This document shows, one piece after another, positions 1 through 64,000 of a stretch of DNA of 64,000 nt; position 1 is the stretch's first letter, and each line of letters opens with the position of its first letter. The notes beneath the pieces are model-generated. The model worked only from the letters and a program-made list of their open reading frames with translations, did not search any database and was not told the origin of the DNA. Both the position numbers and the translations under genes were made by a program. The stretch covers positions 4,784 through 68,783 of the forward strand of contig JACRFK010000010.1 of assembly GCA_016217925.1 (NCBI GenBank). The letters are read 5' to 3'. This DNA is from Candidatus Kaiserbacteria bacterium. GTDB taxonomy: Bacteria; Patescibacteriota; Minisyncoccia; Phycocordibacterales; UBA2100.

Positions 1-837
1 AACCGCGTAATCGGGCCCAAGTCCGAAGAGCGCACCCGATTCGACCTGCGAGCGGCTGAATACGGAGAAGGGTATTTTCTCCCGGATCGCCCGCTGGATG
101 TAAGTATCGATACTGCCCCAAACGAGCGAATCGCCGCCAACGATCATGCCGTCAAAGTCTTTCCCAAGTATTTGTGCTGCTGTTATCGTGTTGTCGTCTT
201 TCGTTTTTACAGGGAAAAATGTCAGCTCAATACCAAGCTCTCTTGCTGTTGCCTGCGCGATCTCGACGGATTTATTCGCGGCCAGGTCACCAGCGTCAAG
301 CGCCGTATGCGGCATCGCGACGCGCTTTATCTTCGGGTCGAATTCTTTCAGTAGTTGTAATCTCTGTGCCGTGAGATCGGTAGAAAGGCTTGCAACGCCG
401 GTCACCGTACCGCCGGGACGGCTGATAGATCGCACACCGGGGATCAAGAGCGGGTCGCCAACGGACCCGAATACTATTGGAATAAGACGGGGAGAATTCT
501 TCACCGCGTTCGCCGCGGCCTCGGTCGCCGGTGTCGAGTAGGTGTGGATGAGGTCCACGCCGTCCTTTACGAATTTGGTTGCCGCGGACACCAACTGATT
601 TTTATCAGAAATGAGCTGAACGTCATACGTAATGTTCTTGCCTTCGTGATACCCGAGCTCGTCCATTCTTTTTTTGAAACCCTCTACTGCCGGATCGTAT
701 CCGGAGCCACGTACCAATATTCCGACCCGGTACATCTTTCCGGGGTCCGCGCCCTTGTTCGTTGAAAACAAATAGATGGTTCCGGCAAGCGCGACTATGC
801 AGACTACGACGATCCCGAGCAACCAATGCCTATTCAT
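1..837 (-). CDS. ABC transporter substrate-binding protein (PF04392-like); C-terminus cut by window edge
   Basis: My own translation of the minus strand: it is open from position 1 to the ATG (complement of 835-837), with no minus-strand stop in that frame. N-terminal signal/TM MNRHWLLGIVVVCIVALAGTIYLF, then a periplasmic-binding-protein-like sequence (RVGILVRGSGYDPAVEGF...IPIVFGSVGDP...GVASLSTDLTAQRLQLLKE). Absent from the supplied ORF track, presumably because it runs off the window edge. Confidence 0.6.
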   Translation of the reverse strand, partial: MNRHWLLGIVVVCIVALAGTIYLFSTNKGADPGKMYRVGILVRGSGYDPAVEGFKKRMDELGYHEGKNITYDVQLISDKNQLVSAATKFVKDGVDLIHTYSTPATEAAANAVKNSPRLIPIVFGSVGDPLLIPGVRSISRPGGTVTGVASLSTDLTAQRLQLLKEFDPKIKRVAMPHTALDAGDLAANKSVEIAQATARELGIELTFFPVKTKDDNTITAAQILGKDFDGMIVGGDSLVWGSIDTYIQRAIREKIPFSVFSRSQVESGALFGLGPDYAV

Positions 838-953
838 AGGAAGGGAATATTGGAACACTGAATCGGATAATGCATTCATTGTAACGGGCGCATGACGATC
901 GACTAAGAGGCCTTGGGGGACAACGCGCACCCCCCGAAACGCTGAAGGTCAAC

Positions 954-987
954 AAAAAGCCGCCCCTTGAGGGCGGCTTTTTGTTTT
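954..987. terminator. bidirectional rho-independent terminator-like hairpin downstream of speH
   Basis: AAAA-AGCCGCCC-cttga-GGGCGGCT-TTTTTGTTTT: an 8-bp GC stem flanked by an A-tract and a T-tract. It lies between the speH stop (1066, minus) and the ABC-SBP start (837). A second hairpin, CCCCGAC-gcttcg-GTCGGGG, sits at ~1018-1037. Confidence 0.5.
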
Positions 988-1065
988 GAGACTTTTTGTT
1001 GCTACTTGCGGCACGTGTAGCCCCGACGCTTCGGTCGGGGAGCCGACCTTGCGTCGGCTTGCAGT

Positions 1066-1467
1066 TTACTTCCTGCAAGTGTAATGAAGGTCGTAGTCCT
1101 TGCCTCCGAAGAATTTCTTCGCGAACTTCGCGACGACTTCCGGATTGTAGTACTTGCACGAGAATACGTCCAAGTACACGGCGTTCGTCTGATTCGCGAA
1201 GTGTGCCGAGATAAGCGATGTCTCGATGAGCTGCGTCATCGAATACCCCGCTACTCGTTCGTCTTCGCCGAAATTGACGACGACGCACTCACCGAACCGT
1301 TTCATCTCGATGAGATCGCACAGTTCGACTACGAACCTCTTAATCTCGTCCGCAGAGCGGATGGTCGCGGGATTGCATCCGTGGATGTCAATTCCCGAGT
1401 GTAAACCCCAAGCGTCGACGAGCTGATACTGACTTCGTATCGCTGCATCGGTGGATGTTGTTTTCAT
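1066..1467 (-). CDS. speH: S-adenosylmethionine decarboxylase proenzyme (class 1, bacterial/archaeal SpeH type)
   Basis: 133 aa. The motif ...LIETSLISAHFANQTNAVYLDVFSCK matches the AdoMetDC self-processing ES(H) serine region (cf. ESHISIHTWPE...DVFTCG). Confidence 0.75.
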   Translation of the reverse strand: MKTTSTDAAIRSQYQLVDAWGLHSGIDIHGCNPATIRSADEIKRFVVELCDLIEMKRFGECVVVNFGEDERVAGYSMTQLIETSLISAHFANQTNAVYLDVFSCKYYNPEVVAKFAKKFFGGKDYDLHYTCRK

Positions 1468-1994
1468 CTCTGATGTTACACAATTAATTATTCTGACAAT
1501 AGGGGCTCAAATAATTTCGAACCCTTATGTGCCCCGCGAGCGGAAATGAATTACCTTTTCATTTCATACACGCAGCACTCTCTCAAAGAACTGATACCGC
1601 TATAATACACACTCAGTTCCAAATGTATATAGTTTTTGACGAAAGTGTGTATAACTTCTTACAGAGTCCGAAGTCAGAAAATCTGAGCCGGACCCGCCGA
1701 GTTGCGGGTCCGGCCGATGTCAGGTCAGGGAGCCTGGTCGTCTCTCGGTTGCGCCCGCCCACGCTTCTTTCTTGACTGGGTTTTTGAACCCCCGCCCACC
1801 CCCAGTTTCTTGCGCTGGTGGTTGTTTAGGGATTCTGGCGGCCGCCGACCACCCCGGCCATCGAACTTCGCAGAGTTTCTATTTTCCTTTTTCATAGCCC
1901 TCACCGTTGTAGCTGTGTAGCCAAATGAAATACGCAACTCTGCACCGCACAGAAAGTAGCATATGAGCCCCGTTTTTGCTACTATCGCCCATAC

Positions 1995-2066
1995 GCGTCA
2001 GTAGTTCAGTGGTAGAACGCTGTCCTGATAAGACAGAGGTCGAAGGTCCGATTCCTTCCTGACGCA
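1995..2066 (+). tRNA. tRNA-Ile (anticodon GAU)
   Basis: Cloverleaf read by eye. Acceptor GCGTCAG/CTGACGC, D-arm GTTC-AGTGGTA-GAAC, anticodon stem CTGTC/GACAG with loop CTGATAA, T-arm GAAGG-TCCGATT-CCTTC, discriminator A. CCA is not encoded (...ACCG). Confidence 0.8.
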
Positions 2067-2287
2067 CCGAATGAAATGAGGTGAGGCAGAGCACGCCGCC
2101 TGCGCGGCGTGCGTGGAGGAATCGGACGCCGGAACGATGTCGCGCAAGCTTGCGCGACAGTGAGGCGGTGCCCAGCCCGAGCTGTGCGACGGCACAGCGA
2201 GAGGCGAGGGAGATTCCTTCCACTGCGTTATTTTTGAGCGGCTTTGCCGCGAGAAAATCGCGAAGGTATACTGCTCCTGTAAGGAGA

Positions 2288-2305
2288 GATTCCTTCCTGA
2301 CGCAC
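2288..2305 (+). repeat. 18-bp direct repeat of the tRNA-Ile 3' end (GATTCCTTCCTGACGCAC); att-like core
   Basis: An identical 18-mer is found at 2050-2067 (T-arm, acceptor 3' strand and discriminator). A shorter third copy, GATTCCTTCC, is at 2212-2221. Confidence 0.5.
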
Positions 2306-2692
2306 ATGAAGTCCATTTTTCGTTTCGCCGTTTGGAGCAATGTTTTCTATCTCGCACCGCTCATCGCGGCGGCCAATTTCGAGCTGTGGGGTATCGCGGC
2401 TCTCCTCGGCGCACTCGTTATTTTCAGCACCGCATTTCACTATTCACATGAAGTATCGTATGTGCTCGCGGACAAGCTTATCGCGCTCGCCGTCATCTTC
2501 GCAGACGTGGCGCTGCTCGCGCTTGGAGGCTTCAGCATCTTCTACACCGTGCTCGTCGGCGCGTTTCTAGCCCTCAGTCTCTACGTGCGGTATGTGCAGG
2601 AAAAAGGTAACCGCAAAGGTTTTTATCACGGCGTCTGGCACCTCTGCGCCTCCTTCGTGACACTGCTTTGCATACTCTCGTACGCGACCTAA
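2306..2692 (+). CDS. small polytopic membrane protein (about 4 TM), hypothetical
   Basis: Internal ATG (aa 76) of track ORF 2081-2692. The upstream 75 codons overlap the tRNA and repeat region and are Arg/Pro-rich junk, whereas the downstream sequence is strongly hydrophobic (MKSIFRFAVWSNVFYLAPLIAAANFELWGIAALLGALVIF...). Confidence 0.5.
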   Translation: MKSIFRFAVWSNVFYLAPLIAAANFELWGIAALLGALVIFSTAFHYSHEVSYVLADKLIALAVIFADVALLALGGFSIFYTVLVGAFLALSLYVRYVQEKGNRKGFYHGVWHLCASFVTLLCILSYAT

Positions 2693-2800
2693 GGGCATTC
2701 GTGGAAGTGCCGAAAAAACGTATAATGGGCCGATGAATCCCGCCCTTTCAAATTCAGGTTCTGATTGTTCACAAAGGATTATTAGCATAGAAAGAGCGGG

Positions 2801-4105
2801 ATGAATTACAAGGTCGTAGGCGGCAAGAAGCTCAGTGGAACGGTGCAGACCAACATTTCCAAAAATGCCGCAGTGGCGCTCTTGTGTGCGTCGCTTCTCA
2901 ATCGCGGCGAGACAGTACTCAAACGCATGCCGCGCATTGAGGAGGTGAAGCGACTCATTGAAGTGATGGAAAGTATCGGTGTGAAAATCGTGTGGGACCC
3001 GAGTGGGGATATGCGCATCACACCGCCCGAAAAAATCGACCTCTCGAAAATCAACGTCGAATCGGCACAGCGCACGCGCTCCATCGCGCTTTTTATCGCG
3101 CCGCTCGCGCACCTGCTCGGCACCTTTGACCTGCCCGCGCCGACGGGGTGCGACCTCGGCAAACGCACGCTTGGTGCGCATATCGACGCGCTCGCCAAGC
3201 TCGGCATCAACGTGACCGGCGACGAAGCGGCACACACATACCACGTGGAATCCAACGGCAAGAAGCCCGCCGAGATAGTCATGTACGAGGCGTCCGACAC
3301 TGGCGTCGAGAATGTACTTATGGCCGCCGCGCGCATCCCGGGCACGACCACCATCAAATTCGCAAGCGCCAACTACATGGTCCAAGACCTCTGTATCTTC
3401 CTGCGCCACTGCGGGGTTAAGGTCGAGGGCGTGGGTACCTCCACACTCGTCGTCCACGGCCTCTCCGACATCAACGCCGAGGTCCACGGGCATCCGAGCG
3501 AAGACCCGATTGAGTCCATGTTTTTCGTCTCGCTCGCCGCGACCACGGGCTCCACGCTTACCATCACACGCTGCCCGATAGACTTCCTGGAGCTTGAGCT
3601 CTATACGCTCTCGCAGATGGGCCTCAAGTATGAGCGCGGCGAATCTTATGCATCCGAGAACGGCCACACCGTCCTGCGGGATATTACCATCTTGCCGTCA
3701 CTCCTCACCGCGGCACCTGAAAAGATAGCGCCACGCCCGTATCCGGGTATCAATATAGATAATCTTCCGTTTTTCGTCCCCGTCGCCACACAAGCGAAGG
3801 GGAAGACGCTCATCCACGATTGGGTCTACGACGGCCGCGCGAAGCATTATATGGAAATGACCAAGCTCGGCGCCAAAATGGAACTACTCGATCCGCATCG
3901 CGTGGTCATCGAAGGGCCGACGCCGCTGCACGGTGCAGATATCGAGGCTCCACCCGCGCTCCGCCCCGCGACGCTCATTCTCATCGGCATGCTCGCGGCA
4001 GAAGGGGAATCAATGCTCCGCAACGTGTACCCGATAAATCGCGGCTACGCGAATCTCTCTGAAAGGCTCCAAAAACTCGGCGCCTCCGTCGAGGCGGTTG
4101 AATAG
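2801..4105 (+). CDS. murA: UDP-N-acetylglucosamine 1-carboxyvinyltransferase
   Basis: 434 aa, EPSP-synthase fold. SKNAAVALLCASLL (cf. KNAALPIL) and the catalytic-Cys loop PAPTGCDLGKRTLGAHIDAL are present. ATG verified at 2801. Confidence 0.9.
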   Translation: MNYKVVGGKKLSGTVQTNISKNAAVALLCASLLNRGETVLKRMPRIEEVKRLIEVMESIGVKIVWDPSGDMRITPPEKIDLSKINVESAQRTRSIALFIAPLAHLLGTFDLPAPTGCDLGKRTLGAHIDALAKLGINVTGDEAAHTYHVESNGKKPAEIVMYEASDTGVENVLMAAARIPGTTTIKFASANYMVQDLCIFLRHCGVKVEGVGTSTLVVHGLSDINAEVHGHPSEDPIESMFFVSLAATTGSTLTITRCPIDFLELELYTLSQMGLKYERGESYASENGHTVLRDITILPSLLTAAPEKIAPRPYPGINIDNLPFFVPVATQAKGKTLIHDWVYDGRAKHYMEMTKLGAKMELLDPHRVVIEGPTPLHGADIEAPPALRPATLILIGMLAAEGESMLRNVYPINRGYANLSERLQKLGASVEAVE

Positions 4106-4157
4106 TGTAAATAATGCTACACTTGTTGAGTGTACTTAGTGAGGTAACATTAAAAAT

Positions 4158-4472
4158 ATGGAACCAATTCAGGACAATGAGGGAGACATTATTCAGAGAG
4201 AGGTAGAAGGATTTCTCCGTGACTATATCGATCGAGATAGCGTTGTTGAGGGTGAAAAAATGACGGATGATGCACTCGTGGGCAGGAGTTTGGGTGTCGA
4301 AGTGGCACAAGATGATGGAAATCCTGAGAGATCCCATGTCCAAATAACTTTCAGCCGTGACTCTGGTGAGAAAAGTGGGATGCAGGTTGGAAGCGGAACC
4401 AGGCTTGAGGCTGTAGCATACGCGAATACGTTAAAGCGAGAATTGAGAAAAAGAGGGAAGCTGGCTGAATAA
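4158..4472 (+). CDS. hypothetical small acidic protein
   Basis: 104-aa ORF in an AT-rich patch between convergent murA and purT. Highly acidic, with no recognizable motif. Confidence 0.35.
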   Translation: MEPIQDNEGDIIQREVEGFLRDYIDRDSVVEGEKMTDDALVGRSLGVEVAQDDGNPERSHVQITFSRDSGEKSGMQVGSGTRLEAVAYANTLKRELRKRGKLAE

Positions 4473-4478
4473 AACAAT

Positions 4479-5696
4479 TTACGCATTGACGACGCGGACT
4501 TTTTTCGCCGCTTGAGCTGCTTTTTTGCGGGCCTCGGCGACGGTTTTGCCCGTTGCGAGCGCGACGGCCATGCGGCGGTGACCTATAACTTCGGGTTTGC
4601 CGAAAATGCGGATGTGGGTGCCTTTGATTTTGAGCGCTTCGGCGACGCCTTCGTACTGCGGATTTTTCATATTACCGTGCGCAATTATTGCGACAGACGC
4701 TCCAGGTCGAAATTCGATACAGGCCTGCCCTTCGAAGCCTTGGCGAAGGAGGGGGATGGGGAGGTCGAGAATGGCGCGCACGTGGAGCTCCATCTCGCTC
4801 ATGGTCTGCGAAACCATCGTCACCATGCCGGTGTCGTGCGGGCGCGGGGAGAGTTCGGAGAACCACACGTTGTCGTCTTTTACGAAAAGCTCGACGCCGA
4901 AAATACCGCGGCCGTTCTTTCCACAGAGATTGCCGACAACTTTCCTTGCGATGTCCTGAGCTTTCTTGAGTGCCGTTTTCGTCATCGGCTGCGGTTGCCA
5001 CGATTCGCGGTAGTCGCCGTCTGTTTGGATGTGTCCGACCGGCGCGCAGTATGAGATGCCGCCTTTGTGCCGCACGGTCAGCAACGTAATTTCGTAATTA
5101 AAATCAATTTTGCCTTCCACTATCACTTTGTTCGTTTTGCCGCGTGCGCCCTCCATCGCGAACTTCCATGCCTTCGCCAAATCTTGCGGTTTTTTAGCCA
5201 TGGATTGGCCGTGTCCCGAAGATGACATCGTCGGCTTGATGAAGCAGGGGAATCCGACTGCCGCGGCTCCCGCTTTGAGTTCTTCGAGGCTTCCGGCAAA
5301 ACGGTACGGCGAGGTCGGCAGTTTCAAAGTCTCTGCGGCGAGCTGGCGGATGCCCTGCCTATCCATAGTGAGTCGTACCGCGCGGGCGGTGGGAATAACC
5401 CTCCAACCCTCTTTCTCGAGCTTCACGAGCTCGTCCGTCGCGATTGCCTCAATTTCGGGGACGATAAAATCAGGCTTCTCTTTCTGCACTACTTTTCTAA
5501 TAAGCTTGCCGTCGCGCATATTGAATACGTAGCTCCGATGGGCCACTTGCATCGCGGGGGCGTTTTCGTACCTGTCGCACGCGACGACCTCACAGCCGAG
5601 CCTTATCGCTTCTATTACGACCTCTTTGCCGAGCTCGCCCGAGCCGAGCAACATGAGTTTGACGGAGGAGGGGGTAAAGGGGGTACCGAATTTCAT
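4479..5696 (-). CDS. purT: formate-dependent phosphoribosylglycinamide formyltransferase (GAR transformylase 2)
   Basis: 405 aa, ATP-grasp. N-terminus ...VKLMLLGSGELGKEVVIEA... is typical of PurT and the length is canonical. Start CAT verified at 5694-5696. Confidence 0.9.
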   Translation of the reverse strand: MKFGTPFTPSSVKLMLLGSGELGKEVVIEAIRLGCEVVACDRYENAPAMQVAHRSYVFNMRDGKLIRKVVQKEKPDFIVPEIEAIATDELVKLEKEGWRVIPTARAVRLTMDRQGIRQLAAETLKLPTSPYRFAGSLEELKAGAAAVGFPCFIKPTMSSSGHGQSMAKKPQDLAKAWKFAMEGARGKTNKVIVEGKIDFNYEITLLTVRHKGGISYCAPVGHIQTDGDYRESWQPQPMTKTALKKAQDIARKVVGNLCGKNGRGIFGVELFVKDDNVWFSELSPRPHDTGMVTMVSQTMSEMELHVRAILDLPIPLLRQGFEGQACIEFRPGASVAIIAHGNMKNPQYEGVAEALKIKGTHIRIFGKPEVIGHRRMAVALATGKTVAEARKKAAQAAKKVRVVNA

Positions 5697-5723
5697 GCGC
5701 TCATCATATATACTGAGAGGCCT

Positions 5724-6434
5724 ATGGGCAAACCCAGGATTATCGTGTTCGCTTCCGGCAAAAGGAGCGGCGGCGGCTCCGGATTCGAGAACCTGGCACG
5801 CTCAAAAGAGCTCGATGCCGATATCGTTGCGGTTGTTTCCAACCACGAGCGCGGCGGTGTCCACGAACGTGCGGCGCAGCTCGGTATACCGTTCATCTAT
5901 TTTCCGGGACCGTACGACGTCGAACACTATCAAGAAGTTGTTCGTAAGTCGTTTGGAGCGGAGCATGCCCCGTTAGAGGGCGAAGCCTCTCTAATGGGGT
6001 GGAGCGCGCTCTCGGGTTGGTTACGAAAGGTCGAAGGGCTCGACCCGAAAAAGACCTTCAATATCCACCCCGCACTTTTGTCGCAACTGGACGGACGGTT
6101 CGCAGGACACGGCATGTACGGGCATCATATTCACGACGCGGTGAAGGCCGCACTTGATGCGGGAGAAATATCGGAGTCCGGATTTTCGATGCATTTCGTC
6201 ACGGAAGAAATGGACCGCGGTCCCGTCTTTTTCGAACACCGCGTACCGCTCAAACAGGGGATGACGGTGGAGGAAATTGCACACGTGGTAAACAAGGCGG
6301 AACACGAATGGCAGCCGAAGATAACCAACCTGGTCGTGCATCGACAGATACGCTGGGACGGCAAGAATCCCGCCTCCCTTACTGTTCCGGAAGCGTTTAC
6401 ATCCGTTCCCGTGGGCGGGAAAGAATCTATTTGA
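5724..6434 (+). CDS. purN: phosphoribosylglycinamide formyltransferase (folate-dependent, PurN-like)
   Basis: 237 aa from an internal ATG (aa 63 of track ORF 5538-6434; the upstream part overlaps purT on the other strand). PRIIVFASGKRSGGGSGFENL, NIHPALLSQLDG (cf. NIHPSLLP) and SGFSMHFVTEEMDRGPVF (cf. VHFVTEELDGGPII) are present. Confidence 0.8.
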   Translation: MGKPRIIVFASGKRSGGGSGFENLARSKELDADIVAVVSNHERGGVHERAAQLGIPFIYFPGPYDVEHYQEVVRKSFGAEHAPLEGEASLMGWSALSGWLRKVEGLDPKKTFNIHPALLSQLDGRFAGHGMYGHHIHDAVKAALDAGEISESGFSMHFVTEEMDRGPVFFEHRVPLKQGMTVEEIAHVVNKAEHEWQPKITNLVVHRQIRWDGKNPASLTVPEAFTSVPVGGKESI

Positions 6435-6460
6435 CCTGACTGCTCGCTTCACTGTAGAGT
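6431..6460 (+). promoter_or_regulatory. putative sigma70-like promoter (TTGACC-N18-TAGAGT) for the small ORF at 6509
   Basis: TTGACC at 6431-6436 and TAGAGT at 6455-6460, followed by a strong SD (AGGGAGGG) 6 nt before the ATG at 6509. Confidence 0.3.
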
Positions 6461-6508
6461 AGCGAAACTCGGGTAGTCCGAGCTACGAGCTACAAGAGGG
6501 AGGGCGGC

Positions 6509-6793
6509 ATGCCCCAACATGTTCCTGGAAGTTCCCCGAAAGCATATATTCGCAACGTAAATTTCGTTGCACTGACGACCGTCACAAAATTCGATGTCCG
6601 CCTGAGGCAGGGTCATGTTCTTACGGAGAGAGGGCAAATAGCGGTTTTCCGTAGGAATGTGCTCGATAAGGCCGGGCTTACGGACGTGAAAATCGAAGCG
6701 CGCCTGAAGGTGCGGATTCGTAACAAGGAGGGCAACTTAACGGTCACAAAGATCATGGCCGTTGACGGGAAAGTCGTCCCGACCGGGAAGTAA
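6509..6793 (+). CDS. hypothetical small protein (94 aa)
   Basis: Stand-alone ORF with its own promoter-like sequence, a strong SD and a downstream intrinsic terminator. No recognizable family. Confidence 0.45.
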   Translation: MPQHVPGSSPKAYIRNVNFVALTTVTKFDVRLRQGHVLTERGQIAVFRRNVLDKAGLTDVKIEARLKVRIRNKEGNLTVTKIMAVDGKVVPTGK

Positions 6794-6839
6794 AGCACCG
6801 CGCCTCTCTGAAAAATGCGTCGCAAATGCAGTCACTACT

Positions 6840-6866
6840 GAGGGGCCTCACAGCCCCTCTTCGTTT
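6840..6866 (+). terminator. rho-independent terminator
   Basis: GAGGGG-cctcacag-CCCCTC followed by TTCGTTT. Confidence 0.6.
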
Positions 6867-7004
6867 ATCGGACCTTTGTGGGTGCGGGGAGACCCGTTTG
6901 TGTAGATAAATTGGTATACGCCTACATGTATCAAAACAAAAGCGCTCCGCTCCTAAAGAGAAAGTATTTGAAAATAAAGCGATCTATGCGCATAATCAGC
7001 GAAC

Positions 7005-7088
7005 GCCGCGGTGGTGAAATTGGCAAACACGCTAGCTTCAGGAGCTAGTCCTCGCAAGAGGTTGGGAGTTCAAGTCTCCCCCGCGGCA
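7005..7088 (+). tRNA. tRNA-Leu (anticodon CAG), class II with long variable arm
   Basis: Acceptor GCCGCGG/CCGCGGC, anticodon stem CTAGC/GCTAG with loop TTCAGGA, variable arm CCTCGCAAGAGGTT, T-arm GGGAG-TTCAAGT-CTCCC, discriminator A. Confidence 0.8.
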
Positions 7089-7109
7089 CAGGCGTGCTAA
7101 TATCGAGTC

Positions 7110-7427
7110 ATGTACACCAGTCTGAAATACCTAAATTTGTCGATAGGCGCTGTTGCCGTTGTGCTTAGCGTAACTGTCCCCATTGTCGATCTTGTCCGAA
7201 AGGGCAGTCTTGTTTGCAGCGATGTCATGTCAATATCGATTCTCATAGGAGGCCTCGTTTTGTTATTGGCAACGTATCTTATAGACAGGAGCGGTCTTGA
7301 AAGGAAGTATCTATATTCTCTTGCAATCCTTGTGTTAAGTTATCTTATCGTAGTCATTACGCATAGTGTTGTCCTATTCCTCTTCGGGTTAACAGGACGG
7401 GTTGGGTGTTCACTGTTTGTTGGTTAA
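7110..7427 (+). CDS. hypothetical small membrane protein (AT-rich)
   Basis: 105-aa hydrophobic ORF immediately 3' of tRNA-Leu. Its GC is clearly lower than the neighbouring genes. Confidence 0.4.
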   Translation: MYTSLKYLNLSIGAVAVVLSVTVPIVDLVRKGSLVCSDVMSISILIGGLVLLLATYLIDRSGLERKYLYSLAILVLSYLIVVITHSVVLFLFGLTGRVGCSLFVG

Positions 7428-7457
7428 TTGTAAATGGGGCCGCGTTGTAGATACCCG

Positions 7458-8003
7458 CTACAACTTCGTGTAGTGAAGCAATAGGCTGCCCCTTTCATTC
7501 AAGCGCTTTACCGATTCGAGTTTGAACTGTTTGGTGATGATTTTTGTTGACGCGAAGAGGTCGAGGCCCTGACCGAAGACCAGCGGCTCTATCGTGAGGT
7601 AGAGCTCGTCGAGCAAACCGCGTTCGAGAAAGTACGTGTAGGTATCCATACCGCCCAGAATGCCGGCGAGCTTATACGGTTCAAGCAATGGCCGGACATC
7701 CACACTTTCCGGATTGCACAAGAGAAGTTTTTCATCTTTGCGCTCGGTAGTAGCGACCGAGGTGGTGAGCACGATTCGGTTATATTTCCCCAGTTCCTTA
7801 CTTGCGATTTCGTGCGTGTTGTGCCCCACGACGATGATATCGGTGCGCTGCAGGAATTCGCGGAGGAATTGCTTGTCCTCAGGACTCGACCAATCAGTGA
7901 AATGATGATGGTGGCGCGCGATTTTGCCGTCGAGCGTCATGACGGCGATTGCTATACAGCGGGGCGTTTGCATGAGGCATTTTATCCCACTTCGCGCTTT
8001 CAT
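7458..8003 (-). CDS. dihydrofolate reductase-like protein (RibD C-terminal/DHFR-like family)
   Basis: 181 aa. The N-terminus IAIAVMTLDGKIA... is typical of RibD_C/DHFR-like reductases. Confidence 0.65.
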   Translation of the reverse strand: MKARSGIKCLMQTPRCIAIAVMTLDGKIARHHHHFTDWSSPEDKQFLREFLQRTDIIVVGHNTHEIASKELGKYNRIVLTTSVATTERKDEKLLLCNPESVDVRPLLEPYKLAGILGGMDTYTYFLERGLLDELYLTIEPLVFGQGLDLFASTKIITKQFKLESVKRLNERGSLLLHYTKL

Positions 8004-8040
8004 TGTAGGAGGTCTAAAATCTGGTATTGTCTGATTCTCT

Positions 8041-8754
8041 ATGCATGTCCGGCCTGTTAAGACCCGCGTTTTTAAGCAGGGGGAAGACCTCGTCGCTTTT
8101 ATTTGCGCTCACGTTAAAAAACTGAAAGATGGGTCAGTCCTTATCGTGACGTCAAAAATCGTTGCGCTTGCGGAAGACGCCGTTGTGCAGATAAATACTC
8201 CGCGCGCCAAAGAGGCGATAATCCGCGCTGAGTCCGATTGGCAGCTGCATGCCAAACACGGAAAGCTGACGCTCAAAGACGGACTCCTCATGTGGAACGC
8301 GGGCATTGATGAATCCAACGCGAAAGGCAACGTCATTCTATTGCCGAGAGACAGTTTTAGATCCGCCCAGAAACTTTTTTTCAAACTCAAACAACTTTAC
8401 AAAGTAAAGTTGATGGGGGTGGTAATCACTGATAGTCGCATCATGCCGCTGCGCGCGGGTGTTGTCGGTGTAGCGCTTGGCTACGCGGGATTCAAGGGTT
8501 TGCGGGATTATCGCGGCAAAAAAGATGTATTCGGCCGGAAGCTGAAGTTTACTCAGACAGACGTCGCGGACTCGCTCGCAACCGCCGCGATACTCGTGAT
8601 GGGCGAGGGGAAGGAGCAGCGGCCACTGTGCGTTATCGAGGGTGCACCAGTAGAATTTCGCGGGGAGATAAATCGCCGGGAGCTTGTTATCGCACCAGAG
8701 GACGATATGTACCGCCCACTTTTTAGAATAACCAAGAAAAGAACGAAGAGATAG
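8041..8754 (+). CDS. CofE-like protein (F420-0:gamma-glutamyl ligase family, PF01996-like)
   Basis: 237 aa. ...VVITDSRIMPLRAGVVGVALGYAGF... matches the CofE-family core. Confidence 0.65.
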   Translation: MHVRPVKTRVFKQGEDLVAFICAHVKKLKDGSVLIVTSKIVALAEDAVVQINTPRAKEAIIRAESDWQLHAKHGKLTLKDGLLMWNAGIDESNAKGNVILLPRDSFRSAQKLFFKLKQLYKVKLMGVVITDSRIMPLRAGVVGVALGYAGFKGLRDYRGKKDVFGRKLKFTQTDVADSLATAAILVMGEGKEQRPLCVIEGAPVEFRGEINRRELVIAPEDDMYRPLFRITKKRTKR

Positions 8755-10723
8755 AGTGAAATATTTTGTTTAGGAAACCACCGCCCACATTTGCCGCTGC
8801 GGCGGTTTGGGTGATAGGAACCGAAGTCGTGGGCGCAACTGATGGCGGGAGGACGCTTTTCTTTACAATGCTTTTCTTTTTCACGGGTTTTGGCGTCGTT
8901 AGTTTTGTTGAGGATGCGGTCGAGGACGCAGTCTCGATCGTCGTCGTGCTTGTTCCCAGTACAGTCGGCGTTACCGTTGCGACTACTTCTGGCGTTGACG
9001 TTGCGGTCGGTGGGGTCGTTGAAGCGGTCGCCTGTGTACTTGTAGCAGTTGAGGTTGCCGTGTTTTCCAGCACCCCTCCTCCAGAACTCGTTATTCCCTG
9101 GGCTGGCGGTCGGGAGAATGGCTGCAGCACTGTAAGCCAACTTTTGCCCGACGCCGCTGTGACCGCGTAGCTTGTGCTCCAGACGCGATTATCCGCCGTG
9201 TCGGTTGCCGGTCGTACGCCACCATCGGATTGTTGCGCACGCGCTATCGCATCCCCGGGGACGTATCCTCCGGAACTCGTATACGGAATTGCCCGCGTCG
9301 GGTCGCCCTCGTACGTGGAGTTAATCATCGTTTGTACCCAGCTCGTCGAGTCGACGGAACCCCAGCCTCCGTCCGCCTGCTGCGTCGAGACGAGGTATGC
9401 CTGTGCCTTTCCGAGGGATTGGCCGAGCGTTGATGATTTGATGCCCGGAGTGCCGAAGAGCAGTCCCACTGCTTGGGCGGCTGCAGCGGTCATGTCCGCG
9501 CTCCCGTCCCACGAGCCGTCCGGCCGCTGGGCCGAGAGGATGAATGCCGCTTCTTTTTGAATGATGGTATCGGACGGACCGTATCCGGCGCGTATAAGCG
9601 GGAAGATGGCAAAGATATCGTCGTTGTCGAGATTCGGGTCGCCGATTTGTGTGCCGTCAAACGCGCTCACGATAGGTGTGATGTAATCCATCGGCGTGCC
9701 CGAGTACGGATCGATGCCAAGTGCCTCGAGCGCCATCGCGTGCCGTTCGTAGTCGGTGATGCTAGAAAGCGCCGGTTTCGCTGAGAGCAGGTAATTACGC
9801 AGAAGTGTTTTCGATGCTCCGGGATCGCTCGCGGCAAACGCGAGGGCCGCCCAGTCGGTGAGGAGTGACGAGCTAAAGGATCCGTCGCCGTTTTGTTTTG
9901 ATGCGAGATAGGAAAGCGCCGAAGAAATGTTCAACGGATAGTGCGTTATACCACCAGTGCCTCCGCCGCCGGAGACCGGAGTGCCCGAGGGTGATGAATC
10001 GTCGGTCGTTGTCGCGGTAGAGGTAGCGATGAGGGACACGATGTGAAGCGTGACCTCTGACCCCAAGTTGTTGTCGGAGAAGTCGTGAAGTTGGAGCACG
10101 ATGGTATCGCCCGCCACGATCGGGAGTTGGCTCAGACCAAGACTAGCGAAACTTCCGTTCTGGTACAGTGCCCAATATTGACTACTCGGGTCCGCGGCAA
10201 CGCCGGCGAGTGCAGTAACAAAGAGACCAATGCTGGGGAACTGGTTTGAGAGTTGTGCGCTTGAGATGGAGCTGCTTGCAACTGCCGCCGAGAGCGCGCA
10301 GATACCGAGATAGGAAGTTGAAGAAGCGGCTTGGTAGTTGTGTACCACGGAGTCGGTATCGGTCACATTGCAGCTCGCAGGAACGTCTACCGATGCGTCG
10401 ATGCGCAGATATACGCCGACTTGCGAAGTCGTTGTTGCGGAATTGCCGGAGGCGTCCGTCGCGGTCCAGGTCACCGTGGTTGTGCCGAGCTGGAACGATT
10501 GAGGGGCATACGTCACGACTGGTGCGGAATCAATATCATCGGTCGCTGTTGCGGCGATAAGCAGCGACGATGCGGGGATAGCGGTGGCGGCGAACGTCTG
10601 TTCAACGGGCGCGGTAATGGTAGGCGCAGTCGTGTCAGGCGTCGTCGTGGCTTCATCGGCAAACGCGACGAACGGTATAAGGGTTGATGCAATGAGTGCG
10701 GCCAGGAAGAAATGAATTTTCAT
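8723..10723 (-). CDS. secreted/cell-surface protein with prenyltransferase/terpene-cyclase-like alpha-alpha-toroid repeats and Thr/Ser-rich low-complexity regions
   Basis: 666 aa. N-terminal signal peptide MKIHFFLAALIASTLIPFVAFA. TWTATDASGN is HYR-like. QxxDGxW repeats (QRPDGSW, QQADGGWG, QQSDGG) are present. The C-terminal half is long TS-rich with a hydrophobic tail. Confidence 0.7.
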   Translation of the reverse strand: MKIHFFLAALIASTLIPFVAFADEATTTPDTTAPTITAPVEQTFAATAIPASSLLIAATATDDIDSAPVVTYAPQSFQLGTTTVTWTATDASGNSATTTSQVGVYLRIDASVDVPASCNVTDTDSVVHNYQAASSTSYLGICALSAAVASSSISSAQLSNQFPSIGLFVTALAGVAADPSSQYWALYQNGSFASLGLSQLPIVAGDTIVLQLHDFSDNNLGSEVTLHIVSLIATSTATTTDDSSPSGTPVSGGGGTGGITHYPLNISSALSYLASKQNGDGSFSSSLLTDWAALAFAASDPGASKTLLRNYLLSAKPALSSITDYERHAMALEALGIDPYSGTPMDYITPIVSAFDGTQIGDPNLDNDDIFAIFPLIRAGYGPSDTIIQKEAAFILSAQRPDGSWDGSADMTAAAAQAVGLLFGTPGIKSSTLGQSLGKAQAYLVSTQQADGGWGSVDSTSWVQTMINSTYEGDPTRAIPYTSSGGYVPGDAIARAQQSDGGVRPATDTADNRVWSTSYAVTAASGKSWLTVLQPFSRPPAQGITSSGGGVLENTATSTATSTQATASTTPPTATSTPEVVATVTPTVLGTSTTTIETASSTASSTKLTTPKPVKKKSIVKKSVLPPSVAPTTSVPITQTAAAANVGGGFLNKIFHSISSFFSWLF

Positions 10724-10756
10724 ATATTTTTGAAACTGACAACTAATAATTAATAA

Positions 10757-11260
10757 CTAGTAACTAACCTCATCACGCCACTCAATCGCGTCGCCCGCGT
10801 TGAGTGTCATTTGAGAAGCCCCCGTGCCGGATAGTTTTCCGTTTACATACAGTATCCAGCTGTGGCCGCTCTCCGCTTTTCGCCCGTTGATGGATTCCAC
10901 AAAAAATCCGAGCGAAGGATACTCGCGGCCCGTGAATACGAAATTTGTCGTGGAGGTAAGGATCCTCATCGCATCGAGGACAGTAGAGCCTTGTGGCGCA
11001 AAGGCCGCATATGACTCTCCGGCGACCGAGAGCGTGACATTCGGCGTTGGCGGGGTTGCTGGAGTAAGTACTTCGAGTTCCTTACTCGGGGATTGAGGTT
11101 TGACCGCAATCTCCGGAGGTTTAACCTCCGGAGATTCGCCCGTTGCGGCTTTAGAAACAGCCGAAGCGGGAGTCGACGGCGCCAAGAAAGAGCGTTGCGT
11201 GGAATAGGAACCCACTGCGAGTAGAGTAACGATGACACCGAGCAATAAGTATCTTTTCAT
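10757..11260 (-). CDS. DUF4430 domain protein (secreted)
   Basis: Internal start MKRYLLLGVIVTLLAVG (aa 23 of the track ORF). C-terminal WILYVNGKLSGTGASQMTLNAGDAIEW matches the DUF4430 signature. Confidence 0.6.
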   Translation of the reverse strand: MKRYLLLGVIVTLLAVGSYSTQRSFLAPSTPASAVSKAATGESPEVKPPEIAVKPQSPSKELEVLTPATPPTPNVTLSVAGESYAAFAPQGSTVLDAMRILTSTTNFVFTGREYPSLGFFVESINGRKAESGHSWILYVNGKLSGTGASQMTLNAGDAIEWRDEVSY

Positions 11261-11552
11261 ACAACAAAAAATCCGCGGTCGAGCGGAGATTCTTAGTGCA
11301 TGCGCCGTATAAAAGTTCGGCCACACGTTCTCCTGCTCGGGAATGACAGTTGTTTGACGACCGGACTAACCTTTGCCCTTTTGGGCGAGCAGGTATTACC
11401 GTTGCGGCACAGTGGAGGAATTACACCTCACTTCCACAAACAACCGTGGACGCGCATTGTATTCTTCGTGGAATTACGCGCAAGTGGATAGCGCAGTGCG
11501 AAACGTCTTTCCTGAATGCGCAAGCCCTGCGCATGATATATAGTTAGCGTTT

Positions 11553-12632
11553 ATGAACGAGGTAATCGCAAGCCCCGCTTTTTTTATTGGCAGGGGCGCG
11601 GAAGCGGGAAACCTTATCTCGTTCGGTTCCGGGCAGCCCGACCTTCCTCCGCCGCCCGCGGCCTACAACGTCCTCGCAAGTTATCGCGGCTTCAAATACG
11701 GTCGCGTACAGGGAGAAGAGACCCTCCGGCAGGCGATAGCCAAGGAGTACCCGAACGCGACTCCGGAGCAGATAGTCGTCACCAACGGCGCCTCTGAGGC
11801 CATAGACCTCGTCTTGCGGGCGATATCGGTACCGGGTGGAAAGGTGGCACTCCCGCGCCCGTACTATTATTCGTACCCGCACAATGTGGAGCTTGCCGGC
11901 ATGACGCCCGTCTACTACGACCTCGTGGACGGCAAGATTGATTTTGACGCATTCGAAAAAGTGGTCCGGGGATGCCGTGCAGTCATGATAAATTCGCCCT
12001 CGAATCCCACGGGGACCGTGCAGGAAGTGGCGACGCTCAAAAAGGTGGAGAAGCTTTGCGGCGATCTCGGCATCTACATACTTTCCGACGAGGTGTACAA
12101 GGACCTCATTTATGTGCGTGAGAATTATTTATTGACGGGCAAGCGCGTCGTGACCATCAATTCTTTTTCCAAGACCTATGCCATGTGCGGATTCCGTCTC
12201 GGCTATTTTCATACGTTCGACGAGAAGCTCGTTGAGGATGTGGTCGAGATGAAATCGCACACCTCGATGAATACTTCCATCGGGAGCCAGGCAATGGGGC
12301 TCGCCGCGATGAAAGAGCGCGATACCTACGTTCCTGCGCATCTGCCGATATGGGAAGAGCGCCGCGATCTCATGTACAAAGGCATGTGCGAGCTTGACCT
12401 CGACCTCTGGAAACCCGAGGGCGCATTTTACGTGTTCCCGAAATTCAGGGATGCCACGCGCGCGATGCACGACCTCTACTACAACTACGACGTCATCACC
12501 TACGACGGCACGTGGTTCGGTGCTCCGAAACGCCTGCGTTTCAGCTACGCGCTAGACGTGGCAAAGATCGAGGAGGGGCTCAAACGCGTCGGGAAGTTTT
12601 TGGAGAACGAATATAAAACGTATCCTGCATGA
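11553..12632 (+). CDS. PLP-dependent aminotransferase, class I/II fold
   Basis: 359 aa. INSPSNPTG and SFSKTYAMCGFRLGY (PLP-lysine region) are present. Confidence 0.85.
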   Translation: MNEVIASPAFFIGRGAEAGNLISFGSGQPDLPPPPAAYNVLASYRGFKYGRVQGEETLRQAIAKEYPNATPEQIVVTNGASEAIDLVLRAISVPGGKVALPRPYYYSYPHNVELAGMTPVYYDLVDGKIDFDAFEKVVRGCRAVMINSPSNPTGTVQEVATLKKVEKLCGDLGIYILSDEVYKDLIYVRENYLLTGKRVVTINSFSKTYAMCGFRLGYFHTFDEKLVEDVVEMKSHTSMNTSIGSQAMGLAAMKERDTYVPAHLPIWEERRDLMYKGMCELDLDLWKPEGAFYVFPKFRDATRAMHDLYYNYDVITYDGTWFGAPKRLRFSYALDVAKIEEGLKRVGKFLENEYKTYPA

Positions 12633-13444
12633 TAGGTTTTTTTGATTCCGGATTCGGCGGTTTGCATGTACTCCGGGGGATTACCAAGCGTCTCCCCGGG
12701 TACGATTACATCTATCTGGGCGATAGCGCGCGGGCGCCGTACGGACCGCGCTCTTCGGAGGAAGTGTATGCATATACAAAACAGGGAGTGGAATTCCTCT
12801 TCGCACACGGGGCCGAGCTCGTCGTGCTCGCCTGCAATACGGCCTCGAGCGAGGCGCTGCGCAAGATTCAGCAGGAATATCTGCGTGAGGGGAGTCCGAA
12901 AAAGGTACTCGGAGTTCTTATCCCTTTTGCGGAAGCGGCCGCGGCGCGCACGAAAAATAAACGGGTCGGCGTCATGGCGACGGAAGGAACAGTGCGCTCA
13001 GACGCGTTCAAGCGGGAAATAACGAAAGCCGATAGCACGATTCAAGTTTCCCAACAGGCATGCCCGCTCCTCGTGCCGCTTGTTGAGGCGGGGGAGCAGG
13101 ATTCCGCCCGCGCGGACGAACTCATCCGCGGATACGTGGCCCCGCTGCTCGAAAAAAATATCGACACATTGGTCTTGGGTTGCACGCATTACGGAATATT
13201 GGAAGGAAAGATCCGGGCAGCTGTCGGGCCGGACATAAAGATCATTTCCGAAGAGGACGTTATGCCCGACGGTCTCGCATCGTATCTGAATCGACACCCT
13301 GAAGTAGAGCAACGCGTCGAGAAAAAGGGGACGGTACGGTTTTATTGCACGGGCGACACAAAGGCCTTTAACACCCTCGGTACCGTCTTTTTCGAAAAAG
13401 CAGTAGAAGCGGAACAGGTGACTCTTGGTGCGCAGGCGGTATAG
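12629..13444 (+). CDS. murI: glutamate racemase
   Basis: 271 aa. FFDSGFGG, VLACNTAS and LGCTHY motifs. Start overlaps the upstream stop (ATGA). Confidence 0.9.
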   Translation: MIGFFDSGFGGLHVLRGITKRLPGYDYIYLGDSARAPYGPRSSEEVYAYTKQGVEFLFAHGAELVVLACNTASSEALRKIQQEYLREGSPKKVLGVLIPFAEAAAARTKNKRVGVMATEGTVRSDAFKREITKADSTIQVSQQACPLLVPLVEAGEQDSARADELIRGYVAPLLEKNIDTLVLGCTHYGILEGKIRAAVGPDIKIISEEDVMPDGLASYLNRHPEVEQRVEKKGTVRFYCTGDTKAFNTLGTVFFEKAVEAEQVTLGAQAV

Positions 13445-13451
13445 TGGCTTT

Positions 13452-14843
13452 ATGAGCTACGCGGACGACTTCAACAATAAACGGATTACGGTGCTCGGAT
13501 TGGGACTCCTGGGGCGTGGGATCGGTGATGTGGAATTCCTGGCGAAATGCGGCGCGGAAGTCTTGGTCACGGACAAAAAAACGGAGGCGGAACTTGCGGG
13601 GTCCGTGGCAAAGTTGAAAAAATATGCCAATGTCACCTTCAAACTCGGCGGGCACGATGCGGAAGATTTCTCCTCCGGAGGAGGATCCGCCTTCGGCGGA
13701 AAAGGACCCGACATGGTGTTGAAGGCTGCGGGCGTGCCGCTTGACTCGAAAGAGGTAGCGGCCGCACGTGCCGCGGGCATTCCTGTAGCGATGTCGACTG
13801 CGCTCTTCGCGAAGTACGCAATGGATGCGGGAGCAAAAATCGTCGGCGTGACGGGGACGCGCGGCAAGACGACCGTTGCGCATATGATCTACCACACTCT
13901 GGAGAGCGGAATGCCCGGACGGGGCAAGGGATTTCCGGAATTTTCTGATAGAGCGCCGCGGCCTTTTTTGGGCGGCAATATTCGCGGTATTTCAACGCTT
14001 GCCATGTTGCCGGACGTCAAAAGAGGGGACATTGCGGTTCTGGAACTTGATTCATGGCAGCTGCAAGGATTCGGCGACCTCAAAATGAGTCCTGATATAA
14101 GCATTTTCACGAACCTCATGCCCGACCATCAGAATTATTACAAAGACATGGACGAGTATTTCAGGGATAAGGCAAATATTTTCCGGTATCAAAAGGTCGG
14201 CGGCGTTCTCGTCGTCGGGGGAGAGATTGCGGATAAAGTTCGTGCCGAGCAATCCCCGCTCGACCCCGTCGTTCCGGAAAAGATACCATCGGACTGGAAA
14301 TTGCGGGTCGTTGGCGAACACAACCGGGAGAATGCATCGTTCGCGAATGCGGCGCTTCAGGCACTCGGGCTCCCGGACGACGAGATTAAGGCGGGACTTG
14401 AGTCGTTCGAAGGAGTCGAAGGGCGCCTGCAGTTCGTACGCGAAGTGAACGGCGTGAAAATCTACAACGACAACAATGCGACGACGCCCGAGGCGACCAT
14501 CGCCGCTTTGCGGGCCCTCGGGGGAAATATCACGCTCATTACCGGCGGTTCCGAGAAGGGTCTGGCACTTGAAGAATTGGTTTCAGAAATAAAAAAGCGC
14601 GTTTCGAACGTTATTCTTCTCACGCACCCGAATTACCAAGGCTCGGAACGGCTCGCGGGTGTTCTCAAGAAGGCGGGTATTCCTTACGACGAGGCACGTG
14701 AACTCACGGCGGCCGTGACTTCCGCGCTAGAAAAAACAAAAACGGGGACCATATTATTCAGTCCCGCATTCGCATCGTTCGGTATGTTCAAGAATGAATA
14801 TGAACGCAACGACCAGTTTTTGGAGCTTGTGCACCGCGCCTGA
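13452..14843 (+). CDS. murD: UDP-N-acetylmuramoyl-L-alanine--D-glutamate ligase
   Basis: First ATG of track ORF 13425 (the track start is TTG). GVTGTRGKTT P-loop, DNNATTPEAT and GGSEKG are present. Sits next to murI, the D-Glu supplier. Confidence 0.85.
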   Translation: MSYADDFNNKRITVLGLGLLGRGIGDVEFLAKCGAEVLVTDKKTEAELAGSVAKLKKYANVTFKLGGHDAEDFSSGGGSAFGGKGPDMVLKAAGVPLDSKEVAAARAAGIPVAMSTALFAKYAMDAGAKIVGVTGTRGKTTVAHMIYHTLESGMPGRGKGFPEFSDRAPRPFLGGNIRGISTLAMLPDVKRGDIAVLELDSWQLQGFGDLKMSPDISIFTNLMPDHQNYYKDMDEYFRDKANIFRYQKVGGVLVVGGEIADKVRAEQSPLDPVVPEKIPSDWKLRVVGEHNRENASFANAALQALGLPDDEIKAGLESFEGVEGRLQFVREVNGVKIYNDNNATTPEATIAALRALGGNITLITGGSEKGLALEELVSEIKKRVSNVILLTHPNYQGSERLAGVLKKAGIPYDEARELTAAVTSALEKTKTGTILFSPAFASFGMFKNEYERNDQFLELVHRA

Positions 14844-14849
14844 ATCCGT

Positions 14850-15839
14850 CTAGAAAATAAAGTTCGCGATGTAGGCGGCGAAGAATGCGATGATGCCGCA
14901 GATGGGGAAGGTCATGAACCAGCCCTTCACGACGGTGCCGAGAACTCCCCACCGCACGTCGCCCGTCCGTCGCGACGAGCTCGCGCCCGCGATCGCCGAG
15001 GTAATCGTGTGTGTCGTCGAAAGCGGCACGCCGAAGACCGACGCCGCGATAATGGTCGAAGACGCCGCGCTCGTCGCGACAAAACCCTGCCACGATTTGA
15101 TGTTGACCATGCGTTTGCCGATGGTCGCGATGATGCGCCAACCGCCGAGTGATGTGCCGAGTCCCATCGTGAGTCCGCAAAGCACGATGACCCACCACTG
15201 TATGTGGAACGCGGGTATCTGCGCGCCAAGAACCAGTACGAGCGTGAAAATACCGATGAATTTTTGTCCGTCGTTCATACCGTGTGCGAATGCCATGGTG
15301 CCGGCGGTGAAAATGTGCGCGATATCAAAACCTGTCTTTGCGCGCCGCGGAGAGCATGACGCGGCGAACATCATGACGACCTTGCTCAGGAGGAATGCAA
15401 GACCAAAACCCGCGATGACCGACAGGAGCATGCCGATACCAATTTTCAGCCAGCCTGCCAAGAGGAGTGCGCCGAATCCGCCGCCGGCGATAGCCGCTCC
15501 CGCAAGGCCCGCCACGAGCGCGTGCGATTTACTGATGGGGAGGCCGCGGTGTGCCGCAAAAGCGCCCCAGGCGATGATGGCGACCATCGCCGCCGCAATT
15601 GCGGGTACCGTGACGGAATCGGTCGTCACGATTCCTTTGCCTATCGTCGCCGCGACCGCCGTCCCCGACATGGCGCCCGCGATATTGAGAACGACGGCCA
15701 TCGGCACCGCCATGCTAAGCGGTAGCGTGCTCGTCGAGACCACGGTCGCAATGGCATTGGGCGCGTCGGTCCAGCCGTTGATGAATTCTGCCGCGAGCAC
15801 CAAAAGCAGTGCCACGCCGAGGAGAATGAGCGCGGTCAT
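14850..15839 (-). CDS. inorganic phosphate transporter, PiT family
   Basis: 329 aa, polytopic. AHGMNDGQKF and internal-repeat motifs are typical of PF01384. Confidence 0.85.
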   Translation of the reverse strand: MTALILLGVALLLVLAAEFINGWTDAPNAIATVVSTSTLPLSMAVPMAVVLNIAGAMSGTAVAATIGKGIVTTDSVTVPAIAAAMVAIIAWGAFAAHRGLPISKSHALVAGLAGAAIAGGGFGALLLAGWLKIGIGMLLSVIAGFGLAFLLSKVVMMFAASCSPRRAKTGFDIAHIFTAGTMAFAHGMNDGQKFIGIFTLVLVLGAQIPAFHIQWWVIVLCGLTMGLGTSLGGWRIIATIGKRMVNIKSWQGFVATSAASSTIIAASVFGVPLSTTHTITSAIAGASSSRRTGDVRWGVLGTVVKGWFMTFPICGIIAFFAAYIANFIF

Positions 15840-16477
15840 GCTTCTTTTCTTGCGATGGAAAGAATGAGCGTCCCGCAGTGATTGGCGGTATCGGTCACGT
15901 CTTCGAGCATACGGAACAGGTTGTCGTGTGCAATAAATGCGAGGGGGTCAGCGGCGATTTTCTTGTCGCCCACGAGCGCTTTCTCCGCTTTATGGAGAAT
16001 GGCGTCCGCTCCGGCTTCCGATTTTGCAAGGTGACGCGTGTACTCCTTGACGCGCGCGAGTTCGAGCCGGCGCTCTTTCAGCAGTGTCGTGAGTTGCAGC
16101 ACCGTTGCGCTCATGTCCTCGATGGTTTCCATGAGCTCATGCGCCTCGGGGCGCAAATGTTCCAGATAGGGTTTGTAGGTGTCCACATGCGTCGCGATAT
16201 GGCGCATGCCGTCGAGCGTATTGTCGAGCGTGTTCGCGAGGTTGGCGATGTCGGATTTGTCGAAGCGGAGGATAAATGCGCTGTCGAGTATCTCGTGGAT
16301 GCGCTGCTCGGTCATATCACCCTCCCGTTCAAAAGCGACAATCTCCGGAAGGGCGCTGCCCTCGCTTTTTTGGAGCACCTCGGCGCATGCCGATGCAATC
16401 TCCGCCTGCCGCCGCAAGAGGTCGGTGATATTGCCGTTTTCGGACCGGCCGAAGAAACGTTCGAGCGAGTTCTTCAC
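15836..16477 (-). CDS. DUF47/PhoU-like protein (PiT-associated regulator)
   Basis: 213 aa, helical, overlapping and co-oriented with PiT, which is the classic pairing. GTG start. Confidence 0.7.
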   Translation of the reverse strand: MKNSLERFFGRSENGNITDLLRRQAEIASACAEVLQKSEGSALPEIVAFEREGDMTEQRIHEILDSAFILRFDKSDIANLANTLDNTLDGMRHIATHVDTYKPYLEHLRPEAHELMETIEDMSATVLQLTTLLKERRLELARVKEYTRHLAKSEAGADAILHKAEKALVGDKKIAADPLAFIAHDNLFRMLEDVTDTANHCGTLILSIARKEA

Positions 16478-16537
16478 CTCAACGTTATAGCACCGTCCCC
16501 CCTGTTAGGCGAGTGGATAAAAGGTGCGCGAAAGTAT

Positions 16538-16921
16538 TCAGGCGGAGGGCAGACGAAGCATAAGCGTTTCGATACCCTTGCGCATGCTTTTGCTTGTTTC
16601 GGGGTCGTTTTGAAGGTCCTTAATGGTTTCCTGCAGGCGGCTGTCGATGCCGTTACTGTTGTCGAAAAGGTACGAAGGAAATTCCTCAAAGCGCTCGAAG
16701 TACTCTACGAAAATAGACTTGCGGAGCTTTGCATTCAAGCTCGTTGCAGCGGCTTTCAATTCTTCGAAATTGAATTTCGGTTTCTTGTCCGCGTGAGCCA
16801 TTTCCGCATTGTATATCCTTTCCGGGTTCAGCGATATCTCCGTCTCCTTCGGCGAGTGACGCGCATGCGTGGAGTAACGGTGTAAAATATGAAGATGGCG
16901 GAGAGTTTCTTCACACGGCAT
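16538..16921 (-). CDS. hypothetical protein (start uncertain; alternative ATG gives a 16801 end)
   Basis: 127-aa ORF. An internal Met at aa 41 would avoid overlap with the divergent gene at 16889. Confidence 0.3.
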   Translation of the reverse strand: MPCEETLRHLHILHRYSTHARHSPKETEISLNPERIYNAEMAHADKKPKFNFEELKAAATSLNAKLRKSIFVEYFERFEEFPSYLFDNSNGIDSRLQETIKDLQNDPETSKSMRKGIETLMLRLPSA

Positions 16922-18367
16922 ACCAAGGAAAGATTCTCGGGGAAAACCAAGGAGCAGACTGAGTTACTGCGTCGTCGGGAACTCGCATACGATACTGCTG
17001 CGCTGGAGGAAGCGGCGGGACCGCTTGAAAAAATTGCAGGACAGCAGTTGCGCAAGGTCGTAGAAAAAGGTCTTGAAGATCCGGAATCCTACGAGCGCTT
17101 CGTCCCGCATTTCGAGCAATGTACCGATGCACCTGTACTTACGCTCGTCTTCGGTTCGCTTGATGATCCCGCCTACATAGACCAATCTCCGAACGAGCGA
17201 CCCGAACTTTTAACGACGTTGTATCAATCGGTGGTGGAGAAGAAAGTACCAAAACTTGGAACTCTGGCGCAAGCGGCGTTCACATTGCCAATCATGTCGG
17301 ACATGTATCCCGCCGAAGGCTTACGGTGCACGTTTCGCGGCCCTGCGGCGCGTGCAGCGTCTTCAGCTGAGCAGTTAAATCGCATGGGGCAGGCGGTCTT
17401 GGAGGGAGCCTTAGAGGTGGCGGAGAATTTCTTGGAAATCCATGGACCCGATGCGAAGATAAACGTATGGGGTTTTTCGGCGGGGACGCAAGATGCCATG
17501 TTCGTGACCCGATTCTTGGGGGATATGTTGGGGCGCCCTGTTGATGACTGCACGCTCGTCTCGCCGGGCCTGGGCATGGGTTTGGGAATATTCGCGGCAT
17601 GGCCGGTCAATCTTGCCGCAGACAAGCTGCGGGAGAAGGGATTCACGCCACAGTCATTTCATGAGGCCACATACAAATATTCACAAGAAGCGCAATTAAA
17701 AGAGGGCAAGAACAATCCCCGTGGACGTAATTTTAAGGTGATATATGGCACGAGCGATACCATCATTCCTCCGTTCCAGCCGGGGGGCACGATAGACTTT
17801 ATCAACCTTGCAAGAAAACAGGGACTTGCGCCGACGGTCATCGAATATAAGGGGCTCGACCACATCACGATGCCCGGAGAACTCATGTGGCAAAAAGCGT
17901 ATGGCAACGACCCTACCTTCGAGCGCAACCGGCCGAGCCTGTGGTCAATTCCGGAAACATACTCGGACCCTCTTTGCATCCGCAAGCTCGACGACATCTT
18001 TTCGCGCTTTTCAGCGGAGGAGCTGCCGTTCTTCGCCGAATTGGTGAGCGAGCGTAATGGAATGACCATCATGGACGACATGGAGCCGCATATGCATGCT
18101 ATCGCGGACTGGCTCGTCAAACACGAAATCTGCAACGTCGCTACCGGTCCGCGGTATTTGTGGGTGAGGAATAAGGAGGATCTGGTCGACAAGATAGACC
18201 CGTCCATCAAATCGTTTCGAAAACAGATCGTCGCGCACGAGTTGCCCCGCGTCTTGAGAGAGTTGAGCGCGATCGATCACGACGAGAGCTTCAAGCCACT
18301 GTATGAAATGACGCAAGAAGAGAAGAGGCCGAAACTTATTAGCGAGGCGAATTCGCAAACGGGGTGA
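16889..18367 (+). CDS. hypothetical protein with alpha/beta-hydrolase-like catalytic triad signature
   Basis: 492 aa. Nucleophile elbow GFSAG (VWGFSAGTQDA), then GTSDTIIPP (Asp) and GLDHITMP (His) in canonical order. Confidence 0.5.
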   Translation: MKMAESFFTRHTKERFSGKTKEQTELLRRRELAYDTAALEEAAGPLEKIAGQQLRKVVEKGLEDPESYERFVPHFEQCTDAPVLTLVFGSLDDPAYIDQSPNERPELLTTLYQSVVEKKVPKLGTLAQAAFTLPIMSDMYPAEGLRCTFRGPAARAASSAEQLNRMGQAVLEGALEVAENFLEIHGPDAKINVWGFSAGTQDAMFVTRFLGDMLGRPVDDCTLVSPGLGMGLGIFAAWPVNLAADKLREKGFTPQSFHEATYKYSQEAQLKEGKNNPRGRNFKVIYGTSDTIIPPFQPGGTIDFINLARKQGLAPTVIEYKGLDHITMPGELMWQKAYGNDPTFERNRPSLWSIPETYSDPLCIRKLDDIFSRFSAEELPFFAELVSERNGMTIMDDMEPHMHAIADWLVKHEICNVATGPRYLWVRNKEDLVDKIDPSIKSFRKQIVAHELPRVLRELSAIDHDESFKPLYEMTQEEKRPKLISEANSQTG

Positions 18368-18416
18368 GGTTGCCGCGTCGCTGTCTTAGGCGTTGCAAGT
18401 ATTCTATACTGCGCCC

Positions 18417-19700
18417 ATGAAGCTTCCCGGGCGTATCTACATGGTCGGTATCGGCGGCATCGGGATGTCGGCGCTTGCACAATACTTGGACCACACGGGC
18501 CACACGGTCTCGGGCTCTGACCGCGAGGAATCGCCCACGACGACAATGCTCGTGCAAAAGGGCATCTCCGTCACCGTCGGGCACGAACAGTGCCTTATTC
18601 CGGCCGACACCGAACTGCTCATCTACAGCGATGCCGTGCCGGAGAGCAACGTCGAACGGATGCGCGCAGGAGAAATGAAAATCCCGCAGCTGTCGTACTT
18701 CGAAGCGCTTGGAGAAGTGTCGCGCACCGCACGCACCGTTGCGGTGGCGGGGACCCACGGCAAGACGACGACGACGGGCATGCTTGCCAAGATTTTGCAG
18801 TATGCGGAAAAAGAGCCGACGGTCATCGTCGGTTCCATCGTGCGCGATTTCGGTTCAAATTTCTTGCCGGGCAAAGAAGACCTTTTTGTCATCGAGGCGT
18901 GCGAGTACCGCGACCACATTCTGAAGCTCTCGCCGCTCATACTCGTCATTACCAACATCGAGCTCGACCATACCGATTATTTTCCCGACCTTGCGGCATT
19001 GCAGGCGACATTCCGCAAGGCCGCCGCCCGCGTGCCCGCACACGGCATCATCGTGACGAATCCCTACGACCCGGCCATCGCGGCGGTGCTCTCCGATGCG
19101 GTCGCACCGATACTCGATTACACGACCCAGACGGTGCCCGCCCTTCTACAAATAGGGGAATTCAACCGCATGAATGCTAGGGCCGCCAAGGCGGCGGCGC
19201 GCGCCCTCTTCCCCCATCTGCAGGAGGAGTACACCGACCGCGCACTTCTGGATTTCAAAGGCTCTTGGCGGAGATTCGAATACAAGGGGGAGACCCCGAT
19301 GGGTGCCGTCGTGTACGACGACTACGCGCATCACCCCACCGCAATCCAAATGACTATCGAAGCGGCGCGGGAAATATTTCCCGATAAGAAAATCATCGTG
19401 GCGTTCCATCCGCACCTCTATAGCCGCACCCGTTCGTTCTTACAGGAATTCGGAATAGCGCTCGCCGAGGCTGACGAAAGTCTCATTGCGCCCATTTATG
19501 CCGCCCGCGAGGTCCCGGACCCGGGTGTCACCAACGAGTCCGTCGCGGAAACGGTCCGCCGCTACGGGGGCGATTCAATAGCGTTCGATTCTTTTGACCT
19601 CATCCGAGACAGGCTGCTTGCATACGACGACCGGTACCTCATCATCACGATGGGCGCGGGAGATATTTACAAAGTTGCGGAACAAATCGCGGGGGAGTAG
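18417..19700 (+). CDS. murC: UDP-N-acetylmuramate--L-alanine ligase
   Basis: First ATG (aa 9 of the track ORF, which begins at TTG). MVGIGGIGMSALA, GTHGKTTTT and DDYAHHPT are present. Confidence 0.9.
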   Translation: MKLPGRIYMVGIGGIGMSALAQYLDHTGHTVSGSDREESPTTTMLVQKGISVTVGHEQCLIPADTELLIYSDAVPESNVERMRAGEMKIPQLSYFEALGEVSRTARTVAVAGTHGKTTTTGMLAKILQYAEKEPTVIVGSIVRDFGSNFLPGKEDLFVIEACEYRDHILKLSPLILVITNIELDHTDYFPDLAALQATFRKAAARVPAHGIIVTNPYDPAIAAVLSDAVAPILDYTTQTVPALLQIGEFNRMNARAAKAAARALFPHLQEEYTDRALLDFKGSWRRFEYKGETPMGAVVYDDYAHHPTAIQMTIEAAREIFPDKKIIVAFHPHLYSRTRSFLQEFGIALAEADESLIAPIYAAREVPDPGVTNESVAETVRRYGGDSIAFDSFDLIRDRLLAYDDRYLIITMGAGDIYKVAEQIAGE

Positions 19701-19710
19701 TGTGCCCTTG

Positions 19711-20382
19711 ATGGGGACTCTTTCTATAGTCGCAACGCCCATAGGCAACCTCGGCGATATCACATTCCGGGGCCTTTGGAATTTGAAAGAGGCGAATGCC
19801 ATCTACGCGGAGGACACACGGGTTATTTCCAAACTCCTTTCGCACTACGGACTCCGCACGTCGGTGTTCCGGCTCGATGCGGCGACCGAAACGACGAAGG
19901 CAAAGGAAATAGCCGAGCGGTTGATACGGGGGGAGCACGTCGCATTCGTATCCGACGCGGGGACGCCCGGTGTGTCCGACCCGGGCGCGCGACTTGTGGC
20001 ATACGTACGGGAGAGCGTGCCTGACGCGACAATAGACGCGATACCGGGGCCTTCTGCGCTCACGGCCGCGCTTTCCATCGCGGGCCTCTCTACCGACAAA
20101 TTCCTGTTCCTCGGATTTCTCCCGCACAAGAAAGGCCGTCAGACCGCTCTCAAAGGAATCGCGCAGTGTACCGTCCCCGTCGTTCTCTACGAATCCCCGC
20201 ATCGCATACTGAAGTTACTGACCGAACTCTCGAAATTTGCTCCGAAAAGCCGTGTCACCATTGCGCGCGAGCTGACCAAAATCCACGAAGAAGTGCTGGT
20301 AGGAAAGCCGCTCGAACTCGCGGCGCAGCTCGAAAAGAAAAAAGCCGTCCGCGGTGAATTCGTCGTTATCGTTGAGACGTAG
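19711..20382 (+). CDS. rsmI: 16S rRNA (cytidine1402-2'-O)-methyltransferase
   Basis: 223 aa from an internal ATG just after the murC stop. MGTLSIVATPIGNLGDIT...AEDTR...SDAGTPGVSDPG is the tetrapyrrole-methylase-like RsmI signature. Confidence 0.85.
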   Translation: MGTLSIVATPIGNLGDITFRGLWNLKEANAIYAEDTRVISKLLSHYGLRTSVFRLDAATETTKAKEIAERLIRGEHVAFVSDAGTPGVSDPGARLVAYVRESVPDATIDAIPGPSALTAALSIAGLSTDKFLFLGFLPHKKGRQTALKGIAQCTVPVVLYESPHRILKLLTELSKFAPKSRVTIARELTKIHEEVLVGKPLELAAQLEKKKAVRGEFVVIVET

Positions 20383-20725
20383 GTTTTGCAATTGCCTGCA
20401 AGCTTCTGGAAAGTTTGTCTAGGAGAAGGGTCAAATCACCAATCATTCCTTTTTCAGCTGCGATTGCGGTAAGTGGTAATTCTTTTCCCCCTTTGATGTG
20501 CACATCAAGCGACCTCCGCGCCGTTTTTATTCCCTGGAGGGCATACTCCACGTCATTGATATTCATTTGCAACCACGGTCGGTACTCGTTGTGCTTCTTG
20601 CAAAGCTCCTTCGCCCGCTCGACGAGCGCCTGTGCCCGACTGATTTCATGCTGCGCACGATGTTCCTCTCCAATATGGTGAAGGTTGGATTTCATCTCAG
20701 GTCTGTGGCCCTCAATCATACTCAT
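20366..20725 (-). CDS. hypothetical helical protein (weak HEPN-like Rx4-6H motif RRSLDVH)
   Basis: 119 aa. The only motif seen is R-x4/5-H. No partner nucleotidyltransferase lies adjacent. Confidence 0.35.
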   Translation of the reverse strand: MSMIEGHRPEMKSNLHHIGEEHRAQHEISRAQALVERAKELCKKHNEYRPWLQMNINDVEYALQGIKTARRSLDVHIKGGKELPLTAIAAEKGMIGDLTLLLDKLSRSLQAIAKPTSQR

Positions 20726-20840
20726 AACTATATGGTATTTGGTGCCATAGGGAAGTGGTAAAACCCGTGAGATAGAGGGGTCGGCTGTTCACTTGCATTT
20801 CCTTTGGAGCGCAGTATCTCACGGGGTATACTTTGCCCGT

Positions 20841-21095
20841 ATGACCATAGACGCTCTCATTATGTTAGGCGGCGCCTTTGTGGCGGTGCTCCCATTTTTA
20901 GGATTTCCCAATAGCTGGGACACGTTCTTCTTTTTCTGTGCGGGGGTTTTCATCATCGCGCTCGGCATCGTCGTGCGCCGGCGCCTCGCCCGTCGGGTTA
21001 CGGCCGAGGGCTTAGGGCGTAGCTCCGGAGCACCGAAACATGAGGAAATATCTGTCAGGGATGTTCCTCCCCATGAAGACACCCTGGCGCAATAG
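20841..21095 (+). CDS. hypothetical small membrane protein
   Basis: Internal ATG of track ORF 20793. MTIDALIMLGGAFVAVLPFLGF...FFFFCAGVFIIALGIVV gives two TM segments. Overlaps the start of the next gene, so only one of the two starts can be right. Confidence 0.3.
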   Translation: MTIDALIMLGGAFVAVLPFLGFPNSWDTFFFFCAGVFIIALGIVVRRRLARRVTAEGLGRSSGAPKHEEISVRDVPPHEDTLAQ

Positions 21096-22296
21096 TTTTG
21101 CTATCGTCGGAGCGGGCCTCGTGGTCGCGCTCGGCGCCGCGTCGGCGGCCGAGTTCGTTGCACCGAATATTTCGTATACGCGAGTGGTGAGCCAAGCGGT
21201 GGACGAACCGCCGCCTCCCGAACCGCCGGCAGTTGCTCACGTGAAGACTCCGGATGACGTGCGCGGCATCTACATGTCGCAATGTGTCGCTGGCACCGTA
21301 TCATTCCGCGACAATCTGATAAAACTCATCGAGGAGACCGAGCTCAACTCCGTCGTCATTGATATCAAGGATTTCTCCGGCGGCATCGGATTCCCGACAG
21401 AAAATCCGGCGCTCAAGCCGTTCGTCTCCAAAGATTGCGGAGCGAGCGATATGAAGGATTTCGTTGCGTCGCTGCACAAAAAAGATATCTACGTCATCGG
21501 GCGCATCACGGTCTTTCAGGACCCGCTCTACGCAAAAGCGCATCCCGAACTCGCCGTACAAAAAACGGGCGGCGGCGTGTGGCACAATTACGGGGGCCTC
21601 GCATTCATTGATGTCGGCGCCAAGCCTTTTTGGGATCACATCGTCGAACTTTCCAAAGAATCATATAAGCTCGGATTCGATGAATTGAATTACGACTACA
21701 TCCGGTATCCTTCGGACGGCCCCATGAAAACGGCGGTGTACACATTTTCCGCGGGCAAGTCGAAAGAAGAAGCACTCGAAGAATTCTACAAATACCTGCA
21801 CAGCAAAGTGAAACCGATTGGCGTCGTGATGTCGGTGGACCTTTTCGGCTATGTGACAGTGCATACCGACGACCTTGGCATCGGGCAAGTCCTCGAACGG
21901 GCATTGCCTTATTTCGATTACATTGATCCGATGGTCTACCCAAGCCACTACAATGCGGGTTTCGTCGGGCTCAAAGACGTCAACTCGGACCCATACAAGG
22001 TCGTCTACGCTTCTATGGCGCAAGCGGTCGCACGCGTGATTGCGACAACGACCCCGAATTATTCATTCGACGCAATCCCGATAGCTTCGACCTCGCCGCA
22101 ACTGTACGAAAAGAAGAGCTATCCCGCCTCGGTCATGCGCCCGTGGCTTCAGGCGTTTGACTATCCGGTCGCATACACGCCCGCGATGGTCGCGGCCCAG
22201 ATCAAGGGGAACGAAGACGCGGGACTGGATACCTACCTCATGTGGGACGCGGCGAATAAGTATCGCAGTTTGCGTGAAGTGCTCGCGCCGCAGTAG
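21040..22296 (+). CDS. DUF4015-like putative glycoside hydrolase (GHL-type TIM barrel)
   Basis: 418 aa. N-terminal TM/signal, then RGIYMS...LNSVVIDIKD..., typical of the DUF4015 family. The start could be the downstream Met at 21073. Confidence 0.55.
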   Translation: MRKYLSGMFLPMKTPWRNSFAIVGAGLVVALGAASAAEFVAPNISYTRVVSQAVDEPPPPEPPAVAHVKTPDDVRGIYMSQCVAGTVSFRDNLIKLIEETELNSVVIDIKDFSGGIGFPTENPALKPFVSKDCGASDMKDFVASLHKKDIYVIGRITVFQDPLYAKAHPELAVQKTGGGVWHNYGGLAFIDVGAKPFWDHIVELSKESYKLGFDELNYDYIRYPSDGPMKTAVYTFSAGKSKEEALEEFYKYLHSKVKPIGVVMSVDLFGYVTVHTDDLGIGQVLERALPYFDYIDPMVYPSHYNAGFVGLKDVNSDPYKVVYASMAQAVARVIATTTPNYSFDAIPIASTSPQLYEKKSYPASVMRPWLQAFDYPVAYTPAMVAAQIKGNEDAGLDTYLMWDAANKYRSLREVLAPQ

Positions 22297-22319
22297 GGGA
22301 AATACGATATACTAATAAC

Positions 22320-24224
22320 ATGACTTCCGTTCACACGGATGATGACCGCCGTATCACGTATTTTGCGGCGACGCACACGCGCGGCAAGCGCGAAATGTTC
22401 GGCATTCGCGGGATAGACCGCGGCAAACACATCTACGTCATCGGCAAGACGGGTATGGGCAAGTCCACCATGCTCGAAAATATGGCGATTCAGGACATCC
22501 AGAACGGCGAGGGCATCGCGTTCATCGATCCGCATGGCTCCACCGCCGAGAAATTGCTCGATTTCATCCCGCACGAACGCATCAAAGACGTCGTATATTT
22601 CGCACCCTTCGACACCGACCACCCCATCGGATTCAATGTGATGGAAGACGTCGGCTATGACAAACGCCACCTCGTGGTCTCGGGCCTGATGGGGGCCTTG
22701 AAGCGCATTTGGGTGGATGCGTGGAGCGCGAGAATGGAATACATTCTGCAAAATACGCTGCTCGCCCTCCTTGAGTATCCCGACTCGACGCTCCTCGACG
22801 TAAACCGCATGCTCACCAACAAGACCTTCCGCGCCGCGGTCGTCGCAAAAATCACGGACCCAATCGTGAAAGGATTTTGGGTAGAGGAATTTGCGGCGTT
22901 TACCGACACCTATACCCGCGAAGCGACACCCGCCATTCAGAACAAAATAGGTCAATTCACCGCCAATCCTCTCATCCGCAACATCGTGGGGCAGGGGAAG
23001 TCTTCATTCGACCTGCGCAAGATAATGGACGACAAGAAGATTTTCATCGTCAACCTCTCCAAAGGGCGCATGGGCGAGACCAACGCTTCGCTCTTGGGCT
23101 CAATGCTCGTCGTCAAGATCTACCTCGCAGCGATGTCGCGCGCCGACGAGCCGGCGGCGCGCATGGCGAGATTGCCGCGATTCTATTTCTACGTCGACGA
23201 ATTCCAGTCCATGATGAACGAAGCCTTCGCCGACATTCTCTCCGAGTCGCGCAAATACAAACTCGCGCTCACGCTCGCCAACCAGTACATCGAGCAAATG
23301 GAAGAAGAGGTGCGTGACGCGGTCTTCGGCAACGTTGGTACGCTCATCGTATTTCGCGTCGGCCCCTTTGATGCAGAAGTGTTGGAGACGGTTTTTGACC
23401 CGACATTCACGCCGGAAGACCTCGTGGGCTTAGGCATCGGGCAGATATACCTCACGCTCATGATAGACGGTGTCGGCTCCAAGCCGTTCTCCGCGGAGAC
23501 CATTCCCCCCATCGATACGCCCCCCATTTCGTATCGCGATGACTGCATACAGAGCTCGCGAGAGCTCTACGGGAGAGCGCGCGCAGAAATTGAAGCTGCG
23601 GTCAATCAAAAACAGCTCGATTTTCAAGCGCTACCAAAGGAAAAAAAAGAACGTGAGAAGAGCACATACGGATCTCGGCCGCGGCCATCCAATGCCGCCC
23701 CGCGCGGATTTGTCGCAGATCGACCACGCGAAGCTCCTGCGGTGAGGAAGGAACCTTTGCCCGCGTCGCCGAATTCCGCGGACCGTTACGCGACACATAC
23801 ACCCACGGCTTCACCCGAAGTGGGCCCGTCTCGCCCGCCTCGATTCGGCGAAGCGGGCCGGAGCGGAGCCGAGGCGGAGCAGCGCTCGGCTCTGCGCGCG
23901 GCCATCGCGCAGGCGCGACCTGCGACCCCCGAAGCGCCAGTACATTCCGCCCCCATCCGCTCTCCTGCAGATATTTTGCGCGAACGACGAGCGATGAAAC
24001 AGCAACCGGCCACTCCACATGCGGCACACCACGCTGCAAGAGCCGGGCACTCCATAAAGCCGCCGCATATCCCGAATCCACAGCCTCATGCCCGCCCCGT
24101 GCCTCGACAGGACTTTTCGAGCGATAATGGCGCGAATGACACTGCCGACCTATCTCCTCAGGCGGGTGAAGTATCTCCTGAAGTTCTCAAACAAGTATTG
24201 CGCGGAGAAGGATCGAACGAGTAA
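22320..24224 (+). CDS. VirD4/TrwB/TraD-like type IV coupling-protein ATPase with a long disordered Pro/Ala/Arg-rich C-terminal tail
   Basis: 634 aa. Walker A VIGKTGMGKST, DPHGS (cf. TrwB DPNGD), Walker B FYFYVDEFQSM and LANQY are present. The last ~190 aa are low-complexity (PRPSNAAPRGF...PHAAHHAARAGHS...). Confidence 0.75.
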   Translation: MTSVHTDDDRRITYFAATHTRGKREMFGIRGIDRGKHIYVIGKTGMGKSTMLENMAIQDIQNGEGIAFIDPHGSTAEKLLDFIPHERIKDVVYFAPFDTDHPIGFNVMEDVGYDKRHLVVSGLMGALKRIWVDAWSARMEYILQNTLLALLEYPDSTLLDVNRMLTNKTFRAAVVAKITDPIVKGFWVEEFAAFTDTYTREATPAIQNKIGQFTANPLIRNIVGQGKSSFDLRKIMDDKKIFIVNLSKGRMGETNASLLGSMLVVKIYLAAMSRADEPAARMARLPRFYFYVDEFQSMMNEAFADILSESRKYKLALTLANQYIEQMEEEVRDAVFGNVGTLIVFRVGPFDAEVLETVFDPTFTPEDLVGLGIGQIYLTLMIDGVGSKPFSAETIPPIDTPPISYRDDCIQSSRELYGRARAEIEAAVNQKQLDFQALPKEKKEREKSTYGSRPRPSNAAPRGFVADRPREAPAVRKEPLPASPNSADRYATHTPTASPEVGPSRPPRFGEAGRSGAEAEQRSALRAAIAQARPATPEAPVHSAPIRSPADILRERRAMKQQPATPHAAHHAARAGHSIKPPHIPNPQPHARPVPRQDFSSDNGANDTADLSPQAGEVSPEVLKQVLRGEGSNE

Positions 24225-24258
24225 TACTGTTCTTGTCGTCGCGACCGTGGTGGGTGCG

Positions 24259-25617
24259 ATGGCGCTTCCTGCCAGTATATCCGCAGAGGTGGCTAACTTT
24301 GTTTTTATAACGGGTCCGCAAGTCGTGCAGCCGGGAGTCGTTTCGGAGCAGATAACCGTGCAGGCGCAATCAGCGGGAGGCGAAAGTAGTTCTCTCACGA
24401 GTACGGCATGTTTTTCGTTCGTGAGTACGTCGGCACAGGGAGAGTTTTCTTCCAATGCCACAAACTGGAGCCCTGTGTCGGTTCTCACAATGAACAAAGG
24501 CACCGCGAATAAGAATTTTTATTACAAGGATACGCAAAATGGGACACAAACGCTTACGATCAAGATTGCGCTCAAACCGGAAAGTGAGAGCCGTTCCTGC
24601 GCGAGTTGGCCGGTGGAAGAGTGGAATATGCAGTGGACCGTAACCCAAGGCATCACCGTTGGCGCGAGTTCGCCTTCCGGAAGTTCCGGTTCGTCCGATG
24701 GGTCTCAAGCCGGCACGACGCCGACCGGCGCAGAAGACTTTGGCCCGGGGAACAAGCCCGTCGGTTCGTCAAAAATGCCGCCTCCGCCGAAAGTATTTGC
24801 GGATGGCGGAGGCGACCGCACGGTCATCGTGGGTGCGGATACGGAATTTCGGGCGCGTGCGTACGATGAGAAGAAACATCTGATAGACTTCGCTACATTT
24901 CACTGGAATTTCGGCGACGGCTCGACCGCAGAAACCTCGGTCGTCTACCACCACTTCGATCATCCCGGACGGTATGTAGTCGTCCTAGAGGTTCCCGAAG
25001 AAAAAGATTCGGCCTCCGATCAATTCACGGTCACCGTGGAGAGGATGGAGCTCGGGCTGTCTCTATTTCCGGACGGCAGTGTTGCAATAGAGAACCATGC
25101 AGGCCGCACGCTCGATCTCTCTCGCTGGGCCATACGTTCTCTTGGGCGGACGTTCACTATTCCGGATCGTACGTTCGTTCTTACCCGCAACACGTTGTAC
25201 ATATCTCAAGATACGCTCGGGTTCACAAGCGGCCCGGACGTAGAATTAGATTATCCGAATGGCGTCTTCGCACTCGGCTTGGCACCCGTCGCGACGTCTT
25301 CGCTGCCGGTACGCGTGACCACGACCACCCCAGAAGATGCGGCAGAGGACCGCGACGAGGAGATTACGCAGGATCTTGCGAGCGAAGCAGTTCCCGCAGA
25401 GATAGATAGCGGGAAGACTGAACCACCGGAGTTACCGGCAACGAGCCCTAGTTCAGAGCAGGTCGCGGCCGCGGCGACCTCTCCGTCGGAATCTTCTTTC
25501 ATGTGGTGGTTCGGAGCCCTCGGCATTGCAGGGCTTGCCGCTGGTTCTTTGACACTTGCACGACGGTACGGCAAAAAGGAGTGGGACATCATTGAAGAAA
25601 GCGACGAGGCGGTGTAG
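24259..25617 (+). CDS. PKD-domain surface protein with C-terminal membrane anchor
   Basis: First ATG after the upstream stop (track ORF 24088 overlaps the ATPase). PKD signature FHWNFGDGSTAETSVVYHHFDHPGRYVVVLEV. C-terminal TM FMWWFGALGIAGLAAGSLTLARRYGKK. The true start may be an upstream GTG. Confidence 0.55.
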   Translation: MALPASISAEVANFVFITGPQVVQPGVVSEQITVQAQSAGGESSSLTSTACFSFVSTSAQGEFSSNATNWSPVSVLTMNKGTANKNFYYKDTQNGTQTLTIKIALKPESESRSCASWPVEEWNMQWTVTQGITVGASSPSGSSGSSDGSQAGTTPTGAEDFGPGNKPVGSSKMPPPPKVFADGGGDRTVIVGADTEFRARAYDEKKHLIDFATFHWNFGDGSTAETSVVYHHFDHPGRYVVVLEVPEEKDSASDQFTVTVERMELGLSLFPDGSVAIENHAGRTLDLSRWAIRSLGRTFTIPDRTFVLTRNTLYISQDTLGFTSGPDVELDYPNGVFALGLAPVATSSLPVRVTTTTPEDAAEDRDEEITQDLASEAVPAEIDSGKTEPPELPATSPSSEQVAAAATSPSESSFMWWFGALGIAGLAAGSLTLARRYGKKEWDIIEESDEAV

Positions 25618-25629
25618 TGTGAGAGCCAT

Positions 25630-26481
25630 ATGAGCAAACTCGTGGTCGTGACCGGTGGCGCGGGGTTTATAGGCTCGCATTTGTGCAACCGCCTGAAGGC
25701 GGAGAACTACACGGTTATCTCGCTCGACAATTACTTCACGGGTTCGCGCGACAACCATATTTCGGGCGTGGAGTACCGCGAGGGGCATACCAAGGACATC
25801 GAGAAGCACGTACCCGAGACGCCCGATATCATCTATCACCTGGGCGAGTACTCACGCGTCGAGAAAAGCATGGAAGAACCGGACCTCGTCTGGGACTTGA
25901 ATATCGCAGGTACGTTCGGTGTCGCCGAATACTGGCGCAAGCGCAAATGCAAGTTAGTGTATGCCGGTTCTTCCACAAAATTCGGTGACGGGGGTCTTTC
26001 CCGCGATGCGACCCCATACGCGTGGACGAAAGCATCGAATACCGAGCTCGTGAGCAATTATGGGGGTTGGTACAAGCTTCCGTACGCTATTACCTATTTC
26101 TACAATGTGTACGGGCCGCGTGAGCGGGCGGGTGCCTATGGCACCGTCGTCGAGATATTCCGTCAGCAGTACGCGAAAGGCGGGCCGCTCACCGTCGTCT
26201 CACCAGGGACGCAAAAACGCAATTTCACGCACGTTGACGATATCGTCGAAGGTCTGATGCTGGTCGGTGAGAAAGGAGGGGGCGACGACTTCGGGCTCGG
26301 CAACGAACGCGAGTACACCATTCTCGAAGTCGCCAATATGTTCTCGAATGAGATAACGATGCTGCCGGAGCGGGCGGGTAACCGACTCGCCTCGGGAATT
26401 GATACGACGAAATCAAAGTCGTTGGGGTGGAGCGCAAAGCACGGTCTCGAAGAGTACGTGAAGGAGATTACGGGAAAATAG
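25630..26481 (+). CDS. NAD-dependent epimerase/dehydratase (extended SDR) sugar-nucleotide enzyme
   Basis: 283 aa. VVTGGAGFIGSHL Rossmann motif, YAWTK (YxxxK). Confidence 0.8.
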   Translation: MSKLVVVTGGAGFIGSHLCNRLKAENYTVISLDNYFTGSRDNHISGVEYREGHTKDIEKHVPETPDIIYHLGEYSRVEKSMEEPDLVWDLNIAGTFGVAEYWRKRKCKLVYAGSSTKFGDGGLSRDATPYAWTKASNTELVSNYGGWYKLPYAITYFYNVYGPRERAGAYGTVVEIFRQQYAKGGPLTVVSPGTQKRNFTHVDDIVEGLMLVGEKGGGDDFGLGNEREYTILEVANMFSNEITMLPERAGNRLASGIDTTKSKSLGWSAKHGLEEYVKEITGK

Positions 26482-26482
26482 T

Positions 26483-27793
26483 ATGTCTGATAATCACATG
26501 TCCGCCGAAGGCGGATCCGCCTCCGGCGGAAAGCGCATTCTCATCTTTTCTCTCGCGTATTTTCCCAAGTATATCGGTGGAGCCGAGGTCGCTATTAAGG
26601 AGATAACCGACCGCAATCCCGATATCGAATTCCACATGGTGACGAACCGCTTTGATGCGGCGCTTCCGAAGGTCGAGAAGATAGGGAATGTGCTGATACA
26701 CCGCATTGGCATCGCGAGGCGAGGTGCTTCGATGTCGGACTTGCGGAAGTGGCCGCTTAACCTCAATAAACCACTTTTCCAATTTCTTGCTGCGTGGAAG
26801 GCGTTCTCGCTCCATCGCACGCATCACTACGATGCCATCTGGGCGATGATGGCGCATTCGAGCGGCATTCCTGCTATCATTTTCAAACTACTGCACCCGC
26901 GTGTTCCGTACATCCTTACGCTCCAAGAAGGTGATCGGCTCGAAAAAATAGAGCGGATGATGGTGCCACTCTGGCCCCTTTTTACGCGTGTTTTCAAGCG
27001 TGCCGATGTCGTTCAGACCATTTCCACATTCCTCGGACGCTGGGCGCACCGTCGCGGCTTTACGGGACGGCTTGAAGTTATCCCGAACGGGGTGGACGTC
27101 GCACACTTCTCGCGCAAAGAAATGCCTACGGTCATCGACGCCCTGAAAGATAGCCTTGGCAAAAGGATGGGAGATGTGTTCCTCATCACGACCTCCCGCC
27201 TCGTGCGCAAGAACGGCATCGACGTCGTCATCAAAGCGCTCCCGCTTCTTCCCGAGCATGTCCGGTTCATCGTACTCGGTGTGGGGCCCGATGACCTCAC
27301 GCTGAAGAGGCTCGCGCGTGAATGCAAAGTGCCTGAGCGTGTGAGATTCATGGGTGAAGTGGCGAATACGGATATCCCGAAATATTTGCACGCCTCCGAC
27401 ATATTCGTGAGACCATCGCGCTCCGAAGGCATGGGCAATTCATTCGTCGAAGCATTTGCAGCGGGATTACCCGTCATCGGCACACAGGAGGGGGGTATCG
27501 CGGATTTTCTTTTCGACCCCGAAAAGATTCGCGCAAGCGCGAATTCTCACGGGGCAGGCGAGGAGCGCACTCAAGAGTTTGGTGCGCCTTCTCCTGAATA
27601 TAAGACGGGGTGGGCAGTGGATACTGATTCGCCTGAACAAGTGGCGGAGGCGGTGAGAGACATCATGGAGCACCCTGAAAAAGTGCGCGCGGTCGTGGCG
27701 ACGGCGCATGCACTCGCGGTGGAAAAGTACGATTGGAACACGGTGGCGAAAGACATGCGCGAGAAAGTGTTTCTCCCGATCTTGAACAGGTAG
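26483..27793 (+). CDS. glycosyltransferase, GT4 family (GT-B)
   Basis: 436 aa. C-terminal EGMGNSFVEAFAAGLPVIGTQEGG (E-x7-E) motif. Confidence 0.8.
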   Translation: MSDNHMSAEGGSASGGKRILIFSLAYFPKYIGGAEVAIKEITDRNPDIEFHMVTNRFDAALPKVEKIGNVLIHRIGIARRGASMSDLRKWPLNLNKPLFQFLAAWKAFSLHRTHHYDAIWAMMAHSSGIPAIIFKLLHPRVPYILTLQEGDRLEKIERMMVPLWPLFTRVFKRADVVQTISTFLGRWAHRRGFTGRLEVIPNGVDVAHFSRKEMPTVIDALKDSLGKRMGDVFLITTSRLVRKNGIDVVIKALPLLPEHVRFIVLGVGPDDLTLKRLARECKVPERVRFMGEVANTDIPKYLHASDIFVRPSRSEGMGNSFVEAFAAGLPVIGTQEGGIADFLFDPEKIRASANSHGAGEERTQEFGAPSPEYKTGWAVDTDSPEQVAEAVRDIMEHPEKVRAVVATAHALAVEKYDWNTVAKDMREKVFLPILNR

Positions 27794-27854
27794 GGGATAA
27801 CTTGCTAGGAAAAACAGCCGGACGGGTGTCTGCTGGTATAGGGTAACTTAAGGA

Positions 27855-28100
27855 ATGCTCATGCCCAGAAACCGACGACTCGAGCGTATGCTGCGTGACG
27901 CAGCCATCGCCGAGGAGCTGCGACGCCGAGAGGAGTCGCAGAGGGAACGGTCCCGTTCCCCGCTTGAGCCGAATCTGCTCACTCTGTGGTTCCCGGGGTT
28001 TGAGCTCGGGGAACGCCTTGTCTTTGATGGCATGAATGCTGCCACAGAGGCGGCGGTTCAGGTCTTTCAGGGCTGGTTCAAAGCCGCACAGCGAATGTGA
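27855..28100 (+). CDS. hypothetical small Arg/Glu-rich protein (doubtful)
   Basis: 81-aa ORF in a 370-bp gap, followed by a GGGGGACGC-ggtt-GCGCCCCC hairpin. No family recognized. Confidence 0.2.
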   Translation: MLMPRNRRLERMLRDAAIAEELRRREESQRERSRSPLEPNLLTLWFPGFELGERLVFDGMNAATEAAVQVFQGWFKAAQRM

Positions 28101-28170
28101 TGAGAGCACATCTTGTGCTCGGCTCCAATAGGGGGACGCGGTTGCGCCCCCTTATGCTTTGCTATAGTGG

Positions 28171-29223
28171 ATGCTTATGAAGAGAGTTGCTGTCGTCGGT
28201 GGAGGAATATTTGGCGCTACCGCCGCCATCTATGCTGCACGCGCGGGGCACGAGGTGCATTTGTTCGAAAAAGAATCGGATGTCCTGCAGGCCGCCTCCG
28301 GCATCAATCAGTACCGGCTCCACCGTGGGTACCACTACCCGCGCTCGTCAGATACGGCGCGTTCGGCGAAGGAGGCAGACGTCTCGTTCCGCGATGAGTA
28401 TCGCGAGGCTGTAATCGAGAACGGCCGGCACATCTATGCTATCGCCAAAGAGGGAAGCTTGGTTGCTCCGGAAGCATTTCTCGCGTTTTGCCGTGAGCAG
28501 GGACTAGAGGTCAAGGAAATCCCGGCCGAGCCGCATCTCGTTCCCAATTTGGTCGCTCTCGTCGTTGAAGGAGAGGAATCGTGGATGGATCCGGCAGCTC
28601 TGCGGCGTGTCGTTCTCAAGAAACTCAAAGAGTCAGGCGTTGAGCTCCACCTCAACACCCGCGCCACTCCGGAGATGCTCGAATCATTCGATACGGTAGT
28701 ACTCGCGACATACGCGCGGCTCAATGAGCTCGTGCCGCCGGAAGTTGATGTGACCCAGGAATACCAGTACGAGGTGTGTGAAAAGCCGGTCGTTCGTTTG
28801 TCCGGCTTGGAGAACATTGGCATCGTGGTCCTTGACGGACCGTTCATGTGCGCCGACCCGTGGGGGGACAGCGGGCTGCACGTGCTCGGCAACGTGGTAC
28901 ACGCGATACACGCGACCAACATCGGTCGAACCCCCATTATTCCCGAAAACCTTGCACCGCTCCTCGACCGCGGCCTCATCAAGAATCCGCCCATTACGAA
29001 GATACAAGACTTCATCGCAAGCGGCTCGCAGTACATACCCGCTCTTGGTACGGCAGAACACGTTGGCTCTCTTTTCACCATACGCACGGTCTTACCGCGG
29101 CTCGAAAAGACCGATGCGCGACCGACCATCGTGACCAAACTTTCCGACCGCTACATCAGAATATTCTCGGGGAAAATTGGGAATTGTGTGGAGGCGGCAA
29201 AAGAGGTCGTGGCACTTCTCTAG
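28171..29223 (+). CDS. FAD/NAD(P)-binding oxidoreductase
   Basis: 350 aa. N-terminal dinucleotide-binding VAVVGGGIFGATAAIYAA...VHLFE. Confidence 0.65.
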   Translation: MLMKRVAVVGGGIFGATAAIYAARAGHEVHLFEKESDVLQAASGINQYRLHRGYHYPRSSDTARSAKEADVSFRDEYREAVIENGRHIYAIAKEGSLVAPEAFLAFCREQGLEVKEIPAEPHLVPNLVALVVEGEESWMDPAALRRVVLKKLKESGVELHLNTRATPEMLESFDTVVLATYARLNELVPPEVDVTQEYQYEVCEKPVVRLSGLENIGIVVLDGPFMCADPWGDSGLHVLGNVVHAIHATNIGRTPIIPENLAPLLDRGLIKNPPITKIQDFIASGSQYIPALGTAEHVGSLFTIRTVLPRLEKTDARPTIVTKLSDRYIRIFSGKIGNCVEAAKEVVALL

Positions 29224-30110
29224 GCTCGCCCCGCCGTCGGCGGGGCGAGCATCTCATGGATTTTCAGCACGTGTGCGCCGAAATCTCCGGCCGTGCGCGG
29301 TATCGCTCCTCCGCCTGCGGCCCCGATAAACACTCGTACTTCTTGCGTGAGCGATGTCTCGGTGCTTTCAAAAATAACCTCTTCACCCTTGTATAATTTC
29401 GTGTCGTCCCACCGCAGCTTCGTGCCATCGATGAGTGTTGCCTCAATCGTATGGGCCTTCTCTTCCGAGAGCCTATCTATCTTCGAAATGAATTCGCACT
29501 GTTTGTAGGCGAACTTCGTCTCGATGCGATCGCATACGGTTTCTCCCGCCTCGCGCAAAGTGACCGATGCGGACTCCGGCATGCCATACAGGTCGTATGC
29601 AATTGAGAGGTGATGAGTGAGAAGAGCATTTTCGATGATGTCGAAGAACGTCCCATGCTTTTTCCACGTGCATTCTATGCGCGTAGCACCCTTTTCTTGT
29701 ATGAGGCGTTTGAGTTCCTGATAGACGGGGTGGTAGAGGAGCGTGTAGCCCGTCATAAGTATGCGGCCCTTTTCTTGCGCGAGCGCAGCGAGCGCGTATG
29801 CCTCCGCAGAGGTTTCTGTCAGCGGCTTTTCCACGAAGACGTGCTTTCCGGCTTCAAGAAAACGCCGGGCTATTTTTTCATGCGTTGCGACCGGGGTGGC
29901 GATGGCTACCGCGTCGACCACGGCATCGGCACTTATTTCCTCCACGCTCGCACGACGGGTTTGGGGCAGGGCTGTCGCAGCCCACGCGTCGTTCTTGTCG
30001 CTTTCTGAGGCAAAATACGCGAGCTCGCTTACATCTGCGAGTTCGCGGGCGACATTCTTACCCCATCTGCCGACCCCGATAATAGCGGTTTTCAGGCGCT
30101 TTTGTTCCAT
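29220..30110 (-). CDS. Gfo/Idh/MocA-family NAD(P)-dependent oxidoreductase (sugar dehydrogenase-like)
   Basis: 296 aa. AIIGVGRWGKN and EKPL motifs. Convergent with, and overlapping, the previous gene by 4 nt. Confidence 0.8.
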   Translation of the reverse strand: MEQKRLKTAIIGVGRWGKNVARELADVSELAYFASESDKNDAWAATALPQTRRASVEEISADAVVDAVAIATPVATHEKIARRFLEAGKHVFVEKPLTETSAEAYALAALAQEKGRILMTGYTLLYHPVYQELKRLIQEKGATRIECTWKKHGTFFDIIENALLTHHLSIAYDLYGMPESASVTLREAGETVCDRIETKFAYKQCEFISKIDRLSEEKAHTIEATLIDGTKLRWDDTKLYKGEEVIFESTETSLTQEVRVFIGAAGGGAIPRTAGDFGAHVLKIHEMLAPPTAGRA

Positions 30111-30135
30111 TGCACTCTACGGTAGCATAGAACCA

Positions 30136-31251
30136 ATGCGCGTGCTTCTTACCACGGGTATCTTTTTCCCCGACGTCGGGGGTCCCGCCACACACGTGCG
30201 CAAGATAGCTGAACATTTTGCGGGCCTCGGATGGCAGGTCACAGTGGTCGCTTTTGGCAATCACACAGGCAGTTCGCAAAAATACCGGGTGGTACGGGTG
30301 AGCCGGAAGTGGGGCAAGCTCGCCTCGTGGCTGCTCTACGCCTTGGCCATTGCGCGTGAATCGTTCAAGCACGATGTGCTCTATGCATTTGACCTCACGA
30401 CCGCCGGCATTCCAAGCGCACTCTTCGCAAAACTCCTCCGCAAGCCATTCATCCTCCGTATCGGCGGCGACCCTATCTGGGAGCGCATCGTGGAAAAAGG
30501 CGAGAGGTCCTTGCCGATGCGCGCATACTACGAGCAAGGGCTTTTCAAGAAAGATAAGCCGACACTGTATCGCATCATTCGCCGCGTGGTGCGCACTGCA
30601 GACACCGTTGTAACGTACTGCGACTTTCTCAAAGATATTTACGTGAGGCACTACGGCGTGAGCGAAAAAAGAGTCGTGCAGATCAAAAACCCATTCCCGA
30701 CAAAGACCTCCGCGACACTCGAAAAAGACACGTTCACATTCCTTTTTGCGGGGAGGTTCGTGTCGTATAAGAATCTGCCGCGCGTTCTCAAAGTGTTCAG
30801 GACCATTTCTGCAAAGCACGACAATGCCCGACTCGTCCTTATTGGCGACGGTCCCGATGAAGCGGCACTAAAAGCGAGGGCGGCTGCGCTTGGCAGCAAA
30901 GTGGAGATAATTCCGAAGGTAGATCAGAAGGCGCTCTTCGCCCGCATCAACGCGTCGTCCGTCGCGCTCGCTCCCGCGCTCACCGAATTCAATCCGAATT
31001 TCATTCTCGAAAGCTTGGCGCTTGGCAAACCTGCGCTCATCAGCCGCGACAACGGTCTCTCCGCACAGTTGCCCGACTACATGCAATTCGATCCGATGGA
31101 CGATGCATCACTCGAAACGGCGATGGAGCGCATGCTCGACGCAGGGAACTACCGTGAAGCCATTCGCGTCGTCGCCGGACTTCCGATGGACCAGACGTGG
31201 GGGAAAGTCGTCGCGGAACACGCAGTCATTGTGCAAGCAGCTGCCGGGTGA
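30136..31251 (+). CDS. glycosyltransferase, GT4 family
   Basis: Internal ATG (aa 126) of track ORF 29761, whose 5' part is antisense to the previous gene. MRVLLTTGIFFPDVGGPATHV... is a typical GT4 start. C-terminal E-x7-E region (FNPNFILESLALGKPALISRDNG). Confidence 0.8.
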   Translation: MRVLLTTGIFFPDVGGPATHVRKIAEHFAGLGWQVTVVAFGNHTGSSQKYRVVRVSRKWGKLASWLLYALAIARESFKHDVLYAFDLTTAGIPSALFAKLLRKPFILRIGGDPIWERIVEKGERSLPMRAYYEQGLFKKDKPTLYRIIRRVVRTADTVVTYCDFLKDIYVRHYGVSEKRVVQIKNPFPTKTSATLEKDTFTFLFAGRFVSYKNLPRVLKVFRTISAKHDNARLVLIGDGPDEAALKARAAALGSKVEIIPKVDQKALFARINASSVALAPALTEFNPNFILESLALGKPALISRDNGLSAQLPDYMQFDPMDDASLETAMERMLDAGNYREAIRVVAGLPMDQTWGKVVAEHAVIVQAAAG

Positions 31252-31295
31252 AGTGATTTGATAGGCACCCAAAAAACGGCTAGAATGCGTCGATG

Positions 31296-31419
31296 CGTCC
31301 CGTTAGAAGTCACGGAAGTTCTTCTAGTGGTAAGCAGGTGGTAGCTTTACATATGGTCGATATCTTAGGAACGATAATTTTTGAGTCGGAAGCGCAGGCT
31401 TCCTACTTCTAACGGGATG
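31296..31419 (+). promoter_or_regulatory. inverted-repeat leader element whose 3' arm overlaps the start codon (shared 13-mer TTCTAACGGGATG)
   Basis: GCGTCCCGTTAGAAGT (31296-31310) pairs with ACTTCTAACGGGATGCGC (31405-31422). The internal hairpin GGAAGC-gcag-GCTTCC is at ~31389-31404. The same 13-mer precedes the gene at 55522. Confidence 0.35.
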
Positions 31420-33357
31420 CGCGTACTGGTACTCTCCACCGATTGGAACGCTTTTAATGAATCGAGCGCTGTTACCAAGCGCCTGCAGATGCAGGCGCGC
31501 ACGGTGGAGCGCATGGACGTCCTGGTGCCCCACGGGCCCCTACAGCTCGTCCAGATATCAGGAAACGCCTCGGTGCGGGGATTTGGCTTGGGACGCGTTT
31601 TGGGCTCTCTGCGCACTATTGCGGCCGGATGGCGACTCCAACGGCCGGATGTCGTCTCTGCGCAAGACCCGTTCTTGACCGGCTTCGTCGCATGGATAAT
31701 CGCGTGGATGCGGGGAAGCAAACTCCACCTGCAAGTACATACCGACCTTTTCGACCCGTACTTCGGCGGCCTCTCGCTCGGCAATCGCCTGAAAGTGTTG
31801 CTTGCGCGATTTCTTCTCACACGGGCGGATTCCGTGCGTGTTGTTTCCAAACGCATCGCAGATTCACTTGCTGCACGCGGTATCAAAGCGCCCGTTACCG
31901 TACTGCCTGTATTTGTCGACCTTGAGAATCTCAAAAAAACGGAACCGCTCGATAAGCGTGAGCGGTACCCGAATTTCAAGAAAATCGTTCTTGTTGTCGC
32001 ACGGTTGGAAAAAGAAAAGAATGTCGCGGCATCTGTCCGTGCATTTGCAGAAATTGCAAAAGCGGATACGAGCGCGGGGCTCGTCGTCATCGGGAGCGGT
32101 TCACAGCGTGTGCCACTCGAAACGCTCGCGCGCGAGCTCGGTATCACGGACAAAGTGGTGTTTGAAGGCGCGCAAGACCCGTTCCCGTTTTACAAATCCG
32201 CAGACCTCGTCCTCGTTACGTCGGAATACGAAGGATTCGGCATGGTCATCGTAGAAGCGCTTGCGGCCGGGTGTCCGGTCGTTTCCTACGATATAGGTCT
32301 TGCGCGTGAGGCGGGCGCTGTTATTGCGAAGGTCGGAGATTTGCCTCGTGTCGCCACCGCCGTTTTATCCGAAAGGAAGCGTGGCAAACTCACGCTCAGT
32401 TTTCCCAATGAAGCCGAATACCGCGAACTGTGGTTCGCCGATATCTCTCTTTCGGTCTCAGGCGTCGAAGCTCGCGCGGGAGAGAAGAAAAGCACCGGTG
32501 AGCAACCCACCGTGGGCTATGTGGGGCAGGGATTCATCGGCAAGAATTATGCCGATGAGCTCGAAAGCCGCGGCTTTAAAGTAGTCCGGTATTCGCTCGA
32601 AGAGCCGTATCGCAACAATAAAGACAAAATAAAAGATTGCGATATCGTTTTTATCGCGGTACCGACGCCGACTACACCCGACGGGTTTAGCGACACCATC
32701 GTGCGGCAGACGGTCGGGCTCGTGGGCGAGGGCAAAGTCGCGGTCATTAAATCCACCATGCTCCCCGGCATGACTGAAAAGATACAAAAAGAATTCCCGA
32801 AACAGGTCGTGATGCACTCACCCGAATTCTTGCGCGAGGCGACCGCCGCATACGACGCCGCGCATCCGGACCGCAACATCGTGGGTATTTGTACGGATAC
32901 ACCCGAAGTACGCGCGCTCGGGCAAAAGGTCATTTCTATTCTTCCGCCTGCACCATTTGAGCTCGTGTGCTCCTCAGTGGAGGCGGAATTCATCAAGTAT
33001 GCGGGCAATAACTGGCTCTATATCAAGGTCGTGTACGTCAACATCCTCTACGATCTTGTGCAGAAGCTCGGCGGCAATTACGAGCACGTGCGCGACGCCT
33101 TCGCGGCCGACCCTAGAATGGGCCGCTCGCACCTTGACCCGATACACGCGAGCGGACATGGCGGACCTCCCGGCCGCGGTGCAGGCGGGCATTGCTTCAT
33201 CAAAGATTTCGCTGCGTTCCGCTCGATGTATGAACAAGTGTTTCCGGAAGATAAAGCGGGCATTGAGGCACTGAAGGGAATGGAGGAGAAAAATGTGAAG
33301 CTTCTGCGTGATGCGCACAAAGACCTCGATTTGCTCGATGGCGTCTATGGGAAGTAA
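31417..33357 (+). CDS. fusion protein: GT4 glycosyltransferase (N) + truncated UDP-glucose/GDP-mannose 6-dehydrogenase-like domain (C)
   Basis: N-terminal GT-B carries the E-x7-E motif (YEGFGMVIVEALAAGCPVVS). The C-terminal ~290 aa has the nucleotide-sugar-dehydrogenase Rossmann GYVGQGFIGKNYA, VPTPTTPDG (cf. VGTPT) and catalytic-Cys motif GGHCFIKD (cf. GGSCFPKD). It lacks the C-terminal UDP-binding domain. Confidence 0.7.
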   Translation: MRVLVLSTDWNAFNESSAVTKRLQMQARTVERMDVLVPHGPLQLVQISGNASVRGFGLGRVLGSLRTIAAGWRLQRPDVVSAQDPFLTGFVAWIIAWMRGSKLHLQVHTDLFDPYFGGLSLGNRLKVLLARFLLTRADSVRVVSKRIADSLAARGIKAPVTVLPVFVDLENLKKTEPLDKRERYPNFKKIVLVVARLEKEKNVAASVRAFAEIAKADTSAGLVVIGSGSQRVPLETLARELGITDKVVFEGAQDPFPFYKSADLVLVTSEYEGFGMVIVEALAAGCPVVSYDIGLAREAGAVIAKVGDLPRVATAVLSERKRGKLTLSFPNEAEYRELWFADISLSVSGVEARAGEKKSTGEQPTVGYVGQGFIGKNYADELESRGFKVVRYSLEEPYRNNKDKIKDCDIVFIAVPTPTTPDGFSDTIVRQTVGLVGEGKVAVIKSTMLPGMTEKIQKEFPKQVVMHSPEFLREATAAYDAAHPDRNIVGICTDTPEVRALGQKVISILPPAPFELVCSSVEAEFIKYAGNNWLYIKVVYVNILYDLVQKLGGNYEHVRDAFAADPRMGRSHLDPIHASGHGGPPGRGAGGHCFIKDFAAFRSMYEQVFPEDKAGIEALKGMEEKNVKLLRDAHKDLDLLDGVYGK

Positions 33358-34399
33358 ACCGCAACGACTTCTCGTCGTCACACAGGTTGTCGATAGTACG
33401 GACCCGTTCCTCGGATTTTTTCACGGGTGGCTGGAAGAGCTTGCGAAGCATTTCGAGCACATCCATGTGATATGCCTCAAAGAGGGTGAACACAAACTTC
33501 CGGCGAATGTGCATGTTCATTCGCTGGGGAAGGAAAAAGGAGAGTCGCGCGGGAAATATGTTTTTCGATTTCTCGGATACGTCTGGAAATTGCGCGGCGA
33601 GTACGACACGGTCTTCGTGCACATGAATCAGGAATATATTTTGCTCGCCGGATGGCTCTGGAAGCTTTTGGGCAAGCGGATGTATATGTGGCGCAATCAC
33701 TACGCCGGCGGGTTTCTGACGGATATGGCCGCGATGTTCGCTGTGAAAGTATTTTGTACCTCGGCACATTCCTACACGGCAAAATACAAAAAGACAGTCA
33801 TCATGCCGGTCGGAGTGGACACTCAGTTATTTGCGCCGGGCGCTGGGTTCCGCATGCCACGCTCCATTTTATTCTTGAGCCGCTTCGCGCCCGCAAAAAA
33901 GCCGGATGTGCTGCTGGAAGCACTCGGAATACTTTCGAAAGAAGGCGTCCAATTCACGACGTCTTTTTATGGGACGGCTCTCCCGCAAGATACCGCGTAT
34001 CGTGAGAAGGTCATCAAGCGTGCACAGACACTCGGTCTCGGGAACTTCGTGAATTTTTACGAAGGTGTACCGCACACCCAAGCACCGGACATATTCAACA
34101 AGCACGAAATATTCGTAAATCTGTCTTCGAGCGGCACGTACGACAAGACGATGTTCGAGGCTGCCGCGTCCGGCTGCGTCGTCATCGCGGCAAGCAAAGA
34201 TTTTGCGACAGTTGCAGGTGAGCAGTCCCTTGTCGCTGAAGATGTAAAAGCGGTGGCGGATAAGTTGCGTGAGTTCCTTGCGCTCGCGGACGGTGCGCGT
34301 GCCACTCTTGCGGCGCAATTACGGGAGAAAGTACTTGCGGGACAGAGTCTGCCGTTTCTTGCGCAACGCGTAATAACCGAGATGTCAGAAAAAAAATGA
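33338..34399 (+). CDS. glycosyltransferase (GT-B, GT4-like)
   Basis: About 353 aa. The start is chosen at an internal ATG overlapping the upstream stop. Two-domain GT-B pattern, with the C-terminal FEAAASGCVVIAAS region. Confidence 0.6.
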   Translation: MASMGSKPQRLLVVTQVVDSTDPFLGFFHGWLEELAKHFEHIHVICLKEGEHKLPANVHVHSLGKEKGESRGKYVFRFLGYVWKLRGEYDTVFVHMNQEYILLAGWLWKLLGKRMYMWRNHYAGGFLTDMAAMFAVKVFCTSAHSYTAKYKKTVIMPVGVDTQLFAPGAGFRMPRSILFLSRFAPAKKPDVLLEALGILSKEGVQFTTSFYGTALPQDTAYREKVIKRAQTLGLGNFVNFYEGVPHTQAPDIFNKHEIFVNLSSSGTYDKTMFEAAASGCVVIAASKDFATVAGEQSLVAEDVKAVADKLREFLALADGARATLAAQLREKVLAGQSLPFLAQRVITEMSEKK

Positions 34400-37155
34400 T
34401 TACTATGCGATTCTGCTATTTCGGCATTTACGACCCTGAATTTTCGCGCAACAGGATTTATATGCGCGCTCTTCGCGATGCAGGGCACGAAATCATCGAA
34501 TGTAGGGACAACAGTCGAGGGTTGCTTAAGTACATCCGGCTGGTGCAGCGTCTCCGTGCCCTGAAAGGTTCGTACGACGTCATACTAGTCGGGTACCCCG
34601 GGCACATTGTAGTGCCTCTTGCGCGGCTCTTTGGCGCTGCTCCGGTTGTGTCCGATCTGCTAGGCTCTCTTTCGGACGCTGCGGAGCATACGTACGATGC
34701 CGGATTTTTTGTTCGGACGTGGTACTCATGGGTGGATCGACTTGCAGTTGCGTTCTCAGATGCCATCCTCGTCGACAGTGAACTTCAGAAGGAATATATG
34801 CAGCGTCGATATGGTAGTGGGAAGAAATATCGAGTTGTGTACACAGGGGCGGATGAAGAGGTATTCGGACCGCGTGGGGAGCGAGGTGTCACGCGCACTG
34901 AGCCATTTGTTGTGTTGTTCCGGGGCAGGCTTATTCCCCAAGCGGGCATCATGCACATACTGGACGCCGCAGAAGGTTTACAAAACGACAAACGTTTCGC
35001 ATTTCGGATCATTGGATACGGTCCATTGCTTGAGGCTGTACGTGAGCGGGCCGGCGGATTATCGAATGTAGAGCTTATCGCAGAGCACATTTCTTTTGAT
35101 GAGATGCGCCGTCTGATGCTTGATGCCGACGTGAGCCTCGGCCAATTTGGGGACAACGAGCGATCGGACCGCAACATACCGCACAAAGCATATGAGTCGA
35201 TCTCTATGGGTATTCCCTACCTTACAGCACGAGTGCCTGGGATATCCGAACTTCTTGAGGATGAGGTCTCGTGTCTTATGGTGCCGTTGGAGAACTCGGA
35301 AGCGATTAAAGCCGCTCTTGAGCGGCTTAGAGACGACCGCCCACTTGGAAAGCAGCTTGCAGAGATGGCGCGGGCGGTATACGAAGCGCATGCGTCGGCT
35401 CGTGTTATTGCTTCAGCGATTACGGCTGTCTCCGTCTCATGCGTCGAAGCAAAGAAAAAGCTGGCCAAACGAAGCTTAGAGTGGATCGGGAAGCGTGAGA
35501 TGGTGGTCGTACTTGTCCTGCTCGCGGCATTCGTAGCGATACGCCTCCCCGGGCTCTCTCTTCCATATCATCAGGACGAGGCAAAGATTGGAGAGATTGT
35601 GCGCTCGCATATGGTAGGCGCGCTTTCCGGGCACCCACCGCTAACAGAACTCTTGTACCTCTCTGCCGGCGATATAGTCGGCTCAGACCATTTGCGTCTC
35701 ATACCGCTTATATTTGGCGTTCTATCGGCCATTCTCTTGTATGCGATAGTCCGACGGAGGGCGGGATTGCATGCGGCCTACGCCTCTCTCGCGCTCTATA
35801 TCATCTGCATGTACGGTGTATTTGCCTCGCTGATGGTAGATACGGATGGGGCCGTGCTCCCGACACTTTTTCTCGCGGCAGTGTACGCATATGACCGTTT
35901 TCGTGATGCGGCATCCGCTCGTGTTTCGTATGTATGGCTGTCTGTTCTTGCGCTCGCGCTCATCGCCGGGTTTCTAACCAAGCTCAGTTTCGTGCTCGTC
36001 TTGGGAGCGCTCGCGCTCGATTACCTCTTCGAAGTGCGTCACAGGCTTACACGCAGGCTTCTCATCCGTGCAGTTTTCGCCGCTTTGGTTTGTGGGGTTG
36101 CGGCAGCTGTTGCACTCGCGAGCGCACACTTTTTTCTCCCTTCTTTTGACGTGAGCCAGACTATTCTGCACGCGCTCTCCTATGTGCGATTTGAAGGGCG
36201 CGGATATTTACAGATCCTGATACAAGCGGTGAAGGCGGTCTTCTACCTTTCTCCGCTCCTTCTCCTACCACTGGTGTTTCTCACGAAAGATACCTTCACA
36301 AAGAACAGGATATTTTTCGTCTACCTCGGCTTGGGCGCGTTCTTTTACTTTGTCCTATTTGATTTCTCTCAGGGAGCGCTCGATAAGTATTTGATGTATA
36401 CCATCGTGCCGCTCGCAGCTATCATGGGTACCATCTTCACCGATGCAATGCGCGGACTTACGGTGCGAGCTCTCGCGGCAGGATCTATTCTCGGAGCAAT
36501 GTGTGCGACATTGCTCGTCGCCCTCAACTTCCTCTCACCGAGTGTCATGCCGCTCTATCCGAAAACGGAATGGCTCTCTGCGATCGCAGCCGGGAATTGG
36601 AATATTCTCATGCCGTTCACGGGGGGCGACGGACCGATAGGATTTTATGTCTCGTTCCTCGTCATCGCCGCTGGATTCGGCATCTCCGCCGCTCTTGCTG
36701 CTCTCGCGCTTTTCGTACCGAAAGCGCGCGGTGCGCTTCTCGTCGCTCTTATTGTGGTCGGTGTAGCGTTCAACGGTATTTTCATCGAAGAGTATATTTG
36801 GGGCCGCATTAACGGCAGCGCACCCTCGGCCCTTCGGGCGAGTCTCGCGTACATTGCTAGTTCAGACGATGTGAAAAGTATTATTTCCCACGGGGAGATC
36901 GGAGCGTACGAGCTCAGAGGAATGGGCAAATTCAGCGGCAGATTTTATGCGGTCCCCGGTTACGAGGAAGGACACAAGGCGTTATTCTCGAAGTTTACCG
37001 GCGCATATCTGGTCGTGGGTGTGCCCCGCTTCAATGATGCAAGTTTTTACAGTAAGTTTTTCAGTACATGCACACCAATCTTCACGACTTCGTCCGGAGT
37101 CATCAACGCCTACGTATATGGCTGTGCAGGAAGCGATCCATACGCTATAAAGTAA
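34396..37155 (+). CDS. fusion protein: GT-B glycosyltransferase (N, ~370 aa) + ArnT/PMT-like GT-C polytopic membrane glycosyltransferase (C, ~550 aa)
   Basis: N-terminal GT-B carries E-x7-E (HKAYESISMGIPYLTARVPGISELLEDE). The C-terminal domain has about 12 TM segments. Its first extracytoplasmic loop carries the PMT_2/ArnT signature LPYHQDEAKIGEIVRSHM (cf. ArnT LPDETRYAEISREM). Confidence 0.7.
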   Translation: MITMRFCYFGIYDPEFSRNRIYMRALRDAGHEIIECRDNSRGLLKYIRLVQRLRALKGSYDVILVGYPGHIVVPLARLFGAAPVVSDLLGSLSDAAEHTYDAGFFVRTWYSWVDRLAVAFSDAILVDSELQKEYMQRRYGSGKKYRVVYTGADEEVFGPRGERGVTRTEPFVVLFRGRLIPQAGIMHILDAAEGLQNDKRFAFRIIGYGPLLEAVRERAGGLSNVELIAEHISFDEMRRLMLDADVSLGQFGDNERSDRNIPHKAYESISMGIPYLTARVPGISELLEDEVSCLMVPLENSEAIKAALERLRDDRPLGKQLAEMARAVYEAHASARVIASAITAVSVSCVEAKKKLAKRSLEWIGKREMVVVLVLLAAFVAIRLPGLSLPYHQDEAKIGEIVRSHMVGALSGHPPLTELLYLSAGDIVGSDHLRLIPLIFGVLSAILLYAIVRRRAGLHAAYASLALYIICMYGVFASLMVDTDGAVLPTLFLAAVYAYDRFRDAASARVSYVWLSVLALALIAGFLTKLSFVLVLGALALDYLFEVRHRLTRRLLIRAVFAALVCGVAAAVALASAHFFLPSFDVSQTILHALSYVRFEGRGYLQILIQAVKAVFYLSPLLLLPLVFLTKDTFTKNRIFFVYLGLGAFFYFVLFDFSQGALDKYLMYTIVPLAAIMGTIFTDAMRGLTVRALAAGSILGAMCATLLVALNFLSPSVMPLYPKTEWLSAIAAGNWNILMPFTGGDGPIGFYVSFLVIAAGFGISAALAALALFVPKARGALLVALIVVGVAFNGIFIEEYIWGRINGSAPSALRASLAYIASSDDVKSIISHGEIGAYELRGMGKFSGRFYAVPGYEEGHKALFSKFTGAYLVVGVPRFNDASFYSKFFSTCTPIFTTSSGVINAYVYGCAGSDPYAIK

Positions 37156-37158
37156 CCT

Positions 37159-38574
37159 ATGCACCTCAGTAAGACCGCGCGAGAGTATTTCGATGCACAG
37201 GCGGACGAGCGTCTCAAGTGGCGGCGCAAGAATCCGTATTACCATGACTCGCTCGAATCCTTCGTCGGGTTCCTTGTCCCGCGCGGCAGTTCGGTGCTCC
37301 ACGTCGGAGCCGACTCGGCGTCGCTCCTCAATCTGTTGGCCCCGGCCCGTGGGCTGGGTATCCACGCGAGCGCCCGCATCATAGGTGAGGTCAACAAGCA
37401 GGGGATTTTGCCGGGGCTCCAATTCAAACAGACGGAGCTCTCGCAAGTCAAAGGTGTGTTCGAATATGTTGTTATTTCAGACTTGCTCGGACACGTCGAT
37501 GATATTGAGATGCTTTTTCGGGAAGCGACAAGGCTCATCTCGTGGCGCGGCCGCATAGTGGTGACACAGCACAGCGCATTGTGGGGGCCGGTACTGCGCC
37601 TCGCTTCAGCGCTCGGACTTCGGGTGCCATATCGCTTGGAAAATTGGGTCTCACGCACTGACCTTGAGAATTTCGCGCACCTCGCGGGGCTGGAGGCGGT
37701 GCGGAGCGGCACGCGGATGCTCATTCCGAAACGCGTCCCATTCATAAGCACGTTCTTCAACGCCTACCTTGCGAATATTTTTCCGTTCACACGGCTCGGC
37801 TTGTATCACTACGTCGTCTTGCGCAAGCAGGACTCCCGCTCACCGATTCCCAACCCCTCGCTTTCCATTGTTGTCCCGGCACGTAACGAGGCCGGTATGA
37901 TAGAGCGCATTGTAAAAGAGTTGCCAACGCTCGGAGAGTTCACCGAGCTAATCCTTGTCGAAGGACATTCCAAGGATAATACGTGGCAAGAAATCCAACG
38001 TGTCGCAAAAGAGTACGGCGCGAAGAAGAAAATACTCATCGCACAGCAGGAGGGCAAAGGCAAGGGTGATGCGGTACGCAAAGGATTCGACATGGCGACT
38101 GGGGATATCCTTACTATATACGATGCGGATATGACCGTGCCTGCTCCGGACGTGGAAAAATTCTATCGGGCCCTTGTCGAAGGAAGGGGGGATTTCATCA
38201 ATGGCTCGCGGCTTGTGTACCCCCTTGAGAAACAATCTATGCAATTTCTTAACTTTCTTGCCAATAAGTTTTTTGGGCTCGCTTTCAGCTGGCTTTTGAG
38301 CTCGAAGTTGAAAGACACGCTCTGCGGCACGAAGATGCTGTGGCGCGAGGACTACAAAGAAATACAGGCGGGCCGCTCGTTTTTCGGCGACTTCGATCCC
38401 TTCGGCGACTTCGACCTACTCTTCGGAGCCGCCAAGCTCAACAGAAAGATCATTGATATGCCGGTCCATTACGGAGAGCGTACCTATGGGACGACGAATA
38501 TAGAGCGGTGGAGTCACGGATGGTTGCTTCTGAAAATGACCGTTTTTGCCCTGCGTAAGATAAAATTTGTGTGA
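37159..38574 (+). CDS. fusion protein: degenerate class-I methyltransferase-like domain (N) + Dpm1/GtrB-like GT2 polyprenyl-phosphate glycosyltransferase (C)
   Basis: The N-terminal ~215 aa are a paralog of the downstream MT at 38571 (YFDAQADERLKWRRKNPYYHD vs YFDAIAAQYDYWKKKNAYYHE). The SAM motif I is degenerate (VLHVGADSAS vs VLEIGCGTGD). The C-terminal GT2 has LSIVVPARNEAGMI and the DxD motif YDADMT. Confidence 0.7.
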   Translation: MHLSKTAREYFDAQADERLKWRRKNPYYHDSLESFVGFLVPRGSSVLHVGADSASLLNLLAPARGLGIHASARIIGEVNKQGILPGLQFKQTELSQVKGVFEYVVISDLLGHVDDIEMLFREATRLISWRGRIVVTQHSALWGPVLRLASALGLRVPYRLENWVSRTDLENFAHLAGLEAVRSGTRMLIPKRVPFISTFFNAYLANIFPFTRLGLYHYVVLRKQDSRSPIPNPSLSIVVPARNEAGMIERIVKELPTLGEFTELILVEGHSKDNTWQEIQRVAKEYGAKKKILIAQQEGKGKGDAVRKGFDMATGDILTIYDADMTVPAPDVEKFYRALVEGRGDFINGSRLVYPLEKQSMQFLNFLANKFFGLAFSWLLSSKLKDTLCGTKMLWREDYKEIQAGRSFFGDFDPFGDFDLLFGAAKLNRKIIDMPVHYGERTYGTTNIERWSHGWLLLKMTVFALRKIKFV

Positions 38575-39239
38575 CTTTTTCGGAAGACTACTTTGACGCA
38601 ATTGCCGCCCAGTATGATTACTGGAAAAAAAAGAATGCCTATTACCACGAGAATCTGAAACTATTGTACGGGCAATTCATCCCGAAAGGGGCGCGAGTTC
38701 TCGAAATCGGCTGTGGCACGGGGGACATCTTGGCACGCCTTGAGCCGAAAGAGGGAAGGGGGGTCGACGTGAGCGAAGAGATGGTGGAAATCGCACGGCG
38801 CAAATATGCGGGCAAATCGAATCTTCAGTTCGAGCGCGAAGATATTTTTGAAAGCACGAAAATGTTCGGATATCCGTACATTTTTCTTGCCGACGTGCTG
38901 GAGCATGTGGGCGGTCTCGAGAAATTTGTGCGACAACTTGCCGCCCGCACGGACTCGGGTAGTACGGTCGTTATCTCCGTCGCCAACCCGCTTTGGGAAC
39001 CGGTACTCATGCTCGCTGAGAAGCTCCATATGAAAATGCCCGAAGGCCCACACACACGCGATCCAATACAAGAAACGGAACGCATCTTCCGTGCATCCGG
39101 TTTTACCATCGTTGAACGCGGGTATCGGCTCCTCATTCCTAAGAAGATCCCTGGTGCCGATTGGCTTAATGCCCGATTCCATCACTTTCGGTTCTTTGCT
39201 CCGCTCGGTTTCGTTATTTTTTGGGTGCTCCGCCGATAG
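38571..39239 (+). CDS. class I SAM-dependent methyltransferase
   Basis: 222 aa. Intact motif I VLEIGCGTGD. GTG start overlapping the upstream stop (GTGA). Confidence 0.75.
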   Translation: MTFSEDYFDAIAAQYDYWKKKNAYYHENLKLLYGQFIPKGARVLEIGCGTGDILARLEPKEGRGVDVSEEMVEIARRKYAGKSNLQFEREDIFESTKMFGYPYIFLADVLEHVGGLEKFVRQLAARTDSGSTVVISVANPLWEPVLMLAEKLHMKMPEGPHTRDPIQETERIFRASGFTIVERGYRLLIPKKIPGADWLNARFHHFRFFAPLGFVIFWVLRR

Positions 39240-39699
39240 AAGGCATTACACCCTCGTGAGTATCGTGGAACACCAGGTGTTTGTAGCTGAAGTAGTTCAT
39301 CATGGCGATGAAGACACCGCTTATGAGCTGTGCCCCCAAGTAGTGAAGTCCCCCGTATTCAACAAGCACAAAGATAAGCGTTGTATTGATCCCAAGCCCG
39401 ACAAACACAATGGTCAAAAAGGTGAGTGCCTGCGCATACACATGATCTCTGGATACATCCTTAAACGTCCAGAGCTTTTGCATCGAAAAACTTACCCAAA
39501 AGGCGAGCATGAATGCAATTATCGATGAGAATACGTACCAGACGCTGAAGAAGTGAGTAAGGGAAAAGAGGGTTCCAAGGTTTACCAAAGTCGCAATACC
39601 ACCGGAGATACAGAATCGGATGATGCGCATCGGCGAAGGATACAGGGCGTTGGCGCGAGCGCGGACCTCTTTGATCAGGAGCAAGAGGTTCGCAATCAT
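39214..39699 (-). CDS. gtrA: GtrA-family membrane protein (polysaccharide synthesis/flippase accessory)
   Basis: 161 aa, 4 TM. RFCISGGIATLVNLGTLFSL is typical of PF04138. Confidence 0.75.
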   Translation of the reverse strand: MIANLLLLIKEVRARANALYPSPMRIIRFCISGGIATLVNLGTLFSLTHFFSVWYVFSSIIAFMLAFWVSFSMQKLWTFKDVSRDHVYAQALTFLTIVFVGLGINTTLIFVLVEYGGLHYLGAQLISGVFIAMMNYFSYKHLVFHDTHEGVMPSIGGAPKK

Positions 39700-39788
39700 A
39701 CGTAGGCGGAGTGTAGCATAGGACCTTGTTCTAGTTCGTTATTTCGCGGGATGATATAGTGTACCTCTAAACATTCTTACAGCACACC

Positions 39789-40766
39789 ATGTCTGATTTT
39801 TATACAGGAAAAAAGGTGCTCGTGACCGGCGGGGCTGGTTTTATCGGCAGCCACGTTGTAGAAATGCTCGTGGAGCGTGGGGCGCATGTCACCGTGCCGG
39901 TACGTTCAACGACCAAGACAGATTTTCTGGACAGCGTTCGTGACCGTATATCCATCGTCGAAGCGGACCTACGCGATCGGCCTCGTGTCGATGCGCTCAT
40001 GCAAGGTCAAGAGATCGTCATGAATCTTGCCGCCGCCAAGGGCGGGGGCATAGCACATAGTATGAAGCATCACGGGAGCCTCTTCCGCGACAACATGCAA
40101 CCCTATCTGCAAGTGCTCGATGCTGCGCGCGAGGCAGAGGTCGAGCGATTCTTGGTGGTGAGCTCGGCCTGCGTGTATTCACGTGAGGCGAGCAACCACG
40201 CGCTCGAGTCGGAAGGATTTTTGGGCGTGCCGGAAGCGGCCAATGCCGGATATGGCTGGTCCAAGCGTATGGAGGAATACGTGGGCCAAGCGTACGCAGC
40301 GGAGTTCGGTATGAAGGTCGCTATCGCGCGCATGTACAACGGATATGGTCCGCGAGACGATTTTTTCGCAGAATATAACCACGTCATCCCCGGACTCATT
40401 AAGAGGATATTCGAAGGTGAAAATCCGCTCGTCGTCTGGGGAACCGGCACGCAGACGCGCTCCTTCATATACGTCACCGACTTCGCCCGCGGTATCCTCC
40501 AGGTCTGCGAGAAATACGCCGTTGCTGACCCACTCAATATCGGGAGTGACGAAGAGATTTCCATTGGTGACTTGGCGCACCTTCTCATTGAGCTTTCGGG
40601 TAAGGAAGTGAAAGTCGAATTTGATACGACAAAGCCGGACGGGCCATTGCGCCGAAGCGCCGACACCAGCAGAGCTTTTGAGAAAATCGGTTTCCGCACC
40701 GAGGTGCCTCTGCGCGAAGGTCTGAAGAAAAGCATAGAATGGTATCAAGCAAACAAACCACAATGA
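39789..40766 (+). CDS. NAD-dependent epimerase/dehydratase (GDP/NDP-6-deoxyhexose reductase or epimerase-like)
   Basis: 325 aa. VLVTGGAGFIGSHVV and YGWSK (YxxxK). Confidence 0.75.
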   Translation: MSDFYTGKKVLVTGGAGFIGSHVVEMLVERGAHVTVPVRSTTKTDFLDSVRDRISIVEADLRDRPRVDALMQGQEIVMNLAAAKGGGIAHSMKHHGSLFRDNMQPYLQVLDAAREAEVERFLVVSSACVYSREASNHALESEGFLGVPEAANAGYGWSKRMEEYVGQAYAAEFGMKVAIARMYNGYGPRDDFFAEYNHVIPGLIKRIFEGENPLVVWGTGTQTRSFIYVTDFARGILQVCEKYAVADPLNIGSDEEISIGDLAHLLIELSGKEVKVEFDTTKPDGPLRRSADTSRAFEKIGFRTEVPLREGLKKSIEWYQANKPQ

Positions 40767-41428
40767 CCGTCACTCTTATCGCAGCGACACTCAATGAGCT
40801 TGAAGCCGCGAAGGTTGTCTTGCCGCGCATTGGCCGGAAGTATGTGGATGAGATCATCATCGTCGACGGCGGCTCGACCGACGGTACAGTCGAATTCTGC
40901 AAGAGCCAGGGATACACGGTTTTCCAACAGATTGAGCCCGGGTATGGCTCTGCTATGAAGGAGGCGATCGCGCGGGCGAGCGGGGATATCATTATCGAAT
41001 TTCCACCCGATGGAAATTCTATGCCCGAAAAAATCCCCGATGTCATAAGGAAATTGCAGGAAGGCTACGACTTCGTCATAGCGTCGCGCTATGCGCCGGG
41101 TGCGCGGAGCGACGACGACGACTTTCTCACGGCGATAGGGAATTGGGGGTTTACATTCGCGACGAATCTTCTCTTTTGGAGTTCGTATACTGACGTTCTC
41201 GTAGGTTTTCGCGGCTATCGCAAGAGTGCATATGAGAAGCTTGATATGACAGCCACAAGTCTCGATTGGTCAATGCAAATGCCCATACAATTCAGGAAAA
41301 AGAGATTGCGGGTAGCTGATATTCCCGCAATTGAGCCGAAGCGGATCGGCGGTGTGAGAAAGATGCGCCCATTCAGAACGGGCTGGCGGATTCTCAAGAT
41401 ACTCATTAGAGAGCGTTGTAGTCTATAA
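40763..41428 (+). CDS. GT2 glycosyltransferase (Dpm1/GtrB-like, short)
   Basis: Internal ATG overlapping the upstream stop (ATGA). LIAATLNELE...IIIVDGGSTDGT...FVIASRY. Confidence 0.75.
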   Translation: MTVTLIAATLNELEAAKVVLPRIGRKYVDEIIIVDGGSTDGTVEFCKSQGYTVFQQIEPGYGSAMKEAIARASGDIIIEFPPDGNSMPEKIPDVIRKLQEGYDFVIASRYAPGARSDDDDFLTAIGNWGFTFATNLLFWSSYTDVLVGFRGYRKSAYEKLDMTATSLDWSMQMPIQFRKKRLRVADIPAIEPKRIGGVRKMRPFRTGWRILKILIRERCSL

Positions 41429-41432
41429 ATGT

Positions 41433-42695
41433 ATGTACAAGAATATTTCGCGATGCCGCATCTGTGGCAATGAGCAACTGAAAGAGGTACTCAATCTCGG
41501 TGAGCAATATCTTTCGTCTTCATTCGTAAAGAATAACGACGATGTTGATGAGGTCTCCAAGACACGCGTACCGCTCACCCTGCTTCTCTGCGACATCTGC
41601 GGCCTGGTCCAACTCCGCGAGACAGTAGACCGCGACTTGATGTATCGTAGCTATTTCTATCGCTCCGGAGTGAATCCCATGATGCGCGACGCGCTCGCCG
41701 ATGTAACGCGGGACATTAAAGCGCATGCAAATTTGAAAGAAGGTGACTCAGTACTTGATATCGGTTGCAACGACGGCACGATGCTTACGTACTTCCCGAT
41801 AACCATGCGTCGCATCGGTATGGACCCCGCGCAGAATATCAATAGGAGTTCTCTCGACCCTTCGATTACTGTCATTCAAGACTATTTTTCCGCCGATAAG
41901 GCTAGAGCGGCAAACGGTGGCGAATTCTTCAAGGTGGTATCTTCCATCGCGATGTTTTATGATCTCGACGACCCGAACGCATTCGTATCCGAAGTAAAAT
42001 CGGTGCTCGCTCAGGGCGGCACGTGGTGTGTGCAACTGAGCTACCTAGCGACGACGATACAGACGATGAATTTTTATGACATCTGCCATGAACATTTGCT
42101 CTACTACTCTTTGAGGACACTCAAATTTCTCATGGAGCGTCACGATCTCAAGATAATTGACGCCTCGCAAAATGATGTGAACGGTGGCAGCTTGCGATTC
42201 TTTGCGGTGCACGCCGATGACCCTCGCGATGTGTCGCCGGGTATGCGCGAAATAGAGCAAGCCGAGCAGGTACTGCGCCTTTCAGAAAAAGCGACGTACG
42301 AGCAGTTTGCTGCATCAATCGAGCAGCTGAAACGCACCACCCTCGATTTTCTAGAGGCAGAGAAAAAAGCCGGAGGAACCGTCGTCGGGCTTGGGGCCTC
42401 GACCAAAGGCAATGTACTCTTGCAGTACTTCGGTATCACGAAGGAAATGTTGCCTGCGATCTCTGACCGATACGCCGAGAAGGTGGGCTTGCGTACACTC
42501 GGCACCGATATCCGCGTCGTCTCGGAAGAGGAAGCGCGCGATATGAAGCCGTCGGCCATGCTCGTCCTCATCTGGTTCTTCAAAGACGAATTGTTGAAAC
42601 GTGAGAAGCAGTATCTGGAAGACGGAGGAAAATTATTCTTCCCGATGCCGTACCCGCATGTGGTAACAAAGGAGGGAGAAAAGCGGTTGAGCTAG
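41433..42695 (+). CDS. TylC3-type NDP-hexose C-methyltransferase-like protein (zinc ribbon + class-I MT + C-methyltransferase C-terminal domain)
   Basis: 420 aa. N-terminal CRICGNEQL...CDICGL zinc ribbon, motif I VLDIGCNDG and a long C-terminal domain. It is a paralog of the gene at 48213-49418. Confidence 0.7.
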   Translation: MYKNISRCRICGNEQLKEVLNLGEQYLSSSFVKNNDDVDEVSKTRVPLTLLLCDICGLVQLRETVDRDLMYRSYFYRSGVNPMMRDALADVTRDIKAHANLKEGDSVLDIGCNDGTMLTYFPITMRRIGMDPAQNINRSSLDPSITVIQDYFSADKARAANGGEFFKVVSSIAMFYDLDDPNAFVSEVKSVLAQGGTWCVQLSYLATTIQTMNFYDICHEHLLYYSLRTLKFLMERHDLKIIDASQNDVNGGSLRFFAVHADDPRDVSPGMREIEQAEQVLRLSEKATYEQFAASIEQLKRTTLDFLEAEKKAGGTVVGLGASTKGNVLLQYFGITKEMLPAISDRYAEKVGLRTLGTDIRVVSEEEARDMKPSAMLVLIWFFKDELLKREKQYLEDGGKLFFPMPYPHVVTKEGEKRLS

Positions 42696-42700
42696 GGCTA

Positions 42701-43459
42701 TTACTTCCGGAGGACCCACCAGTGAGGGAGCGATAGATTTTCGTCCTTCTTGTAGCCGGAACGTTTGATGAGTAGCTCTTCCGCTATCATTTTGATGTGC
42801 GGCAGGGACTGCTGCTCTTTTGTGTAGTCCGAGAAGTTGTACATCGTGCGATAAAAATACCACTGGCTCAAGCTACGCATCATATTTGCTTTGAGGAACG
42901 AAAGGCTCCATGGAATGTCGTCGAGCAAGAGGTAGCCGCCTGGCTTCAAGAGTTTGTCCGCGAGCATCATCGCGGGTAGGTCTATGTAAAAGGTATGATG
43001 ACCATCCACGTAAATAACGTCGAATTGTTCGCCCTTTTGGAGCATCTCAAAAAGAGTCCATGAATACGTGCCAGTGGAGTTCATCGCGAAGGAAATGTTT
43101 TTTGTATCGAAGCCCTTTATCGCCAATTCTTCTTCGTGGCTCTCGCAGACGCTCTTGAAATCGCACCCAACGTACGAAATAGAATGTTCGTTGATGAGTT
43201 TCAGCCTCTCGAAATGTGGGAATTCACCGATGCCGACTTCCAAGAATTTCCCACCTGGTATACGCTCCAGAAGTTTTCTGATACTTCTCTCCTTGCTCAC
43301 CCTCGGATCTTCTTCCGTGTCTTTCTCTGCGTGTGTAAAACCGAGATTTCGAAGTTTAAATAGGAGCCACAGCGGAAAATAGAGAAGATGAAGAAGCTTT
43401 TTGCTTCCACGTACTTTCAAAAGTCTAAGGAATTTTATTGTCTCCATATGCTTCGTCAT
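42701..43459 (-). CDS. class I SAM-dependent methyltransferase (AT-rich)
   Basis: 252 aa. FLEVGIGEF...VIYVDGHH. Lower GC than the flanking genes. Confidence 0.6.
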   Translation of the reverse strand: MTKHMETIKFLRLLKVRGSKKLLHLLYFPLWLLFKLRNLGFTHAEKDTEEDPRVSKERSIRKLLERIPGGKFLEVGIGEFPHFERLKLINEHSISYVGCDFKSVCESHEEELAIKGFDTKNISFAMNSTGTYSWTLFEMLQKGEQFDVIYVDGHHTFYIDLPAMMLADKLLKPGGYLLLDDIPWSLSFLKANMMRSLSQWYFYRTMYNFSDYTKEQQSLPHIKMIAEELLIKRSGYKKDENLSLPHWWVLRK

Positions 43460-44727
43460 ACGGTTGCTCCCTCATGCTTTGCCTGCCAAAAGAGATATCC
43501 AAAGACTACGAACGTAATGGCTTGAGAAGTGATGGTCGCCCATATGGCTCCCCAGATGCCAAAGGGTGGCAGGAGGAGAATAAACAACGCAATTCTTACG
43601 ATGGGCAATATTGCTTGCGAGATGTAGAGCTCCTTTTTTTTCATGTGTGCCACTAAGGCACTGCTCAATATCGAAACGGGAGTAAGTACAAGGGAGAGGG
43701 CTAGTATTTGGGTATAGACGATTGCCCCGACGTACGCTGGGAACAAGAGCTTAAAAAGGAGAGGGGCAAAGAGAATGTAGCAGACGACAATGGCAAGCAT
43801 CACGCCCACGAGAAACACTACTTTTCTCGGAAGAGATTTTTGCAGCTCCGAAAAATTGCGCTCGCTTAACTTGGGGAAGGCGAGCTTCACAGGAATATCA
43901 ACGAGTAATTTGAGTTGCGCGACTGGCGTCTGGGCGAAGGCGTAGAGGGCAAGCGGTGCTGCACCCAAATAATGGAAGACGAGAACCTTGTCGATATTTT
44001 CTCCGACTTTTCCTAAGATTCCCATAAAGCTGATGTGTTTGACGAAGGGAATCGTCTCCGGGTCTACGGAATTATTCGGGTGGTATTTCTGTACAGTGAA
44101 GTAATGAAGTATAAGATTTATTGCGATACCGGAGACGAAATACACGAGTATAAGGTGTACCGGATTTTGGGTGAGGAAGAGGGCGGCGATTAAGATAAGT
44201 GCAGGAACGAAATCAGCGATACTGTCAAATATGGACTGTGTCTTGAAATCTTTTTTCCCTGAAATGAATTGGCTGAAGAAGGAGGAGCTCGTAAGGAGTG
44301 TGTTGCACGCTGCGACAAGAAGGAAGGAAATTGCGAGTGTATTGTTGTGATTAACGAAATAATACAACGCGACCGCCAAAGAGATGCCCGTCATACCCAC
44401 CCCCCATTTCATGTACGCGGAGATGCCTGAGCGGAGTGCGCCCTCGTACCCTCGAGCAACAGCCTGTGTAATGCCAGTTGACATACCCGTGAGAGCGAAA
44501 GCGCCGATGACGCCGGCTCCTGCGAGTACGAACTTATAAGTACCGAATACCTCAGGCGGAATGAGATTTGCCAGCGCGGCTGCGAGAAGAAGCGAGGAGA
44601 ACATCCCTACACCTTTTGCGAGCGTAAGCCAAAATCCTCCCTGCACCATATAGAGCATATCGGTCTTGGTATACATCTCGCTCCATCGCAAGAGTGCAAG
44701 AAATGTATCCTTTGATCGCCTTAACAT
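43456..44727 (-). CDS. wzx: Wzx-like oligosaccharide flippase (MOP superfamily polysaccharide biosynthesis protein)
   Basis: 423 aa with about 12 TM. Start overlaps the downstream gene stop. Confidence 0.75.
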   Translation of the reverse strand: MLRRSKDTFLALLRWSEMYTKTDMLYMVQGGFWLTLAKGVGMFSSLLLAAALANLIPPEVFGTYKFVLAGAGVIGAFALTGMSTGITQAVARGYEGALRSGISAYMKWGVGMTGISLAVALYYFVNHNNTLAISFLLVAACNTLLTSSSFFSQFISGKKDFKTQSIFDSIADFVPALILIAALFLTQNPVHLILVYFVSGIAINLILHYFTVQKYHPNNSVDPETIPFVKHISFMGILGKVGENIDKVLVFHYLGAAPLALYAFAQTPVAQLKLLVDIPVKLAFPKLSERNFSELQKSLPRKVVFLVGVMLAIVVCYILFAPLLFKLLFPAYVGAIVYTQILALSLVLTPVSILSSALVAHMKKKELYISQAILPIVRIALFILLLPPFGIWGAIWATITSQAITFVVFGYLFWQAKHEGATV

Positions 44728-44796
44728 GTCTGGATATGCTACAGCGAAAGCGCTCTGCGTGCCAGTAATACCGCATGATGATACAATCCGGCACGT

Positions 44797-45963
44797 ATGG
44801 ACGATGTAGTAGGTGTGACCACCTCATCACGGGCGGGGGATACCATCAGTACGACTTCGCGGCAGCCCTTTTTTGTCGCCTACATCGGCTGCCTCATCGT
44901 CATCGCAAGTCTCTCGCTCTACTTTCTCCCTCATATTCTTCAGGGTGATGCACTTAGCTATGTCGATGCCGCCAAGGCATATGCGCAAGGCCAGCATTTA
45001 AGCATCGATCTGTCAGGTGAAATTACTCGGGAAATCGTCGCCGTGCATCGCATGCTGACAACGACGCTCGGTATACAGGCTCTCCGCTTCTTTTCAACTA
45101 TCGCAGGCTCGTTTGAGGTTGGTTGGCTCTTAATGGATACTGTTCTCTTTTTCGGCGGAAGCATCGTCTTGTACCTGCTCCTTGCGCGATTCTACGAAAG
45201 CGAGCGTGTGGCATTCATCGGCGGGCTCTTCTACGCCGGCAATTATTCGATGCTTTCGCAAGGCATGGGGTACTTCATGGACATAGGGGGATGGTTCTTT
45301 TATCTCCTTGCGCTGCTGCTGATATACCTCTATATCGAGTCCGGGCGGTATCGAATGCTTGTGATCGCGGCACTCACGATTGCAGTCGGTGGGTTCTTTA
45401 AAGAAAATGCCTACATGGCTTCAATTCCTTTAGGCGCGATACTTCTTTTCGAGTACTACAAAAAGCCATTGACACTTCTCGCAAAATCTGTTCCGCTTGG
45501 CCTGCTCGTCGTCGGACCGGCTGTATTACAGCACCTCTACATATACCGTGAATACGGGTATACATACGCGTATTGGATTCATGTGAGTCAAGACTACTAC
45601 GAGTACAACTCGGTTATTGTGGAGTACATAAAGAGTTTTGGTTCTCTGCTCACGTTCCTCGCGCCTGTTGCACTCATTGGTGCATATGAATTTGTGCGTC
45701 GCTTTTTTGATCCCACACTCGATCACAAAAAGAAAGTCTTTCTCGTGTCTGTGCTTGCGTCATCCATTCCGGCCGTATTATGGCCTGCGATTACGCAACG
45801 CGTTCTTTTTCTCGCTGTTCCCGGGCTTATTCTGCTCGCGGGACTGTGTATCAAGCGATTCGAGCGATATTGGTACGCATTCGTGCCGCTTATCATTTTG
45901 TATTTGCTTGCGGCTCTCACGATGGATTCCTTTATTCTCAACTACGTAAATCTGCCGATGTAG
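44797..45963 (+). CDS. polytopic membrane protein, candidate Wzy-type polymerase or GT-C-like
   Basis: 388 aa, about 10 TM. No soluble domain or diagnostic motif seen. Assigned by context next to wzx. Confidence 0.4.
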   Translation: MDDVVGVTTSSRAGDTISTTSRQPFFVAYIGCLIVIASLSLYFLPHILQGDALSYVDAAKAYAQGQHLSIDLSGEITREIVAVHRMLTTTLGIQALRFFSTIAGSFEVGWLLMDTVLFFGGSIVLYLLLARFYESERVAFIGGLFYAGNYSMLSQGMGYFMDIGGWFFYLLALLLIYLYIESGRYRMLVIAALTIAVGGFFKENAYMASIPLGAILLFEYYKKPLTLLAKSVPLGLLVVGPAVLQHLYIYREYGYTYAYWIHVSQDYYEYNSVIVEYIKSFGSLLTFLAPVALIGAYEFVRRFFDPTLDHKKKVFLVSVLASSIPAVLWPAITQRVLFLAVPGLILLAGLCIKRFERYWYAFVPLIILYLLAALTMDSFILNYVNLPM

Positions 45964-45964
45964 T

Positions 45965-47065
45965 ATGTCGCGAAAGCCCCTCGTGCATCTCGCGTATACG
46001 GTCCCACTCGGTCGGACGCGCGCCAGGCGTGCGCTCGACAAAGTGCTTCGACTGATGCACGTGACTCCGCTACACCGATTTGCACACGACGCGCTTATTC
46101 CTTGGCAGCACCCGATACGTGCGCCGCATAGCATCACACACAACCTTCTCGACGCTATTCGCGCACGCGGGTACGATGTCCGCCTCTATAGTTTGTATGA
46201 GCACACGGTCACGCATCTCGAGCCGGGGGATATCTTTATCGGGCAGCCCGTGCCAAGCGGCGGCTTCGGTGTCACACGAGCAGATACAGACGACACTGAG
46301 TCGGTAACTTCGAGGACAATACGCAAGTACCCGAGCGCTCGAAACTTTCTTATGATGCCGTATTCGCATGATGCCCAATACTCACTCTTCTGGAAGGATC
46401 TGTTGCGAGATAACAATACCGCAGGCGGTGGAGCTATTCTCGTAGGTGGGCAGATTTGGGAGCGTGACTGGGAGACAAAATCACCATTTGCAGACCTCGG
46501 ACGACTTAAGAAAATCCACCTAACCTGCATGGGCATTGACGCATCAGAGTATCCGCTCGTCAAAAAGAGTTTCAACCCAAAGGGAAAACGGAAATATCTC
46601 TATATCGGGCACACTGCCTGGTACAAAAATACTGTCGAGCTTGAGCGCATAGCAGCACGGATGCCGGAGTACGAATTCGCGCACATTGGAGGAGGGGAAG
46701 TGAAAGGGTGGAAGAAGCTCGCGAATTTTGCGCCGCTGACACCTGAATATATGAAGAAGCTTGCGAGTGAGTACGACATCTTTTTGAATGTCAGCACGGC
46801 AGATCCGCAGGCAACGACCATCGTGGAGCAGATGTGTTTCGGCTTTGCGATCGCGTGTACGCCGGAAACGGGCTATGACTATCCGGCGCTGGCGACTCTG
46901 CGTACCAACGATACAGAGCACAATATCCGCGTTCTACAGCACCTACAGCAAGTCGATGAGGAAGAACTGCTTATCCAAGCCCGCGAGAATAGGAGAATTG
47001 CCGAAGAGAAACACGGGTGGGCTCAGTTTACGGACCAAGTCCTCGATTTCACCGAGATCCGTTAA
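45965..47065 (+). CDS. hypothetical protein, possible GT-B-like glycosyltransferase
   Basis: 366 aa. The C-terminal half (KRKYLYIGHTAWYKNTVELERIAARMPEYEFAHIGGGEV) resembles a GT1/GT4 C-domain only weakly. Confidence 0.35.
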   Translation: MSRKPLVHLAYTVPLGRTRARRALDKVLRLMHVTPLHRFAHDALIPWQHPIRAPHSITHNLLDAIRARGYDVRLYSLYEHTVTHLEPGDIFIGQPVPSGGFGVTRADTDDTESVTSRTIRKYPSARNFLMMPYSHDAQYSLFWKDLLRDNNTAGGGAILVGGQIWERDWETKSPFADLGRLKKIHLTCMGIDASEYPLVKKSFNPKGKRKYLYIGHTAWYKNTVELERIAARMPEYEFAHIGGGEVKGWKKLANFAPLTPEYMKKLASEYDIFLNVSTADPQATTIVEQMCFGFAIACTPETGYDYPALATLRTNDTEHNIRVLQHLQQVDEEELLIQARENRRIAEEKHGWAQFTDQVLDFTEIR

Positions 47066-47196
47066 GTACGAAGAACTTACTCCCCCTGCACCCTTGAGCC
47101 TGCAGGCGACGAAGTTACTTTTCTGAATTTGACGAGCTACAAGAAACAGGGCATTATCTGGACCGGCTTGAAAATCAGCCGAGAAAGGGGGCCGAG

Positions 47197-47745
47197 ATGG
47201 CTCACAAGGCAAAGGCTGCGTTCGTTCCCGCCTATGGGTTGCGGAATGACGGTTGGCTCCATGCTCGGCTTGTTCGGCCCGTCCGGCTGGTAGCGCAGAG
47301 CGTAGAGTCTGTACGTCAGGCAGCGCAATTGCTCAACGATAGCAAGGTCGAGCACATCATCCTCTCGACCTGCTATGACAGCTGGGAAATGGAGGCGGAG
47401 CTCAAAAAAGCTCTGCTCGCATCACTCGGGGTTGACCTCACTCGTGTGAGTGTCATCCCTGCCGTGGTCAACACCAAGACGGAAGTTGAAGCGGCAGGGC
47501 GGATCATTCACGAGTTCGCGATTGAAAAAATCACCATCGTCGCGGACAAGTGGCATCTGCCTCGGGTGCACGAGGTTTTCCGCATGTGGTTCCCAGGCGT
47601 CGGGATCGAAGGGCATTCATTTACAACGCCTCGATTCGAAGTCGTGTATGAGCCCTTGCTTATCAAGAGAATTCGCGGCGGCAACGCGTTGCTCTGGGTC
47701 TTATGGAACTGGGCGTTGTTGCTCAAGCTGAAAATGCGGGGGTGA
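47197..47745 (+). CDS. DUF218/YdcF-SanA-like protein
   Basis: 182 aa. TIVADKWHLPRV resembles the DUF218 HMxR region. Confidence 0.45.
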   Translation: MAHKAKAAFVPAYGLRNDGWLHARLVRPVRLVAQSVESVRQAAQLLNDSKVEHIILSTCYDSWEMEAELKKALLASLGVDLTRVSVIPAVVNTKTEVEAAGRIIHEFAIEKITIVADKWHLPRVHEVFRMWFPGVGIEGHSFTTPRFEVVYEPLLIKRIRGGNALLWVLWNWALLLKLKMRG

Positions 47746-47791
47746 TTTCCCGCGACCCGGCCGCGCGCATGTGCGGCCGGGTAATCGTTTA

Positions 47792-48208
47792 CTACTGCAG
47801 CGTCCAGTCTGTTATTTTCTTCTTCGCCTGTTCGTGAAGGGGAATCTTCAGGCGAAAGGTATCGTTCTCATAATTGTCGCCACCGCGCGGGCCGTTTACA
47901 AAGCTTAAAAAGGCGCATTTTTGGAGAGCGATGAATTCATGAGCCTCACCTTTGTCCCAGCGGGTCACATCGTTTTGCCTGACGACAAATTTCTCGATTT
48001 TCTTACTCCCTTGTTTTCGGCTGAAGGCCTGCATACTGCCGGAGAGCATAAAATCAGTTTGTTGTGATTTCTTGTGGAAGTGATTTCCCCGGACTGACCC
48101 TTTGTTTGAATACACGATAACGCAGTGCTGGTACGGCTCTTTGACAAAAATATCCATTATGGTTCCGCGAGCGTCTTTGAAATCGATTTTTCTCTTTTCT
48201 CTTTTCAT
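47792..48208 (-). CDS. FdtA/WxcM-like cupin (NDP-4-keto-6-deoxyhexose 3,4-ketoisomerase family)
   Basis: 138 aa. RGNHFHKKSQQTDFMLSGSMQA matches FdtA RGFHAHKKLEQVLVCLNGSCRV. Confidence 0.6.
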   Translation of the reverse strand: MKREKRKIDFKDARGTIMDIFVKEPYQHCVIVYSNKGSVRGNHFHKKSQQTDFMLSGSMQAFSRKQGSKKIEKFVVRQNDVTRWDKGEAHEFIALQKCAFLSFVNGPRGGDNYENDTFRLKIPLHEQAKKKITDWTLQ

Positions 48209-48212
48209 ATGG

Positions 48213-49418
48213 CTATTCTATGACATGAGGGGTAATGAAGCTCAGGTGGGGGTATTTCGGAGAGATCTTGCCTTTCAAGAAATCGGCGATATTCCAAGCG
48301 AGAATGAGGGCGTGCGTAACGTCTTCGGTTATAGCGTCGTCAGAGCGTATCGGAAGGTGCGAACCGGGAGTATATTTGCCGATTTTTAAAGGGGATGCGT
48401 CGGTGGCGAAGTCAATGAGCGTGGTGTCTATGCCACAGTAGTTTAAAAGCGTATTTCCTTTGGCAGCCGCACCTATCGCTACCACTTTCCCGCCTCCTGT
48501 ACGAGCATCCACCAATTCTTTAAGCAAATGTATCTTGCAGTCCCTAACGCTTGCTGCGAATTTCTCCCACGTTCCCACAGTGTAAAGCCCGGATTTCTCC
48601 TCTAAAGCGATTTGCTTTTTTACCAAGGGGCTTTCTTCGCCGAAGCCGACAAAGATCCGTATCGATCCGCTCATGTAGTCATTTTCCTCAAGGTGGGTAA
48701 TGGAAAGACCAAATTTCTTGAAAAAGGGGACAAGAGGCTTCACGGCGACGTACGATACGTGTTCAAGGTAGATGACGTCAAAATGTTTCTTCCTGATAAT
48801 TTCCAGGAAGTAAGGAAGTTCAATCACAAAGCTGCCTTCTTTGTCCAAAATGGAAATCACACATTTCATGAATTCATCAAGAGGAGAAATGTGATTGAAT
48901 GCGTTCGTTATCGTAATTGCTTTCGCTCGACCCTTTTTCAAGATTATTTTGGCGGACGATTCGTTAAAAAAATCATTGATCGTAGGAATGCCATTCTTCT
49001 CGGCAAGCGCCACAATGTTTGGAGCCGGATCCACTCCTTGTATCGTTGCTCCGAGATTTTTGAATGCACCAAGGAGAGTGCCGATGTTGCTGCCTATGTC
49101 CACGATAAGTTCTCCCTTCTGTACTCCCGCTCGCTCGCTTACCTCCTTTGCCATATCCGTGAAGTGCCCTACTGAAATCTTAGAATTGCCGGAGTCGTAG
49201 CTGTAATCATTTTCTTGATAGCGGACTTCTGCGGGGACGACAAAACTGTTCATCCCATGTCCACAATTTTGGCAGAGAAGTACGGAAAGAGGATACCGTC
49301 TCTCCGGTTCTTGGAGTTGATTCTCTTTGAGAAAGAAGTCCGCCAGCGGATGGAATCCAAGATCGAGGACCTTCTTTAGAGACTGAGAACCGCACAAATG
49401 ACAGTTCGTGACATTCAT
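48213..49418 (-). CDS. TylC3-type NDP-hexose C-methyltransferase-like protein, second copy (AT-rich)
   Basis: 401 aa. CHLCGSQSL...CQNCGH zinc ribbon, motif I IVDIGSNIG and the C-terminal domain. Same architecture as 41433-42695 but markedly lower GC. Confidence 0.7.
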   Translation of the reverse strand: MNVTNCHLCGSQSLKKVLDLGFHPLADFFLKENQLQEPERRYPLSVLLCQNCGHGMNSFVVPAEVRYQENDYSYDSGNSKISVGHFTDMAKEVSERAGVQKGELIVDIGSNIGTLLGAFKNLGATIQGVDPAPNIVALAEKNGIPTINDFFNESSAKIILKKGRAKAITITNAFNHISPLDEFMKCVISILDKEGSFVIELPYFLEIIRKKHFDVIYLEHVSYVAVKPLVPFFKKFGLSITHLEENDYMSGSIRIFVGFGEESPLVKKQIALEEKSGLYTVGTWEKFAASVRDCKIHLLKELVDARTGGGKVVAIGAAAKGNTLLNYCGIDTTLIDFATDASPLKIGKYTPGSHLPIRSDDAITEDVTHALILAWNIADFLKGKISPKYPHLSFITPHVIE

Positions 49419-49804
49419 AGGGCGATTTTATCATCCACGAAGGGTCCATCCTTGAAGGCGTACATGAGGGCGTCTTCGATGACCCGTACCTCATGACCGC
49501 CCCGTATGATGAGCAGGCATTGGCCCTCCGTAACGCGTTTATTCTCAATTAGTTCTCCTTTCTCGTCAAAAATACTTGCCTCAATCGCACCCTTGATCAC
49601 GACGATGGCCTCCTGGGGTTGTTGGGTGGTCTTAGTGATTTTTTTGTGGGTATGTTTTGCGACCACATGGCCACTCTTCCGTTTCATGAGGAGTAATTGG
49701 ATTGACCACGCAGGATCAGTGGCAGGAAACGTGCCCTCTTGGATTGATTCAAGATCCAGGACGACCGCAAACACTTCTCCTCCCGATTTGATTTCAGTTC
49801 TCAT
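49415..49804 (-). CDS. FdtA/WxcM-like cupin, second copy
   Basis: 129 aa. HVVAKHTHKKITKT (the HxHKK signature shared with 47792). Confidence 0.5.
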   Translation of the reverse strand: MRTEIKSGGEVFAVVLDLESIQEGTFPATDPAWSIQLLLMKRKSGHVVAKHTHKKITKTTQQPQEAIVVIKGAIEASIFDEKGELIENKRVTEGQCLLIIRGGHEVRVIEDALMYAFKDGPFVDDKIAL

Positions 49805-50774
49805 TGGGGTGTGCCATATCGTAATCTATCATCGCGTGAACAATCTCGTGAAATTTCATTTTTGGTTTCCAGCCTATCTTTTTTATTTTTGAAGCATCTC
49901 CAAGAAGCAGGGGAACCTCATTCGGCCTCTTGTAGCGCTCGTGGATTTGTACGTATTTCTTCCAATTCAGCCCGACGTATGAAAACGCCTCTTCGACAAA
50001 TTCCTTGATGGTATGGGTTTCTCCTGTCGCGACGACGTATACGTCCGGTTCCTTTTGCTGCATGATGAGATATATCGCCTCAACAAACTCCGGGGACCAT
50101 CCCCAGTCGCGTTTTGCGTTTAGATTTCCGAGCACCAAATTTTCTTGAAGCCCTTGTTTAATCCTAGCCACTGCTTTGCTCACTTTTTTTGTGACGAAGG
50201 TACCGCCGCGTCGCGGGCTTTCGTGATTGAACAGTATGCCTGTAGTCGCAAACATGCCGTATCCGTCGCGGTATTGTCTTGTGAGATGGTACGCAGCCAA
50301 TTTTGCGACACCATACGGACTTTGAGGATTCATCGGTGTCTTTTCGTTATACGGGGCCGGTACACCCGGGACTCCAAACATCTCCGAACTCGACGCCTGG
50401 TAAAACTTGGTATGGGGGGATAGTTTCCTCAGCGCTTCCAGGACGTTCAATACACCGACCGCATTCGCCTCCAGGGTATATTGCGGTACCTCAAAGGACA
50501 CTTTTACATGAGACATGGCGCCGAGGTTATAGAATTCATCAGGCCGAACTTCTGAAATTATGCCGGCTATAGATGGACTGTCCGTGAGGTCACCGTGATG
50601 CGTATGAAAATCCGGATTTCCGACAATGAGATGGTCTATCCGAGCTGAGGCAAAAGAAGAGAGCCGGCGCATTATCCCGTGCACCTCGTATCCTTTTGAG
50701 AGAAGAAGCTCCGCTAAATATGAACCGTCCTGTCCCGTGACGCCACTTATAATGGCTTTTTTCTTATTCTTCAT
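49794..50774 (-). CDS. gmd: GDP-mannose 4,6-dehydratase (lower-GC copy)
   Basis: First ATG (aa 9; the track start is GTG). [36 protein letters not shown]. Confidence 0.9.
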   Translation of the reverse strand: MKNKKKAIISGVTGQDGSYLAELLLSKGYEVHGIMRRLSSFASARIDHLIVGNPDFHTHHGDLTDSPSIAGIISEVRPDEFYNLGAMSHVKVSFEVPQYTLEANAVGVLNVLEALRKLSPHTKFYQASSSEMFGVPGVPAPYNEKTPMNPQSPYGVAKLAAYHLTRQYRDGYGMFATTGILFNHESPRRGGTFVTKKVSKAVARIKQGLQENLVLGNLNAKRDWGWSPEFVEAIYLIMQQKEPDVYVVATGETHTIKEFVEEAFSYVGLNWKKYVQIHERYKRPNEVPLLLGDASKIKKIGWKPKMKFHEIVHAMIDYDMAHPNEN

Positions 50775-50894
50775 AGACGAGTTTGAGTCATCATACACGT
50801 TTTGACATCTTTTTCATCTGATCTTTGAAAGAATCTCCAAGAAGAAAGCAATACTAGCAGACTGCTATTCTTCGGACAAGCTATCGATGTTATC

Positions 50895-51593
50895 ATGCAG
50901 ATCATGCGCTCGGTCGCTGTTGTGGGTTCACAAGGATACGTCGGGAGCGTTTTATACGAGCGGCTTCTCCGCTCTTCAGAATATGCCCCAGAAGGGGTCA
51001 CAAGAGAAAACCACTCCATCATGAAGGAGAAGGATTTTGATATACTCATCAATTGCGCGATGCCATCTGGAAAGTTCTGGGCCAACAATAATCCCGAGGT
51101 TGATTTTAAAGAAACAGTAGAGAAAACAGCAAATCTTTTATATGGATGGAAGTTCAAAAAGTTCGTCCAAGTAAGCACTGTATCAGCGCGATGCCAATTA
51201 GACACCATATATGGTCGCCATAAAGCGGCTGCAGAGAAGCTGTGCGATTTTGGTAACAATCTCATTGTCCGCCTCGGGGCACTCTATAGCCCGGAAATGA
51301 AGAAAGGCGTGCTTGTGGACATGATCCAAGGCAAGAAGGTTTACGTAAACGGAGCAAGCCGCTACCCCTTTATTTCTGTATCCTTTTGCGCAGATTGGGT
51401 AGTGTCAAACCTTGACCGGGAGGGCACTGTAGAGATCGGGGGAACGAACGCCATTGCTTTGAAGGATGTGGCGGACCACATTGGGGCGAGCGTGGAGTTT
51501 GAAGGAGCTATCCATCATCTTGATATAGAAAGTACGGAAGATCTCCCGGAAGCAAGCGATGTCTTGCATTTCCTTGATTCATTGAAGAAGTGA
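50895..51593 (+). CDS. short SDR-type NAD(P)-binding sugar-nucleotide reductase-like protein (RmlD-like)
   Basis: 232 aa. VAVVGSQGYVGS Rossmann motif, YGRHK (YxxxK). AT-rich. Confidence 0.5.
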   Translation: MQIMRSVAVVGSQGYVGSVLYERLLRSSEYAPEGVTRENHSIMKEKDFDILINCAMPSGKFWANNNPEVDFKETVEKTANLLYGWKFKKFVQVSTVSARCQLDTIYGRHKAAAEKLCDFGNNLIVRLGALYSPEMKKGVLVDMIQGKKVYVNGASRYPFISVSFCADWVVSNLDREGTVEIGGTNAIALKDVADHIGASVEFEGAIHHLDIESTEDLPEASDVLHFLDSLKK

Positions 51594-51629
51594 TACGGTA
51601 TTGCCGCTCGCTCAGCATAGTGAAGAAAC

Positions 51630-52616
51630 TCAGCCCCTGCCCAGAATTTTTTTAAATAATCGGTGCAACATTCGTTGTGCTCGAGCTACTATTCTTACAA
51701 ATGTACGGGAAACATACCAAAAGAAAAAGCGATTTGCTGCTTGCAGGCGAATGTAGTTTCTCTTCAGGAACGGATCGCGGGTAATATAATCAATATCTTT
51801 TTCCCTTATAATTCTATCCTCAAGCACGCCTCCTGCTGCGGTTAAAAGTTTTTGGTGGCGCGAGAAGAATAGGCGGGCATTTCTTTGGATGGTTGAACTT
51901 GCCGACATAACCCCAGGGGCTGTTCTTGTTTTCCCCCAGCTGCTGTCTGAGCGATAGTTAATCCAAAAAGCTCCACACTTCATTCCGTAGAGCCACGTGG
52001 CACGCAGTACAAGGTCTGCTTCGTCGAATTGTCCCGGAGCAAAGAGCTCGTCGAGATATCCAAGTTTTTTTAGGATGTCATTTCGAAATGCAATAGGTCC
52101 TCGATTGATAATATTACGAATCGTAAATGTATCTCGCGGGAGTGACAAAAACGCTCTTGCTGCATAATCATAGTAACAAGGGGCACCTTCGGTATCCCCC
52201 TGTTTTACGTTAAACGCCGCCTTACTCGAAACGGCAAATATGTCATCAAAAGCGCGAAGAGGGTACGTAAAACGCCGTTCCCATCCTTTTTCTTCAATAA
52301 CTACATCGTCTTGGAGGGTGATGAGATACTCCTCTCGCGCAAGGCGAAATCCGATATTATTAGCTCTGAGCTCGTAGACATTTTCTGCGGTTGCGATTAT
52401 CAGGTTTTTCAGAAGAGTGACCTTATTATCCTTAAGAAACTGTTCGCTAATTTTTTGAGATCCATCAGTGCACCCGTCAAAAACCAAAATCAGATTAAAT
52501 GGCGTGGTCGTGTTGTTCAAGATTCCCGCGAGGACTCTAGGAATAAGTTGTTCTTGATTGTGTATACTGATAACAATATCAAGCGCAGTGAGCGGTTTTG
52601 GGTGCGTAGACGACAT
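51630..52616 (-). CDS. GT2 glycosyltransferase
   Basis: 328 aa. LILVFDGCTDGS and LQDDV (DxD). Coordinates taken from the ORF track; my own count of the start codon differed by 1 nt in this line. Confidence 0.75.
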   Translation of the reverse strand: MSSTHPKPLTALDIVISIHNQEQLIPRVLAGILNNTTTPFNLILVFDGCTDGSQKISEQFLKDNKVTLLKNLIIATAENVYELRANNIGFRLAREEYLITLQDDVVIEEKGWERRFTYPLRAFDDIFAVSSKAAFNVKQGDTEGAPCYYDYAARAFLSLPRDTFTIRNIINRGPIAFRNDILKKLGYLDELFAPGQFDEADLVLRATWLYGMKCGAFWINYRSDSSWGKTRTAPGVMSASSTIQRNARLFFSRHQKLLTAAGGVLEDRIIREKDIDYITRDPFLKRNYIRLQAANRFFFWYVSRTFVRIVARAQRMLHRLFKKILGRG

Positions 52617-52625
52617 ATTTTTTGC

Positions 52626-53561
52626 TCACGCGCTGTTAAAAGAATTTTTGAACCATACGTACGTGCTCGCTAGTCCTTGCTCGAGCGGAATCGTGTGTTT
52701 CCAACCGAGTGCGTGGATCTTGCTTACATCTAGCTTCTTTTGGGGCGTACCGTCGGGCTTAGTTTTGTCCCAGACTATTTTCCCATTGTAGCCGACGGTG
52801 GCGGCAATGAGTTCAGCAAGCTCCCTGATGGTCACATCTTCTCCCGTACCGATGTTGATGATAGAAGGATCATCGTATGTTTCCATGAGGAAGACGCAAG
52901 CGCTTCCAAGGTCGTCAACGTGCAAAAATTCGCGTTTGGGGGCGCCGGTGCCCCAGACCGTGACCGTCGGGGCGTCGGACATTTTTGCCTCGTGGAAACG
53001 TCGTATCAGCGCGGGAAGGACATGCGAACGCTCGGGGGAGAAATTGTCGTTGGGACCATATAGATTCGTCGGCATGACGGAAATGAAATTGCAGCCGTAT
53101 TGACGGTGGTACGCCTGGCACATTTCAATTCCCGCGATTTTGGCCATGGCATACGCGCTGTTCGTTTCTTCGAGAGGACCGGTCATGAGGTACTCCTCCT
53201 TGATAGGCTGGGGTGCGAGTTTGGGGTAAATGCATGAACTCCCGAGGAAGAGCAATTTCTTGACCCCGCTTTTGTATGCCTCGTGCAAGACATTGGTCTG
53301 CACGATGAGGTTCTCGCGGATGAAATCTGCCGGATAGGTATTGTTGGCCATGATGCCTCCCACGCGTGCGGCGGCGAGGAAGACGTATTCGGGCCTTTCA
53401 GTTTCAAAAAATGCCCGAACAGCGATTGGATCCAACAGGTCGAGCTCGTCATGTGTTCGTACAATAATATTGGTGTATCTTTTCCGTTCGAGCTCTCGTA
53501 CGATAGATGAGCCGACGAGGCCTCGGTGTCCGGCGACATATATTTTGGAGTTCTTTTCCAT
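52626..53561 (-). CDS. fcl: GDP-L-fucose synthase (GDP-4-keto-6-deoxy-D-mannose 3,5-epimerase/4-reductase)
   Basis: 311 aa. [15 protein letters not shown] is a typical Fcl/WcaG start. YAMAK (YxxxK). Confidence 0.85.
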
Positions 53562-53564
53562 TCT

Positions 53565-54041
53565 TTATTTCAACGCTTTTAAGGCTCCTTCAATCCGTGC
53601 CTTCACGTTGGGGTGTAGAGTCGGATCGCTCACAGAGAACCAGCGTATTTCGCTGTGTTGGCTATCCGGCTTCATCGATTCGTCCGCAATAGTGCATACA
53701 AAGTATACATCGACAGCGTGGTAGTTTACTCCCTCAAAGATGGAGGAATCGTTTATTTCGTTGAGGACACCGGCAAACGTAAGCGCTGTCGGGGGAATAG
53801 AGAGTGCGAGCTCTTGCTTGGCGATGCGACAAGCGGCCTCCAAGAAGTTTTCATTCTTGAAGAAGCGGCCGCCGAAACTGTAAAATTCTCCCGCATAGGG
53901 TTCATTGGTCCGCTTGCCAAGAAGTACCTTCGACTTGTCGGGATTCAGGAATAGTACGTCAACGGTGACGAGCGGCATGTTTTCCATCGCGGCGCGGTAG
54001 AGCTCTAATGGCACCATTCCTCCTATAGGTTGTTTCATCAT
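53565..54041 (-). CDS. NUDIX hydrolase, GDP-mannose mannosyl hydrolase (Gmm/WcaH)-like
   Basis: 158 aa. NUDIX fold (GKRTNEPYAGEFYSFGGRF...E..AACRIAKQELAL). Position gmd-...-fcl-gmm as in colanic-acid-type loci. Confidence 0.65.
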   Translation of the reverse strand: MMKQPIGGMVPLELYRAAMENMPLVTVDVLFLNPDKSKVLLGKRTNEPYAGEFYSFGGRFFKNENFLEAACRIAKQELALSIPPTALTFAGVLNEINDSSIFEGVNYHAVDVYFVCTIADESMKPDSQHSEIRWFSVSDPTLHPNVKARIEGALKALK

Positions 54042-54322
54042 CCCGTTAGAGATAGGAAGCCTTTCAAGCGATTCTTGATGTAGCGCTTACCCATCCCAAA
54101 TTTAAGAAATAATTCTCTCGACCGTGCGTCATCTTCGTTCCTGCACATTTCGTAGTATATCAACTCTAGCGGACGACGTCCTTTTGTCGAACGACTAAGA
54201 CCGTCGCTGTGTTGCTTGAAACGCTTCCGTAGGTCGTTCGTGAACCCCGTATACGTTTCCCCGTCTTTGAGGCTTCGGAGAATGTAAGTATAGAAACTTT
54301 CTTTATCTCTAACGGGAATCAT
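54038..54322 (-). CDS. GIY-YIG nuclease domain protein (stand-alone, 94 aa)
   Basis: [29 protein letters not shown] is the GIY-YIG motif. Wedged, with overlapping stops and starts, between the gmm-like gene and the high-GC gmd. Confidence 0.7.
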
Positions 54323-55368
54323 GCTTCTTTGTTGTCCAACTCGGCGAGATCAGCTTCTATCATAATCCGGATAAGTTCTTTGAATTTGACTTTTGGTTTC
54401 CATCCGAGCTTTCGCTTTGCCTTGGACGCATCTCCTTGAAGAATATCCACTTCGGCAGGGCGGTAGTAGTGCGGATCTATTTCAACGAGAGTTTTCCCCG
54501 AAAGGCGGTCGATGCCTTTTTCCTGCCGGCCTTTTCCTTTCCAGATAACGTCGAATCCCAGTTGGCGCCCGGCCTCTTCGACGAGCTCGCGGACGGAATG
54601 CGTCTCGCCCGTCGCGAGGATGTAATCGTCGGGCTCTTTTTGCTGGAGCATGCGCCACATACCCTCCACGTAATCTTTGGCGTAGCCCCAGTCGCGCTTC
54701 GCGTCGAGGTTGCCCAGATATATCTTTTCTTGCAGGCCACGGCTGATGCGGGAGAGCCCGGCAGTAACTTTGCGCGTGACGAACGTCTCGCCACGGCGGG
54801 GGCTCTCATGATTGAACAATATTCCGTTGCATGCGAAGAGTCCGTAGCTCTCGCGGTAATTCTTGGCTATCCAAAATCCGAACACTTTTGCGCAGCCGTA
54901 CGGCGAGCGGGGATGGAAGGGCGTCGTTTCCTTTTGGGGTATCTCGTTGACCTTTCCGAACATTTCCGAGGAAGATGCCTGGTAGAAGCGCGTTTTGATG
55001 CCCGTCTCGCGGATGGCGTCGAGCATACGGAGTGTGCCTATCGCGTCTACATCGGCGGTGTATTCGGGGATGTCGAAGCTCACGCGCACATGGCTCTGCG
55101 CGCCGAGGTGGTATATCTCGTCGGGCCTCACTTTTTCCAGAATGCGATTGATGCTGCTCGTGTCGGAAAGATCGCCGTAGTGGAGGAGGAGGCGGACGTT
55201 GCGTTCGTGCGGGTCGCGTAGGATATGTTCGAGTCGTCCCGTGTTGAAACTGCTGGAGCGGCGGATGATGCCGTGTACCTCGTAGCCCTTCTCGAGGAGC
55301 AGCTCGGCGAGATAGGAGCCGTCTTGGCCGGTGATGCCCGTAATGAGGGCTTTTTTCGCTTTTGCCAT
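54319..55368 (-). CDS. gmd: GDP-mannose 4,6-dehydratase (high-GC copy)
   Basis: 349 aa. [36 protein letters not shown]. Confidence 0.9.
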
Positions 55369-55454
55369 CGGTGCATGGTAGCCTCGCTGGGCTCATTTCG
55401 CAAGGAAATCCGGTTGCATGCAGTAGACGAGGAGTGCATACTTCGGCGCATGAG

Positions 55455-55524
55455 TCCCGTTAGAAATAGCCCGCCCCGTTGGCCCTTCGGGCGCGCAAGC
55501 GCGGGCGCGATTTCTAACGGGATG
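55455..55524 (+). promoter_or_regulatory. compound hairpin leader whose 3' arm overlaps the start codon (shared 13-mer TTCTAACGGGATG)
   Basis: TCCCGTTAGAAAT (55455-55467) pairs with ATTTCTAACGGGA (55510-55522). They enclose a GC-rich sub-structure that includes GCCC-ttcg-GGGC. The ATG at 55522 is inside the stem. Confidence 0.35.
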
Positions 55525-56331
55525 AAGAAAACGAAGAAACCGGTTGTATGGGTGGCGGTTTCCGGCGGCTTCGACCCCCTACACATCGGGCACGTGCGCA
55601 TGTTCCGCGAGGCGCGGCAGCTTGGCGACAAACTCGTCGTCATTATGAACAACGACAACTGGTTGCGAGGGAAGAAAGGTTTCGTATTCATGCCGCAGAA
55701 GGAGCGCGCCGAGATAATCAGGCACCTGCCATTTGTCGACAAGGTCGTCCTTACCGACCACCAGAAAGGTGATGCGGACAAAAGCGTCTCGCGTACGCTC
55801 ACCAAAGTCCGCCCGGACATCTTCGCCAACGGCGGTGATAGATTTTCAAAAAACGTCCCCGAAGTCGCCGTGTGTAAAAAGCTCGGCATCAAAATGGTTT
55901 TCAATGTGGGGCAAGGCGGCAAGGTGCAGTCTTCATCGTGGATGATAAGCAATTCGCGCCGGCCCGCATCGAAATCCGTCCGGCCGTGGGGAGAATATTA
56001 CGGATGGGATGAGGGGAGTGAGTGGAATCTCAAGACTATTTACATCAAACCGAAAAGCCGATTGAGCCTGCAATACCATCATCATCGCGAAGAGTGGTGG
56101 CTGCTTGTGGAAGGTGATGCGACCGCGACTGTGCACGAAGGCAAGGAGGTACTCACGATACCGCTCCGCAAAGGGGAAGTGTTCCGCGTCGGTAAAAAGC
56201 AGATACACCGGCTCTCGTCCAAAAAAGGCGGAGTCGTCGTCGAAGTGGCGTACGGGAAATTTAGCGAGGAAGACATCGTGCGGCTAGAAGACGACCACGG
56301 CCGCCCAACTTTAAAACGGCGCGGGCGGTGA
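55522..56331 (+). CDS. fusion protein: RfaE-domain-II-like cytidylyl/adenylyltransferase (HxGH nucleotidyltransferase) + type-II phosphomannose-isomerase-like cupin
   Basis: Internal ATG (aa 100 of track ORF 55225). N-terminal VVWVAVSGGFDPLHIGHVRMFREARQLGDKLVVIMNNDNWLRGKKG matches HldE/RfaE II. The C-terminus (SLQYHHHREEWWLLVEGDATATVHEG...EEDIVRLEDDHGR) matches the ManC/PMI C-terminal cupin. Confidence 0.7.
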   Translation: MKKTKKPVVWVAVSGGFDPLHIGHVRMFREARQLGDKLVVIMNNDNWLRGKKGFVFMPQKERAEIIRHLPFVDKVVLTDHQKGDADKSVSRTLTKVRPDIFANGGDRFSKNVPEVAVCKKLGIKMVFNVGQGGKVQSSSWMISNSRRPASKSVRPWGEYYGWDEGSEWNLKTIYIKPKSRLSLQYHHHREEWWLLVEGDATATVHEGKEVLTIPLRKGEVFRVGKKQIHRLSSKKGGVVVEVAYGKFSEEDIVRLEDDHGRPTLKRRGR

Positions 56332-56344
56332 TATACTCTTTCCA

Positions 56345-58579
56345 ATGATACTCGAAAAAACAATCCGTTTTATCGTTCTCAGCGCGTTATTCCTCCTTCT
56401 TCTCATTCCATTCCTCGTCCCGCAATCGTTGTTCTTCCCGTTCATCACGGGTAAGAACTTCGCGTTCCGCATACTCATCGAAATAATGGCTGGCGGGTGG
56501 CTTGCGCTCGCTCTCACGTATCCAAAATACCGCCCGCGCCGTTCATGGATACTTGCCGCGTTCTCTGTATTCGTTGTCATCATCGCACTTGCCGATGCGC
56601 TCGGCGCGTACCCATTCAAAAGCTTTTGGAGCAACTATGAGCGCATGGACGGTTGGGTGACGCTCGCACACCTCTTCGTGCTGGTCGTCGTCGCATCTTC
56701 CATGTTGAACACCGAGAAACTCTGGGGCACTTTTTGGAAGTCGGCGCTCGGAGTGTCCGTCGCCGTCGCGGGATATGGTTTTCTCCAACTTTTTGGCGTG
56801 GCGAGCCTCACCGCAGGTTTTTCGTCGCTCTCTCGGCTCGACGCGACGTTCGGCAATCCCATTTACCTCGCCGCGTACATGCTCTTCCACGTGTTCATCG
56901 CGGCGCTCCTCTGGGCCCAAGCGTGGACGAAGAGCGCTCCGGGTTCTAGGCTCGGATTTTCTATCGCCTACGGAACCGTGCTTGTCATCGATTGTATCGT
57001 ACTGCTTTTGACGTCGACACGGGGGACCATTCTCGGACTCGTCGGAGGGGTTTTTATTTCGGCGGTACTCGTCGCACTTTTCGCACGCGATGCCAAAAAT
57101 AGTCTCGTTCGTCCGGCTGTCGGCGTCGTTATAGGCCTCGTTGTGCTATCGGGAGGGTTCTTCTTGGTGCGCGACGCCGCATGGGTACAGAATGTCAGTT
57201 TCTTGCAGCGGCTCGGGACCATTTCCGCATCGGATAGCACGACGAAAGCTCGTTTCTACAATTGGGGTATGGCGTGGGAAGGGGTAAAGGAACGCCCCGT
57301 CTTGGGCTGGGGGCAGGAAAATTATGCGGTCGTGTTCGACAAATACTACGACCCGAGGATGTATAACGCCGAGCAATGGTTCGATCGCGTGCACAATGTT
57401 GTCTTCGACTGGCTCGTCGCGGGCGGCATTCTCGGACTCCTCGGCTATCTCAGTATTTTCGCAGCTGCACTTGCGGCATTGTGGCACCGTTCGCGCGGTG
57501 CACAGAATCTATCCGAGTTCACGGTCGTCGAGAGCAGTATCCTCTCGGGAGTCCTCTCGGGATACTTTTTCCACAATCTCTTTGTGTTCGACAACGTCAC
57601 GAGCTACATGCTTTTCGGTCTCATCATTGCCTATATAGTATGGCGCAAGAGTGAATCGGCAGGGTCTCTGAGGCTATGGGCTCAGTCGCTACCGGTGACC
57701 AGCTTGCCCTACGTCGCGATAGCTGCCGCCTTGCTCACGTGGGGTGGAGCATATTGGATCAATGCGGCGGCGCTTGAGCAGAATCGTCTCCTTATTCAGG
57801 CTATTAGTCCGCAAGCGGAAGGGGTCGGCAAGAACCTCGAACTCATCAAGAGCGCCATCGCAGAGGGTTCTGTGGGTACGCAAGAAGCCCGCGAGCAACT
57901 TTTGCAAATGACGACGAAGATTATTTCCGCCTCTGGAATCGATCCGAGCATCAAGCAGCAATTCTACGACGTCGCTGTCGCGGAAATGAAGAAGCAGCAG
58001 GAAGCATCCCCTCTGGATGCGCGTCCCGCGCTCTTCTTGGGGCTGCTCCACAATGCCGCTGGTAATTATGTCGCGGGCGCCGAAGCACTTCTACATGCAC
58101 ACGAGCTTTCACCGGCGAAACAATCCATCTTGTATGAGATGGCGCAAAATGCGCAGATGCGCGGAGATGTCGCGGGCATGATGCGGAACCTGAAAACCGC
58201 TTACGAGTTGTACACCGATAATCCGCAGGCCCGCATTCTCTATGCCGCGGCGTTGATCCGTACAGGAAATAATGCTCTCGCCGATGAATTGCTTGCCACT
58301 ATTATCCCCACAGGCGAGGCGGCTGATCCACGTATCACCAGCGCATACCTGGAACACAAACGCTACGACAAAATAGCGCCTATCTGGAGTGCGTACGTGG
58401 CGGTGCACCCAGATAATGTGCAGGGGTACTTCACGCTCGCGGCTGCATACTACGGAATGGGAGAACGCACGAAGGCAATCGAGGTTCTCGTTGCAGCATC
58501 GAAGCTCTCTCCGGCGGTCGCGGCGCAGGCGGCGCCATTCATCGAGCAGATAAAGAACGGCACCCTCAAGCTCGAATAA
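56345..58579 (+). CDS. O-antigen ligase (WaaL/Wzy_C)-family polytopic membrane protein with C-terminal TPR repeats
   Basis: 744 aa. About 12 TM in the N-terminal ~430 aa with a large extracytoplasmic loop. The C-terminal ~300 aa is helical and TPR-like (AYELYTDNPQARILYAAALIRTGNNALA...). Confidence 0.75.
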   Translation: MILEKTIRFIVLSALFLLLLIPFLVPQSLFFPFITGKNFAFRILIEIMAGGWLALALTYPKYRPRRSWILAAFSVFVVIIALADALGAYPFKSFWSNYERMDGWVTLAHLFVLVVVASSMLNTEKLWGTFWKSALGVSVAVAGYGFLQLFGVASLTAGFSSLSRLDATFGNPIYLAAYMLFHVFIAALLWAQAWTKSAPGSRLGFSIAYGTVLVIDCIVLLLTSTRGTILGLVGGVFISAVLVALFARDAKNSLVRPAVGVVIGLVVLSGGFFLVRDAAWVQNVSFLQRLGTISASDSTTKARFYNWGMAWEGVKERPVLGWGQENYAVVFDKYYDPRMYNAEQWFDRVHNVVFDWLVAGGILGLLGYLSIFAAALAALWHRSRGAQNLSEFTVVESSILSGVLSGYFFHNLFVFDNVTSYMLFGLIIAYIVWRKSESAGSLRLWAQSLPVTSLPYVAIAAALLTWGGAYWINAAALEQNRLLIQAISPQAEGVGKNLELIKSAIAEGSVGTQEAREQLLQMTTKIISASGIDPSIKQQFYDVAVAEMKKQQEASPLDARPALFLGLLHNAAGNYVAGAEALLHAHELSPAKQSILYEMAQNAQMRGDVAGMMRNLKTAYELYTDNPQARILYAAALIRTGNNALADELLATIIPTGEAADPRITSAYLEHKRYDKIAPIWSAYVAVHPDNVQGYFTLAAAYYGMGERTKAIEVLVAASKLSPAVAAQAAPFIEQIKNGTLKLE

Positions 58580-58668
58580 GGGTTGCGGCCTCCCGAGGCG
58601 GGAGTATAATTCGTCTGTGAGTGCCACACATCCGTGTGCAGTGTGGATTCTTGATTGAAAGTCGCCTA

Positions 58669-58700
58669 AATACCTCCCTCACGGGAGGTATTGGGTTTTT
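58669..58700 (+). terminator. rho-independent terminator
   Basis: AATACCTCCC-tcac-GGGAGGTATT followed by GGGTTTTTGG. Confidence 0.7.
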
Positions 58701-59045
58701 GGCTTGCAGGCCTTGTTTCCAGTGATACGCTTATATCGGTAGGGTCATAGCCCTACTACGCTAAAGCTTCGTAGGGCGCAGCGTGGAGGGCGGCGGCACT
58801 CACATAAGACTTTCACTTTGGAGCTCGCACCCGTCCTCCGCATTGTGCCTTACATTTTTTCTGTAACAAAAAACCTTCTCACCTATTTCAAAATAATTTT
58901 CAGCGAGAGCAAAAGAAAAGTTATCCACACTCGTCGTCGAGAAAAAATATTTTCGCGCGCATGAATGCAATAATGAATCAGTAATCGCATCTTCGCGTTA
59001 CTGCGTAAGTGCGGGTCGAACTTAGCACTCAAGCACAATATTTAT

Positions 59046-59102
59046 ATGGCAAAGAAAAAGAAGGCAAAGAAGAAGGCAAAGAAGGCAAAGAAGTCCCGCT
59101 AG
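59046..59102 (+). other. micro-ORF encoding an 18-aa polylysine peptide (MAKKKKAKKKAKKAKKSR), or equivalently a 3.5x tandem repeat of AAGAAGGCA
   Basis: ATG at 59046 and TAG at 59100-59102, followed by an imperfect hairpin AAAACGGCC...GGTCGTTTT. It lies 210 bp upstream of secA, with no SD. Confidence 0.25.
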
Positions 59103-59308
59103 TGACTTTGAAAACGGCCTCCTCGAACAGGGGGTCGTTTTCATTTCGGAATGTTCATTTGAATCGCAATAAAAGGCGATTTGATGTAGGATTGTCCAAT
59201 GTCCCCAGAACACAATTCTCACGCCCAATCTTTTTTGCCGAATCTTGACTGTGGGGGCCCCCGGTCTTACGCCGCCATTTCCCGATTACGTCGAATTGTC
59301 TACGGGGT

Positions 59309-61822
59309 ATGACATTCTGGAAAAGGCTTTTCGGGGATGAGAATCTTGCCGCGCTACGTGCGGCGGAGCCTATTGTTGCAGCCACGAACGCTCTCGAGGC
59401 GGGCATGAAAGCGCTCGGAGACGAGGAGCTAAAGGCGAAGACCGCTGAGTTCAAAAAGCGTATCACGGCGGGGACAAGCCTCGATGAATTGGCGCCTGAA
59501 GCATTCGCGGCCGTACGCGAGGCGTCCCGCCGCACCCTCGGTCAGAGACATTTTGATGTACAGCTATTGGGCGGAATGATACTTCACCGGGGGGACATCG
59601 CCGAGATGCGCACCGGTGAAGGGAAGACGTTGGTTGCGACCTTGCCCGCATACCTGAACGGGCTTACGGGGAAAGGCGTCCACATTGTCACGGTCAATGA
59701 TTATCTGTCGCGCCGTGATGCTGTCTGGATGGGCGAGATCTACTACGCGCTCGGGCTTTCTGTCGGGGTCATCAATCACGAAGCCTCATTCATCTACGAT
59801 CCGACACATGTGTCGCCGGAAGCCGTCGCTGCGGAGGATGCCGAGCGGGACGCAGTAGGTGCGTTCAAGGTCATGCACGACTTCCTTCGCCCTTGTACCC
59901 GTCGTGAGGCCTACGCTGCCGACATCACGTACGGCACCAATAATGAATTCGGGTTTGATTACTTACGCGATAACTTGGAATACAATTCCGCGGTCTTGCG
60001 TCAACGAGAATACCATTTTGCTATTGTCGATGAGATTGACTCCATTCTCATTGACGAGGCCCGCACTCCTCTTATTATTTCTGCTCCTGTTTCTGACGCC
60101 GAATCACTCTACGGGCGTTTTACCCAGATCGCGGCTTCTCTCGTGCCCGAAGAGGACTACACGGTAGACCACAAACACAAGCAGATACAGCTCTCCGACT
60201 CGGGCATCGAGAAAGCTGAGAAGGCGCTCGACGTCGAGAATATCTACACCGACGCCGGTATCAAGTATGTCCACCATCTAGAGACCGCCGTACGCGCTAA
60301 AGCGCTTTTTGAGCGGGACAAAGAGTACGTGGTGAAGGATGGGCAGATCATCATCGTCGATGAATTTACGGGCCGCTTACAGCCCGGGCGAAGGTGGTCC
60401 GAGGGTTTGCACCAGGCGATCGAATCCAAAGAAGGGGTAGAAATGCAACAAGAATCGCGCACGTTCGCCTCTATAACGTTCCAAAATTACTTCCGCCTTT
60501 ACAGCAAATTGGCCGGAATGACCGGTACGGCGGCGACCTCGTCCGAGGAGTTCTACAAGGTCTACGGTCTCAATACTGTCGTCGTGCCGACCAATAAACC
60601 TGCCGCGAGAAAAGACCATGAAGACCTCATCTTCCAGACCGAATCAGGCAAGTACAAAGCTATCGCGCGTCACGTGCGCCAATTGCATGAGAAGGGACAG
60701 CCGGTCTTGGTGGGCACGGCGTCCGTCGAAAAGAACGAGATACTCTCGGCGTACTTCAAACAAGAGGGAATACCGCACGAGATATTGAATGCAAAGAACC
60801 ACGAACGGGAAGGGGAGATCATCGCGCAAGCGGGACGCAAGGGTGGCGTCGTCATCGCGACCAACATGGCGGGCCGCGGCGTTGATATCAAACTCGGAGG
60901 AAATCCCGGCTCGAACGAGACATACGAAGAAGTGAAAAAATTTGGCGGGCTTTTTGTCTTGGGTACGGAGCGGCATGAAGCGCGACGCATCGATAATCAG
61001 CTCCGCGGTAGAAGTGGGCGACAGGGCGATCCGGGGGAGACGCAATTTTTCGTCTCGCTCGAAGATTCGCTCATGCGCGTGTTCGCATCCGACGTCATCA
61101 AGAAGGTGATGGGCACGTTCAAGATACCTGAGGATGAGCCCATTTATAATTCGATGATCACGCGGGCACTTGAGAAAGCTCAGACCCGGATAGAGGAGCT
61201 GAATTTCGACGCACGCAAACATGTCCTCTCGTATGACGACGTTCTGAATATTCAGCGTCAGAGCATATACGCTCGTCGTCATATTCTTCTCACGGGTGAC
61301 AACGCTGCAGTAGACGCCGAGCTCATACGCATTGCTGAGGCCAGCGAAGGATTTGCAGAGGCGATCGAGCTGAAGAAAAAAGAATTGGGAGATGCGTTCT
61401 ACGGAGCGGTGCGGCGACCACTTTTGCAGACTACCGATTTTCTTTGGGTAGAACACTTGGAGTCAATGGAGTATCTCCGCAATTCGGTGAACCTCCGCGC
61501 GTATGGTCAACGTGACCCGCTCGTCGAGTACAAGAAAGAAGGTCTCAAGCTTTTCCAGACGATGGAAAATTCATATTTGGCTCAAGCCGCCGCGATGCTG
61601 CCAAACCTCACAACGGGGGGAATACAAATACGCAAAGAGGAGCAGGTTATCCACAAGGCGGTACGGACGATATCCGCTCCGACTGGGGTGCCCGCGAGGA
61701 CCGAATATGGGCGGAACGATAAGGTGACTATCACGAATGGCGTTGAGCGACGTGAGATGAAATTTAAGAAAGCAGAGCCTCTTCTTGCAAGCGGCGAGTG
61801 GCAAATTGCCACCGAGAAATAA
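59309..61822 (+). CDS. secA: preprotein translocase ATPase SecA
   Basis: 837 aa. MTFWKRLFGDENL... start, the DEAD-like motor (AEMRTGEGKTLVATL, TVNDYLSRRD) and the C-terminal scaffold. ATG verified. Confidence 0.95.
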   Translation: MTFWKRLFGDENLAALRAAEPIVAATNALEAGMKALGDEELKAKTAEFKKRITAGTSLDELAPEAFAAVREASRRTLGQRHFDVQLLGGMILHRGDIAEMRTGEGKTLVATLPAYLNGLTGKGVHIVTVNDYLSRRDAVWMGEIYYALGLSVGVINHEASFIYDPTHVSPEAVAAEDAERDAVGAFKVMHDFLRPCTRREAYAADITYGTNNEFGFDYLRDNLEYNSAVLRQREYHFAIVDEIDSILIDEARTPLIISAPVSDAESLYGRFTQIAASLVPEEDYTVDHKHKQIQLSDSGIEKAEKALDVENIYTDAGIKYVHHLETAVRAKALFERDKEYVVKDGQIIIVDEFTGRLQPGRRWSEGLHQAIESKEGVEMQQESRTFASITFQNYFRLYSKLAGMTGTAATSSEEFYKVYGLNTVVVPTNKPAARKDHEDLIFQTESGKYKAIARHVRQLHEKGQPVLVGTASVEKNEILSAYFKQEGIPHEILNAKNHEREGEIIAQAGRKGGVVIATNMAGRGVDIKLGGNPGSNETYEEVKKFGGLFVLGTERHEARRIDNQLRGRSGRQGDPGETQFFVSLEDSLMRVFASDVIKKVMGTFKIPEDEPIYNSMITRALEKAQTRIEELNFDARKHVLSYDDVLNIQRQSIYARRHILLTGDNAAVDAELIRIAEASEGFAEAIELKKKELGDAFYGAVRRPLLQTTDFLWVEHLESMEYLRNSVNLRAYGQRDPLVEYKKEGLKLFQTMENSYLAQAAAMLPNLTTGGIQIRKEEQVIHKAVRTISAPTGVPARTEYGRNDKVTITNGVERREMKFKKAEPLLASGEWQIATEK

Positions 61823-61897
61823 TCTCGGGAGCCGAGATAGGCCCATTTTATCTGTGTGCTCGGATTCTCGATTGTGCGAGATGGTGGTGTTTGGTTA

Positions 61898-62033
61898 GCG
61901 TATCGCTCGGGGTCCCCGCGCCGAACTTAGACCACGAGTTTGTTTCAATATTCCGTGTGGCTACCTTATGTCGTTACTCCTCGGATATTTGCTGCGCGAT
62001 GTTCTCCCAGGGACCCCGAGCGATACGCTTTTT
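61898..62033 (+). repeat. 19-bp perfect inverted repeat (GCGTATCGCTCGGGGTCCC / GGGACCCCGAGCGATACGC) enclosing 93 nt, followed by a TTTTT tract
   Basis: Arms at 61898-61916 and 62010-62028, with the T-tract at 62029-62033. Sits in the 313-bp secA-gatB spacer. Confidence 0.45.
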
Positions 62034-62135
62034 GGGTGGGGACTTAAGGTGGTAGAGTAGCCCCATATGGCGATATACCCCAGTACCACAGCGCTACGCG
62101 CTGGCTACGGGGCAAGGCGAGCCTAAAAATTGCGT

Positions 62136-63575
62136 ATGACGACAAATTACGAACCGACCATAGGATTGGAAATTCACGCTGAGTTGAAAACTAAAACGAA
62201 GATGTTCTGCTGCTCCAAGAACGACGCAGATGCGACGCAGCCGAATGTACATATCTGCCCTGTCTGCATGGCTCACCCGGGCACACTGCCGGTCATCAAC
62301 GGGGAGGCGGTGCGTTTCGTATTGCGGGTAGGGCTTGCTCTTGGCGCGGAGCTTGCAGATTACACGGAGTTCGACCGCAAGAATTACTTTTATCCCGATC
62401 TTCCCAAGGGGTATCAGCTCAGTCAGTATGAATACCCACTCGTCTCCGGTGGGGAACTGAACGGCGTTGCGATAACACGGGTCCATCTCGAAGAAGATAC
62501 GGCGAGCTCAATGCACGTGGAAGGGCTAGGGACGACCATCGATTACAATCGCGCGGGGGTGCCCCTCATGGAGCTCGTAACCGACCCTGTCATCAAAGGT
62601 TCGAAGCAGGCAGGCGACTTTGCGCGAGAGTTACAACTTTTGCTTCGCACTCTGGGCGTGAGCGACGCCAACATGGAGAAGGGGCAAATGCGCGTTGAGG
62701 CCAATATATCAATATCAAAATCAGGGGAGCGTGGAACCAAGGTAGAGATAAAAAATCTCAACTCATTTCGAGCGATGGAGCGCGCCGTTGAGTACGAGAT
62801 CAAGCGCCAAGAAGCTGTTTTGGAAAAGGGAGAGGCGGTCGTGCAGGAAACTCGGGGCTGGGATGAGGGAAAACAAGCGACGTTCCCGCAGCGTGTAAAG
62901 GAGGGGAGCGCTGATTACCGATACTTTCCCGACCCAGATCTTCCATCGTTGAAGCTGTCGGAAGTCCCCGAATTCAGCAAAGAATCTCTACGTGCAACGA
63001 TGCCGGAGCTCCCGTGGGAACGCAGGGCCCGGTATCTAGCGCTCGGTATCAAGGCTGATGATGCACAGCTGTACGTCCAGGAACCGGAACTCGGTGGGTT
63101 CTTCGAGGAGGTCATAGCGCTGGTCGGTACGGACAAAGAGCGTGCCCTTGTCGCTAGCAACTACATTGCAAACGATCTTGTAAAATTAGTCCGAGATATT
63201 GAGGAACGAGATACAGGATATCAGTCTAAAATCAATATCTCGGCATCACATTTCGTAAAGATCGTTGATATGGTTGTGAGCAAAAAGATATCTTCCCGTA
63301 CTGCGAAAGATCTGTTGGCCGAAACAGCAAAAAGCGGCCGTGATCCCGAAGAGGTCGCCAAAAGTGCGAATCTGTACCAAGTAAGCGCAGGGGGCGATTT
63401 TGAGGCTGTGGTGGCAGATGTTATTTCAAAAAATTCTGGAGTAGTAAATGATTTCAAGAATGGAAAGGCTGCGGCGCTCGAATACCTTGTCGGGCAGTGC
63501 ATGAAGGCTTTGAAGGGTGCAGGGGATCCTGAGGCCCTGAGGGAGCTTCTCAAAGAGAGGATATCCGAGAAATGA
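62136..63575 (+). CDS. gatB: Asp-tRNA(Asn)/Glu-tRNA(Gln) amidotransferase subunit B
   Basis: First ATG (aa 3; the track start is TTG). YEPTIGLEIHAELKTKTKMFC, the CPVC zinc site and the C-terminal YqeY/GatB domain are present. Confidence 0.9.
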   Translation: MTTNYEPTIGLEIHAELKTKTKMFCCSKNDADATQPNVHICPVCMAHPGTLPVINGEAVRFVLRVGLALGAELADYTEFDRKNYFYPDLPKGYQLSQYEYPLVSGGELNGVAITRVHLEEDTASSMHVEGLGTTIDYNRAGVPLMELVTDPVIKGSKQAGDFARELQLLLRTLGVSDANMEKGQMRVEANISISKSGERGTKVEIKNLNSFRAMERAVEYEIKRQEAVLEKGEAVVQETRGWDEGKQATFPQRVKEGSADYRYFPDPDLPSLKLSEVPEFSKESLRATMPELPWERRARYLALGIKADDAQLYVQEPELGGFFEEVIALVGTDKERALVASNYIANDLVKLVRDIEERDTGYQSKINISASHFVKIVDMVVSKKISSRTAKDLLAETAKSGRDPEEVAKSANLYQVSAGGDFEAVVADVISKNSGVVNDFKNGKAAALEYLVGQCMKALKGAGDPEALRELLKERISEK

Positions 63576-63852
63576 GGTTTGCGGGCTCTTTTGACCCAAA
63601 AGATAGGGTCTTTATAACCCCCGAACGTGCTCTCTTAAGTCCTCCGTCGGAACGTGTTCGTTCCGACGTGAACCTTCTATCGACCCTGGCCCGCGCGTAC
63701 TCGCGCGTGCCCGACCCGCCTCATATCGGCATTCGCCGACATTCGGCCCCTGGGGGCGCCCTCTTCGGGCGGGGTCGCCTCGCGGCGGGTTCATCCACAC
63801 GATATCCCCACTTCCACTAAGCGAGATTGGCAGTCCGAGGTACACTTATCGG

Positions 63853-64000
63853 ATGTCAGACGCGATGTGGTTGGAAGGGAAAGAGTATATATCGTCTAGA
63901 CGAGCATCAGAGTTAAGCGGCTACGCACAGGATTACATCGGACAGTTAGCTCGCAAGGGGCTCGTCGACGCTCGTCGGGTCGGCGGTTTGTGGTACATCT
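63853..64000 (+). CDS. hypothetical protein, N-terminal 49 aa only (runs off window)
   Basis: ATG at 63853. MSDAMWLEGKEYISSRRASELSGYAQDYIGQLARKGLVDARRVGGLWYI has coding-like composition and is open to the window edge. Confidence 0.4.
   Translation, partial: MSDAMWLEGKEYISSRRASELSGYAQDYIGQLARKGLVDARRVGGLWYI

Follow-up and report, generated by a model that had tools for sequence, protein, structure and literature searches.

Organization of the locus

Why does a Dpm1-like GT2 glycosyltransferase carry a methyltransferase (MT) domain with a degenerate SAM-binding motif, when an intact MT is encoded by the very next gene? This question is raised by a locus in a 64,000-nucleotide stretch of contig JACRFK010000010.1 from a Candidatus Kaiserbacteria bacterium (assembly GCA_016217925.1), which we call the window and whose coordinates are used throughout. 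The preliminary description suggested that an MT had been duplicated and that the fused copy, having lost SAM binding, was kept as a noncatalytic module on the glycosyltransferase, perhaps for substrate recognition or as a scaffold, with the intact neighbor providing methylation.

The 471-residue fusion protein is encoded on the plus strand at 37159..38574, as described before, and consists of an MT-derived module (residues 1 to 225, 37159..37833) and a GT2 domain of GT-A fold (residues 233 to 471, 37855..38571) of the Dpm1/AglJ/GtrB/ArnC type. Its stop codon shares a 4-nucleotide overlap (GTGA) with the GTG start of the stand-alone class I SAM methyltransferase (222 residues, 38571..39239, plus strand). 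Upstream, the fusion gene is separated by 3 nucleotides from a plus-strand gene (34396..37155) whose product joins a GT4 (GT-B) domain to a GT-C domain (PMT_2) that has 10 or more transmembrane (TM) helices. On the minus strand, the gene (39214..39699) for a small membrane protein of GtrA-like type, which may be a flippase for polyprenyl-phosphate sugars, is convergent with the stand-alone MT gene and overlaps its 3' end. The fusion protein is 100% identical to an NCBI entry named "glycosyltransferase [Candidatus Kaiserbacteria bacterium]."

The fused module keeps the MT fold and lacks the SAM determinants

Over 221 aligned positions, BLASTP matched residues 7 to 223 of the fusion to the stand-alone MT with 29% identical and 51% positive residues (E=2e-30), much more than chance would give, which bears out the paralogy proposed for the first ~215 residues. 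The N-terminal signature proposed for the pair is indeed present in both proteins, except that the gap from the second Ala to the Trp is five residues long and not four (YFDA.A.....W..KN.YYH). Pfam recognizes Methyltransf_23 at residues 40 to 181 of the fusion and Glycos_transf_2 at residues 236 to 366; the stand-alone MT scores above threshold with five SAM-MT models, but the loose PF13489 is the one such model that accepts the fused module.

The reported replacement of VLEIGCGTGD by VLHVGADSAS can be read directly in the DNA, in frame in both genes. The stand-alone MT has an intact motif I (V43 to D52, 38697-38726, plus strand) and post-I Asp. In the fused copy, motif I (V46 to S55, 37294..37323, plus strand) has H48 in place of the conserved Glu and D52 and A54 in place of the second and third Gly, so that in the resulting H48-V-G50-A-D52-S-A54 the first Gly is all that is left of the E/D-x-G-x-G-x-G pattern. 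The acidic residue after motif I, which stands at the end of β2 and takes part in binding the SAM ribose, is gone as well, a loss that the preliminary description did not mention, GVDVS having become GIHAS with H69 (codon 37363..37365, plus strand) at the Asp position. The replacements E48H, G52D, G54A and D69H thus affect all canonical SAM determinants, and the fused module has probably lost SAM binding.

Unlike the motif, the predicted fold is complete. The AF2 model of the whole fusion reached a pLDDT of 87.9 and a pTM of 0.88, and in the module β1 to β7 of the seven-stranded, Rossmann-like class I MT fold were all modeled with pLDDT above 90. The pTM value also suggests a defined packing of the MT-like and GT2 domains. 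In Foldseek searches the N-terminal half retrieved class I MTs, the closest being the orphans TT1324 (2gs9) and TM1293 (1vlm) at a target-normalized TM score of about 0.8, together with UbiG (4kdr), ChlM (4qdk) and PE N-methyltransferase (8ys9). These orphan and lipid- or quinone-modifying enzymes share 13 to 22% identity with the module, from which their SAM-binding residues have disappeared.

That the motif reflects a sequencing or assembly error, or that the gene is a pseudogene in decay, is refuted; we found no point in favor of either. The reading frame through the region is uninterrupted and unambiguous, the NCBI protein is identical, and the same degenerate motif recurs in 38 protein clusters from independent assemblies and in metagenome contigs. 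The purifying selection reported below likewise speaks against decay.

The MT-GT2 fusion is old and the degenerate state belongs to one clade

MT-GT2 fusions are spread over many phyla, at no fewer than 593 species-level loci, and their MT motif is nearly always intact. Homology is full-length and collinear, with 44 to 100% identity over residues ~5 to 471, in more than 120 protein clusters and at 80 genome loci. Members from Nitrospira, Levilinea saccharolytica, Anaerolinea, Chitinophaga, Tannerella MAGs and many CPR bacteria have the same domain order and full-length identities of 44 to 59%. The fusion is therefore old and widespread, and a comparison across genomes, which had been suggested as a way to find where it arose, points to an ancient origin with an intact motif. 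Our literature search on characterized MT-GT2 fusions and on CPR glycan methylation returned nothing specific, and no biochemical data for any family member.

We divided the fusions into group A with an intact fused MT, group B with the degenerate motif of the Kaiserbacteria-type clade, and group C with a truncated module. The degenerate state defines that single clade of 38 protein clusters, which reads H-x-G-A-D-S and G-I-H-x-S where the fusions of the taxa listed above have E-x-G-[CS]-G-x-G and G-x-D-x-S. Precomputed Pfam matches follow the same division, with 5 to 8 SAM-MT models for group A fusions and PF13489 alone for group B. A regular-expression search flagged 11 non-CPR fusions without GxGxG; in these the middle Gly alone is different (GCATG, GCSTG and similar) and neither acidic residue is lost, so that they are not comparable to group B. 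In group C, found in other CPR lineages, ~55 to 60 residues are missing, which in the structural model corresponds to removal of β2-β3; the N-terminal module is nevertheless modeled as folded and packed on the GT2 domain (pLDDT 80.8, pTM 0.79). A single loss event shared by groups B and C received a neighbor-joining support of only 54/100. In all fused groups, W142, W163, D168, P190, P194, S197 and N201 in the C-terminal half of the module are invariant.

The degenerate module is under purifying selection

In group A, E48, G52 and G54 are each present in 40/40 sequences and the post-I Asp in 39/40. The replacing residues are fixed or nearly so in group B: the modules of the 37 clusters compared share ~65% identity, yet H48 and D52 are found in 35/37 and S53 and H69 in 37/37. 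Position 54 varies within the clade (G54A/P/S), and position 95, the former adenine contact, drifts freely. We compared the identity of the module with that of the GT2 domain, and the MT-to-GT2 ratio was 0.79 both within group A and within group B and 0.59 between them. The module's dN values lie at 0.11 to 0.25; since at 64 to 87% protein identity dS has reached saturation, with values that exceed 1.2 or are undefined, omega of ~0.05 to 0.18 is rough and can be used only to say that dN is far below dS. The degenerate module is under purifying selection. Together with the loss of its SAM determinants, this agrees with the idea, put forward in the preliminary description, of a retained noncatalytic MT-derived module on a Dpm1-like GT2.

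The stand-alone MT is an ancient paralogue and not a local duplicate

The part of the original proposal that does not hold is the local duplication with a neighbor taking over. All fused MT domains are separated from the stand-alone MTs, which group together in a clade (50/50 bootstraps) and are closer to group A modules (33% identity) than to group B modules (27%); this rules out that the stand-alone MT arose by recent tandem duplication of the fused one. The best NCBIfam match of the stand-alone MT in the window is UbiG. A stand-alone MT lies directly downstream of intact (L001, L012, L018), degenerate (L003, L089, L091) and truncated (L002) fusions. Because intact fusions also have this neighbor, the pairing predates the motif loss and is independent of it.

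Among group B loci, the two genes are direct neighbors in the window and at L003/L004, L089 and L091, and ~10 further contigs, judging from their matching lengths, probably carry both. In five others with the same motif and 75 to 90% identity (L085, L086, L088, L090 and L092), the stand-alone MT is absent within 1.5 to 3.5 kb, and most group C loci also have no such gene nearby; in these genomes it could lie elsewhere. At the level of the neighborhood, the dead and the live paralogue are thus not obligate companions. Compensation of the fused-MT loss by gain of the neighbor was rejected, as the neighbor stands beside intact fusions too and is missing beside several dead ones. From the same distribution we conclude that the dead module is not kept on account of the live MT, an accessory that is optional.

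The GT2 domain in a glycosylation context

The best PDB sequence match of the GT2 domain was Pyrococcus furiosus DPMS (E=6e-12), with whose DAD the family-invariant, metal- and nucleotide-binding DxD motif D322-A-D324 (38122..38130, plus strand) is aligned. Foldseek placed DPMS, ArnC and GtrB closest to this GT-A fold. Among NCBIfam models AglJ (TIGR04182) scored best (1e-28, 100 bits against a cutoff of 325), and the fusion stayed below all curated cutoffs, including those of AglJ, ArnC, PgfS and PpgS. A GpgS-like soluble glycosyltransferase was considered and rejected, because the scores were much weaker than those of DPMS and AglJ and the GtrA/GT-C context does not fit. The motif FDPFGDFD is invariant in the fusion family and specific to it.

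No TM helix is predicted in the fusion (maximum 19-residue Kyte-Doolittle mean, 1.20). Dpm1 enzymes without a TM helix exist, human DPM1 being one. The module contains an aromatic-rich hydrophobic segment at residues 193 to 211, and its hydrophobicity, together with its likeness to MTs acting on lipid substrates, suggests that it may take part in membrane association.

PF00535, PF04138 and PF13231 matched genes of this neighborhood, and a GT2 synthase, a GtrA flippase and a GT-C gene are all located within 5.3 kb. The arrangement recurs at L002, L003 and L007 to L014, and a GT-C gene lies directly upstream at every group B locus seen and at most group C loci. In non-CPR genomes the fusion is usually not beside GT-C or GtrA genes. 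Polyprenyl phosphate is the probable substrate of the GT2 domain, sugar transfer to it from an NDP-sugar being suggested by the GtrA and GT-C neighbors alone.

The framework for such a locus is the three-component GtrA/GtrB/GT-C system of extracytoplasmic glycosylation (Mann & Whitfield 2016; Kelly et al. 2024, PMC11127046). The window protein shares the GT-A fold with DPMS (5mlz), GtrB (5ekp), ArnC (8vxh, 9bhc) and archaeal AglJ/AglD, the DAD with DPMS, and the linkage to GtrA-like and GT-C genes with Gtr systems. Unlike DPMS, GtrB and ArnC, it has no TM helices, and the ~225-residue N-terminal MT-derived module has no equivalent in these three or in AglJ and AglD. The locus also departs from the three-component systems in that its GT2 is fused to a (pseudo)methyltransferase, its GT-C is fused to a cytoplasmic GT4, at least one MT lies within the locus, and the host is a CPR bacterium.

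Weighing the explanations for the retained module

We consider it most likely that the module is a pseudo-methyltransferase with a structural role in a polyprenyl-phosphate glycosyltransferase that has no TM helix and works in a GtrA/GT2/GT-C glycosylation system, and taken as a whole we hold this account somewhat more probable than not. The ancestral fused MT would have been active and, in the Kaiserbacteria-type clade, would have lost SAM binding through E48H, G52D, G54A/P/S and D69H. The resulting pseudo-methyltransferase would then have been retained as a structural part of a GT2 enzyme that has no TM anchor of its own, packing rigidly on the GT2 domain while its conserved C-terminal half may provide elements of the membrane interface or for the lipid substrate. 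The GT2 domain would put a sugar on polyprenyl phosphate, GtrA would flip the loaded carrier, and GT-C would transfer the sugar outside the membrane. The intact neighbor, an ancient paralogue, would be an optional accessory that methylates when present.

A different reason for retention, which sharpens the preliminary proposal, would be that the dead module docks the active stand-alone MT and brings it to the GT2 product for methylation of the lipid-linked sugar, so that a heteromer explains why the module persists. The 4-nucleotide overlap is typical of translational coupling, the two genes are neighbors at the group B loci named above, and the C-terminal half conserved in both paralogues (LWEPxL, LiPK.iP) may be a dimer interface. 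Inactive MT paralogues that regulate active ones are a general precedent, as in METTL14/METTL3, Trm6/Trm61, DNMT3L/DNMT3A and the trypanosome PRMT prozymes (reviewed in PMC10908127). As in these pairs, a paralogue that has the MT fold but a degenerate SAM site is kept under selection beside an active one; unlike in them, the dead copy forms one polypeptide with a glycosyltransferase, and the live paralogue is absent nearby in several close relatives. The five group B loci and most group C loci without the neighbor, and its company with intact-MT fusions, make such an adaptor seem unlikely to us. Somewhat more doubtful is that the cofactor pocket was repurposed, with His48, Asp52/Ser53 and His69 forming a new site for a metal, phosphate/pyrophosphate or a nucleotide-sugar and the module being regulatory or substrate binding. 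Both acidic SAM ligands have become His, a typical metal or phosphate ligand, and the identity ratios fit a phase of rapid change separating group B from group A, then constraint. The four replacing residues are almost invariant while position 95 drifts freely; such conservation exceeds what the mere death of a pocket would require, and hints that the site may have a new function beyond a structural role. However, a His-Asp-His network could equally fill the pocket and stabilize the fold in place of the cofactor, and group C dispenses with the whole region, which means that the role of the pocket is not essential to the family.

That the fused module is still an active MT, binding SAM through noncanonical residues, we regard as highly improbable. 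The entire MT fold is predicted with high confidence, G50, S71, D108, G111 and D115 are still conserved in the module, and some genuine MTs have a divergent motif I. Against this, the acidic position preceding motif I, two Gly of GxGxG (the second and the third) and the post-I acidic position have all changed together. Judging from class I MT structures, Asp in place of the second Gly would be expected to clash with SAM; moreover, the adenine-contact position is without constraint, and the loosest Pfam MT model is the only one that matches.

Implications for the family

Three-component glycosylation and pseudoenzyme domains are known concepts, and the window protein is a lineage-specific variant of them, not a new kind of system. 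Its family, with MT-GT2 fusions in hundreds of bacterial species, is uncharacterized, and its members carry either an intact MT, a pseudo-methyltransferase with a remodeled pocket, or a module whose SAM-binding half is deleted. This series of three states is a natural structure-function experiment that indicates which residues and segments to test, and it argues for a second, noncatalytic job of the MT module for the glycosyltransferase. The Kaiserbacteria-type clade adds a bacterial, covalently fused case to the mostly eukaryotic list of pseudo-methyltransferases. If the pocket had been repurposed after all, this would be neofunctionalization of a SAM pocket within a fusion enzyme, regulating or feeding the attached glycosyltransferase. 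The finding is relevant to how CPR bacteria build and methylate their surface glycans.

The fusion and its stand-alone paralogue

The fusion gene (37159-38574, plus strand; 471 aa) shares a 4-nt overlap (GTGA) with the gene of the stand-alone methyltransferase (MT) that follows it (38571-39239, plus strand; 222 aa, GTG start). Pfam places Methyltransf_23 at residues 40 to 181 of the fusion and Glycos_transf_2 at 236 to 366, while the stand-alone protein passes five SAM-methyltransferase models. A Candidatus Kaiserbacteria bacterium protein listed at NCBI matches the fusion at 100% identity, which assigns the window to a CPR (Patescibacteria) genome. The fusion falls below all NCBIfam cut-offs, so that it lies outside every curated family. 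BLASTP aligned fusion residues 7 to 223 with the whole stand-alone protein (29% identity, E=2e-30), bearing out the paralogy proposed in the preliminary description, which also quoted both motif I strings correctly (VLHVGADSAS in the fused copy, VLEIGCGTGD in the intact one); the shared N-terminal signature is present too, but its Ala-to-Trp spacing is five residues, not four. Beyond that description, the post-I Asp is also gone in the fused copy (GVDVS to GIHAS). A GtrA-like gene runs convergently on the minus strand, and the last 26 nt of the stand-alone MT gene (39214-39239) lie within it.

Distribution of the family and loss of the SAM motif

The best 120 homologues of the fusion fall into three groups. 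Group A (40 clusters, about 470 aa, 52 to 59% identity to the window protein) carries the canonical E-[IV]-G-C-G-T-G-[DE] and G-x-D-x-S; group B, the window's own clade (38 clusters, about 470 aa, 64 to 100%), carries VLH[VIA]GADSxxLL ... GLGIHxS; and in group C (42 clusters, of 398 to 448 aa except for one of 471 aa, 54 to 68%) the SAM-motif region is deleted. Scanning one genome per species gave at least 593 loci with full-length fusion relatives, in hosts including Nitrospira, Bacteroidota, Chloroflexota, Verrucomicrobiota, Elusimicrobiota, Deltaproteobacteria, Planctomycetota and an archaeal MAG, where identity is 44 to 49% over residues about 5 to 471. Motif I and the post-I Asp were present essentially always in these fusions, and the few motif I exceptions changed the middle Gly alone and kept both acidic residues. 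In the neighbor-joining tree of the GT2 domain, support is 100/100 for the split between CPR proteins and all others and 98/100 for the monophyly of group B; group A is basal, and groups B and C tend to cluster (54/100). Given the near-universal motif in the relatives and this tree, the fused MT was ancestrally intact, its SAM determinants being lost within CPR. The cross-genome comparison that the preliminary description had proposed thus portrays an old fusion, spread over many phyla, whose motif loss is derived. Some group C proteins (clusters P0042, P0045, P0048 and P0054) retain '(I/V)EVGD(S/T/N)S' at the position of group B's 'HVGADSAS', a remnant hinting that the deletions may have arisen in an already degenerate, group-B-like ancestor. 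One Omnitrophota MAG (L043) has tandem MT-GT2 fusion genes (4944-6380 and 7166-8596) with a small generic MT between them, the first fusion reading GCHTG in motif I and the second GCGTG.

Constraint and remodelling of the pocket

Identity in the MT module divided by identity in the GT2 domain comes to 0.79 within group A, 0.79 within group B and 0.59 between A and B, which indicates a burst of change, then restored constraint, in the module. Between group B genes, module dN is 0.11-0.25, and omega is roughly 0.05-0.18 for the module vs 0.02-0.07 for GT2, with synonymous sites saturated. By the identity ratios and the low dN, the degenerate module that the preliminary description saw as retained on the GT2 enzyme is under selection. 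The replacement residues are almost invariant across group B: position 48 is H in 35/37 (E in 40/40 of group A), 52 is D in 35/37 (G, 40/40), 53 is S in 37/37 (T, 37/40) and 69 is H in 37/37 (D, 39/40); position 50 is G in both (37/37 and 40/40), and position 54 is variable in group B (P/A/S; G in 40/40 of group A). The pocket of the dead module therefore looks, at the level of residues, remodelled rather than decayed. Position 95, the former adenine contact, is among the most variable group B columns, and residual SAM binding by the degenerate module seems unlikely.

Predicted structure

The AlphaFold2 model of the fusion, built on a 76-sequence alignment, has a mean pLDDT of 87.9 and a pTM of 0.88, with the full β1-β7 MT fold predicted for the fused module at pLDDT above 90. 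As the chain has two domains, so high a pTM implies that the modelled module packs on GT2 in a defined manner. The Foldseek matches of the C-terminal half are DPMS, ArnC and GtrB; those of the N-terminal half are small class I MTs (2gs9 and 1vlm, TM about 0.8), among them the lipid-substrate enzymes UbiG, ChlM and PE N-methyltransferase. The DAD motif of GT2 (322-324) is invariant and aligned with that of DPMS. Hydrophobicity gave no TM helix in the fusion protein, the most hydrophobic stretches being the GT2 interface helix 363-381 and the aromatic-rich module segment 193-211; from similarity and context, the fusion is proposed to work like Dpm1/GtrB-type synthases but without TM anchors. In the model of a group C protein (P0077; pLDDT 80.8, pTM 0.79), the N-module is still folded, keeping the N-terminal helices, β1 and β4-β7 without β2-β3, the adenosine-binding half. 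The residues that never vary across the fused groups are found in the C-terminal half of the module.

At residues 409-419 (window about 38383-38415), the GT2 domain carries the invariant motif FFGDFDPFGDFD, which falls in a loop modelled with lower confidence (pLDDT about 65-76). Not known from DPMS or GtrB, the motif is specific enough that the whole MT-GT2 family was searched for with it.

Glycosylation locus and neighboring methyltransferases

GT-C, GT2 and GtrA-like genes are all present at the window locus (Pfam), with methyltransferases embedded. Judged by these domains, the locus appears to encode a complete three-component extracytoplasmic glycosylation system (PMC11127046 for the framework): GT-C, GT2 as the putative polyprenyl-phosphate-sugar synthase and the GtrA-like protein as the putative flippase. 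A GT-C gene lies immediately upstream of the fusion at every group B locus seen and at most group C loci. In the window (34396-37155, plus strand) it encodes a 919-aa protein with a cytoplasmic GT4 (GT-B) fused to GT-C (PMT_2) and at least 10 TM helices; the GT4/GT-C fusion recurs in loci L003, L004 and L091, with GT-C alone in the close relatives L085-L088 and L090 and a GtrA-GT-C fusion instead in L089. A 658-aa ORF (31381-33357, plus strand, TTG start) is an apparent fusion of GT4 and a UDP-glucose/GDP-mannose dehydrogenase-like domain, whose 645-aa L003 counterpart carries PF03721 and PF00984.

The stand-alone MTs (S family) make up a clade of their own, separate from every fused module (50/50 bootstraps), with 33% identity to group A modules, 27% to group B and 26% to group C. 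The gene immediately after the fusion is an S-family MT at loci of group A (L001/L006, L012, L018, L048), group B (window, L003/L004, L089, L091) and group C (L002), and about ten further group B pairs are suggested by contigs of matching length. None occurs within 1.5-3.5 kb of the fusion at five group B loci (L085, L086, L088, L090, L092), whose fusions are 75-90% identical and share the same dead motif, or near the fusion at most group C loci. Its own clade, its place beside fusions of all three groups and its absence from those five loci contradict the idea of the neighbor as a recent compensating copy; it is an ancient paralogue, best read as an optional accessory.

The Pfam scan found GT2 and cupin genes downstream of the fusion in L085, L086 and L090, followed by an epimerase in L085 and L090 and a C-methyltransferase in L085. 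What follows the fusion is a cassette that can be swapped (window 38571-41428; L085, L086, L090), one version having an S-family MT, minus-strand GtrA and epimerase (L003 adds an aminotransferase and GT2), the other a GT2, cupin and short epimerase. At the loci covered for this gene, namely the window, L003/L004 and L085, a C-methyltransferase (PF08421/PF08484) comes after the cassette; both the window and L003/L004 have a GT2 ahead of it.

Directly downstream of many fusions, at operon-like spacing, stands a generic class I MT (L017, L022, L029, L034, L039, L054, L055, L061, L067), which is no S-family orthologue (profile scores 18-56 vs >200). Since these loci belong to non-CPR or mixed phyla, a second MT adjoining the fusion seems a recurring theme beyond CPR.

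Role of the fused module

On the best-supported reading, the fused MT turned into a pseudo-methyltransferase in the Kaiserbacteria-type clade and was probably kept for its structural integration with the TM-less GT2 enzyme, whether by packing or by elements of the membrane interface or for the lipid substrate. The dead module could possibly serve as an adaptor for the neighboring MT, an idea weakened by the group B loci without such a neighbor. Given its fixed His/Asp/Ser/His cluster, the former pocket could also be a repurposed binding site.

The fusion belongs to a large MT-GT2 fusion family that has no name, and for which a literature search found no paper. Pseudo-methyltransferases are a known concept (PMC10908127), to which the fusion adds a bacterial, covalently fused example whose family offers intact, remodelled and deleted states as a natural series.

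Follow-up and report, generated by a model that had tools for sequence, protein, structure and literature searches.

Two candidate GDP-linked pathways to C-methyl-branched 6-deoxyhexoses in the cell-surface glycan island of an uncultivated CPR bacterium (Candidatus Kaiserbacteria)

Gene content of the glycan island

The analyzed window, a 64-kb stretch of the genome of a Candidatus Kaiserbacteria bacterium (Patescibacteria/CPR), is a cell-surface glycan island encoding two homologs of sugar C-methyltransferases, MT1 (41433-42695, plus strand) and MT2 (48213-49418, minus strand). Three genes adjoin MT1 on one side: (i) a GtrA-like small membrane protein (39214-39699, minus; PF04138, E 3.6e-24), a candidate flippase for a lipid-phosphate-linked sugar; (ii) SDR325 (39789-40766, plus), a divergent GMER/Fcl-like epimerase-reductase; and (iii) GT2_229 (40739-41428, plus; PF00535, E 2.6e-19), a glycosyltransferase resembling polyprenyl-phosphate hexose transferases. 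The region between MT1 and the MT2 operon encodes a class-I methyltransferase with a weak Methyltransf_24 match (42701-43459, minus; PF13578, 26.7 bits), possibly a sugar O-methyltransferase, that is kept beside MT1 in four related loci (L006, L086, L093, and L094); a Wzx-type flippase (43456-44727, minus; PF01943, E 1.4e-14); a PMT_2-like GT-C membrane glycosyltransferase (44797-45963, plus; PF13231, E 2.3e-7, and a weak Agl23-like match); a conserved 366-aa protein (45965-47065, plus) that had no match in Pfam and NCBIfam searches and is syntenic in L086, L093, and L094; and a DUF218 protein (47197-47745, plus; PF02698, E 1.9e-9).

The minus-strand operon containing MT2 has the order gmd2, cupB, MT2, cupA. 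Its first gene, gmd2 (49794-50798, with an alternative ATG at 50774), encodes a second GDP-mannose 4,6-dehydratase (TIGR01472, 420.8 bits; cut-off, 415). On either side of MT2 lies a small cupin gene: cupB (49415-49804) overlaps it by 4 nt, and cupA (47792-48208) is separated from it by 4 nt; gmd2 and cupB overlap by 11 nt. The first-pass annotation had correctly placed gmd beside MT2 and the cupins, but gmd2 lies upstream, not downstream, along the operon. Divergently transcribed from it is SDR232 (50895-51593, plus; PF01370, E 1.5e-8), a truncated extended SDR, followed by a GT2 glycosyltransferase (51630-52616, minus; PF00535, E 1.2e-13). A second complete gmd-nudix-fcl set occupies 52626-55368 on the minus strand. 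It includes the GDP-L-fucose synthase (GMER) gene fcl (52626-53561; NF047922, 497.4 bits; cut-off, 500), whose product shares 59% identity with E. coli GMER and retains every catalytic residue, a NUDIX protein similar to GDP-mannose mannosyl hydrolases (53565-54041; PF00293, E 2.6e-12; NF011963, 67.3 bits, below the cut-off), and the canonical dehydratase gene gmd1 (54319-55368; TIGR01472, 576.8 bits), the product of which is 52% identical to Gmd2. A cytidylyltransferase-like/PMI fusion is located at 55225-56331, and the window lacks a canonical ManC. This second set, SDR232, and the two MT1 neighbors SDR325 and GT2_229 had been overlooked previously.

Two C-methyltransferases of different subfamilies

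MT1 and MT2 share a layout of zinc ribbon, class-I methyltransferase, and C-terminal PF08484 domains. A profile-HMM check confirmed it in both ORFs: PF08421, the methyltransferase domain, and PF08484 are matched with E 4e-18, 4e-15, and 3e-42 in MT1, and with 9e-17, 9e-11, and 1e-35 in MT2. The best match of solved structure is MtmC (4rv9; E 5e-58 for MT1, 3e-77 for MT2), followed by TcaB9 and KijD1, all sugar 3-C-methyltransferases. The active-site histidine and tyrosine, whose absence had been named as grounds for rejecting the assignment, are in place: the zinc-binding Cys4 set and the equivalents of Tyr76, Glu224, and His225 are kept in both proteins, in agreement with the proposal that these are TylC3-type NDP-4-ketohexose C-methyltransferases.

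The first-pass annotation called the two genes paralogous. Their architecture is indeed shared, but the proteins are only 28-30% identical, and their sequences assign them to different ancient subfamilies rather than to a recent duplication. MT1 belongs to the TylCIII/EryBIII/AviG1 subfamily together with Coxiella CBU_0691 (identities of 42%, 40%, 42%, and 36%, respectively) and carries the signature of this subfamily, Asp and Cys at the positions of TcaB9 H181 and Y222. MT2 belongs to the MtmC/TcaB9/KijD1 subfamily; it is 36% identical to MtmC, and all five TcaB9 active-site positions (Y76, H181, Y222, E224, and H225) and the Cys4 set are kept in MT2 as well as in all 37 homologs sampled. A protein that NCBI attributes to a Kaiserbacteria bacterium matches MT2 at 100% identity. 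The "high GC" ascribed to MT1 holds relative to MT2 (0.512 vs 0.465), but both values fall below the window mean of 0.537.

Reconstruction of the two modules

Module A comprises gmd2, cupB, MT2, cupA, and SDR232, and is a conserved cassette of Patescibacteria, colinear in L002/L087, L088, L089, L090, L091, L092, and L094. Outside this group, the pair of an MT2-type gene and cupA was found in Rubrivivax and a gammaproteobacterium, in a genome of 3.86 Mb, where a short SDR follows, in Sphingorhabdus, where a gmd with 60% identity adjoins it, and in Omnitrophota in the order gmd-MT-cupA-DegT; gmd thus accompanies the pair in some cases. In at least five lineages, cupA directly follows an MT2-type gene. 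CupA and SDR232 are present or absent together; both are missing from L086 and L093, which are close relatives, and neither is therefore obligatory.

Both small proteins are cupins carrying the previously reported HxHKK motif (GNHFHKK in CupA, AKHTHKK in CupB). Similarity between the two is slight (23% identity over 78 aa; hhalign probability 33%), and CupB is an orphan found only in Patescibacteria. A confident AF2 model of CupA (pLDDT 96.9) retrieved RmlC homologs, FdtA, QdtA, the CapF cupin domain, and Cj1430 in Foldseek (E 3e-8 to 5e-7, TM about 0.6-0.7); D18, R39, H42, H44, Q49, H89, and R107 are invariant among CupA sequences. SDR232 contains GxxGxxG and YxxxK motifs with invariant S94, Y106, and K110, and its profile is weakly similar to NDP-sugar epimerases and reductases (1e-7 to 1e-3).

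Judging from its family and conserved active site, MT2 would use the His225-equivalent base to deprotonate the carbon beside the 4-keto group, most likely C3, and methylate it with SAM as the donor. The fold of the cupins, their gene order, and their co-occurrence suggest that they epimerize alpha-carbons, with CupB probably acting ahead of methylation and CupA later, at C5; SDR232 may then reduce the 4-keto group.

Module B, formed by SDR325, GT2_229, and MT1, would be fed by gmd1. SDR325 shares 31% identity with E. coli GMER, of which it retains S107, C109, Y136, K140, and H179, and its best NCBIfam match is GDP-L-fucose synthase at a subthreshold 175.9 bits. GT2_229 scores 97.8 bits as AglJ and 80.1 bits as dolichyl-phosphate hexose transferase, both below the cut-offs. 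The order gmd-SDR325-GT2-MT1 recurs in six loci (L008, L009, L011, L013, L019, and L074), a GT2_229-type gene adjoins MT1 homologs in 25 of 80 loci, and the GtrA-like gene is kept beside the MT1 module in L093. Of the MT1-type loci, 37 are 8 kb or longer; 34 of these contain a GMER-like SDR, 17 contain gmd, and none contains RmlA. MT1 is predicted to methylate the same 4-keto intermediate as in module A, after which SDR325 would epimerize and reduce the product. GT2_229 may load this product onto polyprenyl phosphate, GtrA may flip the loaded sugar, and the PMT_2-type GT-C enzyme may transfer it.

The best explanation of the locus, which we consider probable, is that the two modules independently convert GDP-mannose into GDP-activated C-methyl-branched 6-deoxyhexoses; we infer the products, the regiochemistry, and the cupin roles. 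The earlier picture is only partly upheld; a single pathway equipped with two methyltransferases gives way to two independent cassettes. Nor is such a locus unusual outside antibiotic gene clusters, because the methyltransferase family comprises more than 11,000 clusters at 50% identity (11,298 at E<=1e-3); both cassettes occur widely among uncultivated bacteria.

Nucleotide carrier and alternative reconstructions

A GDP-linked sugar, as already suggested in the first-pass annotation, is the best reading of the carrier, because gmd is recurrently syntenic with both methyltransferase types in other genomes, because fusions of MT1-type proteins to Gmd-like domains exist, and because RmlA was found neither in 98 related loci nor in the window. 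The SDR domains of these fusions score 136-216 bits as gmd, their only strong NCBIfam match, and 42-66 bits as dTDP-glucose dehydratase. The window also contains no ManC-like ORF and no RmlB at the equivalog level. Against the GDP reading stand the absence of a canonical ManC from the window and the fact that we know of no characterized GDP-dependent C-methyltransferase.

The methyltransferases could instead act on dTDP-, CDP-, or UDP-4-keto-6-deoxyhexoses supplied by genes outside the window, as in the classical mycarose- or vinelose-type route, in which case the proximity of gmd would be mere co-location of glycan genes. The window represents no more than 64 kb of genome, and for an extended SDR of generic type at 25630-26481 the best match, albeit a weak one, is dTDP-glucose dehydratase (86.8 bits; cut-off, 365). 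An NTP_transferase-MT fusion (P0460) is a further point for this route; the fusion itself does not discriminate between carriers. Every characterized relative uses dTDP sugars (MtmC, TcaB9, KijD1, EryBIII, and TylCIII [PMC3539893]). However, the overlapping ORFs imply translational coupling with gmd2, the gmd adjacency is repeated across phyla for both methyltransferase types, and neither the covalent fusions to Gmd-like domains nor the RmlA-free loci fit this route, which we regard as unlikely.

The first-pass annotation had likened both cupins to FdtA. If one or both were FdtA/QdtA-type GDP-sugar 3,4-ketoisomerases, the keto group would move to C3 and a 3-keto sugar would be the substrate of methylation or later steps, with products such as 3-amino sugars or sugars branched at C2 or C4. 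The HxH pair, the superposition of the CupA model on FdtA, QdtA, and HCAN_0198 (TM about 0.7), PF05523 matches at E<=0.01 in 27 of 119 CupA relatives, and the DegT aminotransferase gene that follows in the Omnitrophota relative are consistent with such a role. However, CupA scores 16.7 bits against a PF05523 gathering score of 23, a PF05523 search gave no match for CupB, and the CupA profile is nearer to the Cap5F cupin domain (1.8e-5) and an RmlC homolog (1e-4) than to QdtA and FdtA (0.02-0.04). The glycan locus lacks an aminotransferase; a class I/II enzyme at 11553-12632, next to racemase and Mur ligase genes, was the only one found in the window. The complete active site of the 4-keto-dependent C3-methyltransferases is present in MT2, and a keto shift to C3 would clash chemically with methylation there, since a methylated C3 cannot bear a keto group. 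A 3,4-ketoisomerase function is not demonstrable for CupA or CupB, and its probability is low.

Sequential action of MT1 and MT2 on one sugar (e.g., at C3 and then C5, as in noviose) is very improbable: NovU is a C5-methylating member of the family, and the two genes lie less than 7 kb apart in one island and occur together in the closest relatives (L086, L093, and L094), but each methyltransferase comes with a dehydratase and finishing enzymes of its own, most other genomes contain just one of the cassettes, an additional MT2-type gene accompanies only 1 of 80 MT1 loci, and module A stands without MT1 in L002/L087, L088, and L089.

Comparison with known systems

FdtA, QdtA, and WlaRB, which are dTDP-sugar 3,4-ketoisomerases, resemble the cupins in length (about 135 aa), fold, and HxH pair, but differ in the subthreshold CupA scores, the partner aminotransferase absent here, and a chemistry incompatible with a C3-quaternary product. 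Cupin epimerase and SDR pairs such as CapF (cupin C3-epimerase and SDR domains), Cj1430, Yersinia WbcA, and RmlC/RmlD are closer: the CupA model matches Cj1430 and GDP-heptose 3-epimerases of C. jejuni (PDB 8dcl, 8dak), its profile matches the CapF cupin domain and an RmlC homolog, and CupA and SDR232 are gained and lost jointly. In contrast to these pairs, family thresholds are unmet here, the cassette has two unrelated cupins, and the SDR232 profile does not match the CapF SDR domain significantly (E 0.17).

The C3-methylation of dTDP-L-mycarose, D-mycarose, D-tetronitrose, and D-kijanose (TylCIII, EryBIII, MtmC, TcaB9, and KijD1) shares the three-domain architecture, the zinc Cys4 site, and the Tyr/Glu/His residues, and the proposed sequence of methylation, epimerization, and 4-keto reduction resembles the TylCIII, TylK, TylCII order. 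Those enzymes, however, act on dTDP-2,6-dideoxy or 3-amino sugars in antibiotic clusters, whereas here gmd and surface-glycan assembly genes surround the methyltransferases, the epimerase candidates are 129-138-aa cupins instead of RmlC-type proteins of roughly 200 aa, and the putative reductase is a truncated 232-aa SDR.

[quoted passage not shown] A 2026 preprint describes the virenose pathway as still not fully characterized and names a different methyltransferase, CBU_0683 [PMC13252051]. The Coxiella pathway is itself only predicted, and the present locus differs from it in belonging to a CPR bacterium and in the lipid-phosphate-type GT2 inserted in the cassette. Module B consists of the same three enzyme types, CBU_0691 shares the MT1 subfamily and its Asp/Cys signature, and CBU_0688 and SDR325 keep the same GMER catalytic residues.

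Two C-methyltransferases from different subfamilies

Both methyltransferase genes, MT1 (41433-42695, plus strand) and MT2 (48213-49418, minus strand), encode the zinc ribbon, class-I methyltransferase core and C-terminal domain of the TylC3-type NDP-4-ketohexose C-methyltransferases, which upholds the architecture read in the first-pass annotation. The zinc ribbon (PF08421, gathering score 31.3) was matched at 65.6 bits in MT1 and 61.5 bits in MT2, the core (PF13489) at 56.5 and 42.2 bits, and the C-terminal domain (PF08484, gathering score 23.5) at 144.5 and 123 bits, respectively. Among proteins of solved structure, both match 3-C-methyltransferases: MtmC (4rv9) ranks first, at E 5e-58 with MT1 and 3e-77 with MT2, ahead of TcaB9 and KijD1. 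The MtmC alignments are near full-length and cover residues 4-412 of 420 in MT1 and 3-387 of 401 in MT2.

The zinc ligands of TcaB9 align with four cysteines in both proteins and in nearly all of their homologues. Residues equivalent to TcaB9 Tyr76, Glu224 and His225, catalytic according to Holden-laboratory mutagenesis, are found in MT1, MT2, TylCIII, EryBIII, AviG1, CBU_0691, MtmC and KijD1; loss of the active-site His/Tyr, which the first-pass annotation had named as a refutation, is therefore not seen in either protein. Two further positions vary between groups. The equivalents of His181 and Tyr222 are histidine and tyrosine in MT2 and in all 37 sampled homologues, and are kept across the MtmC/TcaB9/KijD1 group; aspartate and cysteine occupy them in MT1, TylCIII, EryBIII, AviG1, CBU_0691 and most MT1 homologues (aspartate in 59 of 61). 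A reading of MT1 as a degenerate protein, or as something other than a C-methyltransferase, is ruled out, since the same substitutions are carried by TylCIII, EryBIII and AviG1, which have demonstrated roles in the biosynthesis of mycarose, erythromycin and avilamycin (PMC3539893). The aspartate/cysteine pair is a subfamily signature and no defect.

Average-linkage clustering on identity, a distance clustering and not a proper phylogeny, placed MT1 and 61 sampled relatives with TylCIII, EryBIII, AviG1 and CBU_0691 (42, 40, 42 and 36% identical to MT1, respectively), and MT2 and 37 sampled relatives with MtmC, TcaB9 and KijD1 (36, 30 and 31% identical to MT2); the same division into two groups came out of 20 of 20 resamplings of the alignment columns. 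Sequences of the former four references came from the supplementary alignment of PMC3539893, those of the latter three from PDB alignments. At 28-30% mutual identity and in separate subfamilies, MT1 and MT2 are not products of a recent duplication. The single doubly equipped pathway that had been envisaged gives way to two independent cassettes, built on two methyltransferase subfamilies. The claim that such genes are unusual outside antibiotic gene clusters also fails, because the family is not rare: it comprises 11,298 clusters at 50% identity with E<=1e-3, and 2,227 with E<=1e-30. A genome-collection scan with the single MT2 protein as query returned 15 loci, Coxiella not among them.

Genomic setting

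MT2, MT1 and cupB are each 100% identical in protein sequence to an NCBI entry assigned to a Candidatus Kaiserbacteria bacterium. Both cassettes lie in a surface-glycan island at about 25.6-58.6 kb of the window. The island encodes GT4 and GT2 glycosyltransferases, GT-C/PMT_2 proteins, Wzx, a Wzy_C/TPR protein, GtrA, two copies of gmd, fcl and a NUDIX protein resembling GDP-mannose hydrolases. It also contains three unusual fusion ORFs, joining (i) a GT4 domain with UDP-glucose/GDP-mannose dehydrogenase domains (31381-33357, 658 aa), (ii) a GT4 domain with a PMT_2 GT-C domain (34396-37155, 919 aa), and (iii) a class-I methyltransferase with an AglJ-like GT2 domain (37159-38574, 471 aa). The genes at 42.7-52.6 kb have a GC content of 0.44-0.50, below the 0.537 averaged over the window, as would fit a glycan cassette that is hypervariable or exchanged horizontally; a DUF218 gene and a 366-aa gene of unknown function are the exceptions within 42700-52600 (0.54-0.56). 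Just upstream of the island, 22320-24224 encodes an ATPase resembling TrwB/T4SS coupling proteins and 24088-25617 a protein with a PKD domain.

The MT2 cassette

MT2 is the third gene of a minus-strand series that starts with gmd2 (49794-50798) and cupB (49415-49804) and ends with cupA (47792-48208). The first two genes overlap by 11 nt and cupB and MT2 by 4 nt, and 4 nt separate MT2 from cupA; the four thus form one operon. The product of gmd2 scores 420.8 bits on TIGR01472 (equivalog cut-off 415). A fifth gene, encoding a truncated short-chain dehydrogenase/reductase of 232 aa (SDR232, 50895-51593, plus strand), is transcribed divergently. It has a GxxGxxG motif, and its residues S94, Y106 and K110 are invariant; its profile matches NDP-sugar epimerases and reductases weakly, and a single-sequence phmmer search with it returned nothing. 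The ORF at 50771-51265 on the minus strand is antisense to SDR232, matches no family and is uncalled on the source contig, and was rejected as a gene.

The order gmd2-cupB-MT2-cupA-SDR232 is colinear in the Patescibacteria loci L002/L087, L088 and L089. The SDR gene is displaced in L090, L091 and L094, and L092 contains the first four genes. In the two closest relatives, L086 and L093, where MT2 is 91-92% identical, both cupA and SDR232 are absent (L086 9203-11570; L093 9200-9207); L086 has, in their place, genes for a secreted-looking protein of 526 aa and for a class-I methyltransferase. This joint absence suggests that the pair works as a unit that is dispensable if another reductase is present, and cupA and SDR232 thus behave as an accessory unit.

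Pairs of an MT2-type gene with cupA also occur outside Patescibacteria. In each of these lineages the methyltransferase gene is directly 5' of the cupA homologue. The pair is present in two Rubrivivax MAGs; it is preceded by gmd (60% identical to gmd1 of the window) in Sphingorhabdus, and is followed by SDR genes in a gammaproteobacterium and by a short SDR gene in a 3.86-Mb genome. The order in Omnitrophota is gmd-MT-cupA-DegT aminotransferase. The gene after cupA in each such lineage encodes an enzyme able to act on a C4 keto group, either a reductase or an aminotransferase, which fits an action of cupA on a methylated 4-keto intermediate. CupA would most simply serve there as a C5 epimerase; C3, once methylated, can be neither epimerised nor oxidised. 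NovU and CloU are C5-methylating enzymes. The Omnitrophota cluster (L005, 4816-13050) is set amid two radical-SAM/SPASM genes and three more class-I methyltransferase genes, a setting that hints at an extensively modified, kansosamine-like 4-amino branched sugar as its product.

We consider it possible, short of probable, that the five enzymes of the MT2 cassette make up a self-contained pathway, not described before, by which GDP-mannose is turned into a 3-C-methyl-6-deoxy-L-hexose. The pathway would rely on a truncated SDR and on very small cupin epimerases of two uncharacterised families, of which one is restricted to Patescibacteria. The methylation position, the order of steps, the roles of cupins and SDR and the product are all predicted in this scheme.

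Two families of small cupins

The cupins had been annotated as FdtA-like and as resembling 3,4-ketoisomerases. A likeness of fold is probable, and both small ORFs contain the HxHKK motif; membership in the FdtA family (PF05523) is not supported, as cupA, with 16.7 bits, stays below the gathering score of 23 and no match was obtained for cupB. Among 119 cupA relatives, 27 match PF05523 at E<=0.01. Among the glycan-locus ORFs scanned at 28-58 kb, the partner expected in a 3-keto-using pathway of FdtA or QdtA type (a 3-aminotransferase or 3-ketoreductase) was not found, and none encodes a DegT-type aminotransferase.

CupA has 466 detectable relatives. Its predicted structure (pLDDT 96.9) gives matches of similar quality (E 3e-8 to 5e-7, TM about 0.6-0.7) to RmlC-type epimerases, FdtA, QdtA, HCAN_0198, the GDP-heptose epimerases of C. 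jejuni and the cupin domain of CapF. The nearest sequence-profile matches are metal-binding cupins (oxalate decarboxylase, 1e-8), followed by the C-terminal cupin of Cap5F (residues 257-352, 1.8e-5) and an RmlC homologue of S. tokodaii (1e-4), with QdtA and FdtA behind them at 0.02-0.04. The RmlC family PF00908 reaches E 0.12 on cupA, short of a family match; the DxRG, RGxH and GxAHxF motifs presumably resemble those of RmlC. Residues D18, R39, H42, H44, Q49, H89 and R107 are invariant. CupB has 90 detectable relatives, all from Patescibacteria wherever a source name is given, and gives a sub-threshold match to the WbuC cupin model TIGR04366 (32.2 bits, cut-off 42, E 8e-8); its profile found nothing meaningful among PDB sequences. 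Residues H50, H52, E64 and H103 are invariant in cupB. The HxH...(Q/E)...H pattern is invariant in each family, and the mutual relatedness of the two cupins is marginal. Of the two roles, that of an epimerase is likelier for the cupins than that of a ketoisomerase.

PF14667 (Polysacc_synt_C), nominally a membrane domain of flippases, matches all 119 members of the cupA family alignment (best E 2.7e-11) and scores 29.2 bits on cupA of the window (gathering score 28.7). The match was dismissed, as the cupA model is a compact all-beta cupin without long helices; the PF14667 model looks contaminated or mislabelled.

The MT1 cassette

MT1 is preceded on the plus strand by SDR325 (39789-40766), encoding a GMER-like SDR, and GT2_229 (40739-41428), encoding a small GT2. 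The cassette would draw on gmd1 (54319-55368, minus strand), which scores 576.8 bits on TIGR01472 (cut-off 415). SDR325 and E. coli GMER share 31% identity; SDR325 keeps Ser107, Cys109, Tyr136, Lys140 and His179 and scores only 175.9 bits on the GDP-L-fucose synthase model. The fcl product (52626-53561, minus strand) scores 497.4 bits (cut-off 500), is 59% identical to E. coli GMER and keeps S107/Y136/K140 and C109/H179. GT2_229 matches AglJ at 97.8 bits and dolichyl-phosphate hexose transferase at 80.1 bits, a resemblance to enzymes that load hexoses onto polyprenyl phosphate, and is encoded near GtrA and PMT_2-type GT-C genes, which suggests that the product of this cassette is delivered as a lipid-phosphate sugar.

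Relatives of MT1 were found in eighty metagenomic loci (43-75% identity), 26 with a gmd1-like gene, about 55 with a GMER-like SDR gene and 25 with a small GT2 gene; the order gmd-SDR325-GT2-MT1 recurs. Of the 37 loci that span 8 kb or more, 17 contain gmd, 34 a GMER-like SDR and none RmlA, and six have only generic SDRs, 24-30% identical to RmlB. Five relatives are fused to an SDR domain (P0357, P0377, P0380, P0385 and P0426). In an NCBIfam scan of P0357, P0380 and P0385, gmd was the sole strong match (136-216 bits), with dTDP-glucose dehydratase at 42-66 bits. Natural fusions of MT1 relatives as a whole (the same five and P0416, P0460, P0360 and P0432) have as partners Gmd-like SDR, DegT aminotransferase, NTP_transferase (in a Pacearchaeota archaeon), GT4 and GT15-like mannosyltransferase domains.

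Neither an RmlA- or ManC-like ORF nor an equivalog-level RmlB is encoded in the window. Given the synteny with gmd, the Gmd-like fusions and the absence of RmlA from these loci and the window, a GDP-linked C-branched 6-deoxyhexose, already suggested in the first-pass annotation with a dTDP pathway encoded elsewhere as the alternative, is the best-supported reading, with GDP as the carrier that we infer. The 368-aa ORF at 55225-56331 (plus strand) joins a cytidylyltransferase-like domain (RfaE domain II-like) to the C-terminal cupin of mannose-6-phosphate isomerase/GDP-mannose pyrophosphorylase and could be a non-canonical NDP-mannose-forming enzyme; canonical ManC (PF00483) is absent from the window. 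Its true start is probably later, because the 5' end overlaps gmd1 on the opposite strand. A 94-aa ORF at 54038-54322 (minus strand) overlaps both gmd1 and the NUDIX gene by 4 nt and matches no family; it is probably genuine, a small member of the gmd1-nudix-fcl operon.

Comparison with known systems

C-branched sugars are rare in cell-surface glycans; the best-known is virenose of the Coxiella O-antigen, a virulence determinant. The locus described here offers two compact candidate pathways with tractable enzymes. Together with hundreds of related loci, it shows that C-methyltransferases linked to gmd occur widely among uncultivated bacteria and are no oddity of Coxiella or of antibiotic clusters. 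It also suggests that genome-reduced CPR episymbionts, in which surface chemistry probably matters for host attachment, bear elaborate surface glycans. If the route proposed for the MT2 cassette is true, the two cassettes together would provide the first tractable soluble enzymes for demonstrating GDP-dependent sugar C-methylation, a demonstration that would also settle how virenose-type sugars are made, and the surface of ultra-small CPR bacteria would carry branched sugars of two different kinds. Reconstitution would establish the carrier specificity of both methyltransferase subfamilies, give a function to two orphan cupin families and make GDP-activated branched sugars available for glycoengineering. 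A full-text search of incomplete coverage found no paper on a characterised GDP-dependent C-methyltransferase or on the Patescibacteria cassette.

The pair of cupA and SDR232 was compared with CapF as a possible split form of that enzyme. The cupin half is supported by the Cap5F match of cupA, but SDR232 has no significant match to the SDR half (Cap5F E 0.17), and CapF serves as an analogy only.

For Coxiella virenose, a GDP route has been proposed in silico, comprising Gmd (CBU_0689), the TylCIII-like CBU_0691 and the GMER-like CBU_0688 (PMC3204966, PMC3539893). More than a decade later, proof is still lacking both for this pathway and for the existence of any GDP-dependent C-methyltransferase (PMC3539893; PMC13252051); a 2026 preprint still describes the pathway as incompletely characterised and names another methyltransferase (PMC13252051). 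The enzyme set of the MT1 cassette equals this in silico route: gmd1, MT1 and SDR325 are all encoded in the window, and MT1 belongs to the subfamily of CBU_0691.

Follow-up and report, generated by a model that had tools for sequence, protein, structure and literature searches.

A single gene in the 64,000-nucleotide stretch of Candidatus Kaiserbacteria DNA analysed here (the window) probably encodes a bifunctional phosphomannose isomerase (PMI) and mannose-1-phosphate nucleotidylyltransferase, most likely a guanylyltransferase, in which a non-homologous HldC-like domain would stand in for ManC's GT-A domain. A comparison across hundreds of relatives from ultra-small bacteria of the Candidate Phyla Radiation (CPR) suggests that this enzyme family makes their activated mannose. 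A broader proposal, for which the balance lies slightly on the side of doubt, is that the HxGH domain founds an unrecognised class of hexose-1-phosphate nucleotidylyltransferases. These would be GDP-mannose pyrophosphorylases with the cytidylyltransferase/HldC fold. Much of the CPR and some DPANN archaea would depend on them as their main or sole supply of activated mannose, and they would be modular, occurring alone or fused to PMI, phosphomannomutase (PMM), Gmd or glycosyltransferases. We infer both activities, together with the sugar, its anomer and the nucleotide.

The enclosing open reading frame codes for 368 aa (55225-56331, plus strand), and its 5' part overlaps gmd on the opposite strand. 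Translation from the ATG at 55522 gives a protein of 269 aa (MKKTKKPVVWVAVSGGFDPLHIGHV...EDIVRLEDDHGRPTLKRRGR) that terminates at the TGA at 56329-56331. The homologues are 260-295 aa long and have their N-terminus at the same point, which supports 55522 as the start. Pfam recognises two domains above their cut-offs, a cytidylyltransferase-like HxGH domain (PF01467) at the N-terminus and a PMI cupin of the ManC type (PF01050) at the C-terminus, so that the fusion proposed in the initial annotation holds; the motifs cited for it (GGFDPLHIGHV, LGDKLVV, SLQYHHHREEWW and EDIVRLEDDHGR) are all found in the protein. The AlphaFold2 model of the 269-aa protein (pLDDT 93.5) consists of a Rossmann-like domain and a beta-barrel. 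A search of the contig collection for the exact protein sequence returned no match. The features of the gene and its surroundings are collected in Table 1.

Table 1. Features of the fusion gene and of the neighbouring genes, in positions of the window.
Feature	Position	Strand	Basis or remark
Fusion gene, 269-aa HIGH-type nucleotidyltransferase and PMI-type cupin	55522..56331 (stop codon included)	+	ORF list, sequence, Pfam
Nucleotidyltransferase domain, HxGH superfamily, HldC-like	55522..55965 (aa 1-148)	+	PF01467, TIGR00125, structural neighbours
HIGH signature H21-I-G-H24 inside GGFDPLHIGH	55582..55593	+	Read from the sequence
GGDRFSKNVPEV segment G104-V115, presumed sugar-phosphate-binding region	55831..55866	+	HldC counterpart GGDYDMDALPES
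C-terminal transferase motif GQGGKVQSSS (aa 131-139)	55912..55938	+	Counterpart of GxSTT/ISTT of relatives, with 5-residue insertion
Cupin domain, ManC / type II PMI kind	55966..56328 (aa 149-269)	+	PF01050, TIGR01479, fold matches
Cupin motif Q184-Y-H186-H-H-R189-E-E191 (SLQxHxxRxE), three of four presumed metal ligands	56071..56094	+	
H229, fourth presumed metal ligand	56206..56208	+	Aligns with distal His of the cupin motif
GC-rich inverted-repeat hairpin, arms TCCCGTTAGAAAT / ATTTCTAACGGGA	55455..55522	+	Ends at the fusion gene start codon
gmd (GDP-mannose 4,6-dehydratase)	54319..55368	-	TIGR01472 576.8 vs cut-off 415; divergent
94-aa GIY-YIG nuclease cassette	54038..54322	-	Pfam GIY-YIG 2.2e-15; same inverted repeats at its bounds
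NUDIX hydrolase resembling Gmm/WcaH (GDP-mannose mannosyl hydrolase)	53565..54041	-	PF00293; NF011963 67.3, under cut-off 146
GDP-L-fucose synthase (fcl)	52626..53561	-	NF047922 497.4 vs cut-off 500
Second gmd paralogue	49794..50798	-	TIGR01472 420.8 vs cut-off 415
Wzy_C (O-antigen ligase / O-oligosaccharyltransferase-like) membrane protein with C-terminal TPRs	56345..58579	+	PF04932 and TPR

The N-terminal domain belongs to the cytidylyltransferase-like superfamily, as indicated by its HxGH signature, its Rossmann-like fold and scores above the cut-offs of PF01467 CTP_transf_like (aa 14-110, E=5.8e-14, 52.9 bits vs 21) and TIGR00125 (53.3 vs 27.7). Its structural neighbours are 3glv, HldC (5xf2) and the Fom1 CyTase (5x3d). 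Among the NCBIfam models the top match is rfaE_dom_II (TIGR02199), at 69.3 bits far under its cut-off of 181.5. The similarity to heptose-1-phosphate adenylyltransferases that was originally proposed therefore stands at the level of the superfamily, with GGD[YR]x5PE in common with HldC, and falls short at the level of the family. In the alignment with B. pseudomallei HldC (5x9q) this common segment reads GGDRFSKNVPE against GGDYDMDALPE, and its presumed role is the binding of the sugar phosphate. G105, D106, R107 and E114 are invariant in family alignment A1, in which K134 and S137-S139 are at least 90% conserved; G15, F17, D18, P19, H21, G23 and H24 are conserved at levels of at least 90-97% in the family alignments. 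Across the family the transferase domain keeps GxFDPxHxGH, N43, K51, R62, GGDR, PE and SSS.

The C-terminal domain is a cupin of the same kind as in canonical ManC, as had been claimed for it. PF01050 MannoseP_isomer covers aa 150-257 (E=2.1e-21, 76.7 bits vs cut-off 23.6, profile positions 10-116 of 116), the NCBIfam model GMP_PMI (TIGR01479) aligns with it over positions 358-466, and in fold it resembles the Thermococcus PMIs 7zvm and 7zvy. The conserved elements of the cupin are PWG, SLQxHxxRxE, H229 and D251..R254, and the positions of the cupin motif align with the H/H/E of the 7zvy metal site. Among 92 representatives of 50%-identity clusters, Q184, H186, R189 and E191 each show at least 96% conservation, and H229 is invariant in family alignments A1 and A2. 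The presumed ligand set Q184, H186, E191 and H229, which we take from the PMI literature to be zinc ligands, is at least 98% conserved and corresponds to the PMI site of type II PMI-GMP. In the same 92 representatives the conserved elements of both domains stay at or above 95%, and in A1 they are invariant or nearly so. Both domains thus look catalytically intact across a diverse family. Conservation is nevertheless no proof of isomerase activity, since E. coli ManC carries the same cupin motif and is reported to lack PMI activity.

The fusion gene is divergent from an operon of gmd, a Gmm-like NUDIX gene and fcl, with 153 bp between the start codons of gmd and the fusion gene. On the other side, the Wzy_C-TPR gene begins 14 nt past the fusion gene, with which it forms a conserved syntenic pair. 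A set of GT2, GtrA and PMT_2 genes is also encoded in the window. Both Gmd enzymes noted in the initial annotation score over the equivalog cut-off, and its statement that the window contains no ordinary ManC is borne out: Pfam scans of the plausible genes of the 64-kb window gave no PF00483, and the GT-A motif GGxGxR[LFMI]xP is absent from all stop-free frames of at least 200 aa. No PMM is encoded within the 64 kb, and canonical ManC and ManB are absent both from the window and from about 10 kb around the relatives. The window needs GDP-mannose for its two gmd genes, fcl and the Gmm-like NUDIX, yet it shows no other source of it.

The GIY-YIG cassette is an insertion that separates gmd from the NUDIX gene; it overlaps either neighbour by an ATGA and has repeat arms at 54042-54053 and 54305-54316. 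The hairpin in front of the fusion gene is a miniature copy of this repeated element and has no Rfam match; the same element lies directly before the GTG start of a homologous gene in another locus (L012). The inverted-repeat cassette thus has miniature copies that abut start codons.

The protein is no singular oddity and belongs to a very large, uncharacterised family centred on the CPR, which databases name only "adenylyl/cytidylyltransferase family protein". All of the 120 best homologues carry the same two domains. In the literature searched on this enzyme type, on CPR bacteria and on GDP-mannose, the fusion is not described. Other fused transferase domains are 55-70% identical to that of the target. 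Transferase and PMI cupin occur in both orders (91 N-C and 4 C-N in the best 150 clusters), and in 63 clusters the partner of the transferase is a HAD-IIB mutase belonging to the eukaryotic PMM family (PF03332, 60.7 bits), whose PDB matches are the alpha-phosphoglucomutase (alpha-PGM) 4bnd and PMMs. A triple fusion in the order PMM-NTase-cupin (P0343), known from one 1.8-kb contig, has a parallel in a protein with the order GT-A NTP_transferase-PMM-cupin (P0402). One locus (L022) holds NTase-cupin-Gmd in a single stop-free frame and another (L038/P0416) holds NTase-Gmd with a Gmd part of 517 bits; in some cases (L038, perhaps P0389) the apparent fusion results from read-through of an inserted repeat element and has no designed linker. 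A GT2 domain fused to the transferase (P0398) matches the GT2 genes of the window weakly (E=1.9e-5). The transferase is also a promiscuous module, because it is found joined to unrelated partners, namely a DAC-like domain, a MutT-like NUDIX, HNH and SduA_C. The NTase-NUDIX protein (P0405) was considered as a NadM-NUDIX-like enzyme and rejected, as NAD-pathway models reach at most 21 bits and its NUDIX part is MutT-like.

In the relatives' loci L001/L015, L010 and L013, gmd again lies divergently next to the fusion gene, at 87-177 bp from it (window included). Fusion gene, Wzy_C-TPR and SecA follow one another in this order in L001, L002, L004 and further genomes, with or without gmd nearby. 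Other relatives lie in operons of mannose enzymes, one with the order PGI/PMI, NTase-PMM, GH130, GH130 (the PGI/PMI scoring 215.2 with TIGR02128, above 213.9) and one with the order GH130, GT4, NTase-PMM. Pairs of GH130 genes also accompany cupin and NTase in varying order, and a mannose module without the cupin has a SIS-type PGI/PMI in its stead. A proposed GDP-mannose salvage cluster of Thermoanaerobacter comprises two GH130 beta-1,2-mannoside phosphorylases, a mannose-1-phosphate guanylyltransferase and a GT4 (PMC4264767). In the GH130 clusters of the CPR, the transferase stands where Thermoanaerobacter has its guanylyltransferase. A generic GT-A sugar-1-phosphate transferase lies within 5 kb of a standalone transferase in at least one CPR locus (L050), so that canonical enzymes may coexist with the new ones in the CPR. 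In a SAR86 locus (L063) the GT-A NTP_transferase directly after the fusion gene was considered as a real ManC; by NCBIfam it is GalU (320 bits vs cut-off 326.8), it has a ManNAc dehydrogenase upstream and it has no bearing on mannose activation.

In the pathway that we propose, the cupin domain would act as a metal-dependent PMI and interconvert fructose-6-phosphate and mannose-6-phosphate. A separate HAD-type PMM, encoded outside the window, would then form alpha-mannose-1-phosphate. Subsequently, the N-terminal HxGH domain would convert mannose-1-phosphate and an NTP, most probably GTP, into NDP-mannose and PPi. The fusion enzyme would thereby be the functional equivalent of type II PMI-GMP (ManC/AlgA), and its product may feed the adjacent gmd, fcl and Gmm-like NUDIX as well as the GT2, GtrA and PMT_2 glycosylation genes of the locus. 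The known members of the cytidylyltransferase superfamily use ATP or CTP (some of them UTP) and beta-anomeric heptose-1-phosphate. We know of no member that acts on a hexose-1-phosphate, and of none that uses GTP or an alpha-hexose-1-phosphate. Given these specificities, the supply of GDP-alpha-mannose to Gmd would need a change of both anomer and base. HldC accepts a hexose-1-phosphate surrogate (PMC7993394).

A reading in which the sugar is right and the nucleotide another one we regard as unlikely. The product would then be ADP-, CDP- or UDP-mannose, possibly made from beta-mannose-1-phosphate for a CPR-specific glycan, and Gmd would draw its GDP-mannose from a GT-A enzyme encoded at another place in the genome. 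The characterised relatives, including HldC, TagD, ECT/CCT and the heptose transferases (PMC11573728), all use ATP, CTP or UTP, a GT-A sugar-1-phosphate transferase is present in L050, and the gene is kept beside Wzy_C-TPR and SecA regardless of a nearby gmd. On the other hand, the transferase shares a single frame with, or adjoins, Gmd, which is an equivalog-grade GDP-mannose enzyme, the fused or neighbouring PMM and GH130 deliver the alpha anomer, and in the P0343/P0402 parallel the HxGH domain stands where the other protein has its GT-A guanylyltransferase.

It is distinctly unlikely that only one half of the protein is catalytic, the cupin being a regulatory module or one that binds a sugar phosphate or nucleotide sugar, or the transferase having an unrelated housekeeping substrate (an alcohol phosphate or a cofactor precursor) and being fused for co-regulation. 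A non-catalytic cupin has been suggested for ManC proteins with GMP activity only. No function has been demonstrated for the top solved homologue of the transferase (3glv), the most frequent form is the standalone one (60 of the 80 species genomes) and the domain has many unrelated fusion partners. Against this, the metal ligands and the flanking PMI motif hardly vary, even at identities as low as about 35%, and a SIS PGI/PMI replaces the cupin where the mannose module is without one. The models for NadD/NadR/NadM, RibF and CoaD reach at most 31 bits, with NCBIfam cut-offs of 103-341.

An NDP-heptose pathway, in which the cupin would replace GmhA in the isomerisation of sedoheptulose-7-phosphate to D-glycero-D-manno-heptose-7-phosphate and the HldC-like domain would activate heptose-1-phosphate, is very improbable. 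The rfaE_dom_II model is the best match at family level, the likeness to HldC extends to the common GGD[YR]x5PE segment, and some members bear the JGI label heptose kinase/adenosyltransferase. Heptose transferases are also known with one, two or three domains, isomerase fusions among them, and their comparison motif is (F/L)xxGRSTT (PMC11573728). In the target, FNVGQGGKVQSSS stands in place of (F/L)xxG(R/C)STT, the equivalog score is missed by a wide distance, and the fusion and operon partners (PMM, PGI/PMI, GH130 and Gmd) are hexose, namely mannose, enzymes. Neither the window nor the annotated loci L001-L009 contain a PfkB or GHMP kinase, GmhB or SIS GmhA. The earlier idea that the protein supplies an activated hexose or heptose by an unusual route is supported by the links of the HxGH domain to PMI, PMM, GH130 and Gmd, with the evidence favouring mannose over heptose.

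Activation of glucose, with the cupin as a phosphoglucose isomerase and the transferase making NDP-glucose from the Glc-1-P of a HAD-type alpha-PGM, is likewise highly improbable. The HAD partner does speak against mannose, in that its closest solved relative is the glucose-specific Lactococcus alpha-PGM 4bnd (2e-31 vs 1e-20 for PMMs). The SIS partner is a bifunctional PGI/PMI, and cupin-type PGIs exist and occur in the CPR (PMC7304191). The cupin of the target, in contrast, matches PF01050 at 2e-21 and has no cupin-PGI family match in the Pfam scan, cupin PGIs reach only E>0.01 in the profile search, and the neighbouring Gmd and GH130 are mannose-specific, the characterised GH130 members yielding Man-1-P (PMC4264767).

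Two further identities were dropped. An enzyme of the TagD/CDP-glycerol type is contradicted by a score of 45.1 with TIGR01518 (cut-off 165.4) and by the lack of a teichoic-acid context. The top PDB match, 3glv, may be an archaeal FAD-synthetase (RibL)-type enzyme, but such an identity is not supported for the target, since 3glv lacks the GGDR..PE segment and the context of the target is sugar metabolism.

The routes to mannose, fucose, rhamnose and many 6-deoxy-sugar glycans begin with GDP-mannose, and to our knowledge every characterised GDP-mannose pyrophosphorylase has the GT-A fold. If the preferred reading is right, the HxGH domain would be a second, non-homologous solution, a non-orthologous domain displacement inside a textbook bifunctional enzyme. 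Thousands of vague or wrong annotations would be corrected ("cytidyltransferase family", "heptose adenylyltransferase", "glycerol-3-P cytidylyltransferase", a name that some relatives do bear in databases, and "HAD-IIB hydrolase"). A gap would also be closed in the metabolic reconstructions of the CPR, whose surface glycans are thought to mediate host attachment. Enzymology would further gain a very small sugar-nucleotide synthase of about 145 aa.

Several known systems resemble the target in part. TagD and ECT/CCT share the superfamily, the HxGH signature and a similar length, whereas they lack the GGDR..PE segment, and the target lacks their teichoic-acid context. The stand-alone cupin PMIs of Thermococcus (7zvm, 7zvy) have a comparable small single-cupin fold (TM 0.79-0.84, target-normalised) and aligned metal-site positions. 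The identity is only 18-21%. At the position of Gln184, which ManC-type PMIs share with the target, they have a His, and they carry no fused transferase.

The annotated mannose-1-phosphate guanylyltransferase of Thermoanaerobacter is presumably of the ordinary GT-A type. The salvage cluster around it (PMC4264767) is matched in CPR relatives, in which the transferase sits with two GH130 and sometimes a GT4, whereas the locus of the target has no GH130 and is a biosynthetic glycan locus.

HldC/HldE-II (TIGR02199) has the fold, HxGH and GGD[YR]x5PE in common with the target, and the substrate of HldC is likewise a manno-configured sugar 1-phosphate. HldC is the closest functionally characterised relative, with 31-32% identity to the B. 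pseudomallei enzyme in the structural alignment. Unlike HldC, the target has SSS for STT with a 5-residue insertion, a cupin partner in place of a PfkB kinase or SIS isomerase, and a family context of PMM, GH130 and Gmd in place of GmhA/GmhB; its predicted substrate is an alpha-hexose-1-phosphate, probably with GTP.

The company of gmd, fcl and a Gmm-like NUDIX around the target is also that of the E. coli colanic-acid cluster. Type II PMI-GMP (ManC, AlgA, XanB; TIGR01479) differs in having a GT-A NTP_transferase domain of about 290 aa (PF00483) where the target has an HxGH Rossmann-like domain of about 145 aa from another superfamily; Pfam finds no PF00483 match in the target protein, and the GT-A signature GGxGxRLxPL is absent from the frame. 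The target is correspondingly shorter (269 aa vs about 470 aa), and its whole-protein scores stay low (66.7 vs 372.95 for TIGR01479 and 53.3 vs 859 for NF012004), with only the last ~110 model residues matched. The PF01050 cupin is common to both, including SLQxHxHRxExW, the distal His and the tail DIxRxxDxYGR. As in type II PMI-GMP, steps 1 and 3 of the pathway would be joined in one polypeptide in the target.

The fusion of an HxGH transferase with a phosphomannose isomerase (PMI) cupin, proposed in the initial annotation, is real. In the Pfam search of the target, the cytidylyltransferase-like family PF01467 covers aa 14-110 (5.8e-14) and the mannose-6-phosphate isomerase C-terminal cupin PF01050 covers aa 150-257 (2.1e-21), both over their gathering scores; the motifs that had been quoted are all found in the protein. 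The C-terminal half aligns with the end of NCBIfam's bifunctional GMP_PMI model, over about its final 110 positions. The homologues have 260-295 aa and the same MKK start. The AlphaFold2 model of the target, with 47 family members as input, is confident (pLDDT 93.5, pTM 0.73). Its N-terminal domain superposes with 3glv, B. pseudomallei HldC (heptose-1-P adenylyltransferase; 31-32% identity) and the cytidylyltransferase domain of Fom1, and its cupin with 7zvm and 7zvy, the small phosphomannose isomerases of Thermococcus.

The target is a member of a large family and not a singleton. The two-domain architecture is present in 120 of the 120 best matches from a collection of 5.8 billion proteins, whose database names are generic or contradictory only, and 245 clusters of a 50%-identity library fall under 1e-30. 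The best 150 clusters comprise 91 with the transferase (NTase) before the cupin, 4 with the reverse order and 55 in which the transferase stands alone or has other partners. The named best homologues belong to Candidatus Kaiserbacteria and Parcubacteria, and the window represents a CPR-type genome. Among 80 species-level genomes, all carrying the transferase, it is fused to the cupin in 19, to a phosphomannomutase (PMM) in one and stand-alone in 60 (150-170 aa, 57-72% identity to the N-domain of the target). At 43-44% identity, a few full-length fusions come from MAGs of DPANN archaea and from two of gammaproteobacteria. The locus L002 has, besides its NTase-cupin gene, a second, stand-alone transferase copy (E=6e-55 against the N-domain of the target), which lies ~9 kb upstream of that gene and adjoins a B12-binding radical SAM enzyme; the substrates of these paralogues may differ.

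In an alignment of 92 diverse representatives, the HxGH block, N43, K51, R62, GGDR, PE and SSS of the transferase are each at least 95% conserved, as are W156-G157, S182, Q184, H186, R189, E191, H229 and D251..R254 of the cupin. Q184, H186, E191 and H229 line up with the metal-binding H/H/E/H of cupins with known structures, the Thermococcus PMI among them, and Gln at the first metal-site position is the PMI signature of the literature. On the grounds of this conservation and of the alignment to the metal positions, both halves look catalytic. A conserved cupin is no guarantee of PMI activity, a caution that comes from E. coli ManC.

Positions of the target gene, its locus and the repeat copies (window coordinates, or those of a relative's locus where an L-number is given)
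Feature	Position	Strand	Remarks
Target gene	55522-56331	+	269 aa
Longer frame, also open	55225-56331		gmd on opposite strand overlaps first 99 codons
Glycan locus	~25.6 to 58.6 kb		
gmd			divergent from target, 153 bp start-to-start; 576.8 bits, cut-off 415
GIY-YIG ORF		gmd strand	94 aa; next after gmd
NUDIX gene		gmd strand	like GDP-mannose mannosyl hydrolase; after GIY-YIG ORF
fcl		gmd strand	after NUDIX gene; 497.4 bits, cut-off 500
Second gmd			farther along locus; 420.8 bits
GT2, C-methyltransferases, flippase, GT2/GtrA/PMT_2 genes			farther along locus
Wzy_C-plus-TPR membrane protein			starts 14 nt downstream of target; then SecA, GatB
GT4 + middle part of UDP-glucose/GDP-mannose dehydrogenase	31381-33357		658 aa; PF03721 match begins only at profile position 71; either unusual fusion or truncated dehydrogenase
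GT4 + PMT_2 (GT-C mannosyltransferase-like) membrane domain	34396-37155		919-aa fusion; in glycan locus
Methyltransferase + GT2	37159-38574		471-aa fusion; in glycan locus
Two C-methyltransferases	41433-42695; 48213-49418		zinc-binding Methyltransf_13 + Methyltransf_14
Four long ORFs	14890-18367 and 45965-47065		325, 335, 492, 366 aa; no Pfam match at 1e-5 or 1e-3
Full repeat copy	54038-54322		encloses GIY-YIG ORF; inserted between gmd and NUDIX gene
Miniature repeat copy	55455-55522		68 bp, no ORF; abuts target start
Miniature repeat copy	31298-31417		~120 bp, no ORF
Repeat copies in relatives	L012 9881-9994; L038 10517-10618; L020 19772-20046; L076, L082, L050		
NTase-cupin-Gmd frame	L022 3287-5407		
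Stand-alone transferase copy	L002 428-946		

The glycan locus contains two Gmd enzymes, both over the cut-off, and no ordinary ManC, as had been noted: PF00483 sugar-1-P nucleotidyltransferases are absent from the 64-kb window. Phosphomannomutases of either type, SIS isomerases and sugar kinases are likewise absent within this window. The gene directly next to the fusion gene and divergent from it is gmd, both here and in three close relatives. Both C-methyltransferases adjoin the second gmd and SDR genes, which suggests that GDP-mannose is converted at this locus into C-methylated 6-deoxy-hexoses.

The partners of the transferase in other genomes point to mannose metabolism. A HAD-IIB domain, which matches the eukaryotic-type phosphomannomutase family and has Lactococcus alpha-PGM and PMMs as solved relatives, is fused to the transferase in 63 clusters (90% identity), and also occurs joined with the PMI cupin in P0357 and P0399 and with a GH130 phosphorylase in P0377. 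The single 560-aa protein P0343 joins PMM, HxGH transferase and cupin; P0402, made up of a GT-A NTP_transferase, PMM and cupin, would have the same three functions with a canonical transferase replacing the HxGH one. In L022 (Patescibacteria UBA918) one stop-free frame holds the NTase, the PMI cupin, a ~45-aa linker and a full Gmd, possibly a trifunctional protein. GH130 phosphorylases release alpha-mannose-1-P. Their genes occur in two operons, ordered PGI/PMI (TIGR02128, over cut-off) > NTase-PMM > GH130 > GH130 and GH130 > GT4 > NTase-PMM, and several GH130-GH130 clusters contain the cupin and the transferase in shuffled order; another transferase locus contains GH26. In Thermoanaerobacter, a cluster of two GH130, a Man-1-P guanylyltransferase and a GT4 was proposed to form a GDP-mannose salvage route (PMC4264767). 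In the CPR clusters, the transferase holds the position that the guanylyltransferase has there.

Further fusions extend beyond this network. P0406, P0410, P0411 and ~40 more proteins (~338 aa) carry the transferase and a C-terminal DAC/DisA_N-like domain (diadenylate cyclase; 26.2 bits, slightly under the cut-off of 27), with DGA and RHxxA-like motifs visible. This combination, present in many CPR proteins, hints that c-di-AMP signalling and the supply of sugar nucleotides may be connected. P0436 and P0445 (930 aa) are multidomain proteins in which the HxGH transferase is accompanied by a CMP-sugar synthetase (PF02348), NeuB and cupin_2, and may belong to a nonulosonic-acid pathway, possibly KDN-type and mannose-derived. 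In P0215, P0250, P0259 and P0318 the transferase is fused with Shedu SduA_C nuclease, HNH and NUMOD3 modules; near the transferase gene, CPR genomes seem often to have insertions that resemble homing endonucleases.

An inverted-repeat element with the arms TCCCGTTAGA[AG][AG]T and A[CT][CT]TCTAACGGGA has three copies in the window, where chance would give 0.18 arm matches. Each copy reaches exactly to an ATG, namely that of the target, of the NUDIX gene and of the GT4 gene (probable true start 31417), and the GIY-YIG ORF has an ATGA stop/start overlap with each neighbour gene. The element resembles a small mobile cassette that lands on start codons and has MITE-like derivatives. The copies in further CPR genomes are ~275 bp (GIY-YIG-sized) or ~100-118 bp, most of them likewise flanked by ATG or GTG. 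In L012 the repeat directly precedes the NTase-cupin start, as at the target; in L038 it is inserted between transferase and gmd, bridging both into one ORF (P0416). Some apparent fusions are read-through of the mobile repeat.

The most economical explanation, to which we give moderate credence from sequence and gene context, is that the target would be a bifunctional PMI/mannose-1-phosphate nucleotidylyltransferase. The cupin would convert F6P to M6P, a separate HAD-PMM would yield alpha-Man-1-P, and in the HxGH domain the sugar phosphate would attack the alpha-phosphate of the NTP in-line, releasing NDP-mannose and PPi. GTP is favoured as the NTP only by the context of Gmd, Fcl and GDP-mannose-dependent transferases. 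The GGD[YR]x5PE segment, common to the target transferase and HldC, fits a pocket for a manno-configured pyranose-1-P, and a hexose-1-P can serve as surrogate substrate for enzymes of the HldC type (PMC7993394). Against this reading stand the nearest solved relative of the HAD partner, which is glucose-specific, a generic GT-A transferase near the transferase in one CPR locus, and the fusions to unrelated modules (DAC-like domain, MutT-like NUDIX, HNH, SduA_C). Characterised superfamily members use ATP, CTP or UTP with beta-heptose-1-P (PMC11573728). A GT-A gene directly after the fusion in SAR86, suspected as a counter-example, is identified as GalU by NCBIfam.

No paper on this architecture was found in the literature search. 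A survey of CPR metabolism treats PGI/PMI and cupin PGI, and the NTase-cupin fusion is absent from those passages of it (PMC7304191). The prediction is specific and bears on thousands of annotations.

The likeness to heptose-1-P adenylyltransferase seen initially holds in rank, with rfaE_dom_II as the top NCBIfam model of the N-terminal half, but its 69.3 bits fall short of the cut-off of 181.5, FNVGQGGKVQSSS stands in place of the heptose-transferase STT motif, and the heptose-pathway context is missing in the window and in the annotated loci L001-L009. The supply of an activated sugar through an unusual architecture, also proposed at that stage, is supported, with mannose favoured over heptose. 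The target scores below the cut-offs of the TagD and cofactor-transferase models of NCBIfam. The bifunctional mannose enzyme proposed here would work like a type II PMI-GMP (ManC/AlgA), but the target lacks the GT-A domain and scores below the equivalog cut-off, and is therefore not a member of that family. It belongs to the cytidylyltransferase-like superfamily, with HldC nearest. The reaction would be a known one, the architecture new, and the enzyme analogous but not homologous to those known for it.
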